Origin: Acanthaster planci
Lineage: Eukaryota
Length of the DNA: 64,000 nucleotides
Assembly (NCBI RefSeq): GCF_001949145.1
Contig: NW_019091358.1
Span: 93,984-157,983 of the forward strand
Direction: 5' to 3'
Part shown: positions 1 through 64,000 of the stretch, piece by piece
How positions within the stretch are numbered: the stretch's first letter is position 1
Layout of the letters: every line of letters begins with the position of its first letter
The notes under the pieces: model-generated
Databases searched by the model: none
Seen by the model: the letters and a program-made list of their open reading frames with translations, nothing else
Told to the model about the DNA's origin: nothing
Made by a program: the position numbers and the translations under genes

Positions 1-3000
1 ATTGTGCACATAGAGTTGGAGAATAATTCATACCTTAGTAATTGTTGATTGTCTTCAAACTTACAGCAAGCACTAACTTTACAACGAAGATAATTCTAAA
101 ATATTTACGTCATGATGACGTCATCACGTGATTTATTATTAAATTTTTAAAATTCCGTTAAATATATAAAAAATCCATATAAAATCAACCGTGGCCTCCC
201 ATGGTTAATATCATGTAACAAGTCATATTAGATTATCTTAGTGGACATCCAATTGCATTAGTTGAAATTATAAATTAAACTTTTTCAGTGTATATGTCAC
301 GTCCAGAATATAAAATTGTACATTTTTACTCTTTCATAGTTTCTTAATGCCAGGTTTTTTCGTCACAATTGCCAATACTTATGTTGTTGGTGAAACAGTC
401 CCGAAACAGCTCTGTGTTTGTACTTGTTTACAAACACTTCTATCGAGTTGTTCTTTTTCAGACCAATTCCTTCCACCAGTCGACTTTGGCAGTTTGCTAA
501 ATCTGATCGACTTCAAACTCGGCAGACCTTTGGACAATCATCCAAGGATGGTCCTAGAAGAAATTCACAGTAATAACTTAATTAGTTTATTTATTGATTT
601 TTGAATAATTACTTTTCCCATAGACTTTGTACACAGATTGCACACAGTTTTCGGACTGTCCTCTATCAGGCTATGAGGGCGCTATTGCAGAATTATGGTT
701 ACACCTGCCTGGGGTTTTAATTGTCAACAAACTGTCCTACATTGAACCATAGATGGCGTTGTTGCTCAACATAGGGTTTGTACACAATTGTCCAGCATAA
801 TGCGTGAGCAGTCCTCAACTTCGACCGAGAATTACTACCAAAACGAAAGAGAAATCAAACTAAATTTTCCCTTTCGTTCGATTGCAAATAACCCGGGAGT
901 CCAAATATCAAATAGTATTTCATAAGTTTTTTCCAGTTAAGACAAAAATCGCGTATCATGAAATTAAAGGAGCAGTTTTCCTGCATACATGTTTCTAGCC
1001 CATTGACTTTGTACACGTTTTCGAGCCACAAATTTGGTGACTTTGCAATGTTTGATCATTCCAAAAGTGATAGCCAACAAAGACCCTGATGCAAGATTTA
1101 TTGCAAAGGGATGACATCATGATGACATCATCACCTTATTTTATATTAGTTTTTGAATATTTAATTTTTCCCCATAGGTTTTGTACACGTTTTTCTACTT
1201 AACACGAGTGAGCGAGTAGTCTTTAACTTTGGCTCAAGATTACTATAAGAACGAGAGAGAAATCAGGTACTTTACGCTCTGTTATTTGATTTTAAATATG
1301 CCTAAGAGTCCGAATATGAAATAATATTTCATAAAAATTGTTCAGTTTAAGCGGAAATCACGTGACTTCAACTTAAAGGAGCAGTGTTTCTGCAAACGAG
1401 TTTATAGCCCATTGACTTTGTACACGTTTTCAAGGCACAATTTTTAAACCTTTGGGACGTTTGATCATTATCAAAGTGACAGCCAATAAAGACCCTGATA
1501 CAAAATTTTATTGTAAGTAAATGACATCATGATGACGTCATTATGTGATTTACTATTGATTTTTCAATATTTATTTAAGCTCATTGACTTTGTACACGTT
1601 TTCAAGTCAGCATTTGGGTTAGTTTGAAAGGTTTGCTCAACCTCAAAGTTACGGACAACAAAGACCCTGATGAAAGAATTTTGCTAAATATATGACGTTA
1701 TGATGACGTCATCACAAATTTTTTAATTGATTTTTGGATATTTAATCTTCACCCATGGGTTTTGTACACGTTTTTTAACAGCCTGTCCTTGGCATTTTGG
1801 TAAATCTGAATTATTTCCTTCAATGTACACTTGAAGTCCCTCACGAAGAGAGGCTCCCAAAGAAAAATTGTCAAAATAACATCATCAAGGGTCACGTGAC
1901 ACAAGATTAAAGTTTTCCCCATAGGTTTTGTACATGTTTTTTTTACTACACAATATTATCGATCTTAATGAGGGTAGTCCTGAATTTCGGCTGAGAATTA
2001 CTATGAGAGCAAAAGAAAGATCCTTACTTTTTTCATCTTCGTTCGATTACAAATATACTCAAGAGTCCGAATATCCAATATTATTTCAGATTTGTTTTTC
2101 AATGTTAATGCTAATCACGTGCATGTTTTTTCTAACGTCAAAGACTGTTGCACTCATACATCTGGATGACTTGGTATTGGAAGCATAGGTAGTCCAAAAA
2201 CCTGTGGGGCTGATTAAAGTTTCAGTTTTATTTACAGGGTCTGTACAGGTTTTCACTTTACATGTTTGTTGATTTTACCAGTGCTTTGCCTGGGAATTGC
2301 TGTGAGAATTTCAAATACATTACCCTTACAGATAGTTTGATCAGTTTTTCAAAAAAATAAAGAAAATAAAAAATTAAAAAATTCTGAAACAGCTGAGTGG
2401 TTGTTCACAACCTCCTTCAGTTAGCTGTTTTGGCAAGAGCCGGAACAGCTCTTGCTTCCGTTAAAAAATTTTTTTTTAAAATTCTTTTCCTTTTTCAGAC
2501 TTTTCCCCATAATGTTTGTACACATTTTCTTCCACTAGTCGACTTTGGCAGTTTACTAAATCTGATCAACTTCAAACATGGCGAACCCTTGGACAATCAT
2601 CCAAGGATGGTCCTTGATGAAATTTGTGGTGATGATGTCATCACGCGATTTCTTGTAGAATTCTGAATATTTAATTTTTCCCATTGACTTTGTACACGTT
2701 TTCAAGCCACTATTTTCAAACCTTTGAAATGTTTGATCGCTGTCAAAGTGATAGCCAACAAAGGCCCTCATGCAAAAATTTTTCTAAAGAAATGACGTCA
2801 TGATGACATCATCATGTGACTTAGTTTTTAATTTTCAGTATTTATTTCAGCCCATTGAATTTGTACACGTTTTCAAGGCACAATTTTGAAACCTTTGCGA
2901 TACCCTGATACAAGAATTGTCATGATGACAGCATCAGCATGTTATTTAGCATTGCTTTTTCAATATTTATTTCAGCCCATTGACTTTGTACACATTTTCA

Positions 3001-3637
3001 AGCCACGTACAATCTGGGTGACTTTGAGATGTTTGATCACGATCAAAGTTACAGCCAACCAAGACCTTGATAAAAGTTGTTAGCTTAATATTTCCAAATA
3101 GGTCACTTGGGAGACATTTTGTGGTAAATTTTTCAACATTAGGGAGACATCGGTCATTAGGGAGACATCGGTCATCAGGGAGACATTTCAATGTCTCCCC
3201 AATGCTCCAACTACCAAAAGGAGGACAATTTTTATTGTCCACATTTTGAGAGATGGGTCAGAAAGGAAAACATGCAAAGTTTGGTTAAGATCGGATTAGG
3301 GAATATTGAATTAATGGACGGTAAAGTGTGTGCTTGTTCCTATAGGAATGTCTCCCAAGTGACCCATTTTCGGTAATAAGAATTTATGATGTCATGATGA
3401 AGTCATCAACTAGTTTTTTATTGATTTTTGAATATTTGATTTTCCAGTATAGGTTTTGTAGATGTTTTTTAAAAGCCAGTGTTCGGTACTCTTGTCAATC
3501 TGATTGAATTATGTAACATTCACGAAATGTTAATATTTACTATTCGTGCTGATATTTTCATAATTAGTTTTTTTAAATGCTTTCTCGAAAATGCCGAAAC
3601 AGCCTGCAGTTGTTTTAACAACCATCAAACCTCTAGT
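1..3637 (+). repeat. Cluster of nested/tandem non-autonomous Helentron-type (HINE/DINE-like) elements with internal ~170-190 bp repeat units
   Basis: Recurrent unit cccattgactttgtacacgttttc...caaagtgatagccaacaaagaccctgat...gatgacgtcatca. 5' inverted repeat agctgtt/aacagct at 2423-2450. 3' motif gaaacagc plus short hairpin near 401-437, 2385-2412 and 3595-3622. Confidence 0.65.
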
Positions 3638-6029
3638 TTTGCTTTGAATTAGTTTGCTCTATGGCATGTGCTTTTTCTGAGCGACAGTCACAATAGGAGG
3701 TTGCATAATCCTTAGGTTCCCTGCTTTTACCAAGCATTGGGAACGTGTAGGACAAAAAAATTGTTGCGTTGTTTAATTGATTGGTGCCACACACATGTGC
3801 TTGCAGCCTTATCTGGGCTTCCTGAACAACTTTATAGCTTGTGCTTGTGGCTAAGGTTCATAAATAAATGGAAGGTCTGTTTTGGCGTACAGAGCAACAG
3901 ATACACCAGTTGCGATATAAATAAAGATGCCTTTCGACAATAGTCAAGGGATAAGCCTGAAAGGAAGAAGTGAAAGGCAATGTTTCTGCAGGGATACAAA
4001 TTAAAGCCTTACTCTTGGTTCCGCCATCCTTGATTTTATTTGTTGGTGTTGTTTTCTTAGGGTTTTATGGCTAATATTTGATTGGAAAACACCAGTGGAA
4101 AACACCAAAATACTTTCTTTCTCAATCAACTAGGATGGGTTCTGTGTTAAAAAAAAAGGAAAAGTTGACATCGCACTGATTGAGCCATGATGGAATGTGT
4201 ACAAGGAGCACAAGGGACCGGTCGACCAGGCATAGGTACAATGAAAGGCAATCAGGGCCCCAGTGATCATGGCCGGGGATGGTGATTGACCTATATCATA
4301 GCCAACCATTTTAGCTTTATGCCTTTGCAACAGTTTTTTACAACCCTCCTCCCAAAAATGGGAGTCTTAAAACAGTAAAAAATGAAAAATAGAAAGAATA
4401 GCAAAAAAAGTAAAAATGGAAAATAAAAATATATATATATTTTAATGTGTGTATTATATTAAAGGGCAAGGAGCCCTCTTGCAATGAAAGTAATGAAAGA
4501 TTAGCTCAGCGAAAAGGCAGGAGAAGGTGAGGGGTGAATGAGCACTCATTAGCCCCAGAGGGAGAGCAAACAAAGTTTAACTCCACGGAAAAGCTAAGAG
4601 CATGAGGAAAAGGGGAATAAGCCCCTTGGCTCTAATGAAGAAAAGCATAGATGAGCTCGCCAAAGGAAAGGCTGGAGCAGGGAAAAGTCAGGGGAAATCC
4701 CAGCAAAAGTGGGAAACTGTTGGCTTCTCTTCCACATTTCTGACTCCATTACTTTGGAGGTACTGGTTGAAAGGGAATAAGCCCCTTGGCTGTCATAAAG
4801 CAAAGCAAAGATGGACTCGCCAAATGAAAGACTGAAGCATAGACATGTCAGGGAAAAGCCCGGCAAAACTGGAAATGCCCTTTAAATGTTGGCTTCTCTT
4901 CCAAATCTCTTACTCCAGTACTTTGAAGGTACGTGATGAGGATGAGCCAAAAATGACAAAATTTGATATTAGCAACAACATCAAAATCATATCATCAATT
5001 ACTCTTGGGGGTCAATCTTAGTCAGGCTCGAGTAAGAGCCATTTTGCTGGCTACTGACCCTGCATACACACAAACTACACCATGTGAGCAGTTCAAGCAT
5101 TTGCGCCTTGGCTATATCAAAGAAGGCATAGAGTGGCTTGCCTCATGACAGAGAGGAGCAGGGCGAAAGGGGAATGAGCCCCGTTTGCTATGAAAGCATG
5201 CTTAGAGTAGCTCGCCAATCGTCAGGAGTAAAAGAAAAAGGGGAAATGAGCCTTGGAAATAGGTTTATACAGAAAGAAGTTGCATTTGAAAAATAAGTCG
5301 CGCAGGGTGAGATGGAGTGAGTGAGGAATGGTTGAGATATGGGGGAGCCTGGGCAGGAAAGAGGGTTATGCCCGCGTAAAGAAGGAAAGGGAAGGAAGGT
5401 TGAGTGCATCTGAAAGTTGGAGTGAAAAACCTTTCTACCCATACATGTACCTCAGACTAAAGACTCTGTAGCCCAAACAAAGCGACAATACAGCTTACTG
5501 TTCATCTGTAGCCACTACTATTCACCTGCAGGCCTGTTCGATATTCAGTGTTTCTGAAACCAAAATGGTATTGGTATTGTAACGGGGACCCCTTTGTAGG
5601 GGGCCACACCCACCAGTTGAGAACACAAACTCAAAATCAGTCAACCGAACACAAGTTATTTATTTTGGTCTCCAGAAAAAGTATAAAAAAGGAACATTTT
5701 TATTTCTTAATTCTCTAAAAAAAAGGAGTGAGATTGACCAGGCTAGGTCCCCATAGCACTCGACAACATAGCAAACAAAATACAGACTTACATGACAGAA
5801 GAGAGACATTGACGGACGGTAGTGACTTGTACAAAATAAACAGGCTAAAACTAACGTCACAGTGTGTACAGGAAAAAAGACCACCGCCCGTCAAGCTACA
5901 GAGATGTGTCCCCAGCCAGAGTGTTCTGTGGAAATGCCTCACCCAGTGTTTTTTTTTTTTTTTAGTTTTAATGGCGCTTTCAGCAACTCAGGCTATTTTC
6001 GCCAATAACTGTACGTTTATTCATACACT

Positions 6030-6250
6030 TTATTAATCAGCATCACATTACAGAGTTAGGAAGAAGGTCCAGTTTTAGAGGCAGGGGGAAACCGGAGTAC
6101 CCGGAGAAAACCTGCGAGAGCAAGTATAGACTGGAAACCAAATGCACTTAAAGCCTGAGCCAAGCCGGGCCTCGAACCCAGGCCTCGTTGGTGCAAAGCG
6201 AGGAAAGAACCCAGTGGTAGTTGCATGGGCCTTTTTTGCCCACCTAGCAA
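6030..6250 (-). mobile_element. tRNA-derived SINE with V-domain-like core
   Basis: Minus strand has B-box-like gggttcgaggccc and the core ggttttctccgggtactccggtttcc. Confidence 0.6.
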
Positions 6251-6689
6251 ACCATCAGTGGAATGCTAGAAACAGTCCACTGTACCTTTTGTACTTCATC
6301 TCGATGGACATTGCCCAGCACCCTCAAAAAGGAATGTGCCAACACAATGAATATACCCACCAGCTGGGTCTTAACCCAGCACCAGAGACCTTTTTTGTTA
6401 CATTATTATTGTGATGACATCATTTTTGGGGGGTTCAGTTTCATGTCTGCCACTGTTGCATCACAAGGTCTGTATAAAATGTAAAGTCTGATCAGACAGT
6501 CCTTATAGTCACCAATGGTGCCGATCCCTGAAGTGCTGCACCGGCATGAATTTTACTTTTCTCATCAGATGAACCATTTCCAAAAAGAATTGAATAGTTT
6601 TAATGAGTGAAATTTTACCTCAAAATGGTTAATTATTGTGAGGCTTGGAGTATCTTTCACAGGTGAAAATAAAAACAACAAACTTCCCT

Positions 6690-7890
6690 CCAAAAATGTA
6701 TGCCAACCATGGCGCCATCATGACCTCATCATGTGATTTATAATGGATTTTTGCATATTTAAGTTTTCCAATATGTTTTGTACATATTGTTGATAGGTCT
6801 TCTGACCCATCTGGCAATCTTGCACCTTTATTAAAGTCATACAAAGCAAAGCCTGGGACTCAAAAATGTAATAAAAGAATTAATTATCATTCATGTTAAA
6901 TTTTCAAAAACCACATAAAATCAACCATGACTTCCGGAGCTTGCTTTTTGCACTAATAGAATAATCTCCTATCTTCATTTCTTCTCATGTATGTAAAACT
7001 GCTTGACCCCCATTTTTGGTTAAAACTGTTGCAAACTGTAAGTGCTTTATAATTTAAAATTGGTAACCGATATAAATGTACTTTTAATGGTCTTTGTCTT
7101 CGACACAGTGGTATTCCTCAAACATTCACTGGTTACATCATGCAACACTCGAGCGCCCTTTGGTGACACCATTACGTCCAAAAAATTCAAAAATGTATTT
7201 TGAATAGATCTCTTTGGCAAAGTTCGCTTGAGTCGCTTGAAAATTGGTAGACACAGTGACTTTTACGTCTGCAACATTTCTACAAAAATTGGGGCTGATG
7301 ATGTCATCAGACTGGAAGTTACAATGAAAAAAACTTTAATTCGTAATTCATTACAAATGGCTAAAAAATCAATCCCGACAGCTGCAGGCCAAAGTTGCCC
7401 TTTGAAAACTGGAATAAATATCTGTATCCATTGTCCAAGATTTAAGGCTCCTTTAATTGTTTATACACACTGTGTGCTGCTACTGAAAAACCTGCTGTCC
7501 GTTGATTATGCTTGCAACACGACCCATAGGGGTAAGAGCCATGTGCTTCTTTTTTACATGTAACCCATATAAAGGGGCCACTCTGCTTCCGGAGCAGTGT
7601 TTTGGCAATGTACTGACCACACGGCAGGGAAAAGCGTGTGAGTGTGTAATGACGAATCTACCTGCTTGATTAGCAGGCAGATTCATCACAGTGAAAGAAA
7701 TTAGCATGTACTGTGATGGCTGCATCAAGAGGGTAGCGGTCTATTAAGGCCCATTAAGTCCCAAGAAAAGTACTGTACCTGCTGAAGTTTATGAAAGATC
7801 GTTTTGAAACCCTATATACCAACTTTTTTTTGACTGAAAAACTCCTCGAAACAGCTCAGTGTTTTGACAAACACAATGTTCATCTTGTTT
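6690..7890 (+). repeat. Further HINE-family related repeat
   Basis: Shares atcatgacctcatcatgtgattt / ttttgtaca units; ends in cgaaacagctca plus hairpin gtgttt/aaacac at 7847-7875. The left boundary is approximate. Confidence 0.45.
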
Positions 7891-8539
7891 TCGTTTTCTT
7901 CTTCTTGTCGCAGTTCTCTGAATATCCCATTTCTTTTGTACAGAGTTTTCACAGGAGGACTTTAGTCCCTGTGCAAGGTTGAATCTTGATCAAAGTTTCC
8001 TGAAGCACAGACCCTATGGCAATCATTGGCCTAATAGGGAACTTAAAGGCATGGCTGTCCGAAAATTGGCATGCATAATGTCTGACCATATTCATAAGCA
8101 AGTGTGATTATAGGATGAACAATTTTATTTTGAGCGTTTATTAGTTCAATGATATTTTACAAAATGACTGTGGAATGTTCTGTTCAAGGTGGCACAGCTG
8201 AGTAGAATGAATACTCTCTGTGTCTCTGAATGAATGATTCTTTCTGTTGTACCACTGTGGAATTGTTACTACCTAAATAAACAAATCCTTGCATTACCTA
8301 CAAGTTCAGAAATTCCTGAAGAGCTGGTCAGGGCTCCACAAGTGTGGCCTTGCATTGGAACTTGCTGTGGAAAGAACATTTATTTTTGCCTTGCTATGCA
8401 CTGTATCAGTTACCTGAAATCAATAACCCAATAATCAGATCACAGGAATTTAATCAGGTATTGTAAAGAATACCTTTTCACGTCATTCAAGTGTACATAC
8501 ATGTCTTTTATTATTTCTTTTTACACATACTGTACTTAG

Positions 8540-8719
8540 GTTCTCATCTTGTCATGACCTTATCCTCTCACGGTTCTGTGCTGCTGATTTCAAAGTCCAC
8601 AACATAGTTGGTATCAAGATTCACACTATCACCAGAGTTCACAACAGAATGCTGCAATATCGCTTTGATAACAAGCTGAGTGCCAGTGTTGAGGAAGAGG
8701 AGTCACTTACTGTAAGCAG
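8540..8719 (+). CDS. LRRC9: LRRC9 internal exon (phase 2 to 2)
   Basis: ttag|G...AG|gtgag; encodes FSSCHDLILSRFCAADFKVHNIVGIKIHTITRVHNRMLQYRFDNKL, matching the LRRC9 segment I recall as xLILSRFCxxDF...GVK...xNRxL. Confidence 0.88.
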
Positions 8720-10276
8720 GTGAGACATTTCCATGAAAGATTGATTGTAAATGTAGATATTGAAAACTATTCTGTATTCCTCTTTCTCTTGTGGTAGATT
8801 GCCAAGAATGGACAAACCTTACATGCAAAAATTGTTAATATTCAAGCCATTAGATCCTTTTGCCTCTGAAAATGACTTCCGTGGATGACGTGCGAACAGG
8901 CTCAATTTTTCCTAATTTGTTCTGCAGACTACATGGGTACTCATTTAGGAATTATATTATTTCGTTTCTGCAGTTACAATGTTAACACTATGAAAGTTAG
9001 ATGTTAAATGTTGTTTCCTGGTTAAAAGTATTCTACCCTGATTTTAACCCCGTTTTAATTGCATAGATCAAGCAAAAATGTCCATGCCGTTTTTAACAGT
9101 GTTTCAACCGAACCCACCACTCTTTGTTATTCAAGCCTTAATCCTCTCCTGGTCTATCGGCAGTCCAAATGGACAGTCACCCATTTTAACTGTGTTTCAA
9201 CAGTGTGGTGGTAGTGCCTACAAACTGCAGTGTCCCATTGAGTAAATTTACTTTTTACCTAATTAAAGAGCGGTTTGGGGGAAATGTAAATCATCTTCCT
9301 TACGTTCCACAAGTTGGAAATTGGCTTTAGTGTATATTAGTGTGCAAAGATATTTCCACACCCGTTTAGATGATAAATTCATTGATGTTTACATATTGTC
9401 ACAGCAATTTTGTACATCCCATCATTTATTAAAAAAAAAAAGATCTCACTTATGTAAAAAAAAAGGTTCGGTTCCCGCAACAGCCGTCGAAGACCAATGA
9501 AATACGTTTTACTTTTCTCGCTCTGCGATCACACTTTAATGACCATGGATTTTGTTCAACGTGTTTCTGTTATTGTTTGCTATGTTGGTACATCTGTTTG
9601 TTTGTGTTGATTTGTAAATTAAAGTGGTAGATACCATGGTTTAGAGTGTGTGAGCAAAAAGAGTCAGAACAATACTGAATGTCACTGAGAAACATTCACA
9701 TTCAAAAGCAGAATCGTGTGTGTGTGTTAAGTGCTGAGATATTTGGTACCAACTTTGCCTGAGATCCCCGAAAACAGCAGGTAGTGATTGCAATCAGAAC
9801 GTGAGAAATCAATCGCCGTGCGAGCGGGCCAAGATTTGGCTAAATTAGAGTCAATATCGGTCCCAAATCAACGGCCGGTTTGTTCACATTTTACAACACT
9901 CAGCCCGGATACCACACCTCGTCAAAGAATTATACAGACTTTGTTGAACATACCCATTAGTTTAACGTTTATAGTATCATATAATGGGTAATGTGTTTAA
10001 GATAGAGAAGGCAATGGGAATTGAGTTTATTATAAACCTTTGTCATTGAACCCACTCAATATCTCACAAAATGGCAATGAGGATGTTTAAATAGTCATAT
10101 AGAATAACAAAGGATATATTTGCTCACCTGTACAAGTAAACATTTGGCATATTGCATTGATATCTGAGCTGTTTTGGGAGTGATTTGGGGACCCTTTTTC
10201 CCGTGCTCCAACCCTTCGTTACATATTGTGCATGCCAATACATGAACATACACACGTGTATAGTCGGTGAACATTA

Positions 10277-13200
10277 TGGCGTCGGGACTCATTGGTCGAA
10301 TTGACCCATTTAACAGCAAAGAGGAGGACTGGCCAACATGTGAAGCGTCTCGAGCAGTATTTTGAAGCCAATGGAATTGTTAATGAGCGAAAAGTTTCAG
10401 CATTTATCAGCCTCATTGGATGTAAAACATACGGACTGCTCAAGAACCTCACTACTCCAGCCAAGCCATCATCCAAGTCATATGCTGAACTGATTCAGAT
10501 TTTGACAGCACATCTCGCCCCCAAACCCTTGGTGATCGCAGAGCGCTTCCGTTTCCATAAGCGAGATCAGAAGGAGGGGGAACGTATCAGCACCTACCTT
10601 GCCAAGTTACATAAACTGGCTGAACATTGCCATTTTGGCGAATACCTCGACCAGGCACTTCGTGACCGATTTGTCTGTGGCTTGCGGGCAGGTAGCATTC
10701 AAAAACGCCTACTTGCTGAAGATAAGCTGACACTAAAAAGGCAACAAAGATTGCAACGGCGATGGAAACAGCCGCTAAAGATGCCATTAAAGTTCAACAG
10801 CAGACCAATTCCGACCCGACTGTACATGTTGTAGCAAAAGCAAAACATCATGCTGCAGATGTGGCAGATCAGGACATTCTGCTGACACTTGCCGATTCAA
10901 AGATGCAACGTGTCATGCATGGGGAAAAACTGGCCACATAGCACCAGTCTGCCGTTCCAAACCTCGTTCCCAGGGCAACAAACTGCAGTCAAAGCCCAGA
11001 CAACCCCAACCTTGGCGTAAGGGAAAAGTCAAAGTTATGGAAGAAATTCCACAAACAGATGATGAAGATGAGGACATTTTGATAGCCAGAATGAGAGTAC
11101 ACAACGTAGATGGAAACAAATGTGATATGAGCACTGCTGTCTGGGTCACACTCTCCATCAACAACCAGCCAGTAAAGATGGAAGTTGACACAGGGTCAGC
11201 CATCACAATACTATCCATGGCTGACTATGAGAAATTCTTCCAGGGAGACAAGTAACACCCAACCAAGATGAAACTGCAGACTTACACGAGAGAGAAAGTC
11301 TCGCCAGCAGGGTTCTTGGAGGTGAACGTTGAGTACAACAAACAGCGGTACACTGGGAAGATCTACGTCATTGATAGTGGTGGTACCCCATTGCTTGGCC
11401 GTGACTGGCTAGCCCACATTAAATTGAACTGGCCAAAATTATTGGCTCTATCGACGGCTGTGCCCCCAACTACAGGCACGACTGAGGCCAAGCTGAAATC
11501 CCTGTTGAACGAATACCCAGAGCTTTTCACAGAGGAAATTGGTGAATTGACGGGTATCAATGGGAAACTCAACCTGAAGGAGAATGCCCAGCCGGTATTT
11601 GACAGCCAGGCAGGTACCTTATGCCTTACGCCCAAAGTGGAAGCAGAATTGACAAAACTGCAGGAACAAAATATAATTTCCCCTGTAGAGCACAGTGAAT
11701 GGGCAATCCGAATTGTTCCAGTGGCAAAACCGAATGGAGGGGTATGCATTTGTGGTGATTTTAAGGTGACGGTGAATCCAAACCTGAACATCGATCACTT
11801 CCCATTACCCAGAGTGGAAGATTTCCTTGCCACTCTCGCAGGTTGGCAGAAGTATAGCAAACTTGATTTACGGCAAGCATACCTGCACATGGTGATAAAT
11901 TCAGAATCCAAAAAATTACTCACCATAAACACCCACAAAGGTCTGTTTACCTTCAATCGCCTAGCATTTGGAGTAGCCTCTGCACCAGCAATCTGGCAGA
12001 GAACCATGGAACAACTGCTCCAAGGCATACCTGGAGTCCAGTGTATCCTAGATGACATGATTATCACAGGCCGTACTGATGAGGAACACCTCAGCAATCT
12101 GAGGAGGGTCCTTGACGTGCTCAAGCACCATGGCCTGTGCTTGAACAAAGCAAAATGTGTGTTCTTCAAGAACAAAGTGATCTTCTGTGGCCACGAGATA
12201 ACCTTTGAAGGTTTAAAGAAAGCCCAAGACAAGATCAAAGCGGTGAAAGATGCCCCTCATCCTACCAGCGTGAGGCAACTACGCTCATTCCTGGGCTTGG
12301 TGAACTACTATCACTGTTTCCTACCTAATTTGGCAACTGAACTGCATCCACTGAATGAGCTTCTCCAGAAGAGCCACAAGTGGGTGTGGACTCCTACTTG
12401 TGAGAAGGCATTTGAGAAAGCCAAGTCCTTGATCACATCAGATGAAGTTTTGACACACTATGATCCAAGCCTACCTTTGAAGCTGGCATGTGACGCCGCA
12501 CCCTATGGTCTTGGCGCTGTCATGTCACATGTCATGCCTGATGGTACCGAACGCCCAGTAGCCTGTGCGTCACGTACCTTGACGTCGGCTAAATGCAAGT
12601 ATTCCCAGATTGACAAAGAGGCACTTGCGGGGAGTAAAGAAGTTTAACCCGTACCTATCAGGACGAAAGTTCACCATGGTGACGGACCATCAACCCCTGA
12701 CCTGTATCTTCAATTCTGTGAAAAGCACTCCTGTGACTGCAGCAGCACGTCTAGCAAGATATGCAGTCTTCCTTGACAGTCATGATTACAGCATCGAATA
12801 CAAAAACACTGCAAAACACAGCAATGCTGATGGATTATCAAGATTGCCCATGAGCCAGACTGCATCAGAACCAACAGATCCTGTTGACATCCTCCACATG
12901 TCACAACTTGACACACTGCCAGTCTCCAGCAGTGACATCCGCAGGGAAATTACAAAGGACAAAACACTCAAAGTCGTCAACAGACACTGACCCAACCTTG
13001 GCAGCCTACCATAGCCGCAGAAATGAAATCGCTGTACATGATGGTTGCTTGATGTGGGGACTGTGCGTAATAATTCCTGACAAGTTGCACACACAAGTCC
13101 TGAGAGAGCTTCATGAGGGTCATCTGGGTGTTGTCAAGATGGAAACTCTCTCTCAAGGATTTGTTTGGTGGCCCGAAATTGACCACGACATTGAACAGTT

Positions 13201-14247
13201 GGTCAAGGAATGTTCCGGGTGTCAGAAAGTACAACACCCCCGCTAAAGCCCCACTACATACCTGGGAATGGCCTGTAAAACCCTGGCAAAGAATTCACAT
13301 CGACTACGAAGGTCCGTGCATGGGACAGATGTTCCTGGTAGTTGTTGATGCATACTCAAAATGGCCTGAAGTCATCCAAACTACCACCACAACATCCAGC
13401 CAGACCATTGACATCCTCAGGGGCATATTCTCACAACATGGTATCCCTGAACAACTTGTGAGTGACAATGGCCCTCAGTTCATATCGGAGGAATTTCAAA
13501 CCTTCCTGAAACGCAGTGGGGTTCGACACATTACTTCAGCCCCCATATCACCCATCAAAAAACGGGCTTGCAGAGCGTTTTGTTCAAACCTTCAAAAATG
13601 GACTGCAGTCAATGGAAGGGGAGAAAGGGATCAGTAAAGCAGAAGTTGTGCGGCTTTCTTCTTGCTTATCGGAATGCACGACATGCCACTACTGGTCATT
13701 CTCCAGCCTACCTACTCATGGAACGATACCTCCGATCGAGACTGGACATCATAAAACCGGACATACGTCAGCGTGTTGCTCATAAACTGCTTGAGCAATC
13801 CGCCAGTTGCAAATCTGTGAAGCCAACCAGAAACCTGCACAAAGGCCAACATGTGCTGGTTCGTAACTACCGAGATAGCCAGAAGTGGATCCCAGGTGTA
13901 ATCCATTGCCAAACTGGGCCCTTGTAGTACGAGGTTCTAGTCAGCCCAGACTCCATCTGGCACAGACACATTGATCAGCTTCTTGATGCCGATACTGGAA
14001 ACCACACATCTTCAACCAGCAGCCTGAGATGATCCAGCATGACCAAGTGCCCCAGATTATTCCAGACACCACTTACCAGAAGACACTGGATTCTCCAACC
14101 CCTACTCTATCCATGCAGACTCCAGCAGTCATCCATTCTAAAGCAGATCCACTGACTACTTCCAAGGGCCCAATGTCGGAGCCACCTAGCAATGAACGTC
14201 GCTACCCACAGAGGAAATGCAAACCACCAGACAGACTGGATCTCTAA
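10277..14247 (+). pseudogene. gag-pol of the Gypsy element, many frameshifts/stops
   Basis: Fragments 10292-10834, 11037-11255, 11268-12647, 12610-12990, 12884-13246, 13113-13637, 13568-13927 and 14029-14247 fall in gag-PR-RT-RH-IN order. Confidence 0.9.
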
Positions 14248-14619
14248 ACCCTTACACTCATAACACCCGACAGGCTTGGGTAGCCACCCTACTTTAAGTT
14301 AAGTGTTTCAAGTTAAACAAAAAAAAAGAGAAAAAGGGAAATTAAGTTCAGTTTTAGTTAAACAAAAAAAACAAAAACAAAACAAAAAAGGTTTTAGGAA
14401 ACTCATGTTGAGATTCCATAATACTCAGTGTTTGACGGTGAAGCATAAACAAAAGAAACTGCACTTTGTGTAATATTCCCTATCCTCATAAACACACAAA
14501 TGAAACCAGCTAAGTTCAGTATACAATTCAAACAGCTGAACTAGACATTTGAAACTTGAAATGTGGACTTTAATGAAACTGAACCTTTATTTGCAGATAC
14601 TGTTTCAGTGGGGAGGAAA

Positions 14620-14786
14620 TATTGAATACTTGCCACCTCTTACAATCTACCCATTCAGCTCTTTATTTTGTCTCTAAAGTGCGCCCTCAAGTGTTCAAGC
14701 TGTAAGCTAAAAAACTTCCAAGATGGCGAATAAATCAGGTGAGATCGTTCCATTCCTTTGTCATTGAACCCACTCAATATCTCACA
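14620..14786 (+). repeat. 3' LTR of the Gypsy element
   Basis: Follows the PPT; starts tattga (TG apparently mutated), contains AATAAA, ends ctcaca. Confidence 0.75.
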
Positions 14787-16893
14787 GACGGGATGGTCTA
14801 CCTCTAGGTCGATACACTGGCAAATTTGGTGCACGCAACTTTAAATTTTTGTTCACTAACAATTGTCTAGGTGACAAATAACTGTCTGTGTCACCAATTC
14901 CGTTATACACAAGATAAGAGTTTACAAGAGCAACATCAAGCAAAAATAAGAACACTTTTATACACCATATGATTGATTTCCTGACAGAACGGTGCGATGA
15001 TGCCAGCTGGTCTGCAATGTCCACACCCTTCATCCCCTCGTTGTAGTCGAGTACACACTTGGGTTTCTCCAAGGCAATGCTGTCACGTTCCGCTTGCCGG
15101 TGTCGGCCATCTCAGCTGTATGCATCGTGGACAGCATACGGACATCTTTTTTGTCTCGCCAGACAAAGGTGTGCAAGCCTTTTTTTCCAGAACGGTGAAC
15201 AACATCATCCCTTTCGAGTTTCAAGGAGCACAAGTCCTTGGGCTTGTTTTGACGATTAGTCACACACCCTTCATCCCCTCGTTGTAGTCGAGTACACACT
15301 TGGGTTTCTCCAAGGCAATGCTGTCACGTTCCGCTTGCCGGTGTTGGCCATCTCAGCTGTATGCATCGTGGACAGCATACGGACATCTTTTTTGTCTCGC
15401 CAGACAAAGGTGTGCAAGCCAGAATGGTGAACAACATCATCCCTTTCGAGTTTCAAGGAGCACAAGTCCTTGGGCTTGTTTTGACGATTAGTCTCGCCGT
15501 CCTGATGACGTTTGTCTTCTGGTCGTGCAGTTTCAGGTACAGATCTGGGCTGCTGAACCAGTTGTCCAGGAAAATGCTGTACCCTTTGCCAAGAAGATTG
15601 ACGTTCAAGTCAAGTACAATTTTCGTACTTGCCAGTCCAACAGTCTGGTCTTTACCAGTGTAAATCTTGAAGTTCCAGGTGTATCAAGTGACAACACCTG
15701 TGCTCTGGCAGACTCGACACACCTTGATGCCAAACCTTGCATGCTTCTTGGGGTTGTACTGCTTGAACTTCAGTCTCCCTTTGAATTTCCAAAGGGACTC
15801 ATCGGTAGTAATCTTGCTGGACGGAATGTAGACGGGCTTGATCTCAGCCAGTTCGTCTACCACCTGGCGGAGCTTGTAGAGTCGATCGGTCGCATCTGCA
15901 TGGCTGATATTAACGAAATGCAGATAGGACAGCAAGCCCATAAATCTGTCGCGTGGCATTGTATTAGAAAAAACAGAGTCTCAAGTATTGAGTCTCTTGT
16001 CCAGTAGGACTTCAAGTCGGGTTTCGGCATAAGTCCCATGATGATGGTCATGGACAGGAACACTGACATCTCGTGTGGTGTTGTGTCGAACCAGCTTCGC
16101 ATGTGACTTGGACTTGCTTCTGATTGACTTTCGGATGTTCAGTAGCATAGCGGTTGGTCTCATTGACAATGTGCAACGTCAGCTCTGGGGTGAAGAACTG
16201 CTTGAAGATTTCGACAGGAGTGCTGTTCTTGTCCAGTTCTTGCATTTGAACACCCGCTGTGCCTTGAAAGCCGTGTTGTCAAGTTTTCAGCAACTGTCCA
16301 TTGAATGGACGAAGAAGTCTTGACCTTCTTCTTGGCAGGCCTCGCTAACGGTGGTTGCCTGTTAGAATCGCTGTCACTAGTTTCAATTTCTGAACCATGT
16401 TCAGAGTCCGATGTGAAATCTGAACCACTAGTCGCAGTCAAAGTTTCCTCTTCACTTGAAGACATTGTGTAATGCAACTGAAGGGCCGGGAAGTGGCCAA
16501 GCAAATATATACCCAGCGCTACAGAAAATGCTGCTTTTTGACAAAACAAATAACCAATTACACTGAACAATAGCCCATCTGTATCCCAAGTGTATGGTGC
16601 TGGGGTGCTGCCCACGTGTTCCCAGCCCAGTAGAGCCGTAAACCGTAGCCCGCACACCATGTCAATGACCTGTATTCATCGCGCTCCGAGCCCACATAGA
16701 ACGTGTTGCATAAGCCTTGACCACGACCTCGAGTGATGCTCCACGGAGATTAGCCAGGGTATTCAATCAAAGACAGTAGGGTGTTCTGATGAATAAAAAA
16801 TCCCATTTACCGAGTATCAGGAGATCAACCAACTCTCCAGGTTGCGCCAGATTTCCATTCAATGCAAAGGTCCCAGTAATTACAGATGTACAC
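14787..16893 (-). mobile_element. piggyBac transposon copy 1 (degenerate, both termini missing)
   Basis: Fragments TDESL..FKGRLKFKQYNPKK.ARFGIK, FLDNWF, WRDKKDVRMLST, DYNEGMKGVDIADQ; 5' non-coding region matches copy 2. Confidence 0.9.
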
Positions 16894-17166
16894 TGAATAA
16901 AGGTTGCATGTGTGGTATGCTGCTACAGCTGTCTCCCGGTAATTAGACTTTTCTACAGGCGCAACTGTTGCCTTCTTCCAGCATGAAGTGTTGGGATAAG
17001 ATGAGCTCTTGGTCTTGTGTTCGTAGGTATATTGATGCCAAATGAAAAAAAAGTAACAGTCATTTTAGTCCAAACATTATTGGCTATGCTGACAAATATC
17101 AAACTTGCAAACAAATGCCCTGAAGTGCCCCATATTTGTTGCTTTGTCCTTTTTTATTGTATGCAG

Positions 17167-17290
17167 AGCGCCAACACTCAAGAGACTTCAGGAGTACTTG
17201 TTCTTTGTTTGGGACCCTGATTTACCAGGTGGAGAAGATGAGCCAATGAAGATCCTTGAAGAAGGGCCTTTGGACGGTGAAACATATCGT
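17167..17290 (+). CDS. LRRC9: LRRC9 internal exon (phase 2 to 0)
   Basis: tgcag|...CGT|gtaagt; encodes APTLKRLQEYLFFVWDPDLPGGEDEPMKILEEGPLDGETYR; phase joins the previous exon. Confidence 0.88.
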
Positions 17291-17328
17291 GTAAGTTCAA
17301 TTGTCAGTTGTGCACAGTTTCAGCTTAA

Positions 17329-17875
17329 CCACATGCTGCCAGGTGCTTATAAAACTGCAGTGTATATGGGGCGATTTTCAAGATTTTCAGTTTTCAAAAT
17401 TCTTCAAAAATTCATCATTTCATTTAACGGACGTTTACACCCACATGAAGGACTTTTTGATGGATACTCTAAGTTGACAGGTAACCTTCATTGACTCCTG
17501 AATATTTCAGCTAGGCCTGCAGCCTTGTAAAAAGAGCCCAGATTGTGCAGTGTTATGTAAGTGTCTTTTGTTCCCGAAACCAGCACAGTGCACTGCTGGC
17601 ATCTTTTCAATACAGGCCAGATTAACTACAGGGCTGCTGTGTGGCTCATCGTTGCGGTGGTGGAGCGCTTTTGTCCCCTGTGGTAATCCACTCTTTCTAA
17701 ATGCCCCAACCTTGGTATACTGTTTCAAAACAAGGCTGGATTATCTCCACTATTGAGAATGAAAAAATGTCGGTTATACCCAGCAACTCAGTCTTTTGTG
17801 TTGAGCATGGTTTTTGTTACAAGGCCCAGGTCTTTTGTCCCAGCTTCAGACTCCCCAGCTTCGTGTATAAAGCCT
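17329..17875 (+). mobile_element. TTAA-flanked ~550-590 bp MITE family (CCAC termini), copy a
   Basis: Begins ttaa|ccacatgctgccaggtg; colinear with 43057-43645 and inverted relative to 47502-48061 and 48597-49002. Confidence 0.7.
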
Positions 17876-18099
17876 GTACATCTGTTTTGCAGTCATATTT
17901 CAACCAATCTTGTAAAAATATTTTGAAGTTTTGTTAGTATTTTCTTGTTTAATTTAGTAACCATATTTGTATAACTTGGATGTCTCTTTCCTGTTATTAC
18001 AAGAAAAAAATTCAAATTCATACCAAGCAGCGGGCTATGGCAGCTTTGCCGTTCTAGTTCAGCTTAGTGTGGTTGTTGTACCCTGGTTTCAGAAGGATA

Positions 18100-19450
18100 T
18101 TCACCTGGAATACATCTAGTTCCATCTACTGTACCATTATTCTCCTTCTGGATGCCATCATCCGATCTCATATTGGATGGTGACTCTCCAATCAAAATCT
18201 CTGCAACACCCCATTTTAGTGGCCGTTTCTGACAATGACACTATTAACAACAAATGCTTTGGAGTTGGATTGAGGCATTCACCTGCAGACATGTCTCTCC
18301 TGACTGACCTGTCTGTCACAGGGTCTTGGTCTCCAGTGGCATGATACCTTCACATTAACCAGCAGTGTAACAAGCTGCTTCATTCAGGTGAGAATGGAAA
18401 TTCTACAGTGGTGTCCTACCTGAATCATGGAGGGGGGCATTTATCATCCTGTGCATAATGCCTCAGTTTGTGTGCCCCTCATCAGACTTCTCTTCGAGCA
18501 AGTTACCTATTTGGGAAGAACGGTATTTTTAAGAAGCCCTGATGTATCGGTACTGTGGTTACTTCATCCAAAAGACCAACAGAGTTTCAACAGTCTAGGA
18601 ACTCCACAAATTAACCTACTTGCCTCCCACCTTAGTTGCTAGTCACCAACATTCTCCTCTCTCATGCCAATTTTAAGGCTTGGGCCACAGACTCTTTGAG
18701 CATCAACTGGACAGTTTTTCCCTCCAAGGTTTGCCTTCCCTCTAGTCACAGCTTCCTTGAGTTTTGCCCAAATCAGCCAGGAGACATGCAAAATAAATTA
18801 TCCTGATTGTTCCATACTGGCTAGGCAGGCAACGTTTCCTTGGCTCCTTGATCTACTAATTTCCTAGCCAATTGTTCTTCTATACCATCTGGATGTATTT
18901 ATACAACCAGCATCCAAACTACTGTATCCAGGTAGTCTTCGTTTCTCTGCCCACATGTTTTCAAGCTGTCCTTCAGAGCAGCAGGCCTCCAGAGGATGCT
19001 GCAGGCCTCGCAGCTAGGAGCAGGGGAGTCACAGCCAGAAAAACTGAAGACAGTTTCTAAGAACACTTCTTCAAATAGAGTTAATAGAGAACTGCGGATC
19101 GCTATTCTTCATCAGAAACAGTCAATCAGAGACTTCTTATTTTATCTCTACAACTCTAGCCTGCAGATGTCCACTATCTTGAGGCTACAAATCAGCCATT
19201 GGTCAGTACGTGTGAAAGACAGCTTTAAAATGTCCAACAGTGCCTACACCTGTCAGTTAAAAGGTTGTTTCTGGAGTAACCTCCTTCTGAAAAGCTCATT
19301 CCAACTTGGCACCTTGGCTTCTTTTCAAACTGCCCAAAACACCTTGAACTGGCTAGGTCTTCTTCACTTCCTCACCTGACAGTCAAAACAGTTATTTTTA
19401 CCCACAGCTTCAACAGCACTTCAGATAAGTGCACTCCTTTCCCTTAATGT
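18100..19450 (+). mobile_element. DIRS-like retrotransposon remnant (RNase H / methyltransferase / YR N-terminal traces)
   Basis: Degenerate peptides GSWS...LHIN, VSYLNHGGG, PQINLLAS, IRDFLFYL...LQMSTI. Boundaries approximate. Confidence 0.5.
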
Positions 19451-20012
19451 TATTCCTTCAAATTTGAATAATTTAAATAATTATTCCAATAGTTCGAATT
19501 TCCCCAGACTAAAGATACTGGTGTCATACCTTATAATTTGGGTCAAGCTTTTGCATAGCAGCCACCACCTCTTGAATGGACTGGATTCTTGTGTCCGTCT
19601 TCTTCACTGAAAACAGTGGTGTAATGCATCGCTTATGTTACCTTGCAAAAGCTTGCCCCAGATCACGATGTATAGCATGTAGAGCAAGTGTCTTTCGTAT
19701 GGAGAAGTCTAATTGTTATGATCTCAAACTCCATGTACCAGATTTTATTCAAATGTAACTTGCAAAAGGGTATTGCTCAGTATAGCAGTGTTGCACTGTA
19801 GTGGCAGAATATATATAATTGCAACTGCTTGTACTTATTGTTCAGAAATGTTTTTCAATAATTCTCAACATGGCAAAAGGTTTTTCACTGTTCTGTTATT
19901 TCTATGATTATTATTGTTTGTTTATTTTGTGAGAATGTACTAAGAAAGTAACCCTCAGTCGACAGTATGCAGAAGTTACTGTTCTAACTCTTACTGTTAT
20001 TTTTCCTTGTAG

Positions 20013-20203
20013 CAACTTGGTCTTGATGGGGCAATACCTCTGTCTAACAGCCTGAGCTTGTGTGATAAACCAAGGATAGAATCAGCCATCAACAAGGCAG
20101 TGAAAGGGCCATGCCTAGACCCATGCCCATTTAGATTTGGCCAGTTGGTGGTGTGTAAGGTCTACTTGGGAAGGAGTCTTCCTGCCTTGGATGTGAAAAT
20201 GAA
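20013..20203 (+). CDS. LRRC9: LRRC9 internal exon (phase 0 to 2)
   Basis: ccttgtag|...AA|gtaagt; encodes QLGLDGAIPLSNSLSLCDKPRIE...FRFGQLVVCKVYLGRS (LRRC9 SNSLS..PRIE and KVxLG motifs). Confidence 0.88.
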
Positions 20204-23159
20204 GTAAGTGAGAATATGCGGAAAAGATGGATCACTTCTCATGGACTACAAAACAATGTTCATTGTTTGTGTGTTTACCAGTAGATCCAATGAAACTGAT
20301 GTCCTAAAATTGCAAAAAAAAAAATTTTACCCATAAAAGCATGCTGTTGAGAGTTAAGCTAATGTTTTACTCAAAAATGATAACGTTACAGTGTCAAGGA
20401 TCAACATATGTTGGATCACTGCTGGTTAGATTTATGTCCTTAATACCTTTTTCTTCCAGATTTATGTGGTATGTTTGCCACAGGTTTGTATGTATTTAAG
20501 TAGCAGAATCACTGATCTGGATTGTATTACTTGATAACAAATCTGCATAAAACCTTAAAAGTAGAAAATACTCCATTTACTTGCGGAGAATGAATGGAAC
20601 CTTCTTGGTTTTATCCTGTTTATCAAGACTAAACTTATATAAGACGTTGTTGGTGAGGGAATAAAGTATATAGTGCAATTCAAATTAGGTATCCAAGTCG
20701 AGAATTTTGCAGACATAAAAATTGCTACTTATTGCCCAGTACTGTCCACTTTGATCAACCCCTCCTCTCCATTTCTTGATTTTACATAGAACTGGTGGTC
20801 AGTGAAAAAAAAACCTGTTTTTAAATACGGATGCTAAATGCCTTGTTAACATATAGCCCAAGTGAAAATGATTTTGCCGTGCCTTTGTGTATTGTATTCA
20901 ACAAGCCAGTGGCACACCATTAATTCATGTATAATTGACTCTCATTATTTGTGACTAGAAGCACTAGTATAACAAACACACATCTTCGGTCCGAGTGAAA
21001 ATGTGCACATGCCCATGGGGAGAAACTCCATTACAACGCAATATGAAATTCCATTTATGACAAAAGATTTTTGTCACTCAGTTGCATAAAAAAAATTATG
21101 GTCGGTGATCTGTGTGTGAAAGGTATTCACAGTTTCTGGATGACAGCTTGTTACACACAGAGGGACGCAATCAACACGCAGCATAGCCAATTAAATGCGA
21201 TTCTACCACAGCTTCAATATTGTTTTATTGGTATCACAGATTATTCAAGAAGAAACTACTAGCACTAATGATATTGTGCAGGGCAAGGATTTGGTTACCA
21301 AACACAGGGCCACCAACTGACAGACAGCAGACAAACAAACCTGGAACAACCACTGTCCAGATACTCTGCTACTTCAATTTATCAATCACCCTTTTCACAG
21401 AGTCCACCAGAAACTGCCATCCCACCGATAATCGATAATCGTATTGTGTGGCTCAGTGGGCTCCTCATAAACATAACTGTGCCACCTGACACACCAAATC
21501 CATTATCACCAATCCCTGTTGGTCGACCGACCTTGTAAACACCACAAGCCAACACTGAACTGGACAGCCTTGCCTTTGGGCTGATCAGGCCCGCAATAAT
21601 ATCACCAATAAGATAAAACAACAGCCCCGGTTGGAACATACAAGGATTAAATAATAAGCTACCTAATAAAGTCAATAATCAGTTTCCCTGGCTGAAACTT
21701 TCCAGGGATACCAGGTCCGGTTGGAACGTACCGGGTTGTCCTTCTTGCATCTTTGTGAGGTTATTAATTTTGTAACTGCTACTAACTATCTAATTACGGA
21801 AGCTGCTTGACTTACGATTAAAATTTACAACTTTGGGTATCTTTTCTGCTTACTAAAAATGCTAGAATCAGTGGACGGAGGTGCAGGAAGAGGAAACAAA
21901 TTTTCTCAAGAAGTTTTCTCTTCCTTAAGCTGTGACAAAGTGACATCTGGGAAGGCCAATCTCCCATTACTACCTATCACAGTCCCCCCACTGCCGGCTG
22001 ACCCTTTTGGCCCAAGTCACTGCTGACCTCAGTGGCCTACTTATTTCCATTTTTCCAATCCCTGTGTGTGCTGCCATGGACTATGCCTGTAATATTGACC
22101 AAAGACCAAGGGCTGTACCAATAGGCCATGCGCCCTATGTGTATAAAGCATTTTATCGCCAATGGCTTTAAAATGTATTATCCAGACCTTAATAATCAGC
22201 AGAATAAGTCTGTAGACAGTAACCAAAATGCACAGCACCAATGATGCATTCCAGTCTCTTGCACTATCTGATCGTGTAAACCATTGGCATTTTCCATTTT
22301 TAAGTAATGCCATAAACCCCAAAACCTTGATAAATGAATGCATTTCTTTCCACATTTATATAATTTGAAAAAGAAAGACCAAAAAGACAAAATTCTTCGA
22401 ACCATAATTCCACATCTATGAAAAACCTAATCTAATTATAGGTTTTTGTCTTCACACTGACTGATATTCCCTGACATACAGTACATTAAAAAAATTAAAA
22501 ATAATAATAATTTTATTGAAGTTGAAGCCCAATTTTATAGTAAAAGTATATCACTCCAAGCCAAAGCCCCCAAATAGTGGTTGAAACTTTATGTTAGGAA
22601 CCCGATAGGATTTATTGCCGAATCACTAAATCGTTATTGTTGCAAAGAATTATGGGTATGAGATCTGGCTCATGCCCGCCCTTGGGTTTGTACATTTGCA
22701 TGATGTTTACTTTGCTAGACAAAATTAATAACTGTTTCATCATACAGTACATTTATGACAACACACTCCTTAGGCAGAATTCTCATCGGGGTGTCTCTGA
22801 TGTAAGTTTAGATGATCAGTCACTCATGGCAATCCATATGTGAAATATCCGAACTGCCATGTGCTCAAAGATTATTGGTGTGTCACATTGGACTTTACAT
22901 TTGCAAACATACAACAAAATGGATATATATATATCCTTAACATAATTTTTGCAGGAAAGATGACTTACATGGAAGGGAAGCAGTTGATCTTGTAATTCTC
23001 AAATTGTATACATTTAGTAATGAATTACTTTACTTCAAGATCCTTAGTAATTTTATTTCATGTTTACATTTTTCAAATAACATAAGGTTTACTTTTAGAT
23101 TGAGAGGTTTTCGGAAGCATCATCCAAAGGTACATCTCTTTTGAATATGTGTGGTTTTG

Positions 23160-24125
23160 AAAGAACCGGAGGATACTCACTATTTTGGACAATATTCTTT
23201 GTCGGTCGTCAGGAGACTGTAGAGGTTCCAGTGATGGAGCGGCTTATAAAGTGTCTGGAGGTTGAAAGGATGCTAACTCAGGATCCAACCAAGGAAACTC
23301 GAGCAGAACATGGGATGCTAGCAGGTTGGCGAAATGTGTCAGTCTGGAGGAGGAAGCACGCGGGAAGGTTGCCAGGGGTATAAGAGACCCATAGATGGGT
23401 AACATGTCGTAGGGTATAGAAAACCCTTTGGACTGGGGTGTGAGGATGGGATGCCAAATGTCACTGTCGAAACCGATGTCTTGTGGTAGCATATTGAGCT
23501 TGAGGATTTGGATGGCTTCTCTGGACAGCGAGGGTTGCAATATGCATCGTTGGTTATGAGTTTGACTTTGCTCCAGTCAGTTTGGTGGTCTTTGGTGTGG
23601 GAGTGCTTGATGACGGCACTCCCACTGGGCTCTGTCTTCACTCAGTCTGGTAGGCAGGTCCCTGCCAGTCTTGCCGATGTGCACTTTGCTACATTGGAAG
23701 GGGATCTTGTGCACTTCTGGATTGTGCTGTAGATTGTATGTTACACTTGAATATCATGCTTGTGCAGGATGTGCTGGCAAGTACTTCCTAGGTAGGGGTG
23801 GGTAATAGAACAGTGGACCCCAACTAGTTGGCTTTGGGTATAGGTGACCCTTCAGCCAGGGATGGATATTGAGTCGTGTGTCTTGACTTGGCTTTGCTTG
23901 TATCCATTTCAGTGCAGTGCTATAGTGATGTGATGGAGTTCTTGGGTGAGATGTTCCTTGTTGCAGACTTTGTATGCCCTATGGACAGGGGCCCAGTTGA
24001 CTAAAGACTTAATTTTGGATTGATGGAAGGACATGCCGTGTAGGTATTTATATGTTTGTTTGGGTTTCCACTAAACTGGAACGGTAAAATTGCCATCCTG
24101 CTTTCTGGGTACCTCAATGTCTAGA
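23160..24125 (-). mobile_element. Penelope-like element 3' fragment (RT C-terminus, GIY-YIG endonuclease, tail)
   Basis: Minus-strand peptides VHRAYKVC..EHL.QELHHI...NGY, IGKTGR, SAVIKHSHTKDHQTDWSKVKLI, PQDIGFDSDIWHPIL. Confidence 0.75.
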
Positions 24126-26639
24126 AATGAGATGCTGTTGTTTTCTTGTTCCCGTGGTTAACTGTATGCTGCTGAAAGCATACTGTCCAAAATGTTGAGT
24201 CCTTTCCAGTTCTTTTCAGAACCATGAAAAACTTCAAAGCTCCAGGTTTATTGTTTAAAAAATTCACATTGTTTGATGAGTCATACGCTGGTGGGCTTTC
24301 TTGCCGTCCCAAAAAGTGCATACTGTTTCTGCCGTGGGTATTAATGTGAGTCCAGAATATTCCTGTCAGCAGGATAACTTGAAACTTACGTTGTGTATGG
24401 ACTTAAATTTGGTTTGTGGATTGCTCTTGATCCTAGGTAAGGAAGCCACTTTTGCAGTTATGGGCAAAAGTTAAAAGGGCAATGTCACAACAGCTTAAGC
24501 AATAGAAATCTTGTCAGTGGATAACTTGAGATCCTAGGAACCATATCACATATTGGGCAAACAAGGTCAAGGTCACAAAGGCTAAAACAATAAAAAAAAA
24601 TTAAGATAATGTAACCCTTGGTTACTATTTCAAGAAACCAGGAACCAAATTTCGTATTAACTTAATTCACTTTTGAAGAAAATCTTGACCTCACACAATT
24701 CAGGATTTACATACAAAAGAGATTACGCTTTATTGGAGGGAATAAACAAGTCAATCAATCTGAGAAATACAAAGGGCTTACTTTGCCATGTGAGAAAGTT
24801 TCATGGTGAATTAAGTGTAAACTATATTTTCACAGTGTTGAGATTCATAGTGTCAGGAAGAACACCTCTGAGACAACTACATGTACATGTACAGTGGAAC
24901 ACTGTTATAACAAGGTCCTTGGAAGTTTTACAAATTCTTTGTGTAATCAGTTATGAAAACAAAAATCAATCAACACTTTTTTTCCCATGTCATAAATATA
25001 TCTTGTATTATCAATGCTCGTCTTTCTGTCTGCAATTATTCATGTATTGCGAGAGTCCACCGTGCTCCCACAGATGAACTCAAGCCACGGTGGCCATTTC
25101 ACGCAAATGCAACCTAGCCTCTGACATATCTATGGCTTGGACATCCAGACGTAATCCAGACGGTAGCACTTTCTGGGCCAACTTCCTGGATCGCTGTCCC
25201 GGTGAATATGCCATCGGTGCACAGACCCACTCCTGAATCTCCATCACAGTCTTCTGGAGTTGCTCTCTGTGCCATCGGTATAGGCCCACAAAGGCCACGG
25301 GGAAGTGAGTCTATGCTTTATCTGGTGAAGTGTAAAATGACCACTACAGGTCTAAACCTACCCGCATTTGACACTGCGTCACCGTGCACCCAGACAGGAA
25401 CGAGCAACTTGCATTTTCCGGGCAGCCTTCCTATCTTTTTGTCCTGGTGAATTCGCCATCATGGTGCAAACCTGCCGCTATGTCTCTCCAGTCTGCATCC
25501 CAGGCATCCAATCTTAACGATTTTCAAGCCCTTGCACCTCGTAATCCAATCCAGAGTTTGCCCCTAAGGGACCCTGCGGGAGAAATTTTGCATTTCTATT
25601 TCCACTGCGGCTCACCACGTACAGCCCTGTGATGCAGTATGGCCATTCTGTGGTCCCCACTTACGTGGCTCCACATGGACCCAGACCATGTGTTCACCCC
25701 TGGAATGGGACATGGCTTACCTTCAATTTGACATGAACGTCTTCAACACCCTTCTGCATATTCAGGTGTTTTACACTACTGCTAAAGACAACTTATGCAT
25801 CAGACTTTAGCGAAATTGACCAACTTGTTTGCGCCACAGACATCCCGCAGGATATAGCAGCGCGCCAGTCCCCGCCAAACAAAAGACCCCTTGACAACCA
25901 GGTGTGCCTGTTCATGGAACGCAATTTGCAAGGCTGACATAAATTACCAGTCTTATTAATACACCTGAAGTTCCGCGGATTTCAAACTCGGAAAAAAGTT
26001 GCTACCAGGCTACTTTTGGCCTGTAATTGACCATGAAAAGAATGCCTTTTTGTACCAAGGTAGATAAATAATAGTAATATATTTCTTGCAGCTGCGGGGA
26101 AACAAAATCCGTTGATCCTTCATCATCAGTGAAGTTACATATTTGTACAAGCATATGCAAAATGAAAACAGCAAACATATCCCACCAACAACAACACTAC
26201 CAGTTTTCCCAAACAACAGACACAACATGGGCATAGAATTCAAACCCTATTTCGTGAAGTTTCTGTTACAATTGTTTCTGACATTTCAAAACATGATTTA
26301 TTGTATGAACAAAAGAACGCTTATAGTCAATTTAGCGATGGCGCATTAGCAAGCCTTCCATGAGGAATTACTTGCTCGATAAAGACTGACACCAACTTTA
26401 TCTTGGTTACATGAAGTCTTTGTTCATTTCATTTCTTTCCCTCTTATCAAGGTAAATTATTTGGATATGAAAAGAAAGTTCTCCTTTCCATCTGGACCTC
26501 ACCACAGTCGTGCTAGGGGTTCTGGATTAAATGTCATTTCCCTTTTTGAGTAAGTCTTGCAGCTTTCTTGCCTCTTCTTTCGCACTGCCAACCAAAGCCA
26601 CATCAACAGAAAGGACAAGGGATCATGTAATTAGCCTGC

Positions 26640-27010
26640 AGACGATCCACATGGCAGGGTTTGGCAATGTAATGGTGGACGCACTCTCCCTGGGATGATA
26701 GAGCAGCCTTTCATCGATCTCTTCACTTCTTCAAACAACGCTCAATTTCTAACGATCTTTTCCTGTTTGGTGGGACTTTATAGCAATGCTATAGCCAAGG
26801 CCACGTGGGATGTCATCTGCCTACGTTTCAAAAATGTGACTGCAGATTTTAGCATTTGTTATGTGCTTTGACAATCAAGCTTCGGCCCCAGCTAACGCTC
26901 CTGTGAGGGCTATAACAGACTTCCTTATGTACTTCTTTCATTCGGAGCTACAAGTATCTATAACTCATATCTTAAGGTCAGCCCTAGCTGCTATACGCGT
27001 TGGTTTCAAA
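26640..27010 (+). mobile_element. DIRS-like remnant
   Basis: QPFIDLF...NNAQ (methyltransferase-like) and APVRAITDFLMYFF (YR N-terminal-like) peptides. Confidence 0.45.
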
Positions 27011-27169
27011 GTCGGTTCAACCACCTTTAACAGCGTGACATTCTCTCACCCATAATTATAAAATAAATAGACACAAGAAAAACACAAGACAATTTTTCAG
27101 TTTTCTTCTTCTCTTGATGACTTGTCATTTCTTTTTTTCTTTCATTTCTCTTCTCATACATGTATTTAC

Positions 27170-29461
27170 AATCATTCACACTGTGAATTTTAGAAATAAA
27201 ATAACGACTTTGTAAAGAAACGTAGCCAAAAAAAAGGAAAGAAAAAAGAGAGTAGTTGCGTTACACGATTTCTTGAAATAGAGAAAACGTAAGAAAAAGA
27301 CATAAAATGGAGAGTGGTTGCATTACACGATATCTTGGAATACACATTATTGTACATGAAGTAATTGATTCAAGTATAATAAACCTTGAAGGAGTTGCAC
27401 TAAAATTTCATGTACTATTTCATTTACAATGTCTTGGAATACAGGAAATTTCATCTTGCATGGATCTTGCATGCATCTTGGACAGCATACAGGCATTTTT
27501 TTTGTCTTGCCAGACCAAGGCGAGCGAGCCTTGGTCACAGGAGTGGTGAACAACATCTTGAGTTTCAAGGAGCACAAGCCCTTGGGCATATCGAATTTTC
27601 TCACCGTCACGACGACGTTCGTCTTCTGGTCGTGTAGTTTCAAGTACAGTTCGGGGCTGCTGAACCAGTTGTCCAAGAAAATGGTGTACCCTTTGCCAAG
27701 AAGATTGGCATTCAAGTCAAGTACGATTTTCGTACTTGCCAGGCCAACAGTTTGGTCTTGACTGGTGTAAATCTTGAAGTTCCAGGTGTATCCAGGGGCA
27801 ACACCCATGCTCTGGCAGACTCTATACACCTTGATGCCAAACCTTGCATGCTTCTTGGGGTTGTACTGCTTGAACTTCATTCTCCCTTTGAATTTCCCAA
27901 GGAACTTGTCGGTAGTAATGTTGCTAGATGCAATGTAGATGGACTTGAACTCCTCGGTCAGTTCGTCTATCACCAGGTGGAGCTTGAAGAGTTGATCTGT
28001 TGTATCTGCATGGCTGTTATCGATGAAATGCAGATGGGACAGCAAGTCCATAAATCAGTCGCGGGGCATGGTATTAGGGAAAAACAAGAGTCTCAAGTAT
28101 TGAGTCTCTCATCCAGTAGGACTTCATGTCGGGTTTCGGCATCAGTCCCAGGACGATGATCATGGACAGGAACACTGACATCTTGTCTGGTGTTGTGTCG
28201 AACTAGCTTTTCATGTGACTTGGACTTGCTGCTTGACTTTTCGGGTGTTCAGCGGCATAGCGGTTGGTCTCGTTGACTATGTGCAACGTCAACTCTGGGG
28301 TGAAGAACTGCTCGAAGATTTCAACAGGAGTGCTGTTCTTGTCCATTTCTTGCACCTGAACAACCACTATGCCTTGAAAGCCGTGTCGGCGGGGGAAGTT
28401 GTCATCAGCCGTCCATTGAATGGACGAAGTCTTGACCTTCTTCTTGGCAGGCCTCATAGTGAATTCTGGAACAGCTTTCTACACTCCTGCCCTGATAATC
28501 CCACCATTGTCCAGATCTGCAGCTTTTATAATTAAATTCAATGGAAAGGGCAGGGCACTCTATTGAGTAAAGCAGTGTAAAAAGCTTCAATGCTTGCAGC
28601 ATGCCTCTCACTCCTTCGCTGTGCAGCAAAGCTTCAAGAAGCTACTGGTCCACTGAATCCAACTAGCAGTCATTTTATTTTGTTCTACTTGTGTCTGGAT
28701 GTGGGGGTAGGATCCGGCTTGGCAGTGTTTGCTCGTTACGGCAAATATCCCCGCGAAAGGCCACAGTTTCTTAGTATTTATTTTTGTAAATATCTACAAC
28801 AATTTTGCCGGGTCAAGAAATGGCCGGAGAAGACAGAGACTCAAGCTTTTCATTAAGGGGTACTTATTTCTTTTATGTACAACCAAACCTCTAAATACTT
28901 GCTGTTCGACTTTTCAGGTGTTCAACCGCATAGCGGTTGGTCTCGTTGGCAATGAGCAACATCAGCTCTGGGGTGAAGAACTACTCAAAGATTTCGACAG
29001 GAGTGCCGTTCTACTCCAGTTCTTGCACTTGAACACCCGCTGTGCCGGCAGGGGAAGTTGTCATCAAGCGTCCGTTGAGTGGACGAAGAAGTCTTGACCT
29101 TCTTGGCAGGCCTCGCTAATGGTGGTTGCCTGTTAGAATTGCTGTCACTGGTTTAAATTTCTGAACAGATTTCAATGGCATGCACAACATGTCAATGACC
29201 TGTATTCATCGCGCTGCGGGCCCACACAAAGTGCGTTGGATAAGCCCTGACAGCCGAGTCGAGCGACACTCCGCGGAGATTTCACAGGGTATTCAATCAA
29301 AGACAATACGGTGTTCTGATGAAAAAAATCCAATTTACTGGGTATCGTGGGGTCGACCAACTCTCCTAGTTGCTCTAGATTTCCATTCAATGCAAAGCTC
29401 CCAGTAATTACAAATGAACACTCTCCAGGCGCGGTGTTTGCAGTCATCCGGTGCGAAGGGG
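27170..29461 (-). mobile_element. piggyBac transposon copy 2 (degenerate, rearranged 5' part)
   Basis: ORF 27347-28051 (FKGRMKFKQYNPKK, FLDNWFSS). Terminus ccggtgcgaagggg|ttaa at 29448-29465. 5' coding piece duplicated at 28896-29166 around unrelated sequence. 3' region repeated at ~54690-55020. Confidence 0.88.
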
Positions 29462-30336
29462 TTAACCATGCTGTGGCGAATCTCAATTGATTTGTGTGTC
29501 AGCGGCACCCTCTTTAGACTATTGTTAGTGCAATGCCATGGTGCGCGTTAGAGAAAGTAACATTTTATAAGAAATTTTTTCAACAAAGTTTGGTTTACAA
29601 TTAATAAAGTAAAATTTGTCAACTAAATAATATCTTCCCTACTGTCATCATTGCAACAGTGTCATTTGTAACCTGTCACGACAAAATTAGTATAAAGTTG
29701 CACTCTGTTCTTTTCTGTGTTTTAGGGCTTAAAGTCATATTGAAGTGGAGGTCATTTTTTAAAATATTTTTAAGAGCAACCCATCTCTTTTGTAATTCCA
29801 AATATTTTGCAGAATTACATATTTAAAAGTGTCATTTTCTCAGCAATTTTGATGATAAGAAATGTTGAAACAGTGTCAGAAACAAAGATGCAAGGCTGCT
29901 ACGACAATGTCACATCGTCGCTTATACTTTACCCTGAGTGTTTTATGTATACAAAGGCCTACCGTTGGAAAGTTCCCATTTTGCTGAATTCAATAACACC
30001 ATTATCTTAATTTCCGAAATTCTGACTTTCAGCTCATTTTGGCAATGACAGATCACATTCGTCAGGAAGAGTGAAGGCAGTGTTGTAAAAAGGGCATTTT
30101 TCCAGATAACCTAAAGAGAATGTTGAAGTCGTTCCATACATTAAATGAGGAAGATATTACAAGTTTCCATGATTCCTGCGAGCAAACTTCGCATGTTGTT
30201 TTTGTACACAATATAAAGACAACAAGACTGTTGGTCTCCCTGATAGTGTTGACCAAATGGTAAGAAAGCCAACTAAACAGGGCTGGGTAGAGTGGTCTGA
30301 TTAATTAAAGCTTTTCCTATTTTTCTTCACATACAG

Positions 30337-30508
30337 GATAACCAAGCAGTTATATCCAAATGCTGACTCGGTTTTCCGTCCCAAGAACTTCAGTCTTGAA
30401 GAGAATCAGCCACAGTGTGAATGTTTTGCTCGACAGTGTGAATGGTTCATCTTTGACCATGAACTTGTACTTCCAGAATATGTCATTGACTTTGAGTACA
30501 TGACAAAG
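30337..30508 (+). CDS. LRRC9: LRRC9 internal exon (phase 2 to 0), probable GC donor
   Basis: atacag|...AAG|gcaagt; encodes ITKQLYPNADSVFRPK...CECFARQCEWFIFDHELVLPEYVIDFEYMTK (LRRC9 RQCxWFxFDHxLVLPEY motif). Confidence 0.88.
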
Positions 30509-31160
30509 GCAAGTACACCAAGATTGTACAATCCATTGCTGATATTTAACCACTTGTTGCAAGATGATGTGGAAACATATGCACTTTTCCTCAGTGGTTC
30601 CAGAGAGGACATGCACACTCATTTAAGAGTTCTTTTTGCGTAGCTTTGGTTGATGTATTTATGAGTCATGCTTCGTTGGGTCAGAGTGCAGAAGATGTTC
30701 CAGCACACGGATTACTGCTGCTAAGTGGACCCCCCCCCACAATAATCCAGAGTTTATGGTGCCCTACCTACCCAAACAGTCACTACATGTGCTTAAACGT
30801 AACACACATGTCCCTCTAGGCATCTTCGATTTTTTGAGTTACCCTTTTCTCTGCATGGTTCTGTGTTGATCTGATTATCCATCCTTCCTTCTTGAATATT
30901 GCTAATCACTTCATGCCAGGTGGGATTTGATATGTGGGATGAATTTCTGGGCAATTTTCAAGATTTTCCATTTTCAAATTCTTCCAAAATTTATACAGTC
31001 GACTCTCATGAATATGAGGGCCTTTGGACTTACTTTACATTGGCTAGTATTATCCAGACCTCATCTGATGCGAAAGCTGCCCTCCTGCTCGACGTATGTA
31101 TCACCAATCAACCGTGGGTAGAGCGTACATGTTTACAAGTATCCATAACCTTTTGTTTAA

Positions 31161-31549
31161 CCCCTTGACGACGGGAATTTCTTCCCGAAAGCCAACTCCA
31201 AGAATCCCAGCCTCGCTTGGCCATGAACGCCACCTGCCAAACCGCAAATTCTGGTTTGTGGCCCTGCGTGTTCTGCACGCTTTGAATTACACGGTGAAAA
31301 GGCTGATTGTTTGGTGGCATGCAGCTCTACTCACCTTTCCATATTCCCATTCCCTGTTTTCAAAGTGGGGACTATTGTGAAGCTGGTGATTATGATGCAA
31401 ATTCTGTCTTTTCATTTCTGGACTAGCACAAAGACCAATTACCATATATACAAGAGCCAGGGTCTGCCTTCTTTCAGCATGTTTGCTCGAGCGTGGGCCG
31501 AGAATAATAGCTGAAAAGGCGTGTCTAGCCGCCTCCCGATGCGTAAGGG
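31161..31549 (+). mobile_element. piggyBac-type MITE (~390 bp)
   Basis: ttaa|ccccttgacg...gcgtaaggg|taaa; inverted copy of 51791-52197. Confidence 0.75.
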
Positions 31550-32699
31550 TAAAAAGCACGTATGTTTTTATATGAATTTCATTTGAAAAAGTTTGTTTAT
31601 GAAAGTGAGATACAGTTTAATGAGTTTAAAGACTTGTAATAAAGAATTATCAAATGTAAGAATGGAGGAAGTGACATCTCCACCAATCATGTCGATTTGT
31701 AGCGATGCTGTATTACACGTCCCTTGCCCTACATGCTGTGATGAGATCCACATGCATACACGTAACGTAAGTACATTAACATTTTAGTTGGTATAAACCA
31801 GTTCCAGAGCTGTGCCTGTTGCACATAAAAGTAGGAGGAAACCAGCTCTTGGTGGTGTGGACAGCACAGGGTGAATATCGGATTTTACTTTGGAAAGGCG
31901 TGTGGGTTTAGCGAAAAATTATTAGCGTATGATACACTTTTTTCCTCAAAACTTGTGGATGGTATGCTCTTCGTGAAATGGACCAAAATGCAACTGCGGA
32001 TGTCATTTTTTAACACTACTAAAAGAGTGACTTTGATCATGTAAAATCATTGGCTATGACACTGGCCTATTAAATGATAACAGTTCAAGCAATGGAATTC
32101 TTGAAATGTAAATTAAGTAAAAATGGCATGCTTGCCAATAATACTGACCAAGGCATTGTACCCTTGGCGCGTGTGCAAAAGTCACGGTGCTTGCCCTTGA
32201 CACTTGACACGCTTGTCACAAGTGAACAGGGGTAAAATGTCACTTTACGACTTGCCCCGTCACTATGTATGCGAGATGGCATGCTTAGGGACTTACTTAG
32301 AATTCTACCATTGCGATGCATTTTACAAAATACAATGGTGTAACCTTTAACATTGATTGGTTTGTTGTACGAACCCACCACTGTACTTGTGGTAGGGTTA
32401 GCCTATCCACCTCTGTACTTGCAGTGGGAATAGTTGTTTGGCCACTGCTGAACTTGCAGTAGGCAAAACTCTAACAGTAAAGAGAAAATTGTTGTGAATT
32501 CCAACAATGGTTAATTTTCATACGGCTTAACTTTGAAGTTGATGCTTAAGTTGATGATCATCCTCCCATGCTATTTTCGCCAACGCGCAAAGTGCATCCC
32601 GAATGGGAAGACGATGAGTAGCCCTTAGCTGGTCCCCTGGCATGGAGATAATGCGGAATCACTGGTCTTCCAATTGATTGTGAATACAGTTGAGCAAGT

Positions 32700-33640
32700 T
32701 TCCGGTAAAAGAATGATTACCTACGGCAGATAAATGAACGCCATCATAGGCGTACAGATGAAACTGTTCTATGGGAAAATTGTGGGTGTGAAAGAGTAGT
32801 GATGCCAAACCTACAACCTATCGAGCAGCACCATCGGTTGATGGAGCATCTTTTCTGGTCGGCTCGTGAGGGGAAAAGAGTGCTAAAATAGCATGCCCAC
32901 GGGCCGTGCGTGTGGAAACTGCAGGACGCATTCCTGCATAAAAACACTCACTTGTACCCGGAATACGAACGAATCTACTTTTAGCAAGTCATTGGTACCT
33001 ACGTGCACTATGGTTAGTCAAGGGGACAGTTCCCGGGTCTCCATAGCCGACCTTAACCTGGGAATGTCAGCAAGCCCTGCTCCTCCAATTCCATGCCAGT
33101 GGACAGGTGCTCAACAACCCAAAGACTGACTGGCTCGATGAACGATTTAATCCCCTACGATCCACACAGTGCCTAAACCGGAAGTAAAAATAAAGGTGGA
33201 AAGTCATGGCCAGTGCTCTATCGCTGTTCCATATGCGGCATGTGACAATCGACAGTCGGATGTCTTCAAGCCGTACCCCACCTTCTGCCGCTGCCATTGC
33301 TTTCCCGATGCGGAACAAGCGCGCCCGGTTATAGGGGCCCATGCAGTCAATAAAAGAAAGTACCTTTTGCAGCATAGCATTGAATTAATATTGGGTCAGC
33401 GGTGATCATCAAAGTGACAGAACAGGGGGCCGTGCTTGCTGGGTCTATGCGCCAGGAATTTTTGCAAGGCGAGAACTGGACAAAGTGATCTATCGGTGGC
33501 CAGTATAAGGCACACAGATTGGGCTGGTCCAAGCTTATTATTTTTGGCACTTCTAAATGAATAAATTACAGACAATGCACACGAATTACTGTCGTCAATG
33601 TGGATGTCAGATCTCATAAGTAGTCTTGACATCTCATCGT
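32700..33640 (-). mobile_element. Ngaro-like YR retrotransposon fragment (tyrosine recombinase then SGNH-hydrolase remnant)
   Basis: RSAKN...LCPVLAL..FL..RP...GPLFCH and FRIG.AMAAAEGG...I...W.S, followed by WHGIGG and HLYAYDGVHLSAVGN. Confidence 0.65.
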
Positions 33641-33699
33641 CTTGACATTTTTGTACCAGACATTACTAAACATACTGGGACTCCTGACGACATACCATG

Positions 33700-34475
33700 G
33701 TGCCTAGTGCGAACTCTTATTATGGTACATAGCTAAAACCAGAAAACTCAGTGGTACAACTTCACAGCTTTTCATCACTAATAAAACCTCACCAAGCTGC
33801 GACCAGAGACACTATAGCCAGATGGGCAGTTTCAGCTATCAAGTTTGCCAATTCAGATTGGCTGNNNNNNNNNNNNNNNNNNNNNNNNNNNNNNNNNNNN
33901 NNNNNNNNNNNNNNNNNNNNNNNNNNNNNNNNNNNNNNNNNNNNNNNNNNNNNNNNNNNNNNNNNNNNNNNNNNNNNNNNNNNNNNNNNNNNNNNNNNNN
34001 NNNNNNNNNNNNNNNNNNNNNNNNNNNNNNNNNNNNNNNNNNNNNNNNNNNNNNNNNNNNNNNNNNNNNNNNNNNNNNNNNNNNNNNNNNNNNNNNNNNN
34101 NNNNNNNNNNNNNNNNNNNNNNNNNNNNNNNNNNNNNNNNNNNNNNNNNNNNNNNNNNNNNNNNNNNNNNNNNNNNNNNNNNNNNNNNNNNNNNNNNNNN
34201 NNNNNNNNNNNNNNNNNNNNNNNNNNNNNNNNNNNNNNNNNNNNNNNNNNNNNNNNNNNNNNNNNNNNNNNNNNNNNNNNNNNNNNNNNNNNNNNNNNNN
34301 NNNNNNNNNNNNNNNNNNNNNNNNNNNNNNNNNNNNNNNNNNNNNNNNNNNNNNNNNNNNNNNNNNNNNNNNNNNNNNNNNNNNNNNGCATGCTGGAAGA
34401 CCCCATCTAATTTCACCACATGCTACCTCACCGATGTTCTACAAAAGGACTCTGCACATGGCAGAGCAGTCCTAA
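33700..34475 (+). mobile_element. DIRS tyrosine-recombinase fragment spanning N-gap 33865-34387
   Basis: KPHQAATRDTIARWAVSAIKFA before the gap and ACWKTPSNFTTCYLTDVLQ after it; paralogous to 43677-44246. Confidence 0.7.
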
Positions 34476-34545
34476 CATCGGCTACATCGATGCCGAAGGG
34501 TTCCTCATCAAAGCGGCCCTCCGCTGGAACGACATAACTCCATTA

Positions 34546-34805
34546 GGGATGGGATCAGAAACACAGAGACCGTTCGCACGTGTTTGCACACATTCCCTTC
34601 CATTCTGCATGCCCTCCCATTCACCCCCGTTCCGAAGGGCACTTCGGAATGAGTTCCTGATCATTCTCTTGCATGAGTGATTCAGAGAGTATTGTTATGT
34701 TAATTGGCCATCCCTGTGTGTGCGAGAACAGCAGCATCACAACAAAGATGTAAAGAACATGCATACCAGCTGTTCTTGAGTCTGTTGGCTAAATGAGTGT
34801 CGACA
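34546..34805 (+). repeat. Dispersed non-coding repeat (MITE-like end); second copy inverted at 59760-60020
   Basis: gggatgggatcag..gagaccgttcgcacg...gcatgagtga.tc.gagagtatt.ttatgttaattg...cacaacaaagatg is shared between the two sites. Confidence 0.75.
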
Positions 34806-35024
34806 GCAACTGAAAACCAGTGAGTGCAAGTAACCCTATCTAGTTTATACATGACATTTTATGTGGCCTGCATCCCATGAAAACAAATAAAACGCCTGGT
34901 GCAAGTGATTCTGAATGCTATATTTTTATACTTTATTAAAGTATTGGTTGAATAAAGATTAAAAATGTACATTCAAATGATGTGGCAATAAACAACATTA
35001 TGTGCTATCTACTACTTTTTACAG

Positions 35025-35173
35025 GAAAAACCGACACACCGTATCCACAGATGGCCAGATGGTGCTGGGGCTTCCTAGGACAAAATGTCAGAGTGCCCCT
35101 TCCTTCCTGTGCACTCCATAAAATCCGGGAAAAGTACCCTTCCGATGAGTACAGAAGTTTTCAGGAGATATAG
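35025..35173 (+). pseudogene. KolX last exon (P2X7 ballast-domain-like)
   Basis: tttttacag| then QMARWCWGFLGQNVRVPLPSCALHKIREKYPSDEYRSF*, the W.LG...R.PLPSC...IR..P motif; frameshifted at its start. Confidence 0.75.
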
Positions 35174-35739
35174 CTTAGAACCTCTGAGTCACAAAAGTAC
35201 ATGTTAACTCCATTGTTTATTACATTTCACAAATACACGTAGTAACTGCTTTAACCATTGACGTTTGACAATCAGAAGCAGCACAGATTCTTTATGGGCA
35301 CTAGTTTTATTACACTGTGAGATGAAGCATCAAATATTAGTATCAACAACACCCTAATTCCACATCCTGCTAGTGTATACGTGTACAGCCCAAACAATCT
35401 AACTGACCAACTTCAATCCAAGTCCATATCACAAGGAAGATTCAGTGTAAACTGTACATCCTCTTCACATGTGATTCTAAAATTCTTGTATTTAAGTCAC
35501 CGTACATGTACATGCTATCTTTATTTGTGTACCAGCATGTGCATGATGTTTTTAAACACTTACTAGGTATCATATTCATTGTGCTTTATTAGTTGGCAAA
35601 CAATTATTGTGGTTCAATTATTCACTTCATCAACATTTGACAATTTACATGTATTCGCATTTCTGTAGTCTGAATAATCCCTCACTATCAATGATTTCAT
35701 ACTTTACAGGGTTTGCACAACAAATTTTGGGGTGTATAT

Positions 35740-36197
35740 TGTAGTAGCCTCTAGACATAACTCAGAAAAAGGAAAGAGACCAAAGGCCGACAATTTACAG
35801 TTTCAGTAATTTATTACACAAATATAAAAATAAAGTCGGAGGGGGAGTCAAATTGTCCTAAAGAACTTACATTCTCTAACCAAGCCAGAACAGTGTTGAG
35901 TCAAGTTGTCCACAGATACTCCTTACAAATGGCTTAGAAAACATAACAGAACATCTCACGACCAACGCCCAGTCTCAAATCCACGCCGAGCTGAAACTAC
36001 CACAAGGTTTTATAGGAAAGCAATGAGGGGTCCAACAAAAAGAAGATTCCAGTTGTATAAATATAAAGAATGACTTGTGTCATATCCCATCCTGTGACCA
36101 CAGCCAGGGGCCCTTCTGGCCGAAGCCAGGCAATGGTATGCGAATCATTTGAACTGAAAGCTGCTAAGGCTGGTACAAAATAACTTTAATTGTTACA
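35740..36197. mobile_element. Probable solo LTR inserted between the Kolobok genes
   Basis: TGTAGTA...TGTTACA ends with ATAT on both sides (35736-39, 36198-201). Confidence 0.45.
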
Positions 36198-36488
36198 ATA
36201 TAATTGTATACAGCTATTCGATAAATGTTCACAATAAACTTCAGTAAATTTCACATATTCTAATTTGACGTACATGTGTCCAAATTTCTCTTTCAAACAG
36301 TGCTTTTTTTCGGTAAACTGGCAACAAGACATTATTATGCAAGTTCAGTGTATTATGTGAAAATATTACAAAGGTGTGTTTGTTGCACAGCACATGCCGA
36401 TTTATGTAAATTGACACTCAAACTGGGCAACCGATATTTAGGAAATTTCAGAAAGTCGTCTTGCTTTCCTAGAAACTGTCCGTGGTGT

Positions 36489-39400
36489 TTACTTGGCACT
36501 GAACCGACTTCACTGTTGTTCAATCAGCTCTGTTTTTGTTGGATAGGTGAACCCACTGGCCAAGCTTGGTGGTACCTTCTTCTTCTTTGATGACTTGTTG
36601 GCAAGTTTCGCCACCTCTCCCATCAAGTCTGCCACATATGCTACATTTCCAGAAATTAAGTCAGATTGGATTTTACGCTTTGGCCTTCAAATCAAATGTC
36701 GGTTTACATTGTATTTTTCTTTATTCCAAAGAATAAAAATAACTGGAATAACAATGGATATGTATCTTACTTCATTTGACTGGCACTTTAATTGGCTTTA
36801 CTGTTGCTTTCCCCTTTTTGTACTTGGGCTTGCTGAGGCGGTAATGCTTGACCCCTTCTTGTGTTGTGGCCTGCTGTCTGTCACTGTTCTCATTGTGGTG
36901 AAGCGCTGCGAGGTGAAGCCTTTAAAGTAGGGAAAAAAGCCTTAAGTGAGACCGAATAACAGATACATAATGAGTTTCTTGAAAAAGGGTCACATTTAGT
37001 GCATGTACTAGATGGCATGTGCCCCAAAAATGTACAGCAACATGTACCAGCATGTTTCCATGCTGGAAAAGTCGTCAATAATTAAGCACTCCCACACTGA
37101 AGACCATCAAATCAACTGGAGCCAAGCTGAACTTATCACCAGCATCGAACGATGGTATCCCCGCCGCATTAGAGAAGCCATGGAAATCATCAAGCACGAC
37201 ACAGTTCCCCAAGACATCGGCTTCAGCATCAGCAATATCTGGCGCCCCTTCCANNNNNNNNNNNNNNNNNNNNNNNNNNNNNNNNNNNNNNNNNNNNNNN
37301 NNNNNNNNNNNNNNNNNNNNNNNNNNNNNNNNNNNNNNNNNNNNNNNNNNNNNNNNNNNNNNNNNNNNNNNNNNNNNNNNNNNNNNNNNNNNNNNNNNNN
37401 NNNNNNNNNNNNNNNNNNNNNNNNNNNNNNNNNNNNNNNNNNNNNNNNNNNNNNNNNNNNNNNNNNNNNNNNNNNNNNNNNNNNNNNNNNNNNNNNNNNN
37501 NNNNNNNNNNNNNNNNNNNNNNNNNNNNNNNNNNNNNNNNNNNNNNNNNNNNNNNNNNNNNNNNNNNNNNNNNNNNNNNNNNNNNNNNNNNNNNNNNNNN
37601 NNNNNNNNNNNNNNNNNNNNNNNNNNNNNNNNNNNNNNNNNNNNNNNNNNNNNNNNNNNNNNNNNNNNNATCTAACATGTAACAGATTTTTACACGACCC
37701 TAAAAATAATTTTGTCAAATTTTAGAGTGGGCTGTGCATAATGACTGGTCTTCACACTATTGAGGAGATACAGGATGGATGTAGTCATGAATGATAGTAT
37801 AATTATACAATTTGGAAAAGCCCTTCAACTCAGACATTAAAACAAGGGGAGATCTGTTGGAAGCTTACACATATGTAATTACCTGCTGACAATACCTGCA
37901 TGTGAAAAAGCCTTCATCTTCGGCGCAAACTGATTGATGAGACTGTGGAGGGACTCCAGAGATGAGGTCTGCTGAGAGCATGACATCTTGCGAATATCCT
38001 TGACCAGGCTTGTCTTTTCAATAATGGCACACACCTTAACACATGCCTCTGTACCTGTATTTAAAATAAAATTCCTGTTTTTATACTATATCATTACAAA
38101 ACTTTTGGAATATCTGAAACTAGATGTCAAGAATACCACCTGCCACAAAAATCGTGTGGCAAAAAAATAGTGTATTATTCTGCTCTGTCTTATTATTTAT
38201 TATTAATTTCCTGTGCAAGAAAGATATGATAGATTATAAATTTGTCATTTTGAAAAACGACACAGAACTGAACTGCATTACCAGATTGCAGCCATGTTTT
38301 CTTGTGTTCTCCATCTTTGAGTCTTCGGTGCAAACAGTTGGGGAAGATGTCCGAATGGCCATGGTGCATGTCCTGGATGTGGTTGGTGAGAGACATCCAA
38401 CACGTAGTTCCTCCTCCTCATCTGTGGTTGAGGCTGCCACCCAGTAAACATGATTGCTTACACTCTTCTCCCATTTGCTGACTTCCTCACACTTCTTGGC
38501 AAGGCTGTGCATCTTTTTTTTCACCTCTGCAAAATACCATAATAACAATGCACGTGTGCATGCAATACAAAGATGATCCATGCACAAAAACTGCTTTCTG
38601 TGGTAGGGAGAAGAAACAATAAAGACATGAAGAAAAAGAACAGCAGTTAAGTGAAGACCAACTGGCATTGCTAATTGAAAGAAAAGATATTTTAAATTAC
38701 AATCTGCTGTTTATTGTTCCAAAAAGAGAGACATTAAGAGAAATGTTAAGTGCACTTAAGAAGAGTTTTTTAGAACCAATTCAGAACAGAATAATTTGTG
38801 TACCTTTAGTTACATGCCATTCATCATATATATGAAGGATAGCTGGCATCTCCTCCCTGACATATTTGGAGAGCTGGCAATGCCAATCCGTCACCAGTTT
38901 CCTGATGGTCAGCCCGCTCTTCCTCATCTTCTTAACCGTCCTCTTGAAACCCTCCAGCTCCATGTGGTTGGAATTTTTCACCTCATTACTTTGCACAAAC
39001 ACATGGAGCACAAGGGCATATCTCTTCAAGTTAATGACAGATATAAAGGTAAGCTTGGTATGTTCACCTCTGAAATTTCACAATAAAAAACTCACCAGAA
39101 TCCTACTAACCTGAACCAGCTGAATATTAACATTCTTGTTGATTTTCAGCTCAATGACAGTATAACTGCCGAACTTCGCAGAATGGCCAGGGCTGTCTTC
39201 CCGACCATCTCCTCCGAGTGGTAGAGGCTGGCCGGCATCAAGGAGTTGCTTAATGAGGGCTTGATGGTAGTGCTTCCACTTCCTTTCAATGACCAGCCAC
39301 AGAAAGTTAATCTGGAGATTGTAGAATGTCCTCTCTGTTATGCACGCCTCATTCAAATTATTAAGGATTTGCACAGCGGTAGCAAAGCTACCACCTGCAA

Positions 39401-42400
39401 AAAGTGTGGCAGCAGACAAAAGGAGGTTGCCAGATGGGATGTTCTGGAACCATGGCTGGCTCTCCCAGATCTGCTGCCCCAGACTGCAACTTCGGCACTC
39501 CAGGGTTACTGACAGCATGGTGCCACTGCCTGATGATGACATCATACGATCTGCAACTAAAGCATCTCTTCAGTAGTGGAAACAGCCAGGACACACACAC
39601 AATGTACTTTCATTCAGTATGGGCATCCATATTGCCAATTTTAGTGTAGTCTACCACTGTGCGTAGGCTCATCCCTCTTTTCCTGCATAAAACATTCAAA
39701 AGAAATTTTGAAGAAATATCAAGTAACAACAAAGAATAGTGAATGGAAGTAATTCCCTGTAGGGATGCCACCCAGATGTCCTAAATTTATTGGGTCATGC
39801 AGTAAAAAGTATTTTTGAACAACTGCAAAATGTTTCTACCATAATACATGTCCCCTTATATGTTAAACTTTGGGTCCCTTTCATGTCATAGTAGGAAATG
39901 AGGCCCTAAAATGAGGACTTCCTTCCTATTAAATATACACAGGCAAGTGTACTTATTCTTACTTTCTTCACCAAAAAATTCTTACTCAACACGGATGACG
40001 TACATTAATAATGAGGAATGCAATTTACCATTTGATGGGTCTTTTAGTTTTCTTGTGGGGGGTGGAGGGGTAATCTGATGATGATCCAGATGATTTAGGT
40101 GTGTAACCAGGAGACTCCGGTTGTGATTGGCTAACATCTTCCTTCTCATTAGAGCTGCTACTCTCCTCATCAGGGCCATCATCTAACAGCTTGCACATGA
40201 CACCAGTGGAAGTCGTGGGTTCCTTAGCCAACATGCTTTGGCTTCTTGTGCGCTCTGTCGCCTGCACAGCTATATGAAGTAAAATATTGGCATATGGCAT
40301 TATATCATTAGCAAGAAAAAAGAATAAAAGCATTAACTGTTGACTTACTTTCAAGTTTATGTTTAAATCAGGAATTTTCATCAACCTTGGGACACATGAC
40401 TCTAATACTTAACCAAGCAAAATGTTTACCCCTGATTTTTCTTTCATTGTTTCAATAATTTATTCTTACGTTTCACACGCGTAGCCACTTTGTCAGTCTG
40501 TGTGCCCACAGTCTTCATCTGGCATCTTGACCTCATTGGCACCATGTGTGTAGATGAGCCCAAGTTGTGCTTGTTCTGAAAAAAAAACTTGTATCTGTAA
40601 ATTATAAATGCTTTATTCCAATCCTTGCACTGGTAAAACACCAACGAACATGTAAAGTAGTTTGAGTACCGAATTTTGAAATCTAATTATTCTAGTGTTT
40701 TCAACTTCGATGACCAAAATATTAATTGTAGTCTGATGTCGCCTTTGCAAAGGATGAGTCTTGCTTTCATAGTCATGAAGTCAACTGATGAAGTTTCTCT
40801 CTTACCGCATCAGAACATTCTGCATCAGATGGAATGCACTCTGGCAAACTGGAGTTGTTGCAGGAAGAATTGTCATCTGTTGAACTTGATGCCAGCAGCT
40901 CATCAAGCATCTTGGGGGGAAAGAAAAACAATTTGGATATAAAGCAATTTATTAGGAGTGCCAATGAACAGTAACAAAATCCCAGCAAACCGACTCACCC
41001 AATACCCCCCCCAGCAAAACAACAAGGGAAAACTGAAGGAAAATTGAAATTTCAAATTCCAGTAATTGAAATAAAATGACAAACTTCCTCAGTTTTAAAA
41101 AATAATTTTGTAAAAAATCACTTCACAATTTATTTTTTGGGGGAGGGGGGAGAAAATTAAAAAGCTAGTCCAAGTTAGGAATGCAGGCCAACTGATACGC
41201 AGACTTCCCTGTCCCTTTGGAAAAACATTTTCCCAACATGCCCAAGCCACGTACATACAACACAAGACTGTTGGAGTGGCCCTGTATTCTATAATAGAGC
41301 TCAAGATGAATAATTGAGTGTATGGCGAAAAGGTTCAGCCGGGCATAGAAGCCAAAACAGCACCACAGTAGCAAGATCAGGGCAAAAGTAATAAATAAAT
41401 CATCATGGAATATGAACAGGATCTGATAATGAATAAGTGAACTGTAACAGTGGATTATCCTCACATGGCACGTGTTTGGTAACTGTGGTTACATTTAATT
41501 TAAGTAAAACATTTTAGCCTAGCCATAATTCATATGCTTATTACATGTCCGTATTTGTTATTAACGTCATAGTTATGCCAAGCTTGGTCATGTTGGTCCC
41601 AGGCTAGGTGCCCAATATTTTTTGAAAGCAAGCCTACATTCATGGTATTACAGCTACCAACGCGGTATAACCAATCATGGAATTTGTAGCGTTTTTCCCC
41701 CTTGTAAAAATAAGAACACTTGCATGTACAGTAGATCCCATGTACATTTCTCCCAGCAGTAGATTAGGAGCCTTTAACTTTTAACCCTGTAATGTCAAGC
41801 CTCCTAATTGATTTAAGAGCACTCCTACACAAGGACCCACTTTTCTTGCTTTGGCCTTCTTACCACATTCCTCTGGCAGACTTCTGGTCTAGGATTTATT
41901 ACTTTATACTTAGATTTTAATTAGATTTACCCTTGTTCTTCTGGCCTGTGTTCCCAACCCTATTTTTACCACTTGGTCATTTTTTTAGCCAGTCTCATCA
42001 CAACCACTCTCCAAGCAACATCTCTACGCGCAGTACTCCCACTCTCTCTTGTACAAGTTGTAGAATAGTTTAGAATAAAAGTTCCTTTCTCAAAGTTAGT
42101 ACATGTTGTCAACATTGTTCCTTTTTATACAACACTACTAAAAATTAATGCACACTTATTTAAAACTTGTTGGCGGCGATTTTAAGGTTCCATCATGTTC
42201 CATCATGGAGGCATAATGTTTGCATACAAATACCTGTACTGTACATGTACATGTGCAGTGTTCACTGCATGTACATGATGTACATGTAGGCTAGGCTACG
42301 TACCTACACTTGTGTGTACATGTACATGAGCATGCATGGCAATGTGCCCAATATCCGGACAGACCGTCAACTCACCCGTCTCTTTTCATGTTTCTCTGAA

Positions 42401-42709
42401 GTTTCCCTCCTCCATTTCTTAACTTCTTTAGAGGGGTTTCTTGGGTTAATCTTGGTGGGTATGGCATTTGCCTTCAGCTTTATTGCTCTCTTCATGCCAA
42501 ATTTCTAGTGGATCGCAGTCTTGAAATCACTCTCGTCGAAGTGAGCGCTGCATATTACACTTCTTGCGGATGGCCCCGACCACTTTGCCTTTGTGGGTTG
42601 GACTTTCGTCATCCAAATTCTTGAAAGTTTCTCATTTTTTTTGAACTTGTGCAGACATATCTTCACTGGTGGTGTTGCTGCAACCACCAACGACACTTCG
42701 TGCCGGCAT
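36489..42709 (-). pseudogene. Kolobok transposase, ~10 exons: 42709-42376, 40910-40806, 40575-40470, 40261-40029, 39682-39111, 38990-38804, 38526-38282, 38054-37883, 36919-36771, 36640-36489
   Basis: THAP (ICSAHF..AIPT), GDGREDSPGHSAKFGSY, SNEV.NS.HMELEG, LVTDWH, YDEWHV.K, NHIQDMH...CLH, QTSSLESLHS...FAPK, LAALHHNEN. Has frameshifts, stops and one mutated acceptor. Confidence 0.8.
37060..37253 (+). mobile_element. Penelope-like GIY-YIG C-terminal fragment running into gap 37254-37669
   Basis: KSSIIKHSHTEDHQINWSQAELI...RRIREAMEI...PQDIGFSISNIWRP; related to 23160-24125. Confidence 0.75.
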
Positions 42710-43056
42710 ATCGGCAGAAAAAATAACTAAACAAGTATTTTGGACGGCGAGCACATCGATACAACGATCTAAAAGAAAGAACGCATGGACAGTGAAAGGT
42801 TGAAGTACACGATCGCACACTGGCGATTGTGTTCTGCCGATAACGTCATAGGGTCACATGGTATGCTATCGCAATTTTCGGATTGAAAAGTGGGGTGCCA
42901 TTTTTTGTCGGGAATCTGGCTGTTTTCTCAAAAATGCCATTACTTTATTCAAAAAACAAACTGCCACATGGAAGATCATACTTTCTCTGATCAATTAGAC
43001 ATCAGATTCCTTTCTATATCTGATAACCTTTAAGTAATGTCTCCCTGGTATATTAA

Positions 43057-43645
43057 CCACTTGCTGCCAGGTGCTTTGAAAAATGCAGTGCACACGTATG
43101 GATGATTTTCAAGATTTTCAGTTTTCCAAATTCTTCAAAAATTCATCATTTTATTTAATGAACGTTTACACCCACATGAATGACTGTCTGGCGGCCACTC
43201 TAGTGTGACGGACAAAATTTATTGATGCCTGAGTATTTCAACCAGGCCTGCAGCCTTGTAAAAAGAACCCATAGTGTGCGGTGTTATATAATTTTCTTTT
43301 GTTCTCGAAACCGGCACAGTGCACTGGTGGCATCTTTTCAATACGGGGCCACATGAGCATGCAGCGATATTGCATCACTCATCACTGGAGTGCTGGAGAG
43401 CTTTCGTCCCCGGTGGTAATCTGCTTGCACTGAATGCCACAAATAGTGGTATAATGTTTCAAAACAAGGACGGATTTCCTCCGATCTTGACAACTGAAAA
43501 AATGTTGGTAATCCCCAGCAACTCAGTCTTTTGTGCCGAGCACGGTCTTTTGTTACAAGGCCAAGCTCATTTGTCCGGTTTCAGGCTCCCCGGCTTTGTG
43601 TATGAAGCCCATTTGCTCTAAAACGGGTCTCCCGGTAGCAACAGG
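43057..43645 (+). mobile_element. CCAC-terminus MITE family, copy b
   Basis: ttaa|ccacttgctgccaggtg; colinear with copy a. Confidence 0.7.
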
Positions 43646-43676
43646 ATAAAGCATTAAACTGGCCTTCCTCCTGGCC

Positions 43677-44246
43677 GTGACTACTTCCAGAAGGGGATGT
43701 GAGTCCTCGCCATTGGTGAGGGACATCTACGATGGGAGCCATACGGTGTCATGGGAGCCACATGGTATCTGCTTCATTCCCTCTGTTGACTTCCTCACTA
43801 AAAATCACACTGCTTTTTTGGATCCGCTTGACATTTTTGTACAAACAATTGCTTCACATGCAGGAGATGGTGAGGACAAACACTGGTGCCCAATTCATGT
43901 GCTAAAGTGGTATCTCGCCAAGACCAAGAATCTGATAGGTAGAGTTTCCAAACTATTTATTACCTCCACCAAACCACATCACCCAGCAGCAAAAGACACC
44001 GTAGCACACTTGATAGTCTCGGCCATTAAATTTATCAACCCAAACTGGCCATCACACCCTGATGACCCTTGCAAACACTATATCAGAGCACATGATGTTA
44101 GAGCAGTATCTACGTCTTGGTCTTACTTTTCTGGGATTTCCACTGCAGACATCTGTAAAGCTGCATGCTGTAAGTTGCCCTCTACATTCACCTCCTGCTA
44201 CCTAATGGATGTCATGCAGAGCATGAAGGACACAGAAGGAGTTTGA
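43677..44246 (+). pseudogene. DIRS tyrosine recombinase C-terminal fragment
   Basis: WCPIHVLKWYL...LFI...AKDTVA.LI..AI...RAHDVRAVSTSW...IC.AA...TFT.CY (HxxR and catalytic Y region). Confidence 0.8.
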
Positions 44247-47200
44247 ACTGCCCGGGCTATAACATCTGGCCAATTACTGCTTTCTGTCCATAGCCAGAGC
44301 GCAGTGCATGCCTGAGTGCATGCCTGCTACTCACCACCTGTTTTGCAACCATAAGCCCCCTTTGTACCCCATGATCATCGGCGCAATTTTTCATTGGTAA
44401 CCTGCATCCCTAAAATATTGTGTACTGCAGCATATGAAGTTGAATATTCATACCATCGTTGGTACTTGATATGATCTGACAACAACATCAAATTTACTGC
44501 TTGTGCAGTTGCTTTTATTAGGCTCTGTACCCAAAGTGTTCATGTGCGGTTGTTGCCCTTATCGAACACTGTCTTCTGGACTTCTTTGGGAATAAATAGC
44601 CAAGCTGTTTGTAAGATTTTGAGTTTTATTTGAATCATTTTTATTACGGAATTTACACAAAAAGGTATTTTAAGAGATCTCATGATCACTCCCTGTGAAG
44701 AAACAGCGCATTTTGTTTTTCGTTAACTATTCTGTGGTGTTCAACATGTTGTTGGCCAGTCCTAGCCAAAGTCATACAAACACTTTGAAAACTGATGTTT
44801 TGGAGTGACAAAATAAAATTACAAACATATGCATGGATAATGGAAAAGGGCATCAAAATCTTTAAAAATTATTCAAAACAGCTAAAGTAAATCTAGGCCC
44901 TAATGTTAGATATTTTTCTTTCTGTTTCCTGGTCACTGCGATAAGTTGTAGTTAATTCTAAAGGAAACATCTCAAATTTTGTTATGATATTACTGGCCCC
45001 ACTTGTCCGGCTATTAAGCTGCAGGCAGTAATCAGGAGTTTTTGGAATGTTGTTCGTCTGACTGGGCGGTGATGATCATTAAGCACTTTGATGTGCCAGA
45101 GTTGTAACTCCTTCTGTGTCCTTCCTCCATGTGCAGTGCAACTCCGCACATGGGAAGACAATTCTACTATTGGCAGCACGAAAGTCTCAGGAGTTGCCTG
45201 TACAGGGACAGTCAGCTTGAAGATCCTTACTCAATGATTTCACTATATATTGCTCCTTAGTTTAGTAGAAACTATTATAACGAGGCCTTTTGAGCCTTAC
45301 AAATTACCTTGTTATAATAGTTTTCTTGTATTAACAGTGCTCTTTTTATCTGTGTTCAACTGTACACCACTTAGTGCATATTCCTGTGCTCATGACATTT
45401 ACTTTCAGATAGGTTGGTGCCACTCTGCATATGTAGTGACTGTTTGGGTTGGTAGGGCACCGTAGACTCTTCCCCTACCTAAACAGTTCTTTCCTGCCCC
45501 TCCTCCCCACCTTTGGCTCTGACCCTTTTTGAGTCGCTTTCAAAAAAGACGATCATGGCGGCGAAACCGTGTTGCATTGTAAGAGGTGAGGGTGCACAAT
45601 GGATGATCAGATCTTTCCAGCGAATAATAAATAGTAGTGCCCATTTGGATAGGTAAGCGTGGGTAGTAGACCCAACCCACATTTATTGTGAGGGGAGGAA
45701 ATGCCTTTCCCGGGTAATTGAAACTGAATTGGGGAGCCTGCGCCGTACACAAAAAAACTAAGGGTATTAACCACTTTGTGCCGGGATGTCCAGTACACAG
45801 TGGTTTAAAACCCTACTTGACCCTGACATCAGTGAATACTATCAGATTTTTTTACTCACATCAATTAAAACAATTTAGCAAGTCTTTTGAACTTATTTGG
45901 AGTCCTCATGGGTTTTAAATTTGGCTACAGAAAGACATTTTTGCAATGGATGCATTGGCAAAAGTGCATTATTATTGATCTCCATGAGTGAAGGCACCCT
46001 CTATTGACAGTTAGTTAAAATTCTGGAAAGAGCACACATGCACCCTGTGGCTACTGCACTTTTGGAAAAAATCTGTAACCATTTTTAAGAGATGATCACC
46101 TCAGTTTGGAAGTGAGATCATTATGCATCTGTATTTAATTGCAACGTAACTGGAAAGGAAGGGGGAAATGATGAAAAAAAATCATGTGACTTCATTTCAC
46201 TGTCACTTAATGTTCTTTGAATTTATAGAATTTAAAAAAATGGCAAGGAATTTTTCTTTATTTGAGAGGTGTTATTTCAATGCAGCAAGTTCCTCACTTG
46301 GTCTTTGTCCCTCTTTCATTGAGCATTTTAGTGGTTGAAAGTATGATGTAATCTGAAAAACTGAACAAGTTGCCTTTTCCCAATGACCCTTTCCCATTCA
46401 ATCATGTTTTTCAATTCTTCCTAAAGAGGTAATATTCATTGGGTGACTGTTCCCTTAAAGTGTGCGTGAAGTCAGGGTATGGAATTATGTATGTATTTTG
46501 CTGGTGATCTCAATGAAATTGGCCTCTTTTGTTTAACCCATGATTTTCCTTTCAATTTTTTTTCAATTATCAAGTTGAAATAGACCGTGTTTCTTTCCAT
46601 TGAGGTACATGTACCTGTAGTGCCTCCCTGCTCTATCATGATTTTATCTGAAAAAAAAACCCATTAATTTCAGTATTATTTATTCCTCAGAAGTCTTTGT
46701 CAAAAGTTTTAACATTTCCATTGAAATAAAATGCCGCAAAATGTGTGGAAATATTTCACAATTGAAGAGCTGAGTTCCAAATCAGATGTCCTATTTAGCC
46801 AGTCAATAGGCAGCTTAAAAAACACTCTTATCCGCTATTCCAGGCCATGACACAACACAGAGTCTGAGATAAGCCATGAGCAGATAGAAATGCATCATCG
46901 TTTGGCGTGTTTATATAACAACTTTTACAAAAAATATCTTTTCACCCTCCAGCGTCCGTCGGGATCGACAATTGACATTACCCCTGACAAAAAGCTACAT
47001 TTCTTTCAACTACTTTTCAGTTTAAATTCCACCTAAGCTGTGTTATAAGCCTCAAATTACACTGAGCAATCACCTTCAGTATACTCTACATGTCTCAACA
47101 ATAGAGGGCGCTGTGCATTGTGCTCAAAACAATGTCAAGTCCTGCAAAATGATTTTTGGGCACAATAAATGCATTGCGCGACTCTTCCGCTTGATTATAT

Positions 47201-47501
47201 TTGTAGGCCGATTGTAAAAATGTATCAACAAACATATGTTGATGTATATTTGTCTTGTTTGGTACATTTTATAGTTTACTGCAAAAGGTAATTGCGAATT
47301 TCTGCAATCTATTCAATTTTTTCGAAAGCAAATTTATATCAGCTGAAAGAGCTAAGCTAAGGTGCGTACTTCAGTTAAATATACCATAAAATTATCACAA
47401 AACAAAATAATTTTTGGTGAACATTATCTCATTAGATACTAGTGGACTTATCAAAAGCATAATATAAGGGGGAAAAATGTTTGCACTGTCTGGGTCTTAA
47501 A

Positions 47502-48061
47502 CCACTGTGCTCTACCAGGTACCTTGGGTTTATACGCAGAGCCCGAAATCAGGTAAAAGAGCTAGGTCTTGCAACAAAAGTTCGTACTCGGAACAAAAGA
47601 CCAGGCTGCTGAGAATTGCCAATATTTTTTCAGATGTCAATAGTAGAGGAAATCCATCATTGTTTTGAAAGACAATACCACTGTTTGTTGCTTCAAATTC
47701 AGTGCGAGTGGATTACCGCTGGGGACAGCAGCACTCCAGTGATAAGTGATACAATACTGCTGCACGCTAATCTGGGTCGTATTGAAGAGACTCCAGCAGT
47801 GCACTGTGCCAGTTTCGGGAACGAAAGAAAATTATGTAACACCACACAATCTGGGCTCTTTTTACTAGGCAGCAGGCCTGGCTGAAATACTCAGGTGTCA
47901 ATAGTTGTTGTCTGTCAGGTTAGAGTAGCCACCATTTGTGTTGGTGTAAATGTCTAGGAAATGAAGTTAAACATTTTTTTAGAATTTGGAAAACAGAAAA
48001 AAATGAAAAATCACCCAGCCCAGCAGAATCAACATGGATAAATGGGCCCAGCACGAAGTGG
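47502..48061 (-). mobile_element. CCAC-terminus MITE family, copy c (diverged)
   Basis: ccactgtgct...agcacgaagtgg|ttaa; interior is the reverse complement of copies a/b. Confidence 0.65.
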
Positions 48062-48596
48062 TTAAAATAATGTAGACGATTCTGAATAAAAACTGTTATC
48101 TGTTTTGTCCTATTCATCACTAGGAGAAACCACCTTCTCCATTTATTGATGTGAGTAATGCCAAAGCAGAGGAACAGAAGCTGAATGATCAGAGTATTGA
48201 CACTGATGTATTGAATTTGGACCCAGTAATTCAACTAAAGCCACGGTAAGATTAGCAATTAAACTAGAAATAGTCTGAGCTCTGTGGGTGTATGTCAGGT
48301 CTTTTCTCACTGGAGTTGTGGCTGTGGCAATTTGAGAAATCCTTTTTAATTTTATGGATTTCATTTCCAATTGATCCCAGTTTTGGCTCCTGACTGAGGG
48401 GAAAAAATGTTACACTGTCAACCCAACTCTATCTCTATATTCTGACCAAAAAATTGGCAGTCAGATTGGTGTGGGGTTCGTTTTCCTCCTTCCACCTCTA
48501 CCACCTACAGTTCAAATCCTGTCCAAATCCACCACCTCCCCAAAATGTGTGCAGATTTGTTTCAAGTGCATAAGTAGTGTGTTTGAAATAGGTCAG

Positions 48597-49002
48597 TGTT
48601 TTAAAACAGTATACCATGGTTTGGGGGCCTTTAGAGCGAGTGGATTACCAGCGGGGACAAAAGGGCTCTACCACCACAGCGATGAGCCACACAGCACCGC
48701 TGCTGGCTAATCTGGCCCCTGTTGAAAAGAGGTCAGCAGTGCACTGCGCCAGGTTCGTGAACAAAAGAAAATTACATAACACCGCACAATTAGGGCTCTT
48801 TTTACAAGGCTGCAGACCTGCTGAAATACTCGGACGTCAATAGATTTTGTCAGTCAGATTAGAGTAGCCATCAGACGGTCATTCGTGTGGGTGTAAATGT
48901 CCATGAATTGAAATGAATTTTTGAAGAATTTGGAAAACTGAACATTTTGAAAATATCCCGTGTGTTTGCACTGCATTTTTCAAACCACCTGGCAGCAAGT
49001 GG
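48597..49002 (-). mobile_element. CCAC-terminus MITE family, copy d (truncated)
   Basis: Ends cacctggcagcaagtgg, the reverse complement of the start of copy b. Confidence 0.7.
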
Positions 49003-50894
49003 TAAAACGTTTTGTGCAAATTAAGTTCCATTTTGGAAGGCACAGTAAGACCTATGCAGATCAAATATGTCACAAATGAATCAGCATTTATGTGCTTATT
49101 CAAGATGCTTGGAAAATGAATCAGTTGATAAAACAATGGATTATTTTTCCCCTCCCCTCCAGTGGAAGTCTGTGCCCTCCTTTGATGGCTGCCCCTCCCT
49201 CATTTGAATTATCGCATTGTACATAACCCGCATAAAAGCCACAATTGATTGGTTTTAAGTGCGTTCTTGAAAAACTATGTTCACCCAGAAGTGCCCCCTC
49301 AGAAATATCAGCGTAGTCACACTGCAGGATGATGCAGGTCTTGATAATCAAACTTTAGCTGTTTCACTAGTACACCTCAGAACAACAAAGCCTTCATGTA
49401 ATTGAGAGCTATACAGGGTGTACATGTACATTTGTTTGTTGTGTGTGACTTATTTTAATTTATTATGATTTTATTCTGCTTCACATGTTTTGAAATATGA
49501 TGCCTTGTAGAGACCCAGAAGAATGGGTTGAACAGGTCTTCAGAAGGAATTTCTAAAGGTGTATAGGTATACACATGGATTTCATGATACTGATATTTGG
49601 AAGTTGTTCAAAAAGGAGAAGGTTTTAATGCATAAGAATGTGTTTCAAATAAGGGACGTTCTGTCAAAATTTCAGTCCAGGAGAGTGATTCATGTTGAAA
49701 TTGGAGCATCTTGAAAACATCGTTTGACACGCGGCCGAATTAGTACTGTGGGTTGCGAAGAATGCAGTGAGCCAGTGTTGCCAGTGTTACTCTCATAATG
49801 CAGTCTCAGTCAATGGTCGTACTTGCCAAAGAAGTGAAAACTGTGAATGTTCAACCACTACTTGCACTATAGGGACTGCGCTTCACTTTTTTATGGTTCC
49901 TTATCATGTCAAAAGAATCATTACTGAGTACCACAAGCAAGGGGTCTATTCAAGGCAAAAGGGACTATTAAAGTTTATGGGAGTCAAAAATTTGACGTGA
50001 CTCCAGAAGAGTGACATGCTCTCCACCAAGAAGAAGAGCTGAACTGTCTCACACTCAGGTACAGGCGTAATTGTGAAATAGTGTTTTCATTGGGCTGCAA
50101 CGACAGTTTACTTTAGGATTTAATGATTTCAATATTCTTAATGTTACTTCATGCCCTCATACCATTTTGTGTGTGTAACAGTATTTAACAATAGGCCCTT
50201 CTCAAGAGAGTTGGACAACAGCAGTGTTACAGATCCATTAGGATGGGAAATAAGTTAAGGAAAGAAATAAAGCACAGAGAAGAAAGAGTCCACTGTAAAC
50301 CACTTGTTTAATTTAGGGCCGTTAAATACATACACAGAACGTGATATTTGCTGCCCCCAGACACACACCCATTAGCAGTACTCAAAATTATTACTGCAGC
50401 AGGTTTGCCCACTATCCCACTAAGCCTGAGGTAAGGTTGCCTTCCATTTAAAAATACTATCAAAGGCTTAATAGACAACAGTCATATTTTGTCTTTGTCA
50501 ATCACTGTTTATGTGTTATAATTAAATGTGTGTGCTTTATACGAATATGTACACTTAGATTAGGTATTGGGCAGTATACCTACATCCTGCCTGTATGCAA
50601 GAAGTACAGTCCCCTAACTACTATTGCTTGGTAGAATAACAGTGAAAAATTAATGCCAAATCTGATCCAAATGTAACATGAGTAACTGCAGAATTACATT
50701 AAAGTCCTGTGCTACGAGATAAATCAGTTATTGCAGGATCTAATCCTAGCACTTTAGGGTATTTGATAATTTTCTATTAAAATTGAAGAATTTAGGACTG
50801 TCAGGTTAAAAAAACATAATAAGTTCATTCCAAACATGTGAAGTTGTGTGGTGATTTCAATCATAATATTTGTATATTTTTTTCTCTTGATCAG

Positions 50895-51081
50895 GTTGGT
50901 TTCTTTAACTGAAGATATCTTGCTGCAAATAAGTGGTGCAAGATCCCTTACCTCAATCACAGTTCTTAATCTTCATGGCAATGGATTAACCAAGCTGAAG
51001 TACGTATCATTGCTGACATCCCTGCAGAAGTTGATTGTCAGTTTTAACGAGTTGTCCAAGCTGGAAGACTTGGCACACATG
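50895..51081 (+). CDS. LRRC9: LRRC9 internal exon, leucine-rich repeats (phase 2 to 0)
   Basis: gatcag|...ATG|gtaag; encodes LVSLTEDILLQISG...ITVLNLHGNGLTKLKYVSLLTSLQKLIVSFNELSKLEDLAHM (LxxLxLxxN repeats). Confidence 0.9.
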
Positions 51082-51790
51082 GTAAGATAAACTTTTAAAG
51101 ACGGGCATCAGCAGCTGATTTGTATTGGGATGGCATGAGAACCTAAGGGTTAAGATGCCTTGATTTATACTGTCATCTGCATGCTCTGCATTACATGCTG
51201 TATGCTGTCTTAAGAGTCACGAGTACACATTAACAAAGTTTCTCTTAAACTTAATATTCATTTAATCACAGTTTATTCTTTCCCTGCAGTGATACCTTTG
51301 CCATCTTTTTTTATTTTTTAAACTTAATGAGTGATTTACCCAAGTAAGCATTCACATTTGATGTTTATAGTTTATTCAGGGGTGTGAAATCTCCATGTTT
51401 TAGCTGATTTCTGCCTTTTTGGTTGAGTGTTGAATTTCATTTTCTGCTTTTTTGCCACTGATGGGCCAGATTTTCATGACAACTGGTATGGGACTGAGTT
51501 CTTGTGTCATGCATTAATGTGTGAGTGTTACATGCTCAATGTGCATAGTTTTCTATAAGATTGAAAAAACATTTCTGGACATAAAACTCATCAAAATGTC
51601 TGTGCAACACAAGTATATAATTTTCCAAAGAGGCTCTGACTTGGTTAATATGTTTGACAAGAGCGATCCTCAAGTTACAAATCCACAGAAATAGATGTTA
51701 ATGGAATTCACTATTGACGGGCAAGGTACCACAGTGCACACCATTATAATCAAAAGCCTGGACATGCAATGTGCATTCTTTGTAACTTAA

Positions 51791-52197
51791 CCCCTTCTCA
51801 CCGGGAAGCAGTAAGAGGCGCGTAAAAATTGAGGTCACTCAGTCTGCTTTTCAGCTATTATTCTCGGCCCACGCTCAAGCGAACACTGTGAAAGAAGGCA
51901 TACCCTGGCTCTTGTATATATGATAATTGGTCTTTGTGCGTAGCCCAGAAATGAAAAGACAGATTTTGCATCATAATCACCAGCTTCACAATAGTCCCCA
52001 CTTTGTAAAGAGGCAACGGGAATGTGGAAGCGTGAGTAGATCCACATGCCACCGAACAATGAGCCTTTTCACTGTGTAAATCAAAGCATGTAGAGCACGC
52101 AGGGCCACAAACCGAGAATTTGCGGTTTGGCAGGTGGCCTTCGTGGCCAAGCGAGGCTGGAATTCGGCTTCCAGAAAAAAGTCACGACGTCAAGGGG
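51791..52197 (-). mobile_element. piggyBac-type MITE with both TTAA sites
   Basis: ttaa|ccccttctcaccgg...gacgtcaagggg|ttaa. Confidence 0.8.
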
Positions 52198-52724
52198 TTA
52201 AGAAATGAAATTTTGAAAATGTGGTCAATAGACTTGGGTGGCTCCAGAATTCTCAGAGCCAGTTCTGGCTCCAACAAAGAATCACAATTCTGAGTTAGAA
52301 CTAGCTCCCAAAGATATAAAGAAAAAATCATAAGGTTTAATAAAACACATCAAAAATCTGTTGCTACACTATGCCAGTGCCACACACTTATGGCACAACA
52401 GACTTCCTCTTGGTCTTTTGTGGGTTTTAAGATTATCCACAGTCAGTATTCTGAATTTATGTTGGCTTCTTCATAGACCAGTTGTTGTGGTTGGAACAAA
52501 TCTGCAACATCTGTGTACAACTCAGCACTGCTTCCTCTCTTTATTTTCCATTCAGTGTACATGTACATGTATATTCATTTAATAATCCAGTCAGAACAAG
52601 TGATTGCCATTGCTTTAGTACATGTAACTTTACCTGTGTACAAATGGGATCGTCATCCATTCCGGGGCACTTAGTGTATGGAGTGGATCCCGTGTACTTT
52701 TGAACATGTGCCAATGTATCTTAA

Positions 52725-53439
52725 AGGAACCAGGAAATGAATTTTTTTTAGAACCACTTTTTGTGTATCTCTATACAATACTTCCATGTATGAAAACTGT
52801 TTGACATCTTTTTTGAGTTACCTGAACTGAACGGTACACTTTTCCAAACATTAAAAATTGACCAAGCATTTCTGGACAAGTGAGGGCGCTTTTGCTTTGA
52901 TGTAAATCCAGGAAGACATGGTTCCGGTTGCATGTTTTCATGTTCAAATTGTGAACCCCAGATTTGCTATCTGGGAACATTTATGTGAAAAGGATTTTCG
53001 TTGGATTATTGCCGTATATTTCATGTATTTACACAGCAATAAATTGCCAAAGAAAGTGAAATCTGCCACAGCGGTGGTTAAAAAAATCTAGACATTTCTG
53101 TGTACAAATCAGTGCAACATTGTTTACCAGGCAACATATGGGACGGAGGGTACCCCCCTTACCTGTCTAATCCCTATACACAATCTAGACTATTGATACC
53201 TAACACATCCCCCCCCCCCGAAGTCTGTAAAGAATTCCTGAGATTCCGATCAAACTAAGACCAACACAAAGGCTGGGGGGTTCTCCCCATCCCATATTTT
53301 GCTTCAAATGCAAAAAAGCATCAAAATACGGGTTAAAATTGCAAAACAAACATTTAAAATATGGTTAACTGAAACCAAAGATGCAATTTCAATTTTTTTT
53401 TTGGAAAATTTATTAAAATATTTCTATTTCCTGGTTCCT
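52725..53439. mobile_element. Kolobok-type MITE
   Basis: 14-bp TIR aggaaccaggaaat / atttcctggttcct; TTAA on the left, GTAA on the right. Confidence 0.65.
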
Positions 53440-54689
53440 GTAAATGACCATTGACCATGTGTAAACTGCTCATTGTAGGCACTAGGCCTTCGTCCAAAGT
53501 AGGCACATCTACACGTAAGTATAAAATTCGAATGACCATACGTTTGCTATCTTGGCGGTACCATTGCCCAGGTCCATGCATTTAACCAGCTCTGTGCTAT
53601 CGCCTATCAAGTGAGAAGTTGAGAACCAGGACCCTTGCTGGAATAATTTGCTCCAAGGGTCCGCTCAGGGCTTCTGGTATGACTGCCATATGACCATTGA
53701 CCAAGCCAATTCAGATACAACACCACCTGCATTACATGGTGCATGGGATCTCAGGTTGTGCGCGCATAACCACAGGCTGGTACGCGTTGCTCATGCATTG
53801 CCGAGTTGAAGTACATGTACACAACGTAGTTCTGTTGTTATTGAAAACCTGAAGCACATAAGTCACTGGCTCCTTCATTGTCGCAATGGTAGCACACACT
53901 CTGTGGTCTGGCATGCAATGTTTAATGAGGCTGATGATCTATGTTTCATTGTTCAGCAAAAAACAGATGTACATTAACTCATGCGCTAGCGCTGTGTAGT
54001 CAACAATCTATTACTTGTGTTCTTTTTCATCAAAGACAAAACTTCAAAAACACACTGCAGCAGTTCATAAAAACAGGTTTAAATATTACACTGAAATTCA
54101 AAGGCTACTGATGAAACGATCAAGAGAAATGCCACAAAAAATGCCATACATGGACTCATTGGACTGAAGCAACACTGCCAAATGGATCATAATGTCTATC
54201 CTGATCAAATTCACTAATTATATAACAGTGGTTAACGGCGTTTTGACTTGTTGATGTGTTGACTTGTTGACGGTACTGTGCATATTGACGGTGTATACGA
54301 ACGGTATTGTGTATGTTGATGGCGTGTTGACGTTAATTAGTAAGACTTCTGCAGTGTGTTTATTCCAAGATGGCCACCTACATGTACATGGCAAGGTTGC
54401 CAGGCCAGTGCTATACAAGGTTACCATGTTGGCTAGCCTTGATCAAGGTGTTTTACGATGATTTTTACAGCCCCGGCCATCAGGCCTGCTGTACCTGTGT
54501 TGCTGAAACACTGCACAATGTGTTTCGAAATACCCTTTACTGCAGCAGGTTGGCTTTATACATGTAGCTTTTAACATGTATGGTACATTGCACAGTACGT
54601 CAGGCCGTTATGCTTTGTGAGTGACATCCAATTCCCAGTGAAGGCATTACCCCACTCTCCGATTGTTCATGTGTGTGCTTTGATTGACG

Positions 54690-55020
54690 ATCATTCACAC
54701 TGTGAATTTATTTTAGAAATCAAAGAACGACTTTCTTGTGAAAAACTAAGCCAAAAAAAAGGAAAGAAAAAGGAGAGTAGTTGCGTTACACGATGTCTTG
54801 AAATAGAGAAAACGTAGGAGAAAAGACATGAAATAGATAGTTGTTGCATTACAAGATATTTTGGAATACAGGTAATTGTACATGAAGTAATTGGTTTCAA
54901 GTATAATAAACCTTGAAGGAGTTGCCCTAAAATTTCATGTACTATTTCATTTACGATGTCTTGGAATACATGAAACTTGGCACAAATGAGCAATTGATTC
55001 AAGTGTGATAAACCTTGAAA
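54690..55020. repeat. Copy of the piggyBac-associated 3' non-coding region (matches 27170-27455)
   Basis: atcattcacactgtgaattt...gagagtagttgcgttacacgat...aaaccttgaaggagttgc is shared. Confidence 0.7.
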
Positions 55021-56885
55021 CAAGGAGCAGCGCAAAGTGCTACTTCACAAATTTCACACATAAATTTAATCTCTTTTCTTTGACCGTTTATTAAACAAAC
55101 ATCACATGATCTAGCTTGTGTTCCAGTCTGGGTCCTAGTGTTTTGAACCTTTCCCCAAATTGTCTACCGATGTACACTCAAATGGAAATTGCAACAAGGC
55201 TGCCATGCCCTTGCTGATATTAAACATGAAAATTGGCTTCTCCTTGACAATCTCTTGGCAGCATTGTATTGTGAATTGCTGTTATTCAGTTGCATCAACG
55301 CATTGCAGCGAACAATGACAGGTTTGTTGTTGTAGTTTACGCCCGTGTATGTCACTACAAATTGAAGCATTGCACAAAGTGAAGTTCAATTAAGAAATGT
55401 CTTTTTTCCAGTTACCCAATTATATGCCTTCCTCCGTCAACCTTGGTCAGGTCTTCATCCCAATTCAGTTAATTAATGTGCAGGTCACTGGTATGCCTTT
55501 GCACAGGTGGTTTTCCTCAGTTTGCTGTTGTTGGCCATGCATTTTATTGGTGTTGTTGGCATTGTGTTGATGCATTGATATAACTTTGACTGGGATTGGT
55601 GATTTGTTTCTTCTCCACCTTTTCTTGAGGGATTTTGATGAGTGAGTATGAAATTCCAAGGTTGTGAATGTGGTCTTTGTTTGAGGAGACTGTGAACTGT
55701 GGTTCCAAAATTAGCTGTTTGCCAAATTTGCTTGTTAGTGGTGTAACAAGTCCCCCAACATCGGAAAGCCAAAATTTAAAATTAATCCAGTGGTGCAACT
55801 AATGCCACCTAAAATAACTGCCTAAGTTACGATGTGGGCATGAGAGAGGCATGAATAAGACAACCCAGCCAGTAGATGGTTAAAAAAATAGTGAAGATTC
55901 CATTGAACTAACTATGAAAGAATCATTAGTTTTGTGGATCCCCATGTTCCAGTAGTGAGTACATGCGTGTTCGTGGTATATCGTGTTATCAATTCTCCAC
56001 CAGTACAGGCCATTTCTTAGTACGGCCTCTCAGTCTGGCCCTACTAAATTATTGCTGTGTAATTCGGTGAATCCTATAACATTTCTTTCAGATTGAGTTA
56101 CTCTGCACATATTTCTACAAATCAATTATTCTATCACAAATCAAAAAGGAATTTTTTTTTATATTTTAAACTAAGTCCCCGCACTAAATTTACTCAAATC
56201 TGAATTTACTCTACGTGTACCTCACTTCTTTTGTTAAATTCCATAAATAAACTTATGTTTTTTAGACTTTGTTTAATGCTTGATGAACAATCCCAGATTG
56301 GGTGCTGATATACCAGTACCAGGGATACTTTCACAGGCTGATGAATTTATCATTAGATTTGCCAAACTGCTGGATGGAAGAATCAGCTAAACCCTGGCCA
56401 TCGTCGGTTTCCACCACAACCTTACTTGAATTATTTTCTCTCTCTCTGACCGTTTTCTGTCTCGATCTCAATTGCATCTCTCGATTTTGGTTTCCCCCAG
56501 CTAAAAAAAAAAAAGTTTTGCGTCCATCCCCATGGCCCAACAATACATGTGTTATATAATTCGACCCCAATTTGTAATACCGTATGACGCAATGCGTAAA
56601 ATAAAAGGCGTACACGCTGAATTGTCATTGGCTAAAATGCATTTGCGTTGCCAATGGCGATTGGATAAAACTTGTATGAACGTCATATGAAAACAAAATA
56701 CAGTGTCGCATGATTCGAATGCACCGGAGAAATTTCTATGAGCACACCGTGACAGAATTGTCACCAGTTTTTAACTCTGCTTTAACCATGCGCCATTCCT
56801 GATATTTGCCTTTTGTGAAAAAGCCTAAGGACTTTGCAATCTATTACCATAGTATAACAATACGTTTGTTTTATTTTCTTTGTAG

Positions 56886-56945
56886 CCACAATTGGAGCTG
56901 ATTGATGCAAGTTTCAACAAGCTTTACACGTTGGATGGATTCAGA
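56886..56945 (+). CDS. LRRC9: LRRC9 internal 60-nt exon (phase 0 to 0)
   Basis: ctttgtag|...AGA|gtaaat; encodes PQLELIDASFNKLYTLDGFR, the next LRR. Confidence 0.85.
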
Positions 56946-58049
56946 GTAAATATTTTTTTTATTGAGTTTGCACGTGCAAGTATATAGATACATAGATCTC
57001 TGCATATTTTAGCATGGTTGCGTTATTTCTGGTAAACTGTTACCGTTGTTATACCTGTCAGTCATTGCTTGGGTACAGTAAGGATGGGAGTCACCCATAA
57101 GGAAGAAATGTTTGAAGGTAGTGTGGCAGCATTTCCGAAAATTTTAAAAGATATACATTTCCACAGGAGTACCACCAACACGTGGATGACTGTACAGAGT
57201 GAATGTTTATGAGTGCAGTGGTTCGCCTCTGATAATAAAACATTGAATCTGTCACTTCATGAATTTATTTCTATTGAACAAACTATGAGTCGCCTGTTAT
57301 TTATTTTTTATACTGTAGCTGCCTAAATCCCTGCCGCCCAATGGATAGGTCGTTGATCCGATGTGATTGAATTATGTTTAGAAGTTTATTTCACTTGCAT
57401 GGTTCCAGCCTTCATTTCATATTTTCTATTCATAGTAAGAAAGAGTAAAATAATATAGGAACAGGAACCAGTCTAACATTACATAAAACTACTAGTGGGT
57501 GGTGCTTCGGACATGAATCTGTTGCACAAAACCGTGGACGTAATATGAAAAGACTGTTAATTTTTTTCTCCAAACGGCAGTGGATTTATGGAGGTGTTGT
57601 ATAAAATAAAGTAGAGAATGTTCATAAGTGAAATGAATGAAAAGTGGAATAATTTCCTAAGGTGACAGATGAAATATTCTTTTCCACGAGGCCAATATTT
57701 GTTTAATACCACATCTGAATGTGAACTTGTACAAGTTGGAGGTTTACTTTGCCTGTCCAAAGTCAGAGTAAAAAGTCAACATAAATTTTCTCAATTTGAC
57801 TGCATGCTTAAACAGATGGCCCTTTGTGTCTTACAATTTAATAATTTGACAACCTAGTTAGTTCCTTTCTATTAGAAGCATAACCTTAATACTCAACTCA
57901 AAAACCATAACAATGGTGCATTTCTTGGACAGCTTGTCTTACCACTGCTGGATTGTTGCACATGACATTGATTTTGTTTAGAATTCAAGTTCGTAACTCA
58001 GCAACATCATGTGCAGGATTTGAACAACAATCTGTGTAAAATAAGGTGG

Positions 58050-58260
58050 CCTAGTTGGCCATTCCATTGCATGATTGAGGGCTATCTCTCTGTCTTCAAA
58101 GAATTCCCTTAATCTCTGTGAAATTAGTGTTGATGAAGCAGGTAGAAATGTGGAAGGTGTTACTAAATGAGAAGGTAAGTCATCATCCTCTTGTGTCAAT
58201 ATTTTTTTCCATAGAATGTTTATCCAGTGTTAGGATGAATAGAAATTGATCGAGTTGGCA
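58050..58260 (-). pseudogene. Tc1/mariner-like transposase remnant
   Basis: LREFFEDREIALNHAMEWPTRPPYFT resembles the WPPRSPDLTP motif. Confidence 0.45.
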
Positions 58261-58625
58261 TCTGCCCAATTGGGAAAGAGGATGTTTCTACCTATCAATT
58301 TGAAAAACAATGGTACTTGCTTGACGCAAATGTTTGTTCCACTCATATACCAAATTATTGACTGACCCAAAGCAAAGGTACAACACCCAGTAGTAGGGAC
58401 CGGTATTTACTAGAGCAGCCCCTCTTTTTCACTTCCTGGATCAGCGCGGGACTTAACCGACTTTCCAGATCAGCGCGGGACTTCCCCAAAAAAATTGTGA
58501 CCCGACTTCCCAAACCGGCAATTGCGGAGCCCCCCAGGACTTTCCACCGACGGAAAATAGCTCAACTCTGGACGATCCAGGAAAACAAAACAAAAACAAT
58601 TTCTCAACGATTTTATAAAAATCAA

Positions 58626-58871
58626 ATGACTCTAGCTTTAGTCACCAAAATCGAATACGCTAAATTAGTCGCCGCTCACGCCACGTGGTTAGTCGTCAAC
58701 GGCTACGAATCACAATGAGATTTAATCGCACAGGCAAAGTTAGACAGGCAAAACCAAAGGCACCGCATTTGTTTAATGAGAAAGACTAAGACTGGCAAAG
58801 AAGTTTACAAGCCGAATGAAATATTTATTTCCGACGATTTATGCGCCGCTAAAAAAATGAAAAATGAATAG
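58626..58871 (+). pseudogene. RNA polymerase subunit Rpb6/RpoK-like protein (one in-frame TGA at 58716-18)
   Basis: MTLALVTKIEYAKLVAAHATWL...*DLIAQAKLD.......ICLMRKTKTGKEVYKPNEIFI aligns by eye with Rpb6 TKYERARVLGTRALQI...DPLQIAMKEL...IIIRR....G..E.W...ELII. Confidence 0.5.
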
Positions 58872-58882
58872 AGACTATATAA

Positions 58883-59116
58883 ATGGAAATGATAAACCAT
58901 AAAACAAACGTGAATTGTTATTTTTGCAAAGACAAGAGAAATTCAGTTGACTTGATGAGATGTAATAACTCCACTTGCGGCGAGTGCGGCAGGTGTATAA
59001 ATTGCGTATATTGTTTAAATTCATACGACTGCCAAAATTCAAGCGCCTTGGACAGTTGCGAAGATTGTTACGATTTGATCTCACGCTGTGAGAAAAAATA
59101 TTTTATGAATGTGTGA
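58883..59116 (+). CDS. Small cysteine-repeat protein (77 aa), function unknown
   Basis: Intact ORF after TATATAAATG with CxxC periodicity (CGECGRCINCVYCLNSYDC...CEDCYDL). Confidence 0.6.
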   Translation: MEMINHKTNVNCYFCKDKRNSVDLMRCNNSTCGECGRCINCVYCLNSYDCQNSSALDSCEDCYDLISRCEKKYFMNV

Positions 59117-59759
59117 TGCCCATTCCGAGTGACAACGTATTTGACGCGTTGCACAGTAATTACGATCATAGAAAATTCACTGGCCATTCATTTTTGTTCA
59201 GACCAAGAGAATGATAAAATAGCAAGGGAATAAAATCAGGAGAGTATTCCAAATAAAGTCTCTGGGGAGCTTTCATCCAACCAAAGATTGACAGCTGACC
59301 CGACCGTCTAGTACAACAGTTGTTCCGGTAGACTTGGTTGCGTCTTCTGATTGACAGCCCGCCTTGGCATTTCTTTTCCTAACACCCTACCCGCCAAATA
59401 TAGTAATACTTCCTTCCTTGACATTTTCTATCCTAACCTAGATCACGTGTGGTTTTTATTAATTTCCACTAACACAACCGCCCAGTTATTTTATTCAGAG
59501 CACCCAACCCACCAAAAATATAAATATTTTTATCCCCCTTGGCATTTCTTTAAGGTTTTAATTTTTTTCTGCACCATGGTCTCTTTTTTATTCCGAGCAC
59601 CCAACCCGCCAATAATATTAATTCTTCCTTCCTATCCTCTGCATTTTCTATCCACACCTTGATCACTTGTGGTTTTTGTTAAGAATGTATAAAATGTGGG
59701 AAGTCGGTACATCAACGGAACAGAATGAGCATTTATAAGAGGGAAGAAAAAACATCTTA

Positions 59760-60020
59760 TCGGACCAAACACTGTTGACACTTATTGAGCCAAGGCTCAA
59801 GAACAGCTTGTATGCACGTTCTTCGCATCTTTGTTGTGACCCTGCCATTCTCGCACGCGCAAGAACGGTCAATTAACATAATAATACTCTCCGAGTCACT
59901 CATGCAAGCGAAGGGGCAGGAACGGGTTCCGAGGTGCTCTTCGGAATGGGGGTGAACGGGAGGGCGTGCAGAACGGAAGGGAACGCGTGCGAACGGTCTC
60001 TATATTTTTGATCCCGTCCC
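59760..60020 (-). repeat. Host dispersed repeat inserted into the pPolB gene
   Basis: Reverse complement of 34546-34805; begins exactly where pPolB homology stops (DKNTEF). Confidence 0.75.
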
Positions 60021-60604
60021 AAACTCGGTATTTTTATCGATATAACTCTTCATCCAAGGCGCTTGTTTAAATGACATCATGTGATGCACCTGTTTTAACT
60101 GGAGACCAAGTTCTAAATATTTCTGCAACGTTCGATAATGAACCACATATTTATTCTTGGTGTTTAAAGTCGACACGAGTTTATCTACCGAGGTACTTCA
60201 CTCACCGTGGGGTGTTAAGTCTTTTTGGTATTCTGACAGCCATTCATTTGGAATCGATATATTTTCCGGTACCAGTGGGAAGTTGTTAATAAGAGGACGT
60301 CCGTCTCGACATATAAATCGTGGTAATCTCCGAGATGACAGCAGTTGAACGTTTTCCATATGTTTTGAGCTCGATAATATTCTTACTCAGTAACAGATGC
60401 CTGCCTCAACGACCTGTAAAAAGTGGCTTGAGGAGGCAGTTGTGATTCTTCAAATTTATCAAAGGAGTTTATGTGTTCGTACGGGTAAATCCCCTTTTCT
60501 AAAAGTAAATCTGCATTATTTGGGAATCTTTCGTGGAGTAGATTAAAATCGTCGGGTGAACAATTCTTAACCAGCCGATCGAGAGATGCAGCCATGAAAT
60601 GAAA
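60021..60604 (-). pseudogene. Protein-primed DNA polymerase B remnant (KGxYPYE type), truncated at both ends and internally deleted
   Basis: FHFMAASLDRLV...KGIYPYEHINSFDKFEESQLPP..FY.SL....*EYYRAQNIWKTF...LGDYHDLYVETDVLLL is joined directly to NFPLVPE...KYVVHYRTLQKYLELG...FKQAPWMKSYIDKNT. Confidence 0.92.
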
Positions 60605-60679
60605 TGTAATTCTTGGTGTTTTTAGTGATGACTTTAATTTTACTCCTGTGCTCCCTGCATAATTAGATACGCGTCGTAT

Positions 60680-60910
60680 TTGCACCTGCTGCGTAAATTG
60701 TGTCGAGTTGGAAGGAATGATCACGTGGTGCTCGTAGACGGTAAGCATAAACAGCTGAGGCACGCGCGAGAAAACGAGCCACTGCCTGATTTAGCGACAA
60801 AACTCGACACGGATTTATACAAAAGTGGATTAATTATTGAATACGACGTTGACATTGAACATTTAATTAAAGTAGAAATCCCACCGAAGTTAATAGACGC
60901 GGCCGAATAA
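60680..60910 (+). pseudogene. 3' part of an unknown viral ORF
   Basis: Open frame ends TAA just before the next gene; 5' end lost near the pPolB breakpoint; no motif recognised. Confidence 0.35.
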
Positions 60911-60925
60911 AAATGAGAAGAATTT

Positions 60926-61670
60926 ATGACAAAGCCGGGAAAATCAGAACCATGTCAAGTATATATCGTTTCAGACGACCACAAGCATCTCAATGCCAAC
61001 AACTGGGACCCCAATGTTACCTACGGTCCCTTTGACCCGAGTAAATAAATTATTTCAAAACCTGTGATTAAAGAAGGCACCCACTTGAGTCAATGCAGCT
61101 CACCCATTTTTTACCATCACAACGGCCAAAATAAACGCCTGTTGATTATGACGAGAGAACCCTGCTACGGTATAAACCTGCTTTACAAATACAGCACTCG
61201 AGATAAAACCCCCGAAAACATCAAAGGCCGTCAAATTTGCTATCAAATACAACAACCTACGACAAACATACTCGATCACATAAATTTGGCCGTTTATAAA
61301 TTTGTTGAATCTCAAGAGTCGAATCTCCCGTCTAACACTGTAAACAAATGTATGTTAAAACAGATCCCTATGCCTCTCTATTTGATCACCAAAAAGACTC
61401 ATTGACTCGTCAAATATGGATAAATTTATCAATAAGAGATGCGACGCACAATCATTTATTTGTCCAAAAGACGTATACTACGGTACCCACTGTTCACTGT
61501 CGTGCGGCGCCAGCGTTCGGTATAGAGTGACAGCGGCAATGTTGAAAATTAGAAACGACGGACTAATTTCAAATAAGTCGGTGTTGCAAGCGTTTAGCGG
61601 ATATGGATTTGAATCTGGATCTGAATCTGGATCTGGATCTGAAACTCCCGTGAAATTAAAAGTTGATTAA
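60926..61670 (+). pseudogene. DUF2738-like (NCLDV-type) ssDNA-binding protein, one stop and two frameshifts
   Basis: FDPSK*IISKP...PIFY...RLLIMT..PCYGIN...TPENIKGRQICY, then SLFDHQKD...IWINL, then DVYYGTH....GASVRYRV and a Ser/Gly/Glu tail. Confidence 0.5.
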
Positions 61671-61706
61671 ATTTGAATACTTAACTTATGATGAAAAAAT
61701 CAATTG

Positions 61707-61738
61707 AACCTCGGTTATTCCGAGGAATAACCGAGGTT
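61707..61738. terminator. Perfect intergenic hairpin followed by a T-run
   Basis: aacctcggttattcc-ga-ggaataaccgaggtt (15-bp arms), with an A-run upstream and a T-run downstream. Confidence 0.55.
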
Positions 61739-61776
61739 AATTTTTTTGCCTTAAATAAATGGACTATTAATAAAAA

Positions 61777-62322
61777 ATGACAGACGCAGAGATTTATCAT
61801 TTAACCGGCTCATTACCTAAATGGCCAACCCCACCATCACGACCAAAAAACATGTGTGATCATTATGTAGTAGAAATAAACGACAGATATGCGTGTAAAC
61901 ATTGTGGTATAATTTTGGGGTGGGTTTCCTCTTACACCCCTGTAGACATGGGAGATAGATATTACAAGCATCACGTTTGGAAAAAAACGCCACCCCCAAA
62001 ATCGAGAAAAACTTTAAAAAAGTTTAACGTTCAATTGGAGAATGGTGAAGCGGGTGAAATAAAATATAAGTTAAATCGAGTTCTAAACGGCAAGATCTCT
62101 AGAGGTAAACTGTTGAAGGCTTTAATTGCGGTATGTTATCAAGACGTGACAAAAGAACCTACAGAAGCCGTAAAAGATCTATTTCAAGTTTCGGATAAGC
62201 ACTGGGAAAACGCCTTTGACAAATTAAACCTCGCCAAACAAGATTTCCAAAAANNNNNNNNNNNNNNNNNNNNNNNNNNNNNNNNNNNNNNNNNNNNNNN
62301 NNNNNNNCGTATAGATTGCTAA
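61777..62322 (+). CDS. TFIIB-like protein (Zn ribbon plus one cyclin-fold repeat); 3' end in gap
   Basis: CDH...YACKHCGIILG zinc ribbon and RVLNGKISRGKLLKALIAVCY, matching the TFIIB RG....A..AC helix. Confidence 0.65.
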   Translation: MTDAEIYHLTGSLPKWPTPPSRPKNMCDHYVVEINDRYACKHCGIILGWVSSYTPVDMGDRYYKHHVWKKTPPPKSRKTLKKFNVQLENGEAGEIKYKLNRVLNGKISRGKLLKALIAVCYQDVTKEPTEAVKDLFQVSDKHWENAFDKLNLAKQDFQKXXXXXXXXXXXXXXXXXXRIDC

Positions 62323-62377
62323 ACAAGATTTTTCAAAATGTATAGATTGACCAAACAAGATTTTTCAAAACGTATAT
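62234..62377 (+). repeat. 31-32 bp tandem repeat around gap 62254-62307
   Basis: Units cgtatagattgctaaacaagatttttcaaaa (62308-38) and tgtatagattgaccaaacaagatttttcaaaa (62339-70), with a partial unit before the gap. Confidence 0.75.
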
Positions 62378-62383
62378 AATAAA

Positions 62384-63536
62384 ATGGAGACTCACACGTT
62401 TTACTTAACCGAGAGCGAGCAGACGTTTAAATTGAAAGATGTCCTTAAAAACACCAAAGGCGACAAAGTCGTCCGAGTAAAGAATATTCAGTTTGAAGCT
62501 GGATATTTTAACGTAACAAAAGCGGCTGAAATTGAGTGGGATACAAACTTGGACGCTAGGCCCGCGGGGGTCCGTGGCGAACGACCGCCTGGAATACCTT
62601 CAGAGGAAAGAACGGAAGTATCTCCCAATTCAGAATTAGTACAAACAGCTAAAACCAGATTGATCCCAGCAAATAAAAAAGGCACTTTAGCAGAAGAAAT
62701 CAGCATCATCGCTGAGGAAATTGAGCAGCTAAACCAAGAAATCGCAACTTTGGAAGAGCAGTTAAACCAAAAACAACCATTAGAAACGCGAGCTCGTTTA
62801 GCTTATGATATCAACGATAAAAAAGTCAAATCAGCTTCACTGCTCGAGGGGCAAAGACAAGCCTTGGATGAAATTTATGAAGGGAATCCCCCAGCTCAAC
62901 ATACAATAAACTCCCCCGTACAACCCACGAGACCCAGAAGAGAATTAATTAAAAGACTTTTTTTGACGGGGCTAACAGAACTTATATACGATAGACTTCA
63001 TTCTTGAAGCTCATCTCAACCATTACCCGAGAGTAGGAAGCATCGTGGTATCCCCCGGTTATTATAACATGGACTGGTTTCACTTTTTGTTAAACTCGAT
63101 TCCAGGCGTTTCTTTTAAGGTTCACTCAGAATCTAAAAGGGTGACTTTGGCCATTACGGACCCCAATCTCAAGTTGCAACTAAATAAAGAAGTGTCTAAG
63201 CCATTGAACCTACCCAAAATAAAACTTTTACCCAACGTCATTTATGAAGGCAAGTACCATTTAAACCCCTTGAAACTCACGTTTATTCATTGCAAACAAT
63301 TAAATACATTTGACAACTTTTACAACGGGCAGTCTTCAGACTTGCTATACGTGATTGCTACCAAGCCTTGCACCTCAACACTCGTGACGTGTAAAACGTC
63401 TAAAAAGTTAATACACAGAAACATCAGTGAATTGACTTTTTCTGTTAAAAACGATCGAGGTGAGCTCTTGAATAATATCGGCAAAATATTAATCAAGTTA
63501 GACATTTTAAAAAACGTGTATATAATAAAAAGATGA
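62384..63536 (+). pseudogene. Minor capsid protein (penton)-like, frameshifted near 62960-63000, with an internal coiled-coil insertion
   Basis: N-terminal beta-strand region to GYFNVT; C-terminal VSPGYYN...FIHCKQL...FYNGQSSDLL...ISELTFSVKNDRGELL....I.IKLDI fits the Polinton penton pattern. Confidence 0.7.
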
Positions 63537-64000
63537 CGACTAACGTATACCCAGATTTAAGTAAACACCCCGATTTGACTTTAAACTCGGCCAAACAAGC
63601 GGAGACTAAAATTTATTGCCTTCGAAAGATCGAAGAAATTAAATCTCGTATCCAAAGAGAACGCGACGTGCGGAAAACTACCTACAAAAAGATTAAACAG
63701 GTTACGTAGAGTATGGTGTAGATGCACTGGGCGCGACCTCAGCAGCCGTCGCAATTCCCGCCAATTGGGGCATCGTTACCGGACCCGTCGGACTTGTGAT
63801 GGAAGGCATCGCTATCGGTGTGTTGGATGTTTACGCTTCGCTAAAATATGCCAGTCGCCAATTAACTCACAAAACTTAAAAGCACGACTGAATTCGAATA
63901 TTTGCGGACGCTAAATTAAACACGATCGAGGAATACGTATCTCACCCGATTGAAGATGGTGATATATCCTAGGAGGAATTTGTACTCATTTTATCCGAGA
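63533..64000 (+). pseudogene. Conserved Polinton membrane-helix protein (partial, disrupted)
   Basis: VYPDL...YCLRKIEEI...ERDVR...YKK, hydrophobic GVDALGATSAAVA...GPVGLVMEGIAIGVL, then KHD*IRIFADAKLNTI...DGDIS*EEFVLILSE. Confidence 0.7.

What the first reader, a model, noticed from the sequence alone, without database searches (positions are those of the whole stretch)
58389..64000. Polinton/Maverick-like endogenous virus carrying a giant-virus-type transcription/replication gene set
Seen: an AGTAGTAG terminus, a pPolB remnant, a penton-like gene and a Polinton-type membrane protein. Interleaved with them are intronless ORFs resembling Rpb6, a DUF2738-type SSB and TFIIB. Known: canonical Polintons encode pPolB, integrase, ATPase, protease and two capsid proteins and rely on host transcription; Rpb6, TFIIB and this SSB family are typical of Nucleocytoviricota. 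Inference: a Polinton lineage that acquired NCLDV genes to retool host Pol II or to exploit a co-infecting large DNA virus in a virophage-like way. It lies downstream of the last LRRC9 exon seen, so it is presumably intronic.
Basis: partly seen in the sequence, partly recalled or inferred. Interest (0 to 1): 0.88.

Follow-up and report, generated by a model that had tools for sequence, protein, structure and literature searches.

The report
Maverick carrying a half-size TFIIB
This is the decayed end of a many-copy virus-like transposon (Polinton/Maverick) whose family carries a half-size relative of the transcription-start protein TFIIB, closest to giant-virus versions among those compared, which likely steers the host's RNA polymerase II to the element's genes; the two other proposed giant-virus genes (Rpb6, SSB) are only weakly supported.

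Summary
The element is real. AGTAGTAG at 58389 is the edge of a repeated unit. Downstream lie a Polinton-type PolB remnant (45-69% identity), a minor-capsid-like gene and a gasderminX-like gene, found in many diverged copies in four DNA runs. This copy is dead: stops, frameshifts, PolB motifs A and B missing. Its PolB piece sits in a segment that splits a Cys-rich gene and that some other copies skip. Of the three 'giant-virus' genes only TFIIB holds up. Its family profile hits compact giant-virus TFIIBs (33 and 30 bits; human TFIIB 14.5), and Foldseek's best named hits are viral TFIIBs. It keeps the zinc ribbon and one cyclin repeat but has no second repeat, and contigs of other copies link it to the capsid gene. 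Rpb6 and the DUF2738 SSB fail Pfam, HMM and HH-align tests and pass only a post-hoc whole-length score. They are real multi-copy ORFs with unproven labels. Far TIR, TSD, integrase and major capsid lie outside the window. Best reading: a Maverick lineage with a virus-derived mini-TFIIB that recruits host Pol II; the virophage idea is untested.

The parts
58383..58388 (+). Candidate left target-site duplication (ACACCC); the right copy is outside the window
   Evidence: Sequence; 6-bp TSDs are typical (PMC8097293); not verifiable here
58389..58435 (+). Element end with (AGT)2 motif; first ~45 bp shared with other copies
   Evidence: Depth step and foreign-flank reads; only + strand AGTAGTAG in the window, no partner end inside it
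58436..58620 (+). Sub-terminal non-coding DNA, low copy, with five GACTT words
   Evidence: Depth 42-192 in X1; 1 of 506 window tiles has 5 or more GACTT (motif chosen after seeing it)
58626..58871 (+). 81-codon multi-copy ORF with a weak Rpb6 resemblance; stop at codon 31 in this copy
   Evidence: depth 318-921 against flank 9.5 in X1, stop not shared by most copies
58883..59073 (+). 5' part of a Cys-rich ORF, very high copy
   Evidence: other copies join 59070/59072 to 60680
59094..59340 (.). Very high-copy segment of unknown identity at the start of the segment that splits the Cys-rich gene
   Evidence: Depth; no family hit; no hit in 120 Polinton loci
59370..59682 (+). Local 99-bp direct duplication (79% alike)
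59778..60023 (-). Fragment of another repeat, 80% alike to 34543-34800 (DIRS-like by a recalled motif next to that copy); truncates the PolB
60006..60680 (-). Protein-primed PolB remnant, about residues 560-710 and 859-959 of the L205 PolB; motifs A and B absent; frameshifted
   Evidence: a related ORF on L246 has Pfam DNA_pol_B_2 at E 6e-7
60680..60910 (+). 3' part of the Cys-rich gene plus a small C-terminal domain; frameshifted in this copy
   Evidence: A Cys-rich reading resumes at 60681; joints
60917..61592 (+). Broken ORF with a weak, collinear resemblance to DUF2738-type SSB; stop near 61046 and frameshifts downstream
61777..62322 (+). Mini-TFIIB: zinc ribbon, short linker, one cyclin repeat; open frame of 159 codons up to the N gap (62254-62307), stop by 62322
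62372..62384 (+). GTATATAATAAAA word just before the minor-capsid-like ATG; repeated at 63518-63530 before the gasderminX-like ATG; candidate shared promoter
   Evidence: 2 occurrences in the window, both here; function inferred
62384..63536 (+). Minor-capsid (penton)-like gene, here in two overlapping frames; the first carries a coiled-coil-like stretch
   Evidence: 3' ORF 35% to L205, 26% (E 5e-5) to L246; the 5' ORF had no hit in 120 loci
63533..64000 (+). GasderminX-like membrane-protein gene, broken (frameshift, three stops), cut by the window end
   Evidence: E 0.005 and 0.017 to L225 and L273; name from recall and PMC8502044
50895..51081 (+). Host LRR exon; a further candidate exon at 56886-56945 ends in a GT donor (context, not part of the element)
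   Evidence: Pfam LRR_4 E 4.8e-7

Best explanation
The region is the decayed left end of a multi-copy Polinton/Maverick whose family carries, next to its minor-capsid-like gene, a half-size TFIIB (zinc ribbon plus one cyclin repeat) that was likely taken from a large DNA virus and likely recruits host RNA polymerase II to the element's compact promoters. SHOWN: the end motif is the edge of a repeated unit; Polinton-type PolB and minor-capsid homology; TFIIB-family homology; no room for a second cyclin repeat; links between neighbouring genes in other copies; decay of this copy. The Rpb6-like ORF (about 45% to be Rpb6-derived) and the SSB-like ORF (about 50%) are conserved accessory genes of the family; if Rpb6-derived, the ORF is too changed to be assumed a drop-in polymerase subunit.
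For: End of unit; (AGT)2 is the commonest vertebrate Maverick end motif (PMC8097293). PolB and minor capsid; L205 is the best match for both. TFIIB: five short relatives, 109-158 aa; two give sub-threshold Pfam TFIIB ribbon (E 1e-3) and cyclin-repeat (E 2.5e-3) hits; the family profile hits 2 of 17 giant-virus records at the very ORFs Pfam calls TFIIB (33 and 30 bits, ribbon through repeat 1), against 14.5 bits for human TFIIB and at most 6.9 bits for 7 longer viral TFIIBs; Foldseek BFVD ranks 2-6 include four named TFIIBs, E 3e-4 to 3e-3; top PDB rows are TFIIB chains (E 0.07); VIA top rows include Pol III/II and archaeal TFIIB-family chains, Z 6.2-6.8. One repeat only: the frame stops by 62322 and three relatives end 38-49 residues after the same motif. 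Inside the unit: joint 62233-62351 in 4 of 4 runs and X6 record 30 link TFIIB-like to penton-like DNA in diverged copies. RNAP-less DNA viruses that keep TFIIB are known (10.64898/2026.08.29.747986).
Against: No binding or expression data. The window protein alone has no Pfam TFIIB hit and its model is low-confidence (pLDDT 58.8, TM about 0.3); VIA Z under 8 may be a common helical arrangement, and cyclins and Rb rank alongside. No tree with host TFIIB, so the donor is a best-hit inference. No single contig spans end to capsid gene; the end-to-first-ORF link in another copy is one contig per run with a 27-base side. Depth differs widely between parts, so several subfamilies are mixed. 0 of 120 other Polinton loci (418 kb, mostly short) held a TFIIB, Rpb6 or SSB match, and the context of the five short relatives is unknown.
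Confidence: 0.55

Rival explanations
1. One reading: the lineage carries a genuine Rpb6, SSB and TFIIB set from one giant-virus donor and rebuilds or retools host Pol II.
For: Whole-profile, frameshift-aware scores: Rpb6 beats 374 of 374 host tiles and 598 of 600 open-frame Polinton pieces; SSB beats 138 of 138 tiles and 150 of 150 codon shuffles. Mean Smith-Waterman to 117 viral Rpb6 is 31.7 against 22.8+-2.3 (2 of 500 shuffles). Only 2 of 22 listed variant sites in the Rpb6-like ORF fall on codon position 2 (P 0.009). By hand, at three codons where this copy departs from the Rpb6 pattern most other copies read closer to it. One giant-virus bin (G012) holds all three families.
Against: Standard tests fail: Pfam, HMMER about 2-3 bits for Rpb6 and -1.1 for SSB (67, 86), HH-align 0.8% against 0.7% for an unrelated control and 0.2%, local frameshift-aware scores reached by 5-10% of shuffles, no Rpb6 among 50 fold rows of a poor model. 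SSB is matched by 10 of 165 open-frame pieces. True members score 97-156 and 361-388 bits against 9.7 and 3.6. Of 5 invariant Rpb6 columns outside my search motif this copy keeps 1 (by hand). The positive statistic was the fourth tried.
Confidence: 0.25
2. The mini-TFIIB is a decoy: it occupies the Pol II dock or TBP and damps host (for example immune) transcription rather than activating element genes.
Against: A truncated archaeal TFB3 activates (PMC6101594); a shared AT-rich word precedes two structural genes; the element itself needs host Pol II.
Confidence: 0.15
3. Virophage-like use: the factor works with the RNA polymerase of a co-infecting large DNA virus.
For: Closest matches are giant-virus TFIIBs; Polinton-like viruses awakened by giant viruses are reported in algae (abstract starts seen).
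Against: No helper virus is identified; a helper supplies its own TFIIB; RNAP-less viruses that depend on the nucleus also keep TFIIB.
Confidence: 0.1
4. Passenger cargo: a broken piece of a large-virus genome recombined into a Polinton and was amplified with non-autonomous copies without doing anything.
For: This copy is rearranged and decayed; some other copies skip the PolB segment; almost no RNA in two runs on the part laid.
Against: Short TFIIB relatives of the same design exist at 27-57% identity, which points to long selection on the short form; the ORF is open here while most neighbours are broken.
Confidence: 0.15

Closest known systems
Polintons/Mavericks; Beta-type adintoviruses (PMC8097293, PMC8502044; passages read)
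   Same: (AGT)2 end, pPolB, minor-capsid-like and gasderminX-like genes, intronless ORFs, many decayed copies, accessory genes near the ends
   Different: A TFIIB-family gene is not among the core genes named; 'TFIIB' occurs 0 times in the main text of PMC8502044, PMC11071296 and 10.64898/2026.06.19.733378. Integrase, ATPase, protease and major capsid are not in the part seen.
TFIIB of Nucleocytoviricota (compact 275-291-codon frames in bins G005 and G012; iridovirus and marseillevirus entries of BFVD)
   Same: Ribbon, short linker and first cyclin repeat align end to end
   Different: About half the length, no second repeat, carried by an integrating element with no RNA polymerase seen
Cellular TFIIB / archaeal TFB (PDB 7o72_M, 3k1f_M, 1ais_B)
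   Same: Zinc ribbon and cyclin fold
Archaeal TFB3 (PMC6101594; passages read)
   Same: Truncated TFIIB paralogue with a zinc ribbon that acts as an activator with TBP and full TFB
   Different: Analogy only, no homology test; TFB3 is described with a coiled coil, this protein has a predicted cyclin repeat
'Ariadnavirales' (10.64898/2026.08.29.747986; passages read)
   Same: DNA viruses without RNA polymerase that keep a TFIIB homologue and are thought to depend on the nucleus
   Different: Those are nucleocytoviricots of protists, not integrating Polintons
Polintons with a TBP-TFIIB pair noted earlier in this scan (unchecked AI notes)
   Same: RNAP-less Polinton with its own initiation factor
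   Different: No TBP-like ORF was detected in the 5.6 kb seen; no look-alike by sequence; their TFIIB length was not checked

Membership tests
Polinton/Maverick | (AGT)2 or (AG)3 end motif at the edge of a repeated unit | tested here: met
   (one end only)
Polinton/Maverick | Paired TIRs and 6-bp TSD | not testable with these tools
   Window ends inside the element; no genome; no partner end in the window
Polinton/Maverick | Protein-primed PolB | tested here: met
   Remnant, 45-69% identity to Polinton PolBs; catalytic motifs missing; some copies skip the segment
Polinton/Maverick | Minor capsid protein | tested here: met
   E 4e-12 (L205) and 5e-5 (L246, which also has PolB and an A32-like ORF); the capsid label of those ORFs is by recall and position, no Pfam hit
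Polinton/Maverick | Integrase, packaging ATPase, protease, major capsid | not testable with these tools
   Not in the 5.6 kb seen; the rest is outside the window
Beta-type adintovirus | GasderminX accessory gene | tested here: inconclusive
   E 0.005 to unnamed ORFs in 2 of 120 loci; no named reference compared
TFIIB/TFB | N-terminal zinc ribbon | tested here: met
   C-x-H...CxxCG kept in 5 of 6 rows; Pfam Zn_Ribbon_TF E 1e-3 on P0006, below cut-off
TFIIB/TFB | First cyclin repeat | tested here: met
   residues 111-150 at pLDDT 81-88
TFIIB/TFB | Second cyclin repeat | tested here: not met
   Frame ends by 62322; relatives end at the same place. So it is a truncated derivative, not a canonical TFIIB
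TFIIB/TFB | Binds RNA polymerase and TBP-DNA | not testable with these tools
   Needs biochemistry
Rpb6/RpoK (PF01192) | Significant profile match | tested here: inconclusive
   Fails; exceeds controls in 70, 118, 120
Rpb6/RpoK (PF01192) | Invariant core residues | tested here: not met
   1 of 5 invariant columns outside the search motif kept in this decayed copy (by hand)
Rpb6/RpoK (PF01192) | Rpb6 fold | tested here: inconclusive
   Single-sequence model pLDDT 50; best Z 5.2 to unrelated chains
DUF2738 SSB (PF10927) | Significant profile match | tested here: inconclusive
   Fails; collinear whole-profile score beats shuffles but not 10 of 165 coding pieces (118, 120)
DUF2738 SSB (PF10927) | OB fold | not tested

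The most novel reading that the evidence does not exclude
An animal Maverick lineage took a three-gene kit from a large DNA virus (mini-TFIIB, a reshaped Rpb6 and an SSB) and uses it to build a virus-specified initiation complex on host Pol II, including a swapped or decoy polymerase subunit: a Polinton on the road to polymerase-level control of transcription.
Probability: 0.25. Interest if true: 0.85.

Novelty: new variant of a known kind. Interest (0 to 1): 0.6.

Why it matters
How Polintons switch on their genes is open; they are assumed to rely wholly on host factors. A family that keeps a one-repeat TFIIB gives a small, testable protein for asking whether these elements direct host Pol II themselves, and it is a natural experiment on the minimum TFIIB. 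Its best matches in giant viruses point to gene flow between large DNA viruses and integrating Polintons. If the Rpb6 resemblance holds, it would be a polymerase subunit homologue in a Polinton, which I did not find in the searches run.

Tried and rejected
No own genome. Pfam, NCBIfam, PHROGs on window ORFs: nothing meaningful. PDB sequence searches: nothing for the Rpb6-like ORF, the TFIIB-like ORF alone or the penton-like ORF (14, 15, 105). Homologue searches: 1 hit for TFIIB-like, 0 for SSB-like and Rpb6-like. The ESM Atlas gave no result. IMG/VR and metagenome scans with window proteins or the TFIIB alignment found no loci. C2H2 zinc-finger hits P0009 and P0011-P0013 were dropped (4 of 9 rows). 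NF-kB-like sites: 96 matches against 95 expected window-wide; rejected as a claim. Rfam: 0 hits in 57000-64000. No RNA holder listed among runs with a large share; not used as evidence. A tree against host TFIIB was not built because no eukaryotic TFIIB sequence was in hand. No complex prediction was run. Codon-position counts for other ORFs were too few to read and did not show the position-2 deficit (penton 5' ORF 2/5/2). Rejected: that the small ORF at 60710 is a separate gene (it continues the Cys-rich gene); that PolB overlaps it (PolB homology ends near 60680).

Full report
1. What is there. The window is eukaryotic and repeat-rich; no genome is held. From 58389 to the window end lies a run of short intronless ORFs: end motif; an 81-codon ORF (58626); a Cys-rich ORF (58883); about 1.6 kb holding an unknown high-copy piece, a local duplication, a foreign repeat fragment and a minus-strand PolB remnant; the rest of the Cys-rich gene (60680-60910); a broken ORF (60917 to about 61590); an open ORF (61777 to the N gap at 62254); a minor-capsid-like gene in two frames (62384-63536); and a broken membrane-protein gene (63533 on). 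Nothing hit Pfam significantly, so each label was tested separately.

2. The end is real. AGTAGTAG occurs once on the + strand. In two DNA runs the summed contig depth is flat up to 58373 and rises in 58374-58435; four RNA reads carry a different flank before 58391. (AGT)2 is the commonest end motif of vertebrate Mavericks (PMC8097293, passages). Contigs identical to the window cross the junction in 3 of 4 runs, and in the fourth two contigs overlap there, so the insertion is shared among those samples. The far TIR and TSD cannot be seen.

3. It belongs to a large family. 19 runs from 7 studies hold at least half of the sampled words. In one search, 2487-4442 contigs per run lay on the 7 kb, most under 95% alike. 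Depth in X1 is 16-23 on unique flank, mostly 6500-23400 over 58872-59339 and 60510-64000 (1560 in one bin), but 260-1520 over the PolB segment. Depth is no copy number, but the contrast is large. Diverged contigs link neighbours: Rpb6-like to Cys-rich (X1 record 3, X6 record 13), Cys-rich to 60680 skipping the PolB segment (59070/59072 to 60680), 60687-61100, SSB-like to TFIIB-like (61561 to 62131, X6), TFIIB-like to penton-like (62233 to 62351 in 4 of 4 runs; X6 record 30), penton-like to membrane gene (63424 to 63546, X1). No contig spans the chain, the tables are cut, and the link from the end to the first ORF in another copy is thin (one contig per run, 27-base side).

4. Polinton identity. 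A PolB motif scan gave 120 metagenomic loci (selected by that motif, so the first count is partly built in). The window's PolB pieces hit 120, 99 and 48 of them at E<1e-3, at up to 45-69% identity. They match residues about 560-710 and 859-959 of the L205 PolB; motif A (802) and motif B (970) are missing. L205 also holds the best match of the minor-capsid-like ORF (35%, E 4e-12); a weaker match lies on L246, which has PolB (Pfam E 6e-7), an A32-like ORF (E 0.004) and, by my recall of motifs, integrase and major capsid. The membrane gene matches only weakly (E 0.005); gasderminX is a hallmark of Beta-type adintoviruses (PMC8502044, passages). PolB homology ends near 60680, where a Cys-rich reading resumes, so in this copy the PolB-bearing segment splits the Cys-rich gene. 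A fragment 80% alike to 34543-34800 cuts the PolB 3' end.

5. TFIIB: confirmed, but half-size. A profile search of 1.84 billion proteins returned 9 rows, 5 of them short relatives of 109-158 aa, 4 zinc-finger noise. Two relatives give sub-threshold Pfam hits to the TFIIB ribbon and the TFIIB repeat. The six-row profile hits 2 of 17 giant-virus records at E 1.8e-8 and 1.4e-7 (per genome), on the ORFs Pfam calls TFIIB, from the ribbon through the first repeat. The same profile gives human TFIIB 14.5 bits and seven longer viral TFIIBs at most 6.9 bits, against 33 and 30. The model is mediocre (pLDDT 58.8), yet Foldseek's top viral rows are giant-virus TFIIBs or unnamed entries (4 rows at E<=0.001), its top PDB rows are TFIIB chains (none at E<=0.001), and VIA ranks TFIIB-family chains at Z 6.2-6.8 among cyclins and Rb. 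Human TFIIB has ribbon, reader, linker and two cyclin folds (PMC7111264, passages). Here the frame ends by 62322, other copies cross the N gap over a short distance, and three relatives end 38-49 residues after the same motif (their completeness and genomic context are unknown). So the family is ribbon plus one repeat.

6. Rpb6: unproven. Against 117 giant-virus Rpb6 sequences the ORF scores about 2-3 bits in HMMER while shuffles reach 8.6; HH-align gives 0.8%, an unrelated ORF 0.7%; a local frameshift-aware score is reached by 10-11 of 200 shuffles; the single-sequence model is poor and finds no Rpb6. For it: mean pairwise score beaten by 2 of 500 shuffles; whole-profile score beaten by 0-1 of 400 shuffles, 0 of 374 host tiles and 2 of 600 open-frame Polinton pieces; on the strict like-for-like segment it is 4.8 against -6.9+-4.4 for codon shuffles. 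True members score about 100-155. The ORF is multi-copy, its stop is not shared by most copies (16 contigs in X1, 19 in X6 differ there), only 2 of 22 listed variant sites are at codon position 2 (40 of 112 rows shown), and by hand three codons read closer to the Rpb6 pattern in most other copies. It is a conserved gene; the label is about even odds.

7. SSB: unproven. Against 68 DUF2738 proteins HMMER gives -1.1 bits and pairwise scores are reached by 53 of 300 shuffles; HH-align 0.2%. The whole-profile score beats 150 of 150 shuffles and 138 of 138 host tiles but not 10 of 165 open-frame pieces, which carry no break penalties. The best local and global alignments end at collinear places. No fold was run.

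8. How it likely works. The element shows no RNA polymerase. A ribbon-plus-one-repeat TFIIB would keep the part that docks on Pol II (established for cellular TFIIB) and one core repeat. I infer an adaptor that brings host Pol II to short AT-rich promoters; the same 13-mer stands just before the capsid-like and membrane genes and nowhere else in the window. Precedents by analogy: truncated archaeal TFB3 activates with TBP and full TFB (PMC6101594, passages); RNAP-less, nucleus-dependent 'Ariadnavirales' keep TFIIB (10.64898/2026.08.29.747986, passages). Rivals are a decoy, a virophage-like role and passive cargo.

9. Known or new. Searches listed no paper whose title or abstract start describes TFIIB or Rpb6 in a Polinton; 'TFIIB' is absent from three Polinton/adintovirus papers searched (33-35), and its passages in 10.1101/2022.05.25.493380 concern giant viruses (87). 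10.1101/2023.08.22.554363 (passages, 110) gave the core gene list. The library lacks most subscription journals, and I opened no supplements; gene tables there, or Repbase entries, could already list such ORFs. Earlier notes of this scan report Polintons with TBP-TFIIB pairs in other genomes (52, 130; unchecked), none with Rpb6 (88) or a single-repeat TFIIB (117). So own initiation factors may be a recurrent Polinton trait, and this is a distinct variant of it.

10. Host context. An LRR exon lies at 50895-51081 (Pfam E 4.8e-7) and a likely further one at 56886-56945 ending in a donor site; 'LRRC9' is recalled. The next exon was not identified, so 'intronic' is plausible but not shown.

11. Verdict. 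Real element; one of three striking genes confirmed and more unusual than reported; two unproven; mechanism inferred. New variant of a known kind, interest 0.6.

Noticed in passing
window 10271-13927 (+): Decayed Gypsy-like LTR retrotransposon pol pieces (protease, RT, RNase H, integrase motifs by recall).
   Followed up: no
window 15253-16675 and 27347-29328: Two ~90%-alike copies of a piggyBac-like transposase remnant, 12.1 kb apart (family by recall).
   Followed up: no
window 33633-34800 and 43650-44246: Two related tyrosine-recombinase-like (DIRS-type by recall) remnants; the DNA after the first matches the fragment inside the Polinton. No Pfam hit.
   Followed up: partly
window 99-3510: Degenerate satellite-like repeats with ~170-bp and 409-bp spacing.
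   Followed up: no
window 58389-58640: Five GACTT words, one forming a perfect NF-kB-type site at 58477; the densest tile in the window, though such sites are not enriched window-wide.
   Followed up: partly
window 59094-59340: One of the highest-depth pieces of the region, preceded by other sequence in most copies; unidentified.
   Followed up: partly
window 62384-63007: The 5' part of the penton-like gene carries a ~100-residue coiled-coil-like stretch, perhaps an inserted surface domain; no homologue in 120 loci.
   Followed up: no
G012 and G005 (L121, L323, L324): Giant-virus bins with compact TFIIBs; G012 also has DUF2738 and Rpb6, a candidate donor-type lineage of unknown taxonomy.
   Followed up: partly
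window 31157-31518 and 51847-52201; 17325-17767, 43053-43588, 47539-49006: Dispersed non-autonomous repeat copies in both orientations.
   Followed up: no

Follow-up and report, generated by a model that had tools for sequence, protein, structure and literature searches.

The reading frame at 58626..58871 (+ strand) is interrupted by an internal stop codon and lies next to the end of a repeated stretch of DNA. This raises the question of whether the frame is a gene at all, and if it is, whether its product belongs to the Rpb6/RpoK/omega family of RNA polymerase subunits, as proposed in the first-pass annotation. Both points were addressed in the window, which is the whole 64,000-nt stretch of DNA that was analysed, and in contigs from public runs. 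Our reading, to which we assign a probability of about 0.7, is that the frame is likely a real gene of the element, broken in this copy, and that it is not demonstrable as an Rpb6.

The reading frame and its predicted product

The frame starts with an ATG at 58626-58628, ends with a TAG at 58869-58871 and contains a single in-frame TGA at codon 31 (58716-58718). Reading through this stop yields 81 codons, which confirmed the earlier description of one gene split by one TGA. ORF calling with table 11 cut the small gene into two pieces (58497..58718 and 58776..58871). The same procedure found 56 ORFs of at least 25 aa within 3.5 kb. Since such ORFs are common by chance in the window, the length of the frame is no proof of a gene, and the case for it depends on the comparison with other copies.

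With the break omitted from the peptide, the product has a mass of ~9.2 kDa and a pI of 9.4. The pI is 6.5 for the N-terminal 30 residues and 9.2 for residues 32-75. AlphaFold2 in the single-sequence mode yielded a model (mean pLDDT 50.4, pTM 0.35) of too low quality for a fold comparison with Rpb6; in it, a helix at residues 8-24 was followed by strands.

A TATAAA motif was found at 58614..58619 (+), six bases upstream of the ATG of the small gene. In five ORFs of the element, a scan of the upstream 40 bases revealed TATAAA, TATATAA or TAATAAAA, separated from the ATG by 0-12 bases. These motifs are located at 58614, 58876, 61768, 62373 and 63519, and the ORFs after the small gene start at 58883, 61777, 62384 and 63533. 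The spacing between motif and ATG is shorter than expected for a TATA box. Start-proximal promoters are found in cytoplasmic large DNA viruses and virophages, and the spacing observed here is nearer to theirs than to that of a Pol II TATA box. We infer a promoter role for the TATAAA-type motifs. The small gene would then be expressed, now or formerly, from its upstream motif, as its neighbours would be from theirs.

Variation among copies in the host genome

At least half of the sampled words of 58380-59300 are contained in 19 public runs from 10 studies, none of them recorded as RNA. We mapped the contigs of X1, X2, X8 and X15, DNA runs from four different studies, to 58300-59300 at 80% likeness, which placed 316, 341, 317 and 315 contigs, respectively. 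Coverage of 58617-58870 was many-fold, and the small gene was represented by 12-25 contigs per run, mostly 80-95% alike. The summed depth across the gene was 600-1,800, as compared with 63.6 for the sole identical contig in X1. We estimate that there are roughly 15-25 diverged copies of the small gene per genome. Within the 64,000 nt of the window, tblastn and blastn detected no further copies.

The internal TGA turned out to be private to the window copy, because nearly all other copies differ in its first letter and read a sense codon at 58716. The differing letter was carried by 14 contigs in X1 (890.6 of the summed depth of 954.2), 21 in X2 (1542.5 of 1597.5), 12 in X8 (224.7 of 234.2) and 11 in X15 (77.8 of 87.3). 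It amounted to 93-97% of the summed depth in X1 and X2. The site of the TGA has a CpG context in the other copies. These findings bear out the CGA>TGA decay that the first-pass annotation had suspected, the stop being confined to the window copy and lying at a CpG in the others (X1, X2, X8 and X15). That annotation had also suggested a search for stop-free copies. The TGA is not general among the copies, and a sense codon is found at 58716 in nearly all of them; with contigs of 130-430 bases, no single other copy was demonstrated to be open from start to stop.

The end of the frame differs as well. At codon 76 (58851..58853, +), most other copies have a stop codon. The variant at 58851 was supported by 12 contigs in X1 (500.5 of a depth of 675.4) and nine contigs in X2 (474.9 of 617.5). 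The usual product is therefore 75 residues long, and the final six residues of the window copy are, judging from these copies, outside the conserved protein.

A second mapping used contigs of X1, X2 and X20 against 58590-58900. The RNA label of X20 is a guess; this run yielded a single contig (264 nt, depth 3) that matches 58590-58843 exactly and is uninformative on expression. From this mapping, we classified the 38 best-supported variants within codons 1-75 among the variants listed, with 56 more beyond these. The 38 variants were distributed over codon positions 1, 2 and 3 as 13, 4 and 21 (chi-square p 0.003). In the frame of the gene, the ratio of synonymous to non-synonymous changes was 20:18; the two remaining + strand frames gave 11:27 and 5:33. 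If changes of the same spectrum were placed at random, a synonymous share of 0.33 would be expected, whereas 20 of the 38 were observed (binomial p 0.008). The residue changes between the copies were mostly mild (I/V, V/I, M/V, T/A and E/Q). Indels within the small gene were rare and restricted to one contig each, at five places in X1 and two in X2. One other internal stop-gain was present among the variants listed, at 58688 (codon 21), in four of ~20 contigs. Since roughly every second listed variant is non-synonymous, the constraint is moderate, and some members of the family may themselves be in decay. Judged by this pattern of variation, the copies of the small gene make up a genuine protein-coding family, moderately constrained.

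The strongest competitor of this reading is that there is no gene and the frame is open by chance in repeated, decaying DNA of the element. A chance frame would account neither for the bias in codon positions nor for a synonymous excess that appears in the gene frame only. It would also leave unexplained that the reading frame is free of indels in nearly all contigs at 10-20% divergence, that the start-proximal A/T motif is common to the neighbouring ORFs and that other copies retain the order of the small gene and the next ORF. Against these points stand the frequency of ORFs of similar length in the window, the 18 of the 38 listed variants that change a residue, the four contigs with a stop at codon 21, and the fact that no homologue was obtained from Pfam, PDB, PHROGs, the word-indexed search or 1.84 billion proteins. 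On balance, we consider a chance frame unlikely.

Comparison with Rpb6 and other protein families

The Rpb6/RpoK/omega family (PF01192) includes viral members such as ASFV C147L and vaccinia Rpo19 (PMC10881513 and PMC11711665). The first-pass annotation had assigned the read-through peptide to this family and had tied the assignment to a match with the Rpb6 profile. No such match was found: hmmscan of the small-gene peptide against Pfam returned zero families at E up to 10 and hence no PF01192, for which the curated cut-off is 26 bits. In the PDB, phmmer found zero chains at E up to 10, although eukaryotic, archaeal and ASFV homologues of Rpb6 are present there. A phmmer search of 1.84 billion representative proteins retrieved no Rpb6 either, its single match being a PAS kinase.

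For a directed comparison, five archaeal RpoK genes (alignment A1) were combined with 120 family members into a 125-sequence alignment. BLASTP against one RpoK from the Sulfolobales aligned the first helix only, with 9 of 21 residues identical and a pairwise E of 8e-4. With hhalign, the probability reached 10.5% for A1 and 3.4% for the 125-sequence alignment, again covering the first helix only. The local hhalign score of 18.59 was matched by 2 of 183 shuffles, whereas 40 of 183 shuffles matched the whole-length score of 4.55. An unfiltered HMM of the 125 RpoK sequences gave 3.8 bits for the small-gene peptide, a value reached by 16 of 2000 shuffles and equivalent to an E of ~80 at the Pfam scale. 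The likeness of the first helix to RpoK thus has a p of ~0.01, uncorrected for the fact that the family was chosen after viewing the peptide.

Inspection of the invariant N-terminal columns of A1 (E, A-R, A-R-A-L-Q and G-A-P) showed that 4 of the 11 are kept in the small-gene product, namely E10, A12, A17 and A19. The changed columns have K for R, H for R, T for L, W for Q and N-G-Y for G-A-P. The second helix and the C-terminal strands (P-I-x-I-R-R) displayed no likeness above chance, and the local alignments ended after helix 1. Since the whole-length score was no better than that of shuffled sequences, the second half of the peptide adds nothing to the Rpb6 likeness. The earlier claim that both halves independently follow the Rpb6 pattern therefore holds in part: the first helix does resemble helix 1 of RpoK (9/21), whereas the second half is at the level of shuffled sequence.

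The sensitivity of the comparison was gauged with known members. The five-sequence A1 profile found RpoK, eukaryotic Rpb6 at E 1e-20 to 1e-26 and ASFV C147L at E 2e-6 (~31 bits). Bacterial omega was detected only at E 0.42, and vaccinia Rpo19 was not found by this profile. Extremely divergent members of the family can accordingly escape such tests.

These results bear on the possibility that the product is a divergent, minimal Rpb6/RpoK-like subunit, which, as a replacement or a decoy, would bind the largest subunit of RNA polymerase. The alignment of the first helix and the small number of shuffles that reach its local score (2 of 183) or the HMM score (16 of 2000) are compatible with this idea. 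So are the 75 aa and the helix placement, which agree with the short RpoK forms of archaea (76-81 aa), and residue 9, which in nearly all other copies is the aromatic typical of the family at that position. A forced whole-length alignment is also co-linear, as had been described earlier, and true members such as omega and Rpo19 can be very divergent. Nevertheless, no match emerged from PF01192, the PDB or the 1.84 billion proteins, the hhalign probabilities were low (10.5% and 3.4%), and the seven lost invariant columns include both arginines, L-Q and G-A-P. The p of ~0.01 takes no account of the many families open to choice, at the Pfam scale the 3.8 bits correspond to E ~80, and 40 of 183 shuffles attain the whole-length score. 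The literature search did not retrieve any paper combining 'Rpb6' and 'Polinton'. Among 15 of the 214 papers on virophages, Mavericks, adintoviruses or PLVs, none contained 'Rpb6', and the excerpt of PMC11296320 contains no mention of promoters or RNA polymerase. We regard a divergent Rpb6/RpoK-like subunit as very unlikely. With the Rpb6 identity unsupported, the proposal of a decoy or replacement for the host Rpb6 loses its support as well. It is similarly hard to credit that the element family encodes, as its first gene, an extremely divergent subunit of this kind that would use or compete for the Rpb6 site of a polymerase, be it of the host or of a helper virus. If the Rpb6 reading were true, the gene would be the first polymerase subunit in Polinton-type small DNA viruses and would hint at tampering with host transcription. 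As it stands, the case is a worked example of a motif-level likeness (p ~0.01 versus shuffles) that fails family-level tests.

The other libraries were equally silent. PHROGs contained zero matches for the small-gene peptide, and no ORF of the element reached an E below 0.0095 there. A word-indexed protein search with the read-through peptide gave no candidate. Scans of IMG/VR with the small-gene peptide and with the 163-aa neighbour returned none, and a metagenome scan with the small-gene peptide hit two loci, both chance matches to one 8-residue pattern. The C-terminal 50 residues had no usable match in the ESM Atlas. As far as the protein libraries searched can tell, the small-gene product is an orphan with no detectable relative.

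The PAS kinase mentioned above, P0005, is a bacterial multi-PAS histidine kinase of 1218 aa and the only match among the 1.84 billion proteins. It aligned with residues 9-51 through six repeats, with a summed E of 2.2e-8; in pairwise BLASTP, E ranged from 6e-5 to 0.011, with 19-31% identity and 21-28 bits. A reading of the small gene as part of, or related to, a PAS-type sensor domain can be dismissed as having a negligible probability, because the near-identical repeats of this one protein count a single weak likeness six times, no Pfam PAS family was found at E up to 10, and a PAS fold takes ~110 residues, more than the 75 available. The P0005 case illustrates that a repeat protein can inflate one weak likeness to an E of 2e-8.

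The HU/IHF family (PF00216) served as a control family, picked from a by-eye likeness in the C-terminal half, and was negative. There was no Pfam hit, an 11-sequence HU profile gave 0.8 bits (matched by 303 of 2000 shuffles), and hhalign resulted in a local score of 10.56 and a probability of 0.25%. This candidate was rejected.

The element and its relation to known systems

Left of ~58368, the DNA is single-copy and represented by one identical contig, and repeated DNA starts near 58368-58402. In X1, the depth rises from 63.6 at 58300-58367 to 186-500 at 58368-58435. The stretch at 58368..58537 is a subterminal part of the repeated element; it contains short direct repeats and was found, in pieces, at ~2-8 times the single-copy depth. 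Its direct repeats at 58431-58454 and 58460-58483 are 88% alike. One contig per run joins 58434 to 58599, so the spacer before the small gene varies among the copies. The earlier placement of the gene directly inside a terminal region was borne out: the small gene comes first inside the terminus of a virus-like element that exists in multiple copies. It adjoins the terminus and would be transcribed inward.

The next gene is a 77-aa cysteine-rich ORF at 58883..59116 (+), which adjoins the small gene in other copies too. A contig of X1 (record 2; 58617-58923) runs from the small gene into this ORF. The summed depth in X1 was 4,300-27,700 in most bins of 58878-59183, as compared with 63.6 for single-copy DNA; the small gene reached 600-1,800. 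The ORF also contains many loose contig ends and joints. This high repetition, together with the loose ends and joints, indicates that the 77-aa ORF belongs to a large family with several variants. It had no Pfam hit, and its matches in PDB (none below E 0.02) and PHROGs were at chance level only.

Further short ORFs on the + strand follow to the right, at 61777, 62384, 63045 and 63533. The 181-codon ORF at 61777-62322 (+) is interrupted by a run of N at 62255-62307. It has a zinc-ribbon-like start (C-x-H ... C-x-x-C) and a helical part after it, which we take to be reminiscent of TFIIB; neither Pfam nor PDB provided a significant match (none below E 0.02 in PDB). The 163-aa ORF at 63045-63536 (+) has only three relatives (P0002-P0004), all unnamed. 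In these relatives, 62384-63007 and 63045-63536 form one gene, which is frameshifted in the window. In the Atlas, 63045-63536 lies closest to viral clusters (0.96 to 0.95); among named clusters, the Sputnik/virophage minor capsid protein V18/19 is the nearest (0.93). A relationship to virophage penton-like or minor capsid proteins is a lead only. An AlphaFold2 model of 63045-63533 built with four sequences had a pLDDT of 48, too poor for a comparison with the jelly-roll fold.

On the opposite strand, three adjoining open pieces in different frames span 60003-60790 (-). They contain K-G-x-Y-P-Y-E, D-Y-H-D-L-Y and Y-I-D-x-N-T motifs, presumably as in the protein-primed DNA polymerases of animal elements. 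By these motifs, the pieces look like a decayed polymerase gene; no polymerase match was obtained in Pfam, PHROGs or PDB (none below E 0.02 in PDB). The region from 59793 to 60023, inside the virus-like element and beside the polymerase-like remnants, forms an inverted pair with 34543-34783. The repeat is 200-240 bases long, its arms are 83-86% alike, and it is probably a small transposon insertion.

Other mobile DNA is present elsewhere in the window, which is eukaryotic DNA. A Gypsy-type reverse transcriptase/RNase H/integrase was detected at 11268-13637 (+), and the rve match at 13113-13637 belongs to this retroelement, far from the element of the small gene. A fragment of a piggyBac-type transposase (DDE_Tnp_1_7) was found at 27347-28051 (-). 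Several direct repeats with 12-kb spacing (15485-16894 versus 27592-29422) point to duplicated transposon copies.

The element of the small gene continues past the end of the window at 64000, and its other end is outside the window. Within the window, no inverted copy of 58368-58600 was found. The element is multi-copy and dispersed in the host genome, as seen from the 12-25 contigs per run over the gene versus the single-copy left flank. Polintons/Mavericks have core genes for polymerase, integrase, ATPase, protease and capsid, with variable genes beside them. In the 5.6 kb of the element within the window, no gene for polymerase B, rve integrase, packaging ATPase, protease or major capsid protein was confirmed. 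'Polinton-like' is therefore a reasonable, though provisional, label for it.

The best reading of these data is that the small gene is a lineage-specific accessory gene of a virus-like (Polinton-like) element present in many copies, where it comes first inside one terminus, and that it is pseudogenised in this copy. Its product would act for the element and not for the host, perhaps by binding DNA or a partner protein early in the element cycle. A nucleic-acid-binding or regulatory role of this kind is a tentative suggestion, which we hold to be possible rather than probable. It is drawn solely from the small size, the positive charge (pI 9.4), the predicted helix with a basic, hairpin-like C-terminal half, and the position at the terminus. 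More widely, a single private stop concealed this frame from ORF callers, and yet it appears to be a genuine gene, lineage-specific and under constraint, of a virus-like element.

Known systems resemble the small gene to different degrees. The product of 75 aa is comparable in length with the archaeal RpoK chains of 57-95 aa, its N-terminal helix (T-K/R-x-E-x-A-K/R...A-x-A) resembles helix 1 of RpoK, and its basic C-terminal part can be placed co-linearly on the family. It differs in failing the family profile and in lacking 7 of the 11 invariant N-terminal residues; with a five-sequence profile, ASFV C147L obtains ~31 bits, whereas the small-gene product does not. ASFV also has an HU/IHF-type protein. 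Like HU/IHF, the small-gene product is small and basic and, by eye, has a helix followed by an R-x-x-x-T-G-x-E-V-x-x-P stretch; unlike them, it has no family profile match.

The closest parallel is offered by the lineage-specific accessory ORFs of Polintons/Mavericks, adintoviruses and Polinton-like viruses (PMC8502044 and PMC8097293). The element of the small gene differs from these in that the core genes are unconfirmed in its part inside the window and in that its A/T-rich motifs stand directly at the ATGs and not at the distance of a TATA box. In common with such accessory ORFs, the small gene is short, lacks detectable homologues and lies close to the terminus of an element present in many copies. 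Other short ORFs follow it in a tight head-to-tail arrangement, and one of them carries the virophage-penton-like lead. By this comparison, the small gene would be one more orphan in the accessory gene pool of such elements.

Follow-up and report, generated by a model that had tools for sequence, protein, structure and literature searches.

A one-repeat TFIIB homologue in a Maverick-like element of Acanthaster planci, predicted to be a minimal adaptor for host Pol II

A Maverick-like element in the genome of Acanthaster planci carries a gene for a TFIIB homologue with a single cyclin-fold repeat. The likely source of the gene is a compact giant-virus TFIIB, and we predict, with a probability of roughly 0.55, that its product serves host Pol II as a minimal, activating adaptor. 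The gene lies in a 64,000-nucleotide stretch of DNA, analysed as a whole and referred to here as the window, and belongs to a family whose homology to TFIIB is close to certain. Because the family lacks the second repeat and most of the reader and linker, two defining features of TFIIB, its proteins are best described as TFIIB homologues of reduced build and not as canonical members. The features discussed below are collected in Table 1.

Table 1. Features of the TFIIB-like gene and of the element around it (positions are those of the window; residues are those of the predicted protein)
Feature	Positions	Strand	Basis or remark
(AGT)2 motif of Maverick type at the element's left end	58389..58394	+	
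Subterminal pair of 24-bp direct repeats	58431..58483	+	
Broken fragments resembling a protein-primed DNA polymerase	60003..60640	-	by resemblance; no library match
Inverted repeat lying 34 bp ahead of the TFIIB-like ATG, with arms of 20 bp (90% complementary) and a loop of 2 nt	61702..61743		
AT-rich, TATA-like stretch abutting the TFIIB-like ATG	61763..61776	+	pattern written post hoc
One-repeat TFIIB-like ORF, 159 codons, intronless, open into the gap	61777..62253	+	frame, homologues, fold, profile
Zinc ribbon, C27-x-H29 ... C40-x-x-C43-G44	61855..61908	+	motif; strands in both models
Single cyclin-fold repeat, equivalent to TFIIB repeat 1	61999..62250	+	helices 75-82, 92-103, 111-125, 129-136, 140-158
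GKISRGK loop	62089..62109	+	R109-G110-K111 aligned to human K152-G153-R154
Assembly gap, 54 N, hiding the stop codon of this TFIIB-like copy	62254..62307		
32-bp tandem repeat, 2.2 copies, from the gap to before the next start codon (62384)	62308..62376	+	
Frame-shifted gene resembling the Maverick minor capsid (penton) protein	62384..63536	+	by resemblance; no library match
Broken gene resembling adintovirus GasderminX	63536..64000	+	by resemblance; no library match of note

The gene and the element that carries it

The TFIIB-like frame begins at the ATG at 61777 and has 159 codons; as an earlier note on this DNA had stated, it stays open up to the assembly gap. Its end had been placed at 62322, which holds only if the 54-N gap keeps the frame, the sequenced frame itself stopping at 62253; beyond the gap, a stop follows after 1, 4 or 11 codons, depending on the frame. 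If the size of the gap is roughly right, a second repeat of ~90 residues cannot fit after 62253. Other copies diverge from this one at 62213 and 62243, the places where contigs and reads have loose ends, so the final residues before the gap may be peculiar to this copy. The chance of an open frame of 159 codons is P = 3e-5 per start, and as the window has an estimated thousands of stop-to-stop intervals, the length of the ORF is by itself weak evidence of a gene; it is the homologues, together with a codon-position bias between copies, that mark 61777-62253 as one. The suggestion that this frame differs from decayed neighbours is true in part: the polymerase-like pieces lie in three frames, a frame change occurs at ~63000 and stops are present past 63536, whereas the ORF at 62384-63004 is likewise open (207 codons), and the TFIIB-like frame is not the sole open one. 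Upstream of the gene, the hairpin at 61702-61743 sits between the preceding ORF and the TFIIB-like gene and brings to mind the 3'-end hairpins of mimiviruses and virophages, and a 6-bp tandem repeat at 61599-61641 encodes the Gly/Ser/Glu run with which the preceding ORF ends.

The polymerase-like, penton-like and GasderminX-like pieces are labelled by resemblance. None of them has a library match of note, no viral locus was found for the penton-like ORF in the viral contigs, and integrase, ATPase and major capsid genes were not seen in the 5.6 kb of the element that lie inside the window. The element is called 'Maverick-like' and not a proven Maverick. A Maverick setting is very likely. The (AGT)2 sequence at its left end is the commonest Maverick end motif according to PMC8097293, and GasderminX is a gene class described for adintovirus (PMC8502044). 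The first gene past the element end (58883-59116, +) is a 77-aa Cys-rich ORF with CxxC repeats and a weak PHROG match (E 0.0095), and the penton-like ORF (62384-63004, +) has a long probable coiled-coil segment, with weak matches to leucine-zipper-type Pfam entries, between recognisable N- and C-terminal parts. AT-rich stretches similar to that before the TFIIB-like gene abut the ATGs at 58883, 62384 and 63536; a pattern scan recovered only 2 of these 4 stretches and gave 5 matches in the window vs 0.8 expected.

The element is a dispersed multi-copy family. Four RNA reads leave the window at 58391, and the summed depth of contigs climbs from tens to thousands inside the element; on 58300-62253 each DNA run yields 1,746-2,606 contigs, mostly at 90-95% identity or lower and from two organisms, and the gene region is partly present in 20 of the 24 runs listed (8 studies). 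The polymerase-like stretch has a lower depth and is skipped by joints from 59072/59073 to 60680 in all three DNA runs, and may therefore be an insertion in this copy. The interval concerned, 59074-60679, is ~1.6 kb long here and holds 49-bp repeats beside the polymerase-like relic. Several other copies have these joints, or further ones from 58933 and 59045 to ~60680, so that in them a single gene may comprise both the Cys-rich ORF (58883) and the frames that follow 60680. Elsewhere in the window no long intact gene is present; the fragments there are presumably pieces of retrotransposons and DNA transposons, as in an animal genome, and those at 10271-13924, 15250-17500, 27350-28160 and 43650-44243 resemble parts of a Gypsy-type retrotransposon, of piggyBac-like transposases and of a tyrosine-recombinase element. 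An inverted match of ~260 bp (80% identical) between 59772-60023, within the element, and the far-off 34543-34806 represents a separate small repeat.

The differences between copies, of which 40 of 165 are listed, fall on codon positions 1, 2 and 3 as 13, 5 and 22 (p 0.004 vs one third), this third-position bias being a proxy taken from a tool-chosen subset without a control gene. Among the differences listed, 20 of the 32 that vary between copies are at third positions, as are 2 of the 8 that are nearly fixed against this copy, a contrast that is not significant (Fisher p 0.11). The pattern fits purifying selection in the history of the family combined with drift in this copy. In one raw run (X20, guessed to be RNA), 47 of 11.05 million reads fall on the TFIIB-like gene, about equally in both directions, none at 99% identity or more and one at 95-99%, a result compatible both with diverged copies expressed at a low level and with carry-over of DNA. 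The copy studied here is itself probably an inactive relic.

Build and predicted fold of the protein

Both parts of the protein that the earlier note had recognised, a CxH...CxxCG zinc ribbon and only one cyclin-like repeat, are present. The ribbon reads C27-D-H29 and C40-K-H-C43-G44, and its first zinc pair is one residue shorter than Cx2[CH], as in 6/6 compact viral TFIIBs. Residues 105-120 read GKISRGKLLKALIAVC and end in C120. The RG loop is among the best-conserved parts of the family (K[IVM][ST]RG in 7/9 proteins); its equivalent in TFIIB reads the DNA downstream of TATA. The position of human R169 is basic in just two of the eight rows of the profile A3 alignment that reach it, which makes TBP binding doubtful.

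The family was assembled from the protein of this copy (P0001, 159 residues), which alone found one relative (P0002, 59% identity) and had no TFIIB match in Pfam, NCBIfam, PHROGs, PDB sequences, phages or plasmids. A two-sequence profile gave 9 matches among 1.84 billion representatives of any length, 5 of them relatives; P0008 and P0010-12, also among the nine, are C2H2 zinc-finger proteins and were dropped. With a six-sequence profile, 7 matches were obtained among 582 candidates (lengths 59-279 only), bringing in three further clusters with 17, 1 and 6 members, and JGI/IMG calls one of the 17 TFIIB/Brf1. Pfam PF08271, the ribbon entry, appeared on 2/9 family members, with P0005 at E 0.00097, and P0006 matched PF00382 at E 0.0025, both under the cut-off. 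Family proteins are mostly 130-175 aa long and reach 231 where an N-terminal extension is present. One subgroup (P0013, P0018, P0020) has a CxxC first zinc pair and ~85 additional N-terminal residues, including a KKKYLVVAxxYF segment, which are possibly another helical domain. No homologous locus was found in the viral contigs, where a scan for TFB likewise gave nothing, and pNRC100 has no TFB; the ESM Atlas offered no TFIIB lead, its best scores (0.87 and 0.85) belonging to ribbon-helix-helix or unnamed clusters. The sole match in metagenome contigs, L088 (29 residues), lies out of frame over a bacterial gene and was discarded as a chance match.

We hold the one-repeat build of the family with high confidence, with the caveat that the gap may exceed its stated length and that the homologue contigs are short (503-5,175 bases). 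One cyclin fold is predicted, and 11 relatives (P0005, P0006, P0007, P0009, P0013-16, P0020, P0024 and P0030) stop directly after helix 5 and thus directly after repeat 1, which argues that the build is real; P0002 and P0017-19 stop earlier and look like fragments. From the RG to the end the family has 51-64 residues, vs 103-178 in two-repeat proteins, and the second repeat is absent. Most of the B-reader and B-linker is missing as well, with 62-69 residues from the last ribbon Cys to the RG (5/10 proteins measurable by pattern) vs 115 in human TFIIB and 124 in haloarchaeal proteins (76/80), and with a block of gaps in the alignment.

A model built from the single sequence has a pLDDT of 42.5; its VIA matches are generic helical, and Foldseek found nothing at E<=1e-3, although 6 of the 50 matches listed are named TFIIB or TFB. 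With a 12-sequence alignment the mean pLDDT is 64, with block means of 69-90 across residues 91-159, and the model has a low-confidence linker (52-77), five helices and a cyclin fold at 71-159. Three ribbon strands at 31-49 occur in both models. Against viral models (BFVD), Foldseek gave 7 matches at E<=1e-3. Five carry the name TFIIB and come from two marseilleviruses, two iridoviruses and one mimivirus; rank 1 is an uncharacterised iridovirus protein (E 8e-6), one further match is unnamed, and none of the 50 BFVD matches listed bears the name VLTF3. Against the PDB there was no match at E<=1e-3; the first 29 ranks are taken throughout by chains from transcription-initiation complexes, read as TFIIB, TFB or Brf from entry titles and chain letters, and structural identity to these cellular chains is <=16%. 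VIA superposed residues 69-159 on residues 120-219 of yeast TFIIB (Z 8.9, rmsd 3.7, 90 aligned) and on residues 105-205 of human TFIIB (Z 8.7, rmsd 3.7, 89 aligned), but it ties TFIIB with cyclins (cyclin F likewise has Z 8.9), and such Z values are middling for helical domains. It is the predicted structure that assigns the cyclin fold, and the preceding ribbon and the sequence that assign TFIIB.

Relation to viral and cellular TFIIBs

The gene is probably of viral origin. Profile A3 matched six ORFs in 5 of 11 giant-virus records (E 5e-10 to 1e-5, 22.9-36.9 bits), a biased sample in that the records were chosen with a capsid motif (first 80 of 125 loci); the matches extend from the ribbon into the repeat and coincide in place with those of PF00382, and all six ORFs score above the Pfam TFIIB cut-off. 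On 80 other giant-virus TFIIBs, likewise a biased sample (the first 80 of 119 loci, chosen with a motif), the same profile reached 23.1 bits at most, with a median of 1.65. The corresponding values for 80 haloarchaeal TFBs are 17.4 and 11.6, human TFIIB, the top PDB sequence match, scores 15.9 bits (E 0.087), and 0/7 VLTF3 proteins rise above -2.5 bits. In 8 other giant-virus records A3 gave one weak match (E 0.003), to a long ORF of locus L208 that was rejected as a TFIIB by its length; since the profile missed the TFIIBs of these 8 records, the search is insensitive.

The first zinc pair and the linker point the same way. The distance from the last ribbon Cys to the RG is 68-72 residues in the compact viral proteins (6/6) and has a median of 114 (range 61-134) in 78 of the 80 other giant-virus TFIIBs listed, so that the linkers of the family and of the compact viral TFIIBs are ~45-50 residues short vs other TFIIBs. 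A CxH first pair is present in 4/5 family and 6/6 compact viral proteins, vs 0/78 of the other giant-virus TFIIBs (listed) and 0/76 haloarchaeal ones. Fold search, profile scores, CxH and short linker together place the protein closer to compact TFIIBs of the irido- and marseille-type than to cellular TFIIB, as the earlier note had proposed. Its picture of the build needs amending: the protein is TFIIB-like with one repeat, but the compact viral TFIIBs read here keep two. From the RG to the end these have 152-156 residues (other giant-virus TFIIBs 155-178 among those listed, haloarchaeal TFBs 103-149), so the one-repeat form of the family is a further reduction.

Alignment of profiles with hhalign gave 93.5% to archaeal TFB and 91.5% to the compact viral L344 over 116 columns, vs 28% to VLTF3, over 27 ribbon columns only. 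Trees of 38 and 37 rows, with and without P0003, included 17/80 NCLDV and 5/80 haloarchaeal proteins plus P0004 and had no eukaryotic TFIIB rows. The family forms one group in them (support 100/99); its union with the compact viral TFIIBs has support of 43/25, with alternatives at p-AU 0.39 and 0.36 that are not rejected, and a mixture-model tree is a polytomy on a long branch.

Proposed role, rival readings and meaning

Human TFIIB uses its ribbon to recruit Pol II and its B-reader and linker to stabilise the open strands, and its residues 169, 177, 188, 195, 205, 208, 243, 246, 247 and 249 contact TBP (PMC7111264). The last five of these ten listed contacts are lost with repeat 2; the ribbon and repeat 1 are kept. 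The family ribbon would dock on the polymerase as that of TFIIB does, the repeat with its basic RG loop would hold promoter DNA, and the adaptor would in this way bring the polymerase, most likely host Pol II, to the AT-rich promoters of the element at four start codons. Lacking most of the B-reader and B-linker, it would give no start-site guidance and would not hold the bubble; from these losses and that of repeat 2 it follows that the protein would likely act at AT-rich promoters that melt readily, or else assist host TBP-TFIIB, a possible role akin to that of the truncated TFB3 in Sulfolobus. A bolder version, which we regard as tentative, proposes that one lineage of animal Mavericks took a TFIIB from an irido/marseille-like giant virus and pared it to ~130 working residues, yielding a eukaryote-virus counterpart of archaeal TFB3. 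Although it has no B-reader, B-linker or repeat 2, this protein would redirect host Pol II to viral promoters that abut TATA, possibly with no need of TBP.

A protein so reduced could instead be a dominant-negative decoy, occupying the TFIIB site on host Pol II and dampening host transcription or defence. The loss of most of the B-reader and B-linker and of repeat 2, and with them of bubble stabilisation and half of the listed TBP contacts, would suit such a role, as would the poorly conserved R169-equivalent. We consider it unlikely, however, since the element itself presumably needs Pol II, since a pure sink would not need the RG loop that the family conserves so well, and since the one studied truncated TFB is an activator (PMC6101594). 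Less probable again is that the protein serves, in the manner of virophages, not host Pol II but the RNA polymerase of some large DNA virus infecting the same cell. Such a role agrees with the short linker and CxH that the protein shares with its nearest relatives, viral TFIIBs, with the AT-rich stretches that adjoin the ATGs and with the hairpin upstream of the gene; yet Mavericks are taken to be nuclear, and no helper virus is known here. Moreover, some viruses that have no RNA polymerase of their own, the ariadnaviruses, keep TFIIB nevertheless (10.64898/2026.08.29.747986), a precedent for use on the host enzyme.

Two further readings concern the identity of the gene itself. That it is a truncated retrocopy or capture of host TFIIB or Brf, carried as cargo, would account for its being intronless and for human TFIIB being the best PDB sequence match, and the rows of the trees were viral, haloarchaeal and family, without the eukaryotic TFIIBs that this origin calls for. 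It is nevertheless very improbable, as with the same profile a compact viral TFIIB reaches 36.9 bits and human TFIIB 15.9, cellular chains are at most 16% identical in the structural comparison, and CxH and the short linker are common to viral, not human, TFIIB. That the gene encodes an A2L-like late factor (VLTF3) or an unrelated protein with a zinc ribbon is largely refuted. VLTF3 is known from polintoviruses (PMC11131425), one family member touches PF08792 (E 0.18), and A3 touched one VLTF3 locus over the ribbon region (E 0.04). Against this stand the A3 scores of the VLTF3 proteins, the confinement of the hhalign match to the ribbon, the lack of any PF04947 (Pox_VLTF3) match at E<=1 among 9 family members, and the Foldseek and VIA fold matches, which are TFIIBs; by bits and hhalign alike the best matches are neither VLTF3 nor unrelated ribbons.

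TFIIB homologues as such are already known: they are standard in giant viruses and present in archaeal mobile elements. The nearest known relatives of the family are the compact TFIIBs of Nucleocytoviricota, represented by BFVD entries from an iridovirus, marseillevirus, orpheovirus, ascovirus and pithovirus and by loci L341-L346 of giant-virus bins. In common with the family, these have a CxH...CxxCG ribbon, a linker of 62-72 residues and a K-I-x-R-G loop, after which comes a helix that contains a conserved Cys. Unlike the family copy studied here, which lies in a Maverick-like element, L341-L346 occur in giant-virus bins, are 259-300 aa long and keep the second repeat; all five bins with these loci carry an NCLDV capsid gene. 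One bin, G018 (L345, L346, L347), may hold mixed genomes, having several capsid genes beside two compact TFIIBs. With eukaryotic TFIIB (and Brf1/Brf2) the family shares the order of a ribbon and then a cyclin fold, the latter superposing on repeat 1, with equivalents of G153 and C163 kept; it differs in a linker ~50 residues shorter, the absence of repeat 2, CxH in place of CxxH/CxxC and an identity of <=16%. Crenarchaeal TFB3 is a truncated TFB that keeps the ribbon, is without the C-terminal helix-turn-helix DNA-binding part and activates together with TBP and full-length TFB1, being cellular and induced by DNA damage (PMC6101594). The likeness to the family, judged from this description, is one of build, a truncated TFB with its ribbon kept, whereas the C-terminal part of TFB3 is described in the same source as a coiled coil; the likeness is probably convergent.

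Among Polinton-like elements, VLTF3 and, once, a TBP-like gene have been reported for polintoviruses and MELD viruses (PMC11131425, PMC8502044). These are, like the present gene, transcription genes with giant-virus counterparts, but they belong to protein families different from TFIIB. The ariadnaviruses are nucleocytoviricots and not Mavericks, and their likeness lies in the presence of TFIIB in a virus without its own polymerase. Neither a TFIIB in a Maverick nor a one-repeat family was found in the literature searched, where unseen supplements or Repbase could hold an annotation. The passages covered of 10.1101/2022.05.25.493380, PMC8097293, PMC11502894, PMC6563490 and 10.64898/2026.06.19.733378 report no TFIIB in a Maverick, and those of PMC11131425 and PMC8502044 do not mention TFIIB.

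Of the transcription factors that may switch on Maverick genes, those that we found reported are VLTF3 and the one TBP-like gene. A TFIIB in a Maverick would be another instance of genes passing between giant viruses and Mavericks, and would point to direct control of host Pol II. The family is also a natural minimal TFIIB, with which it becomes testable whether B-reader, B-linker, second repeat and TBP contacts are dispensable and whether the solution found by TFB3 evolved twice.
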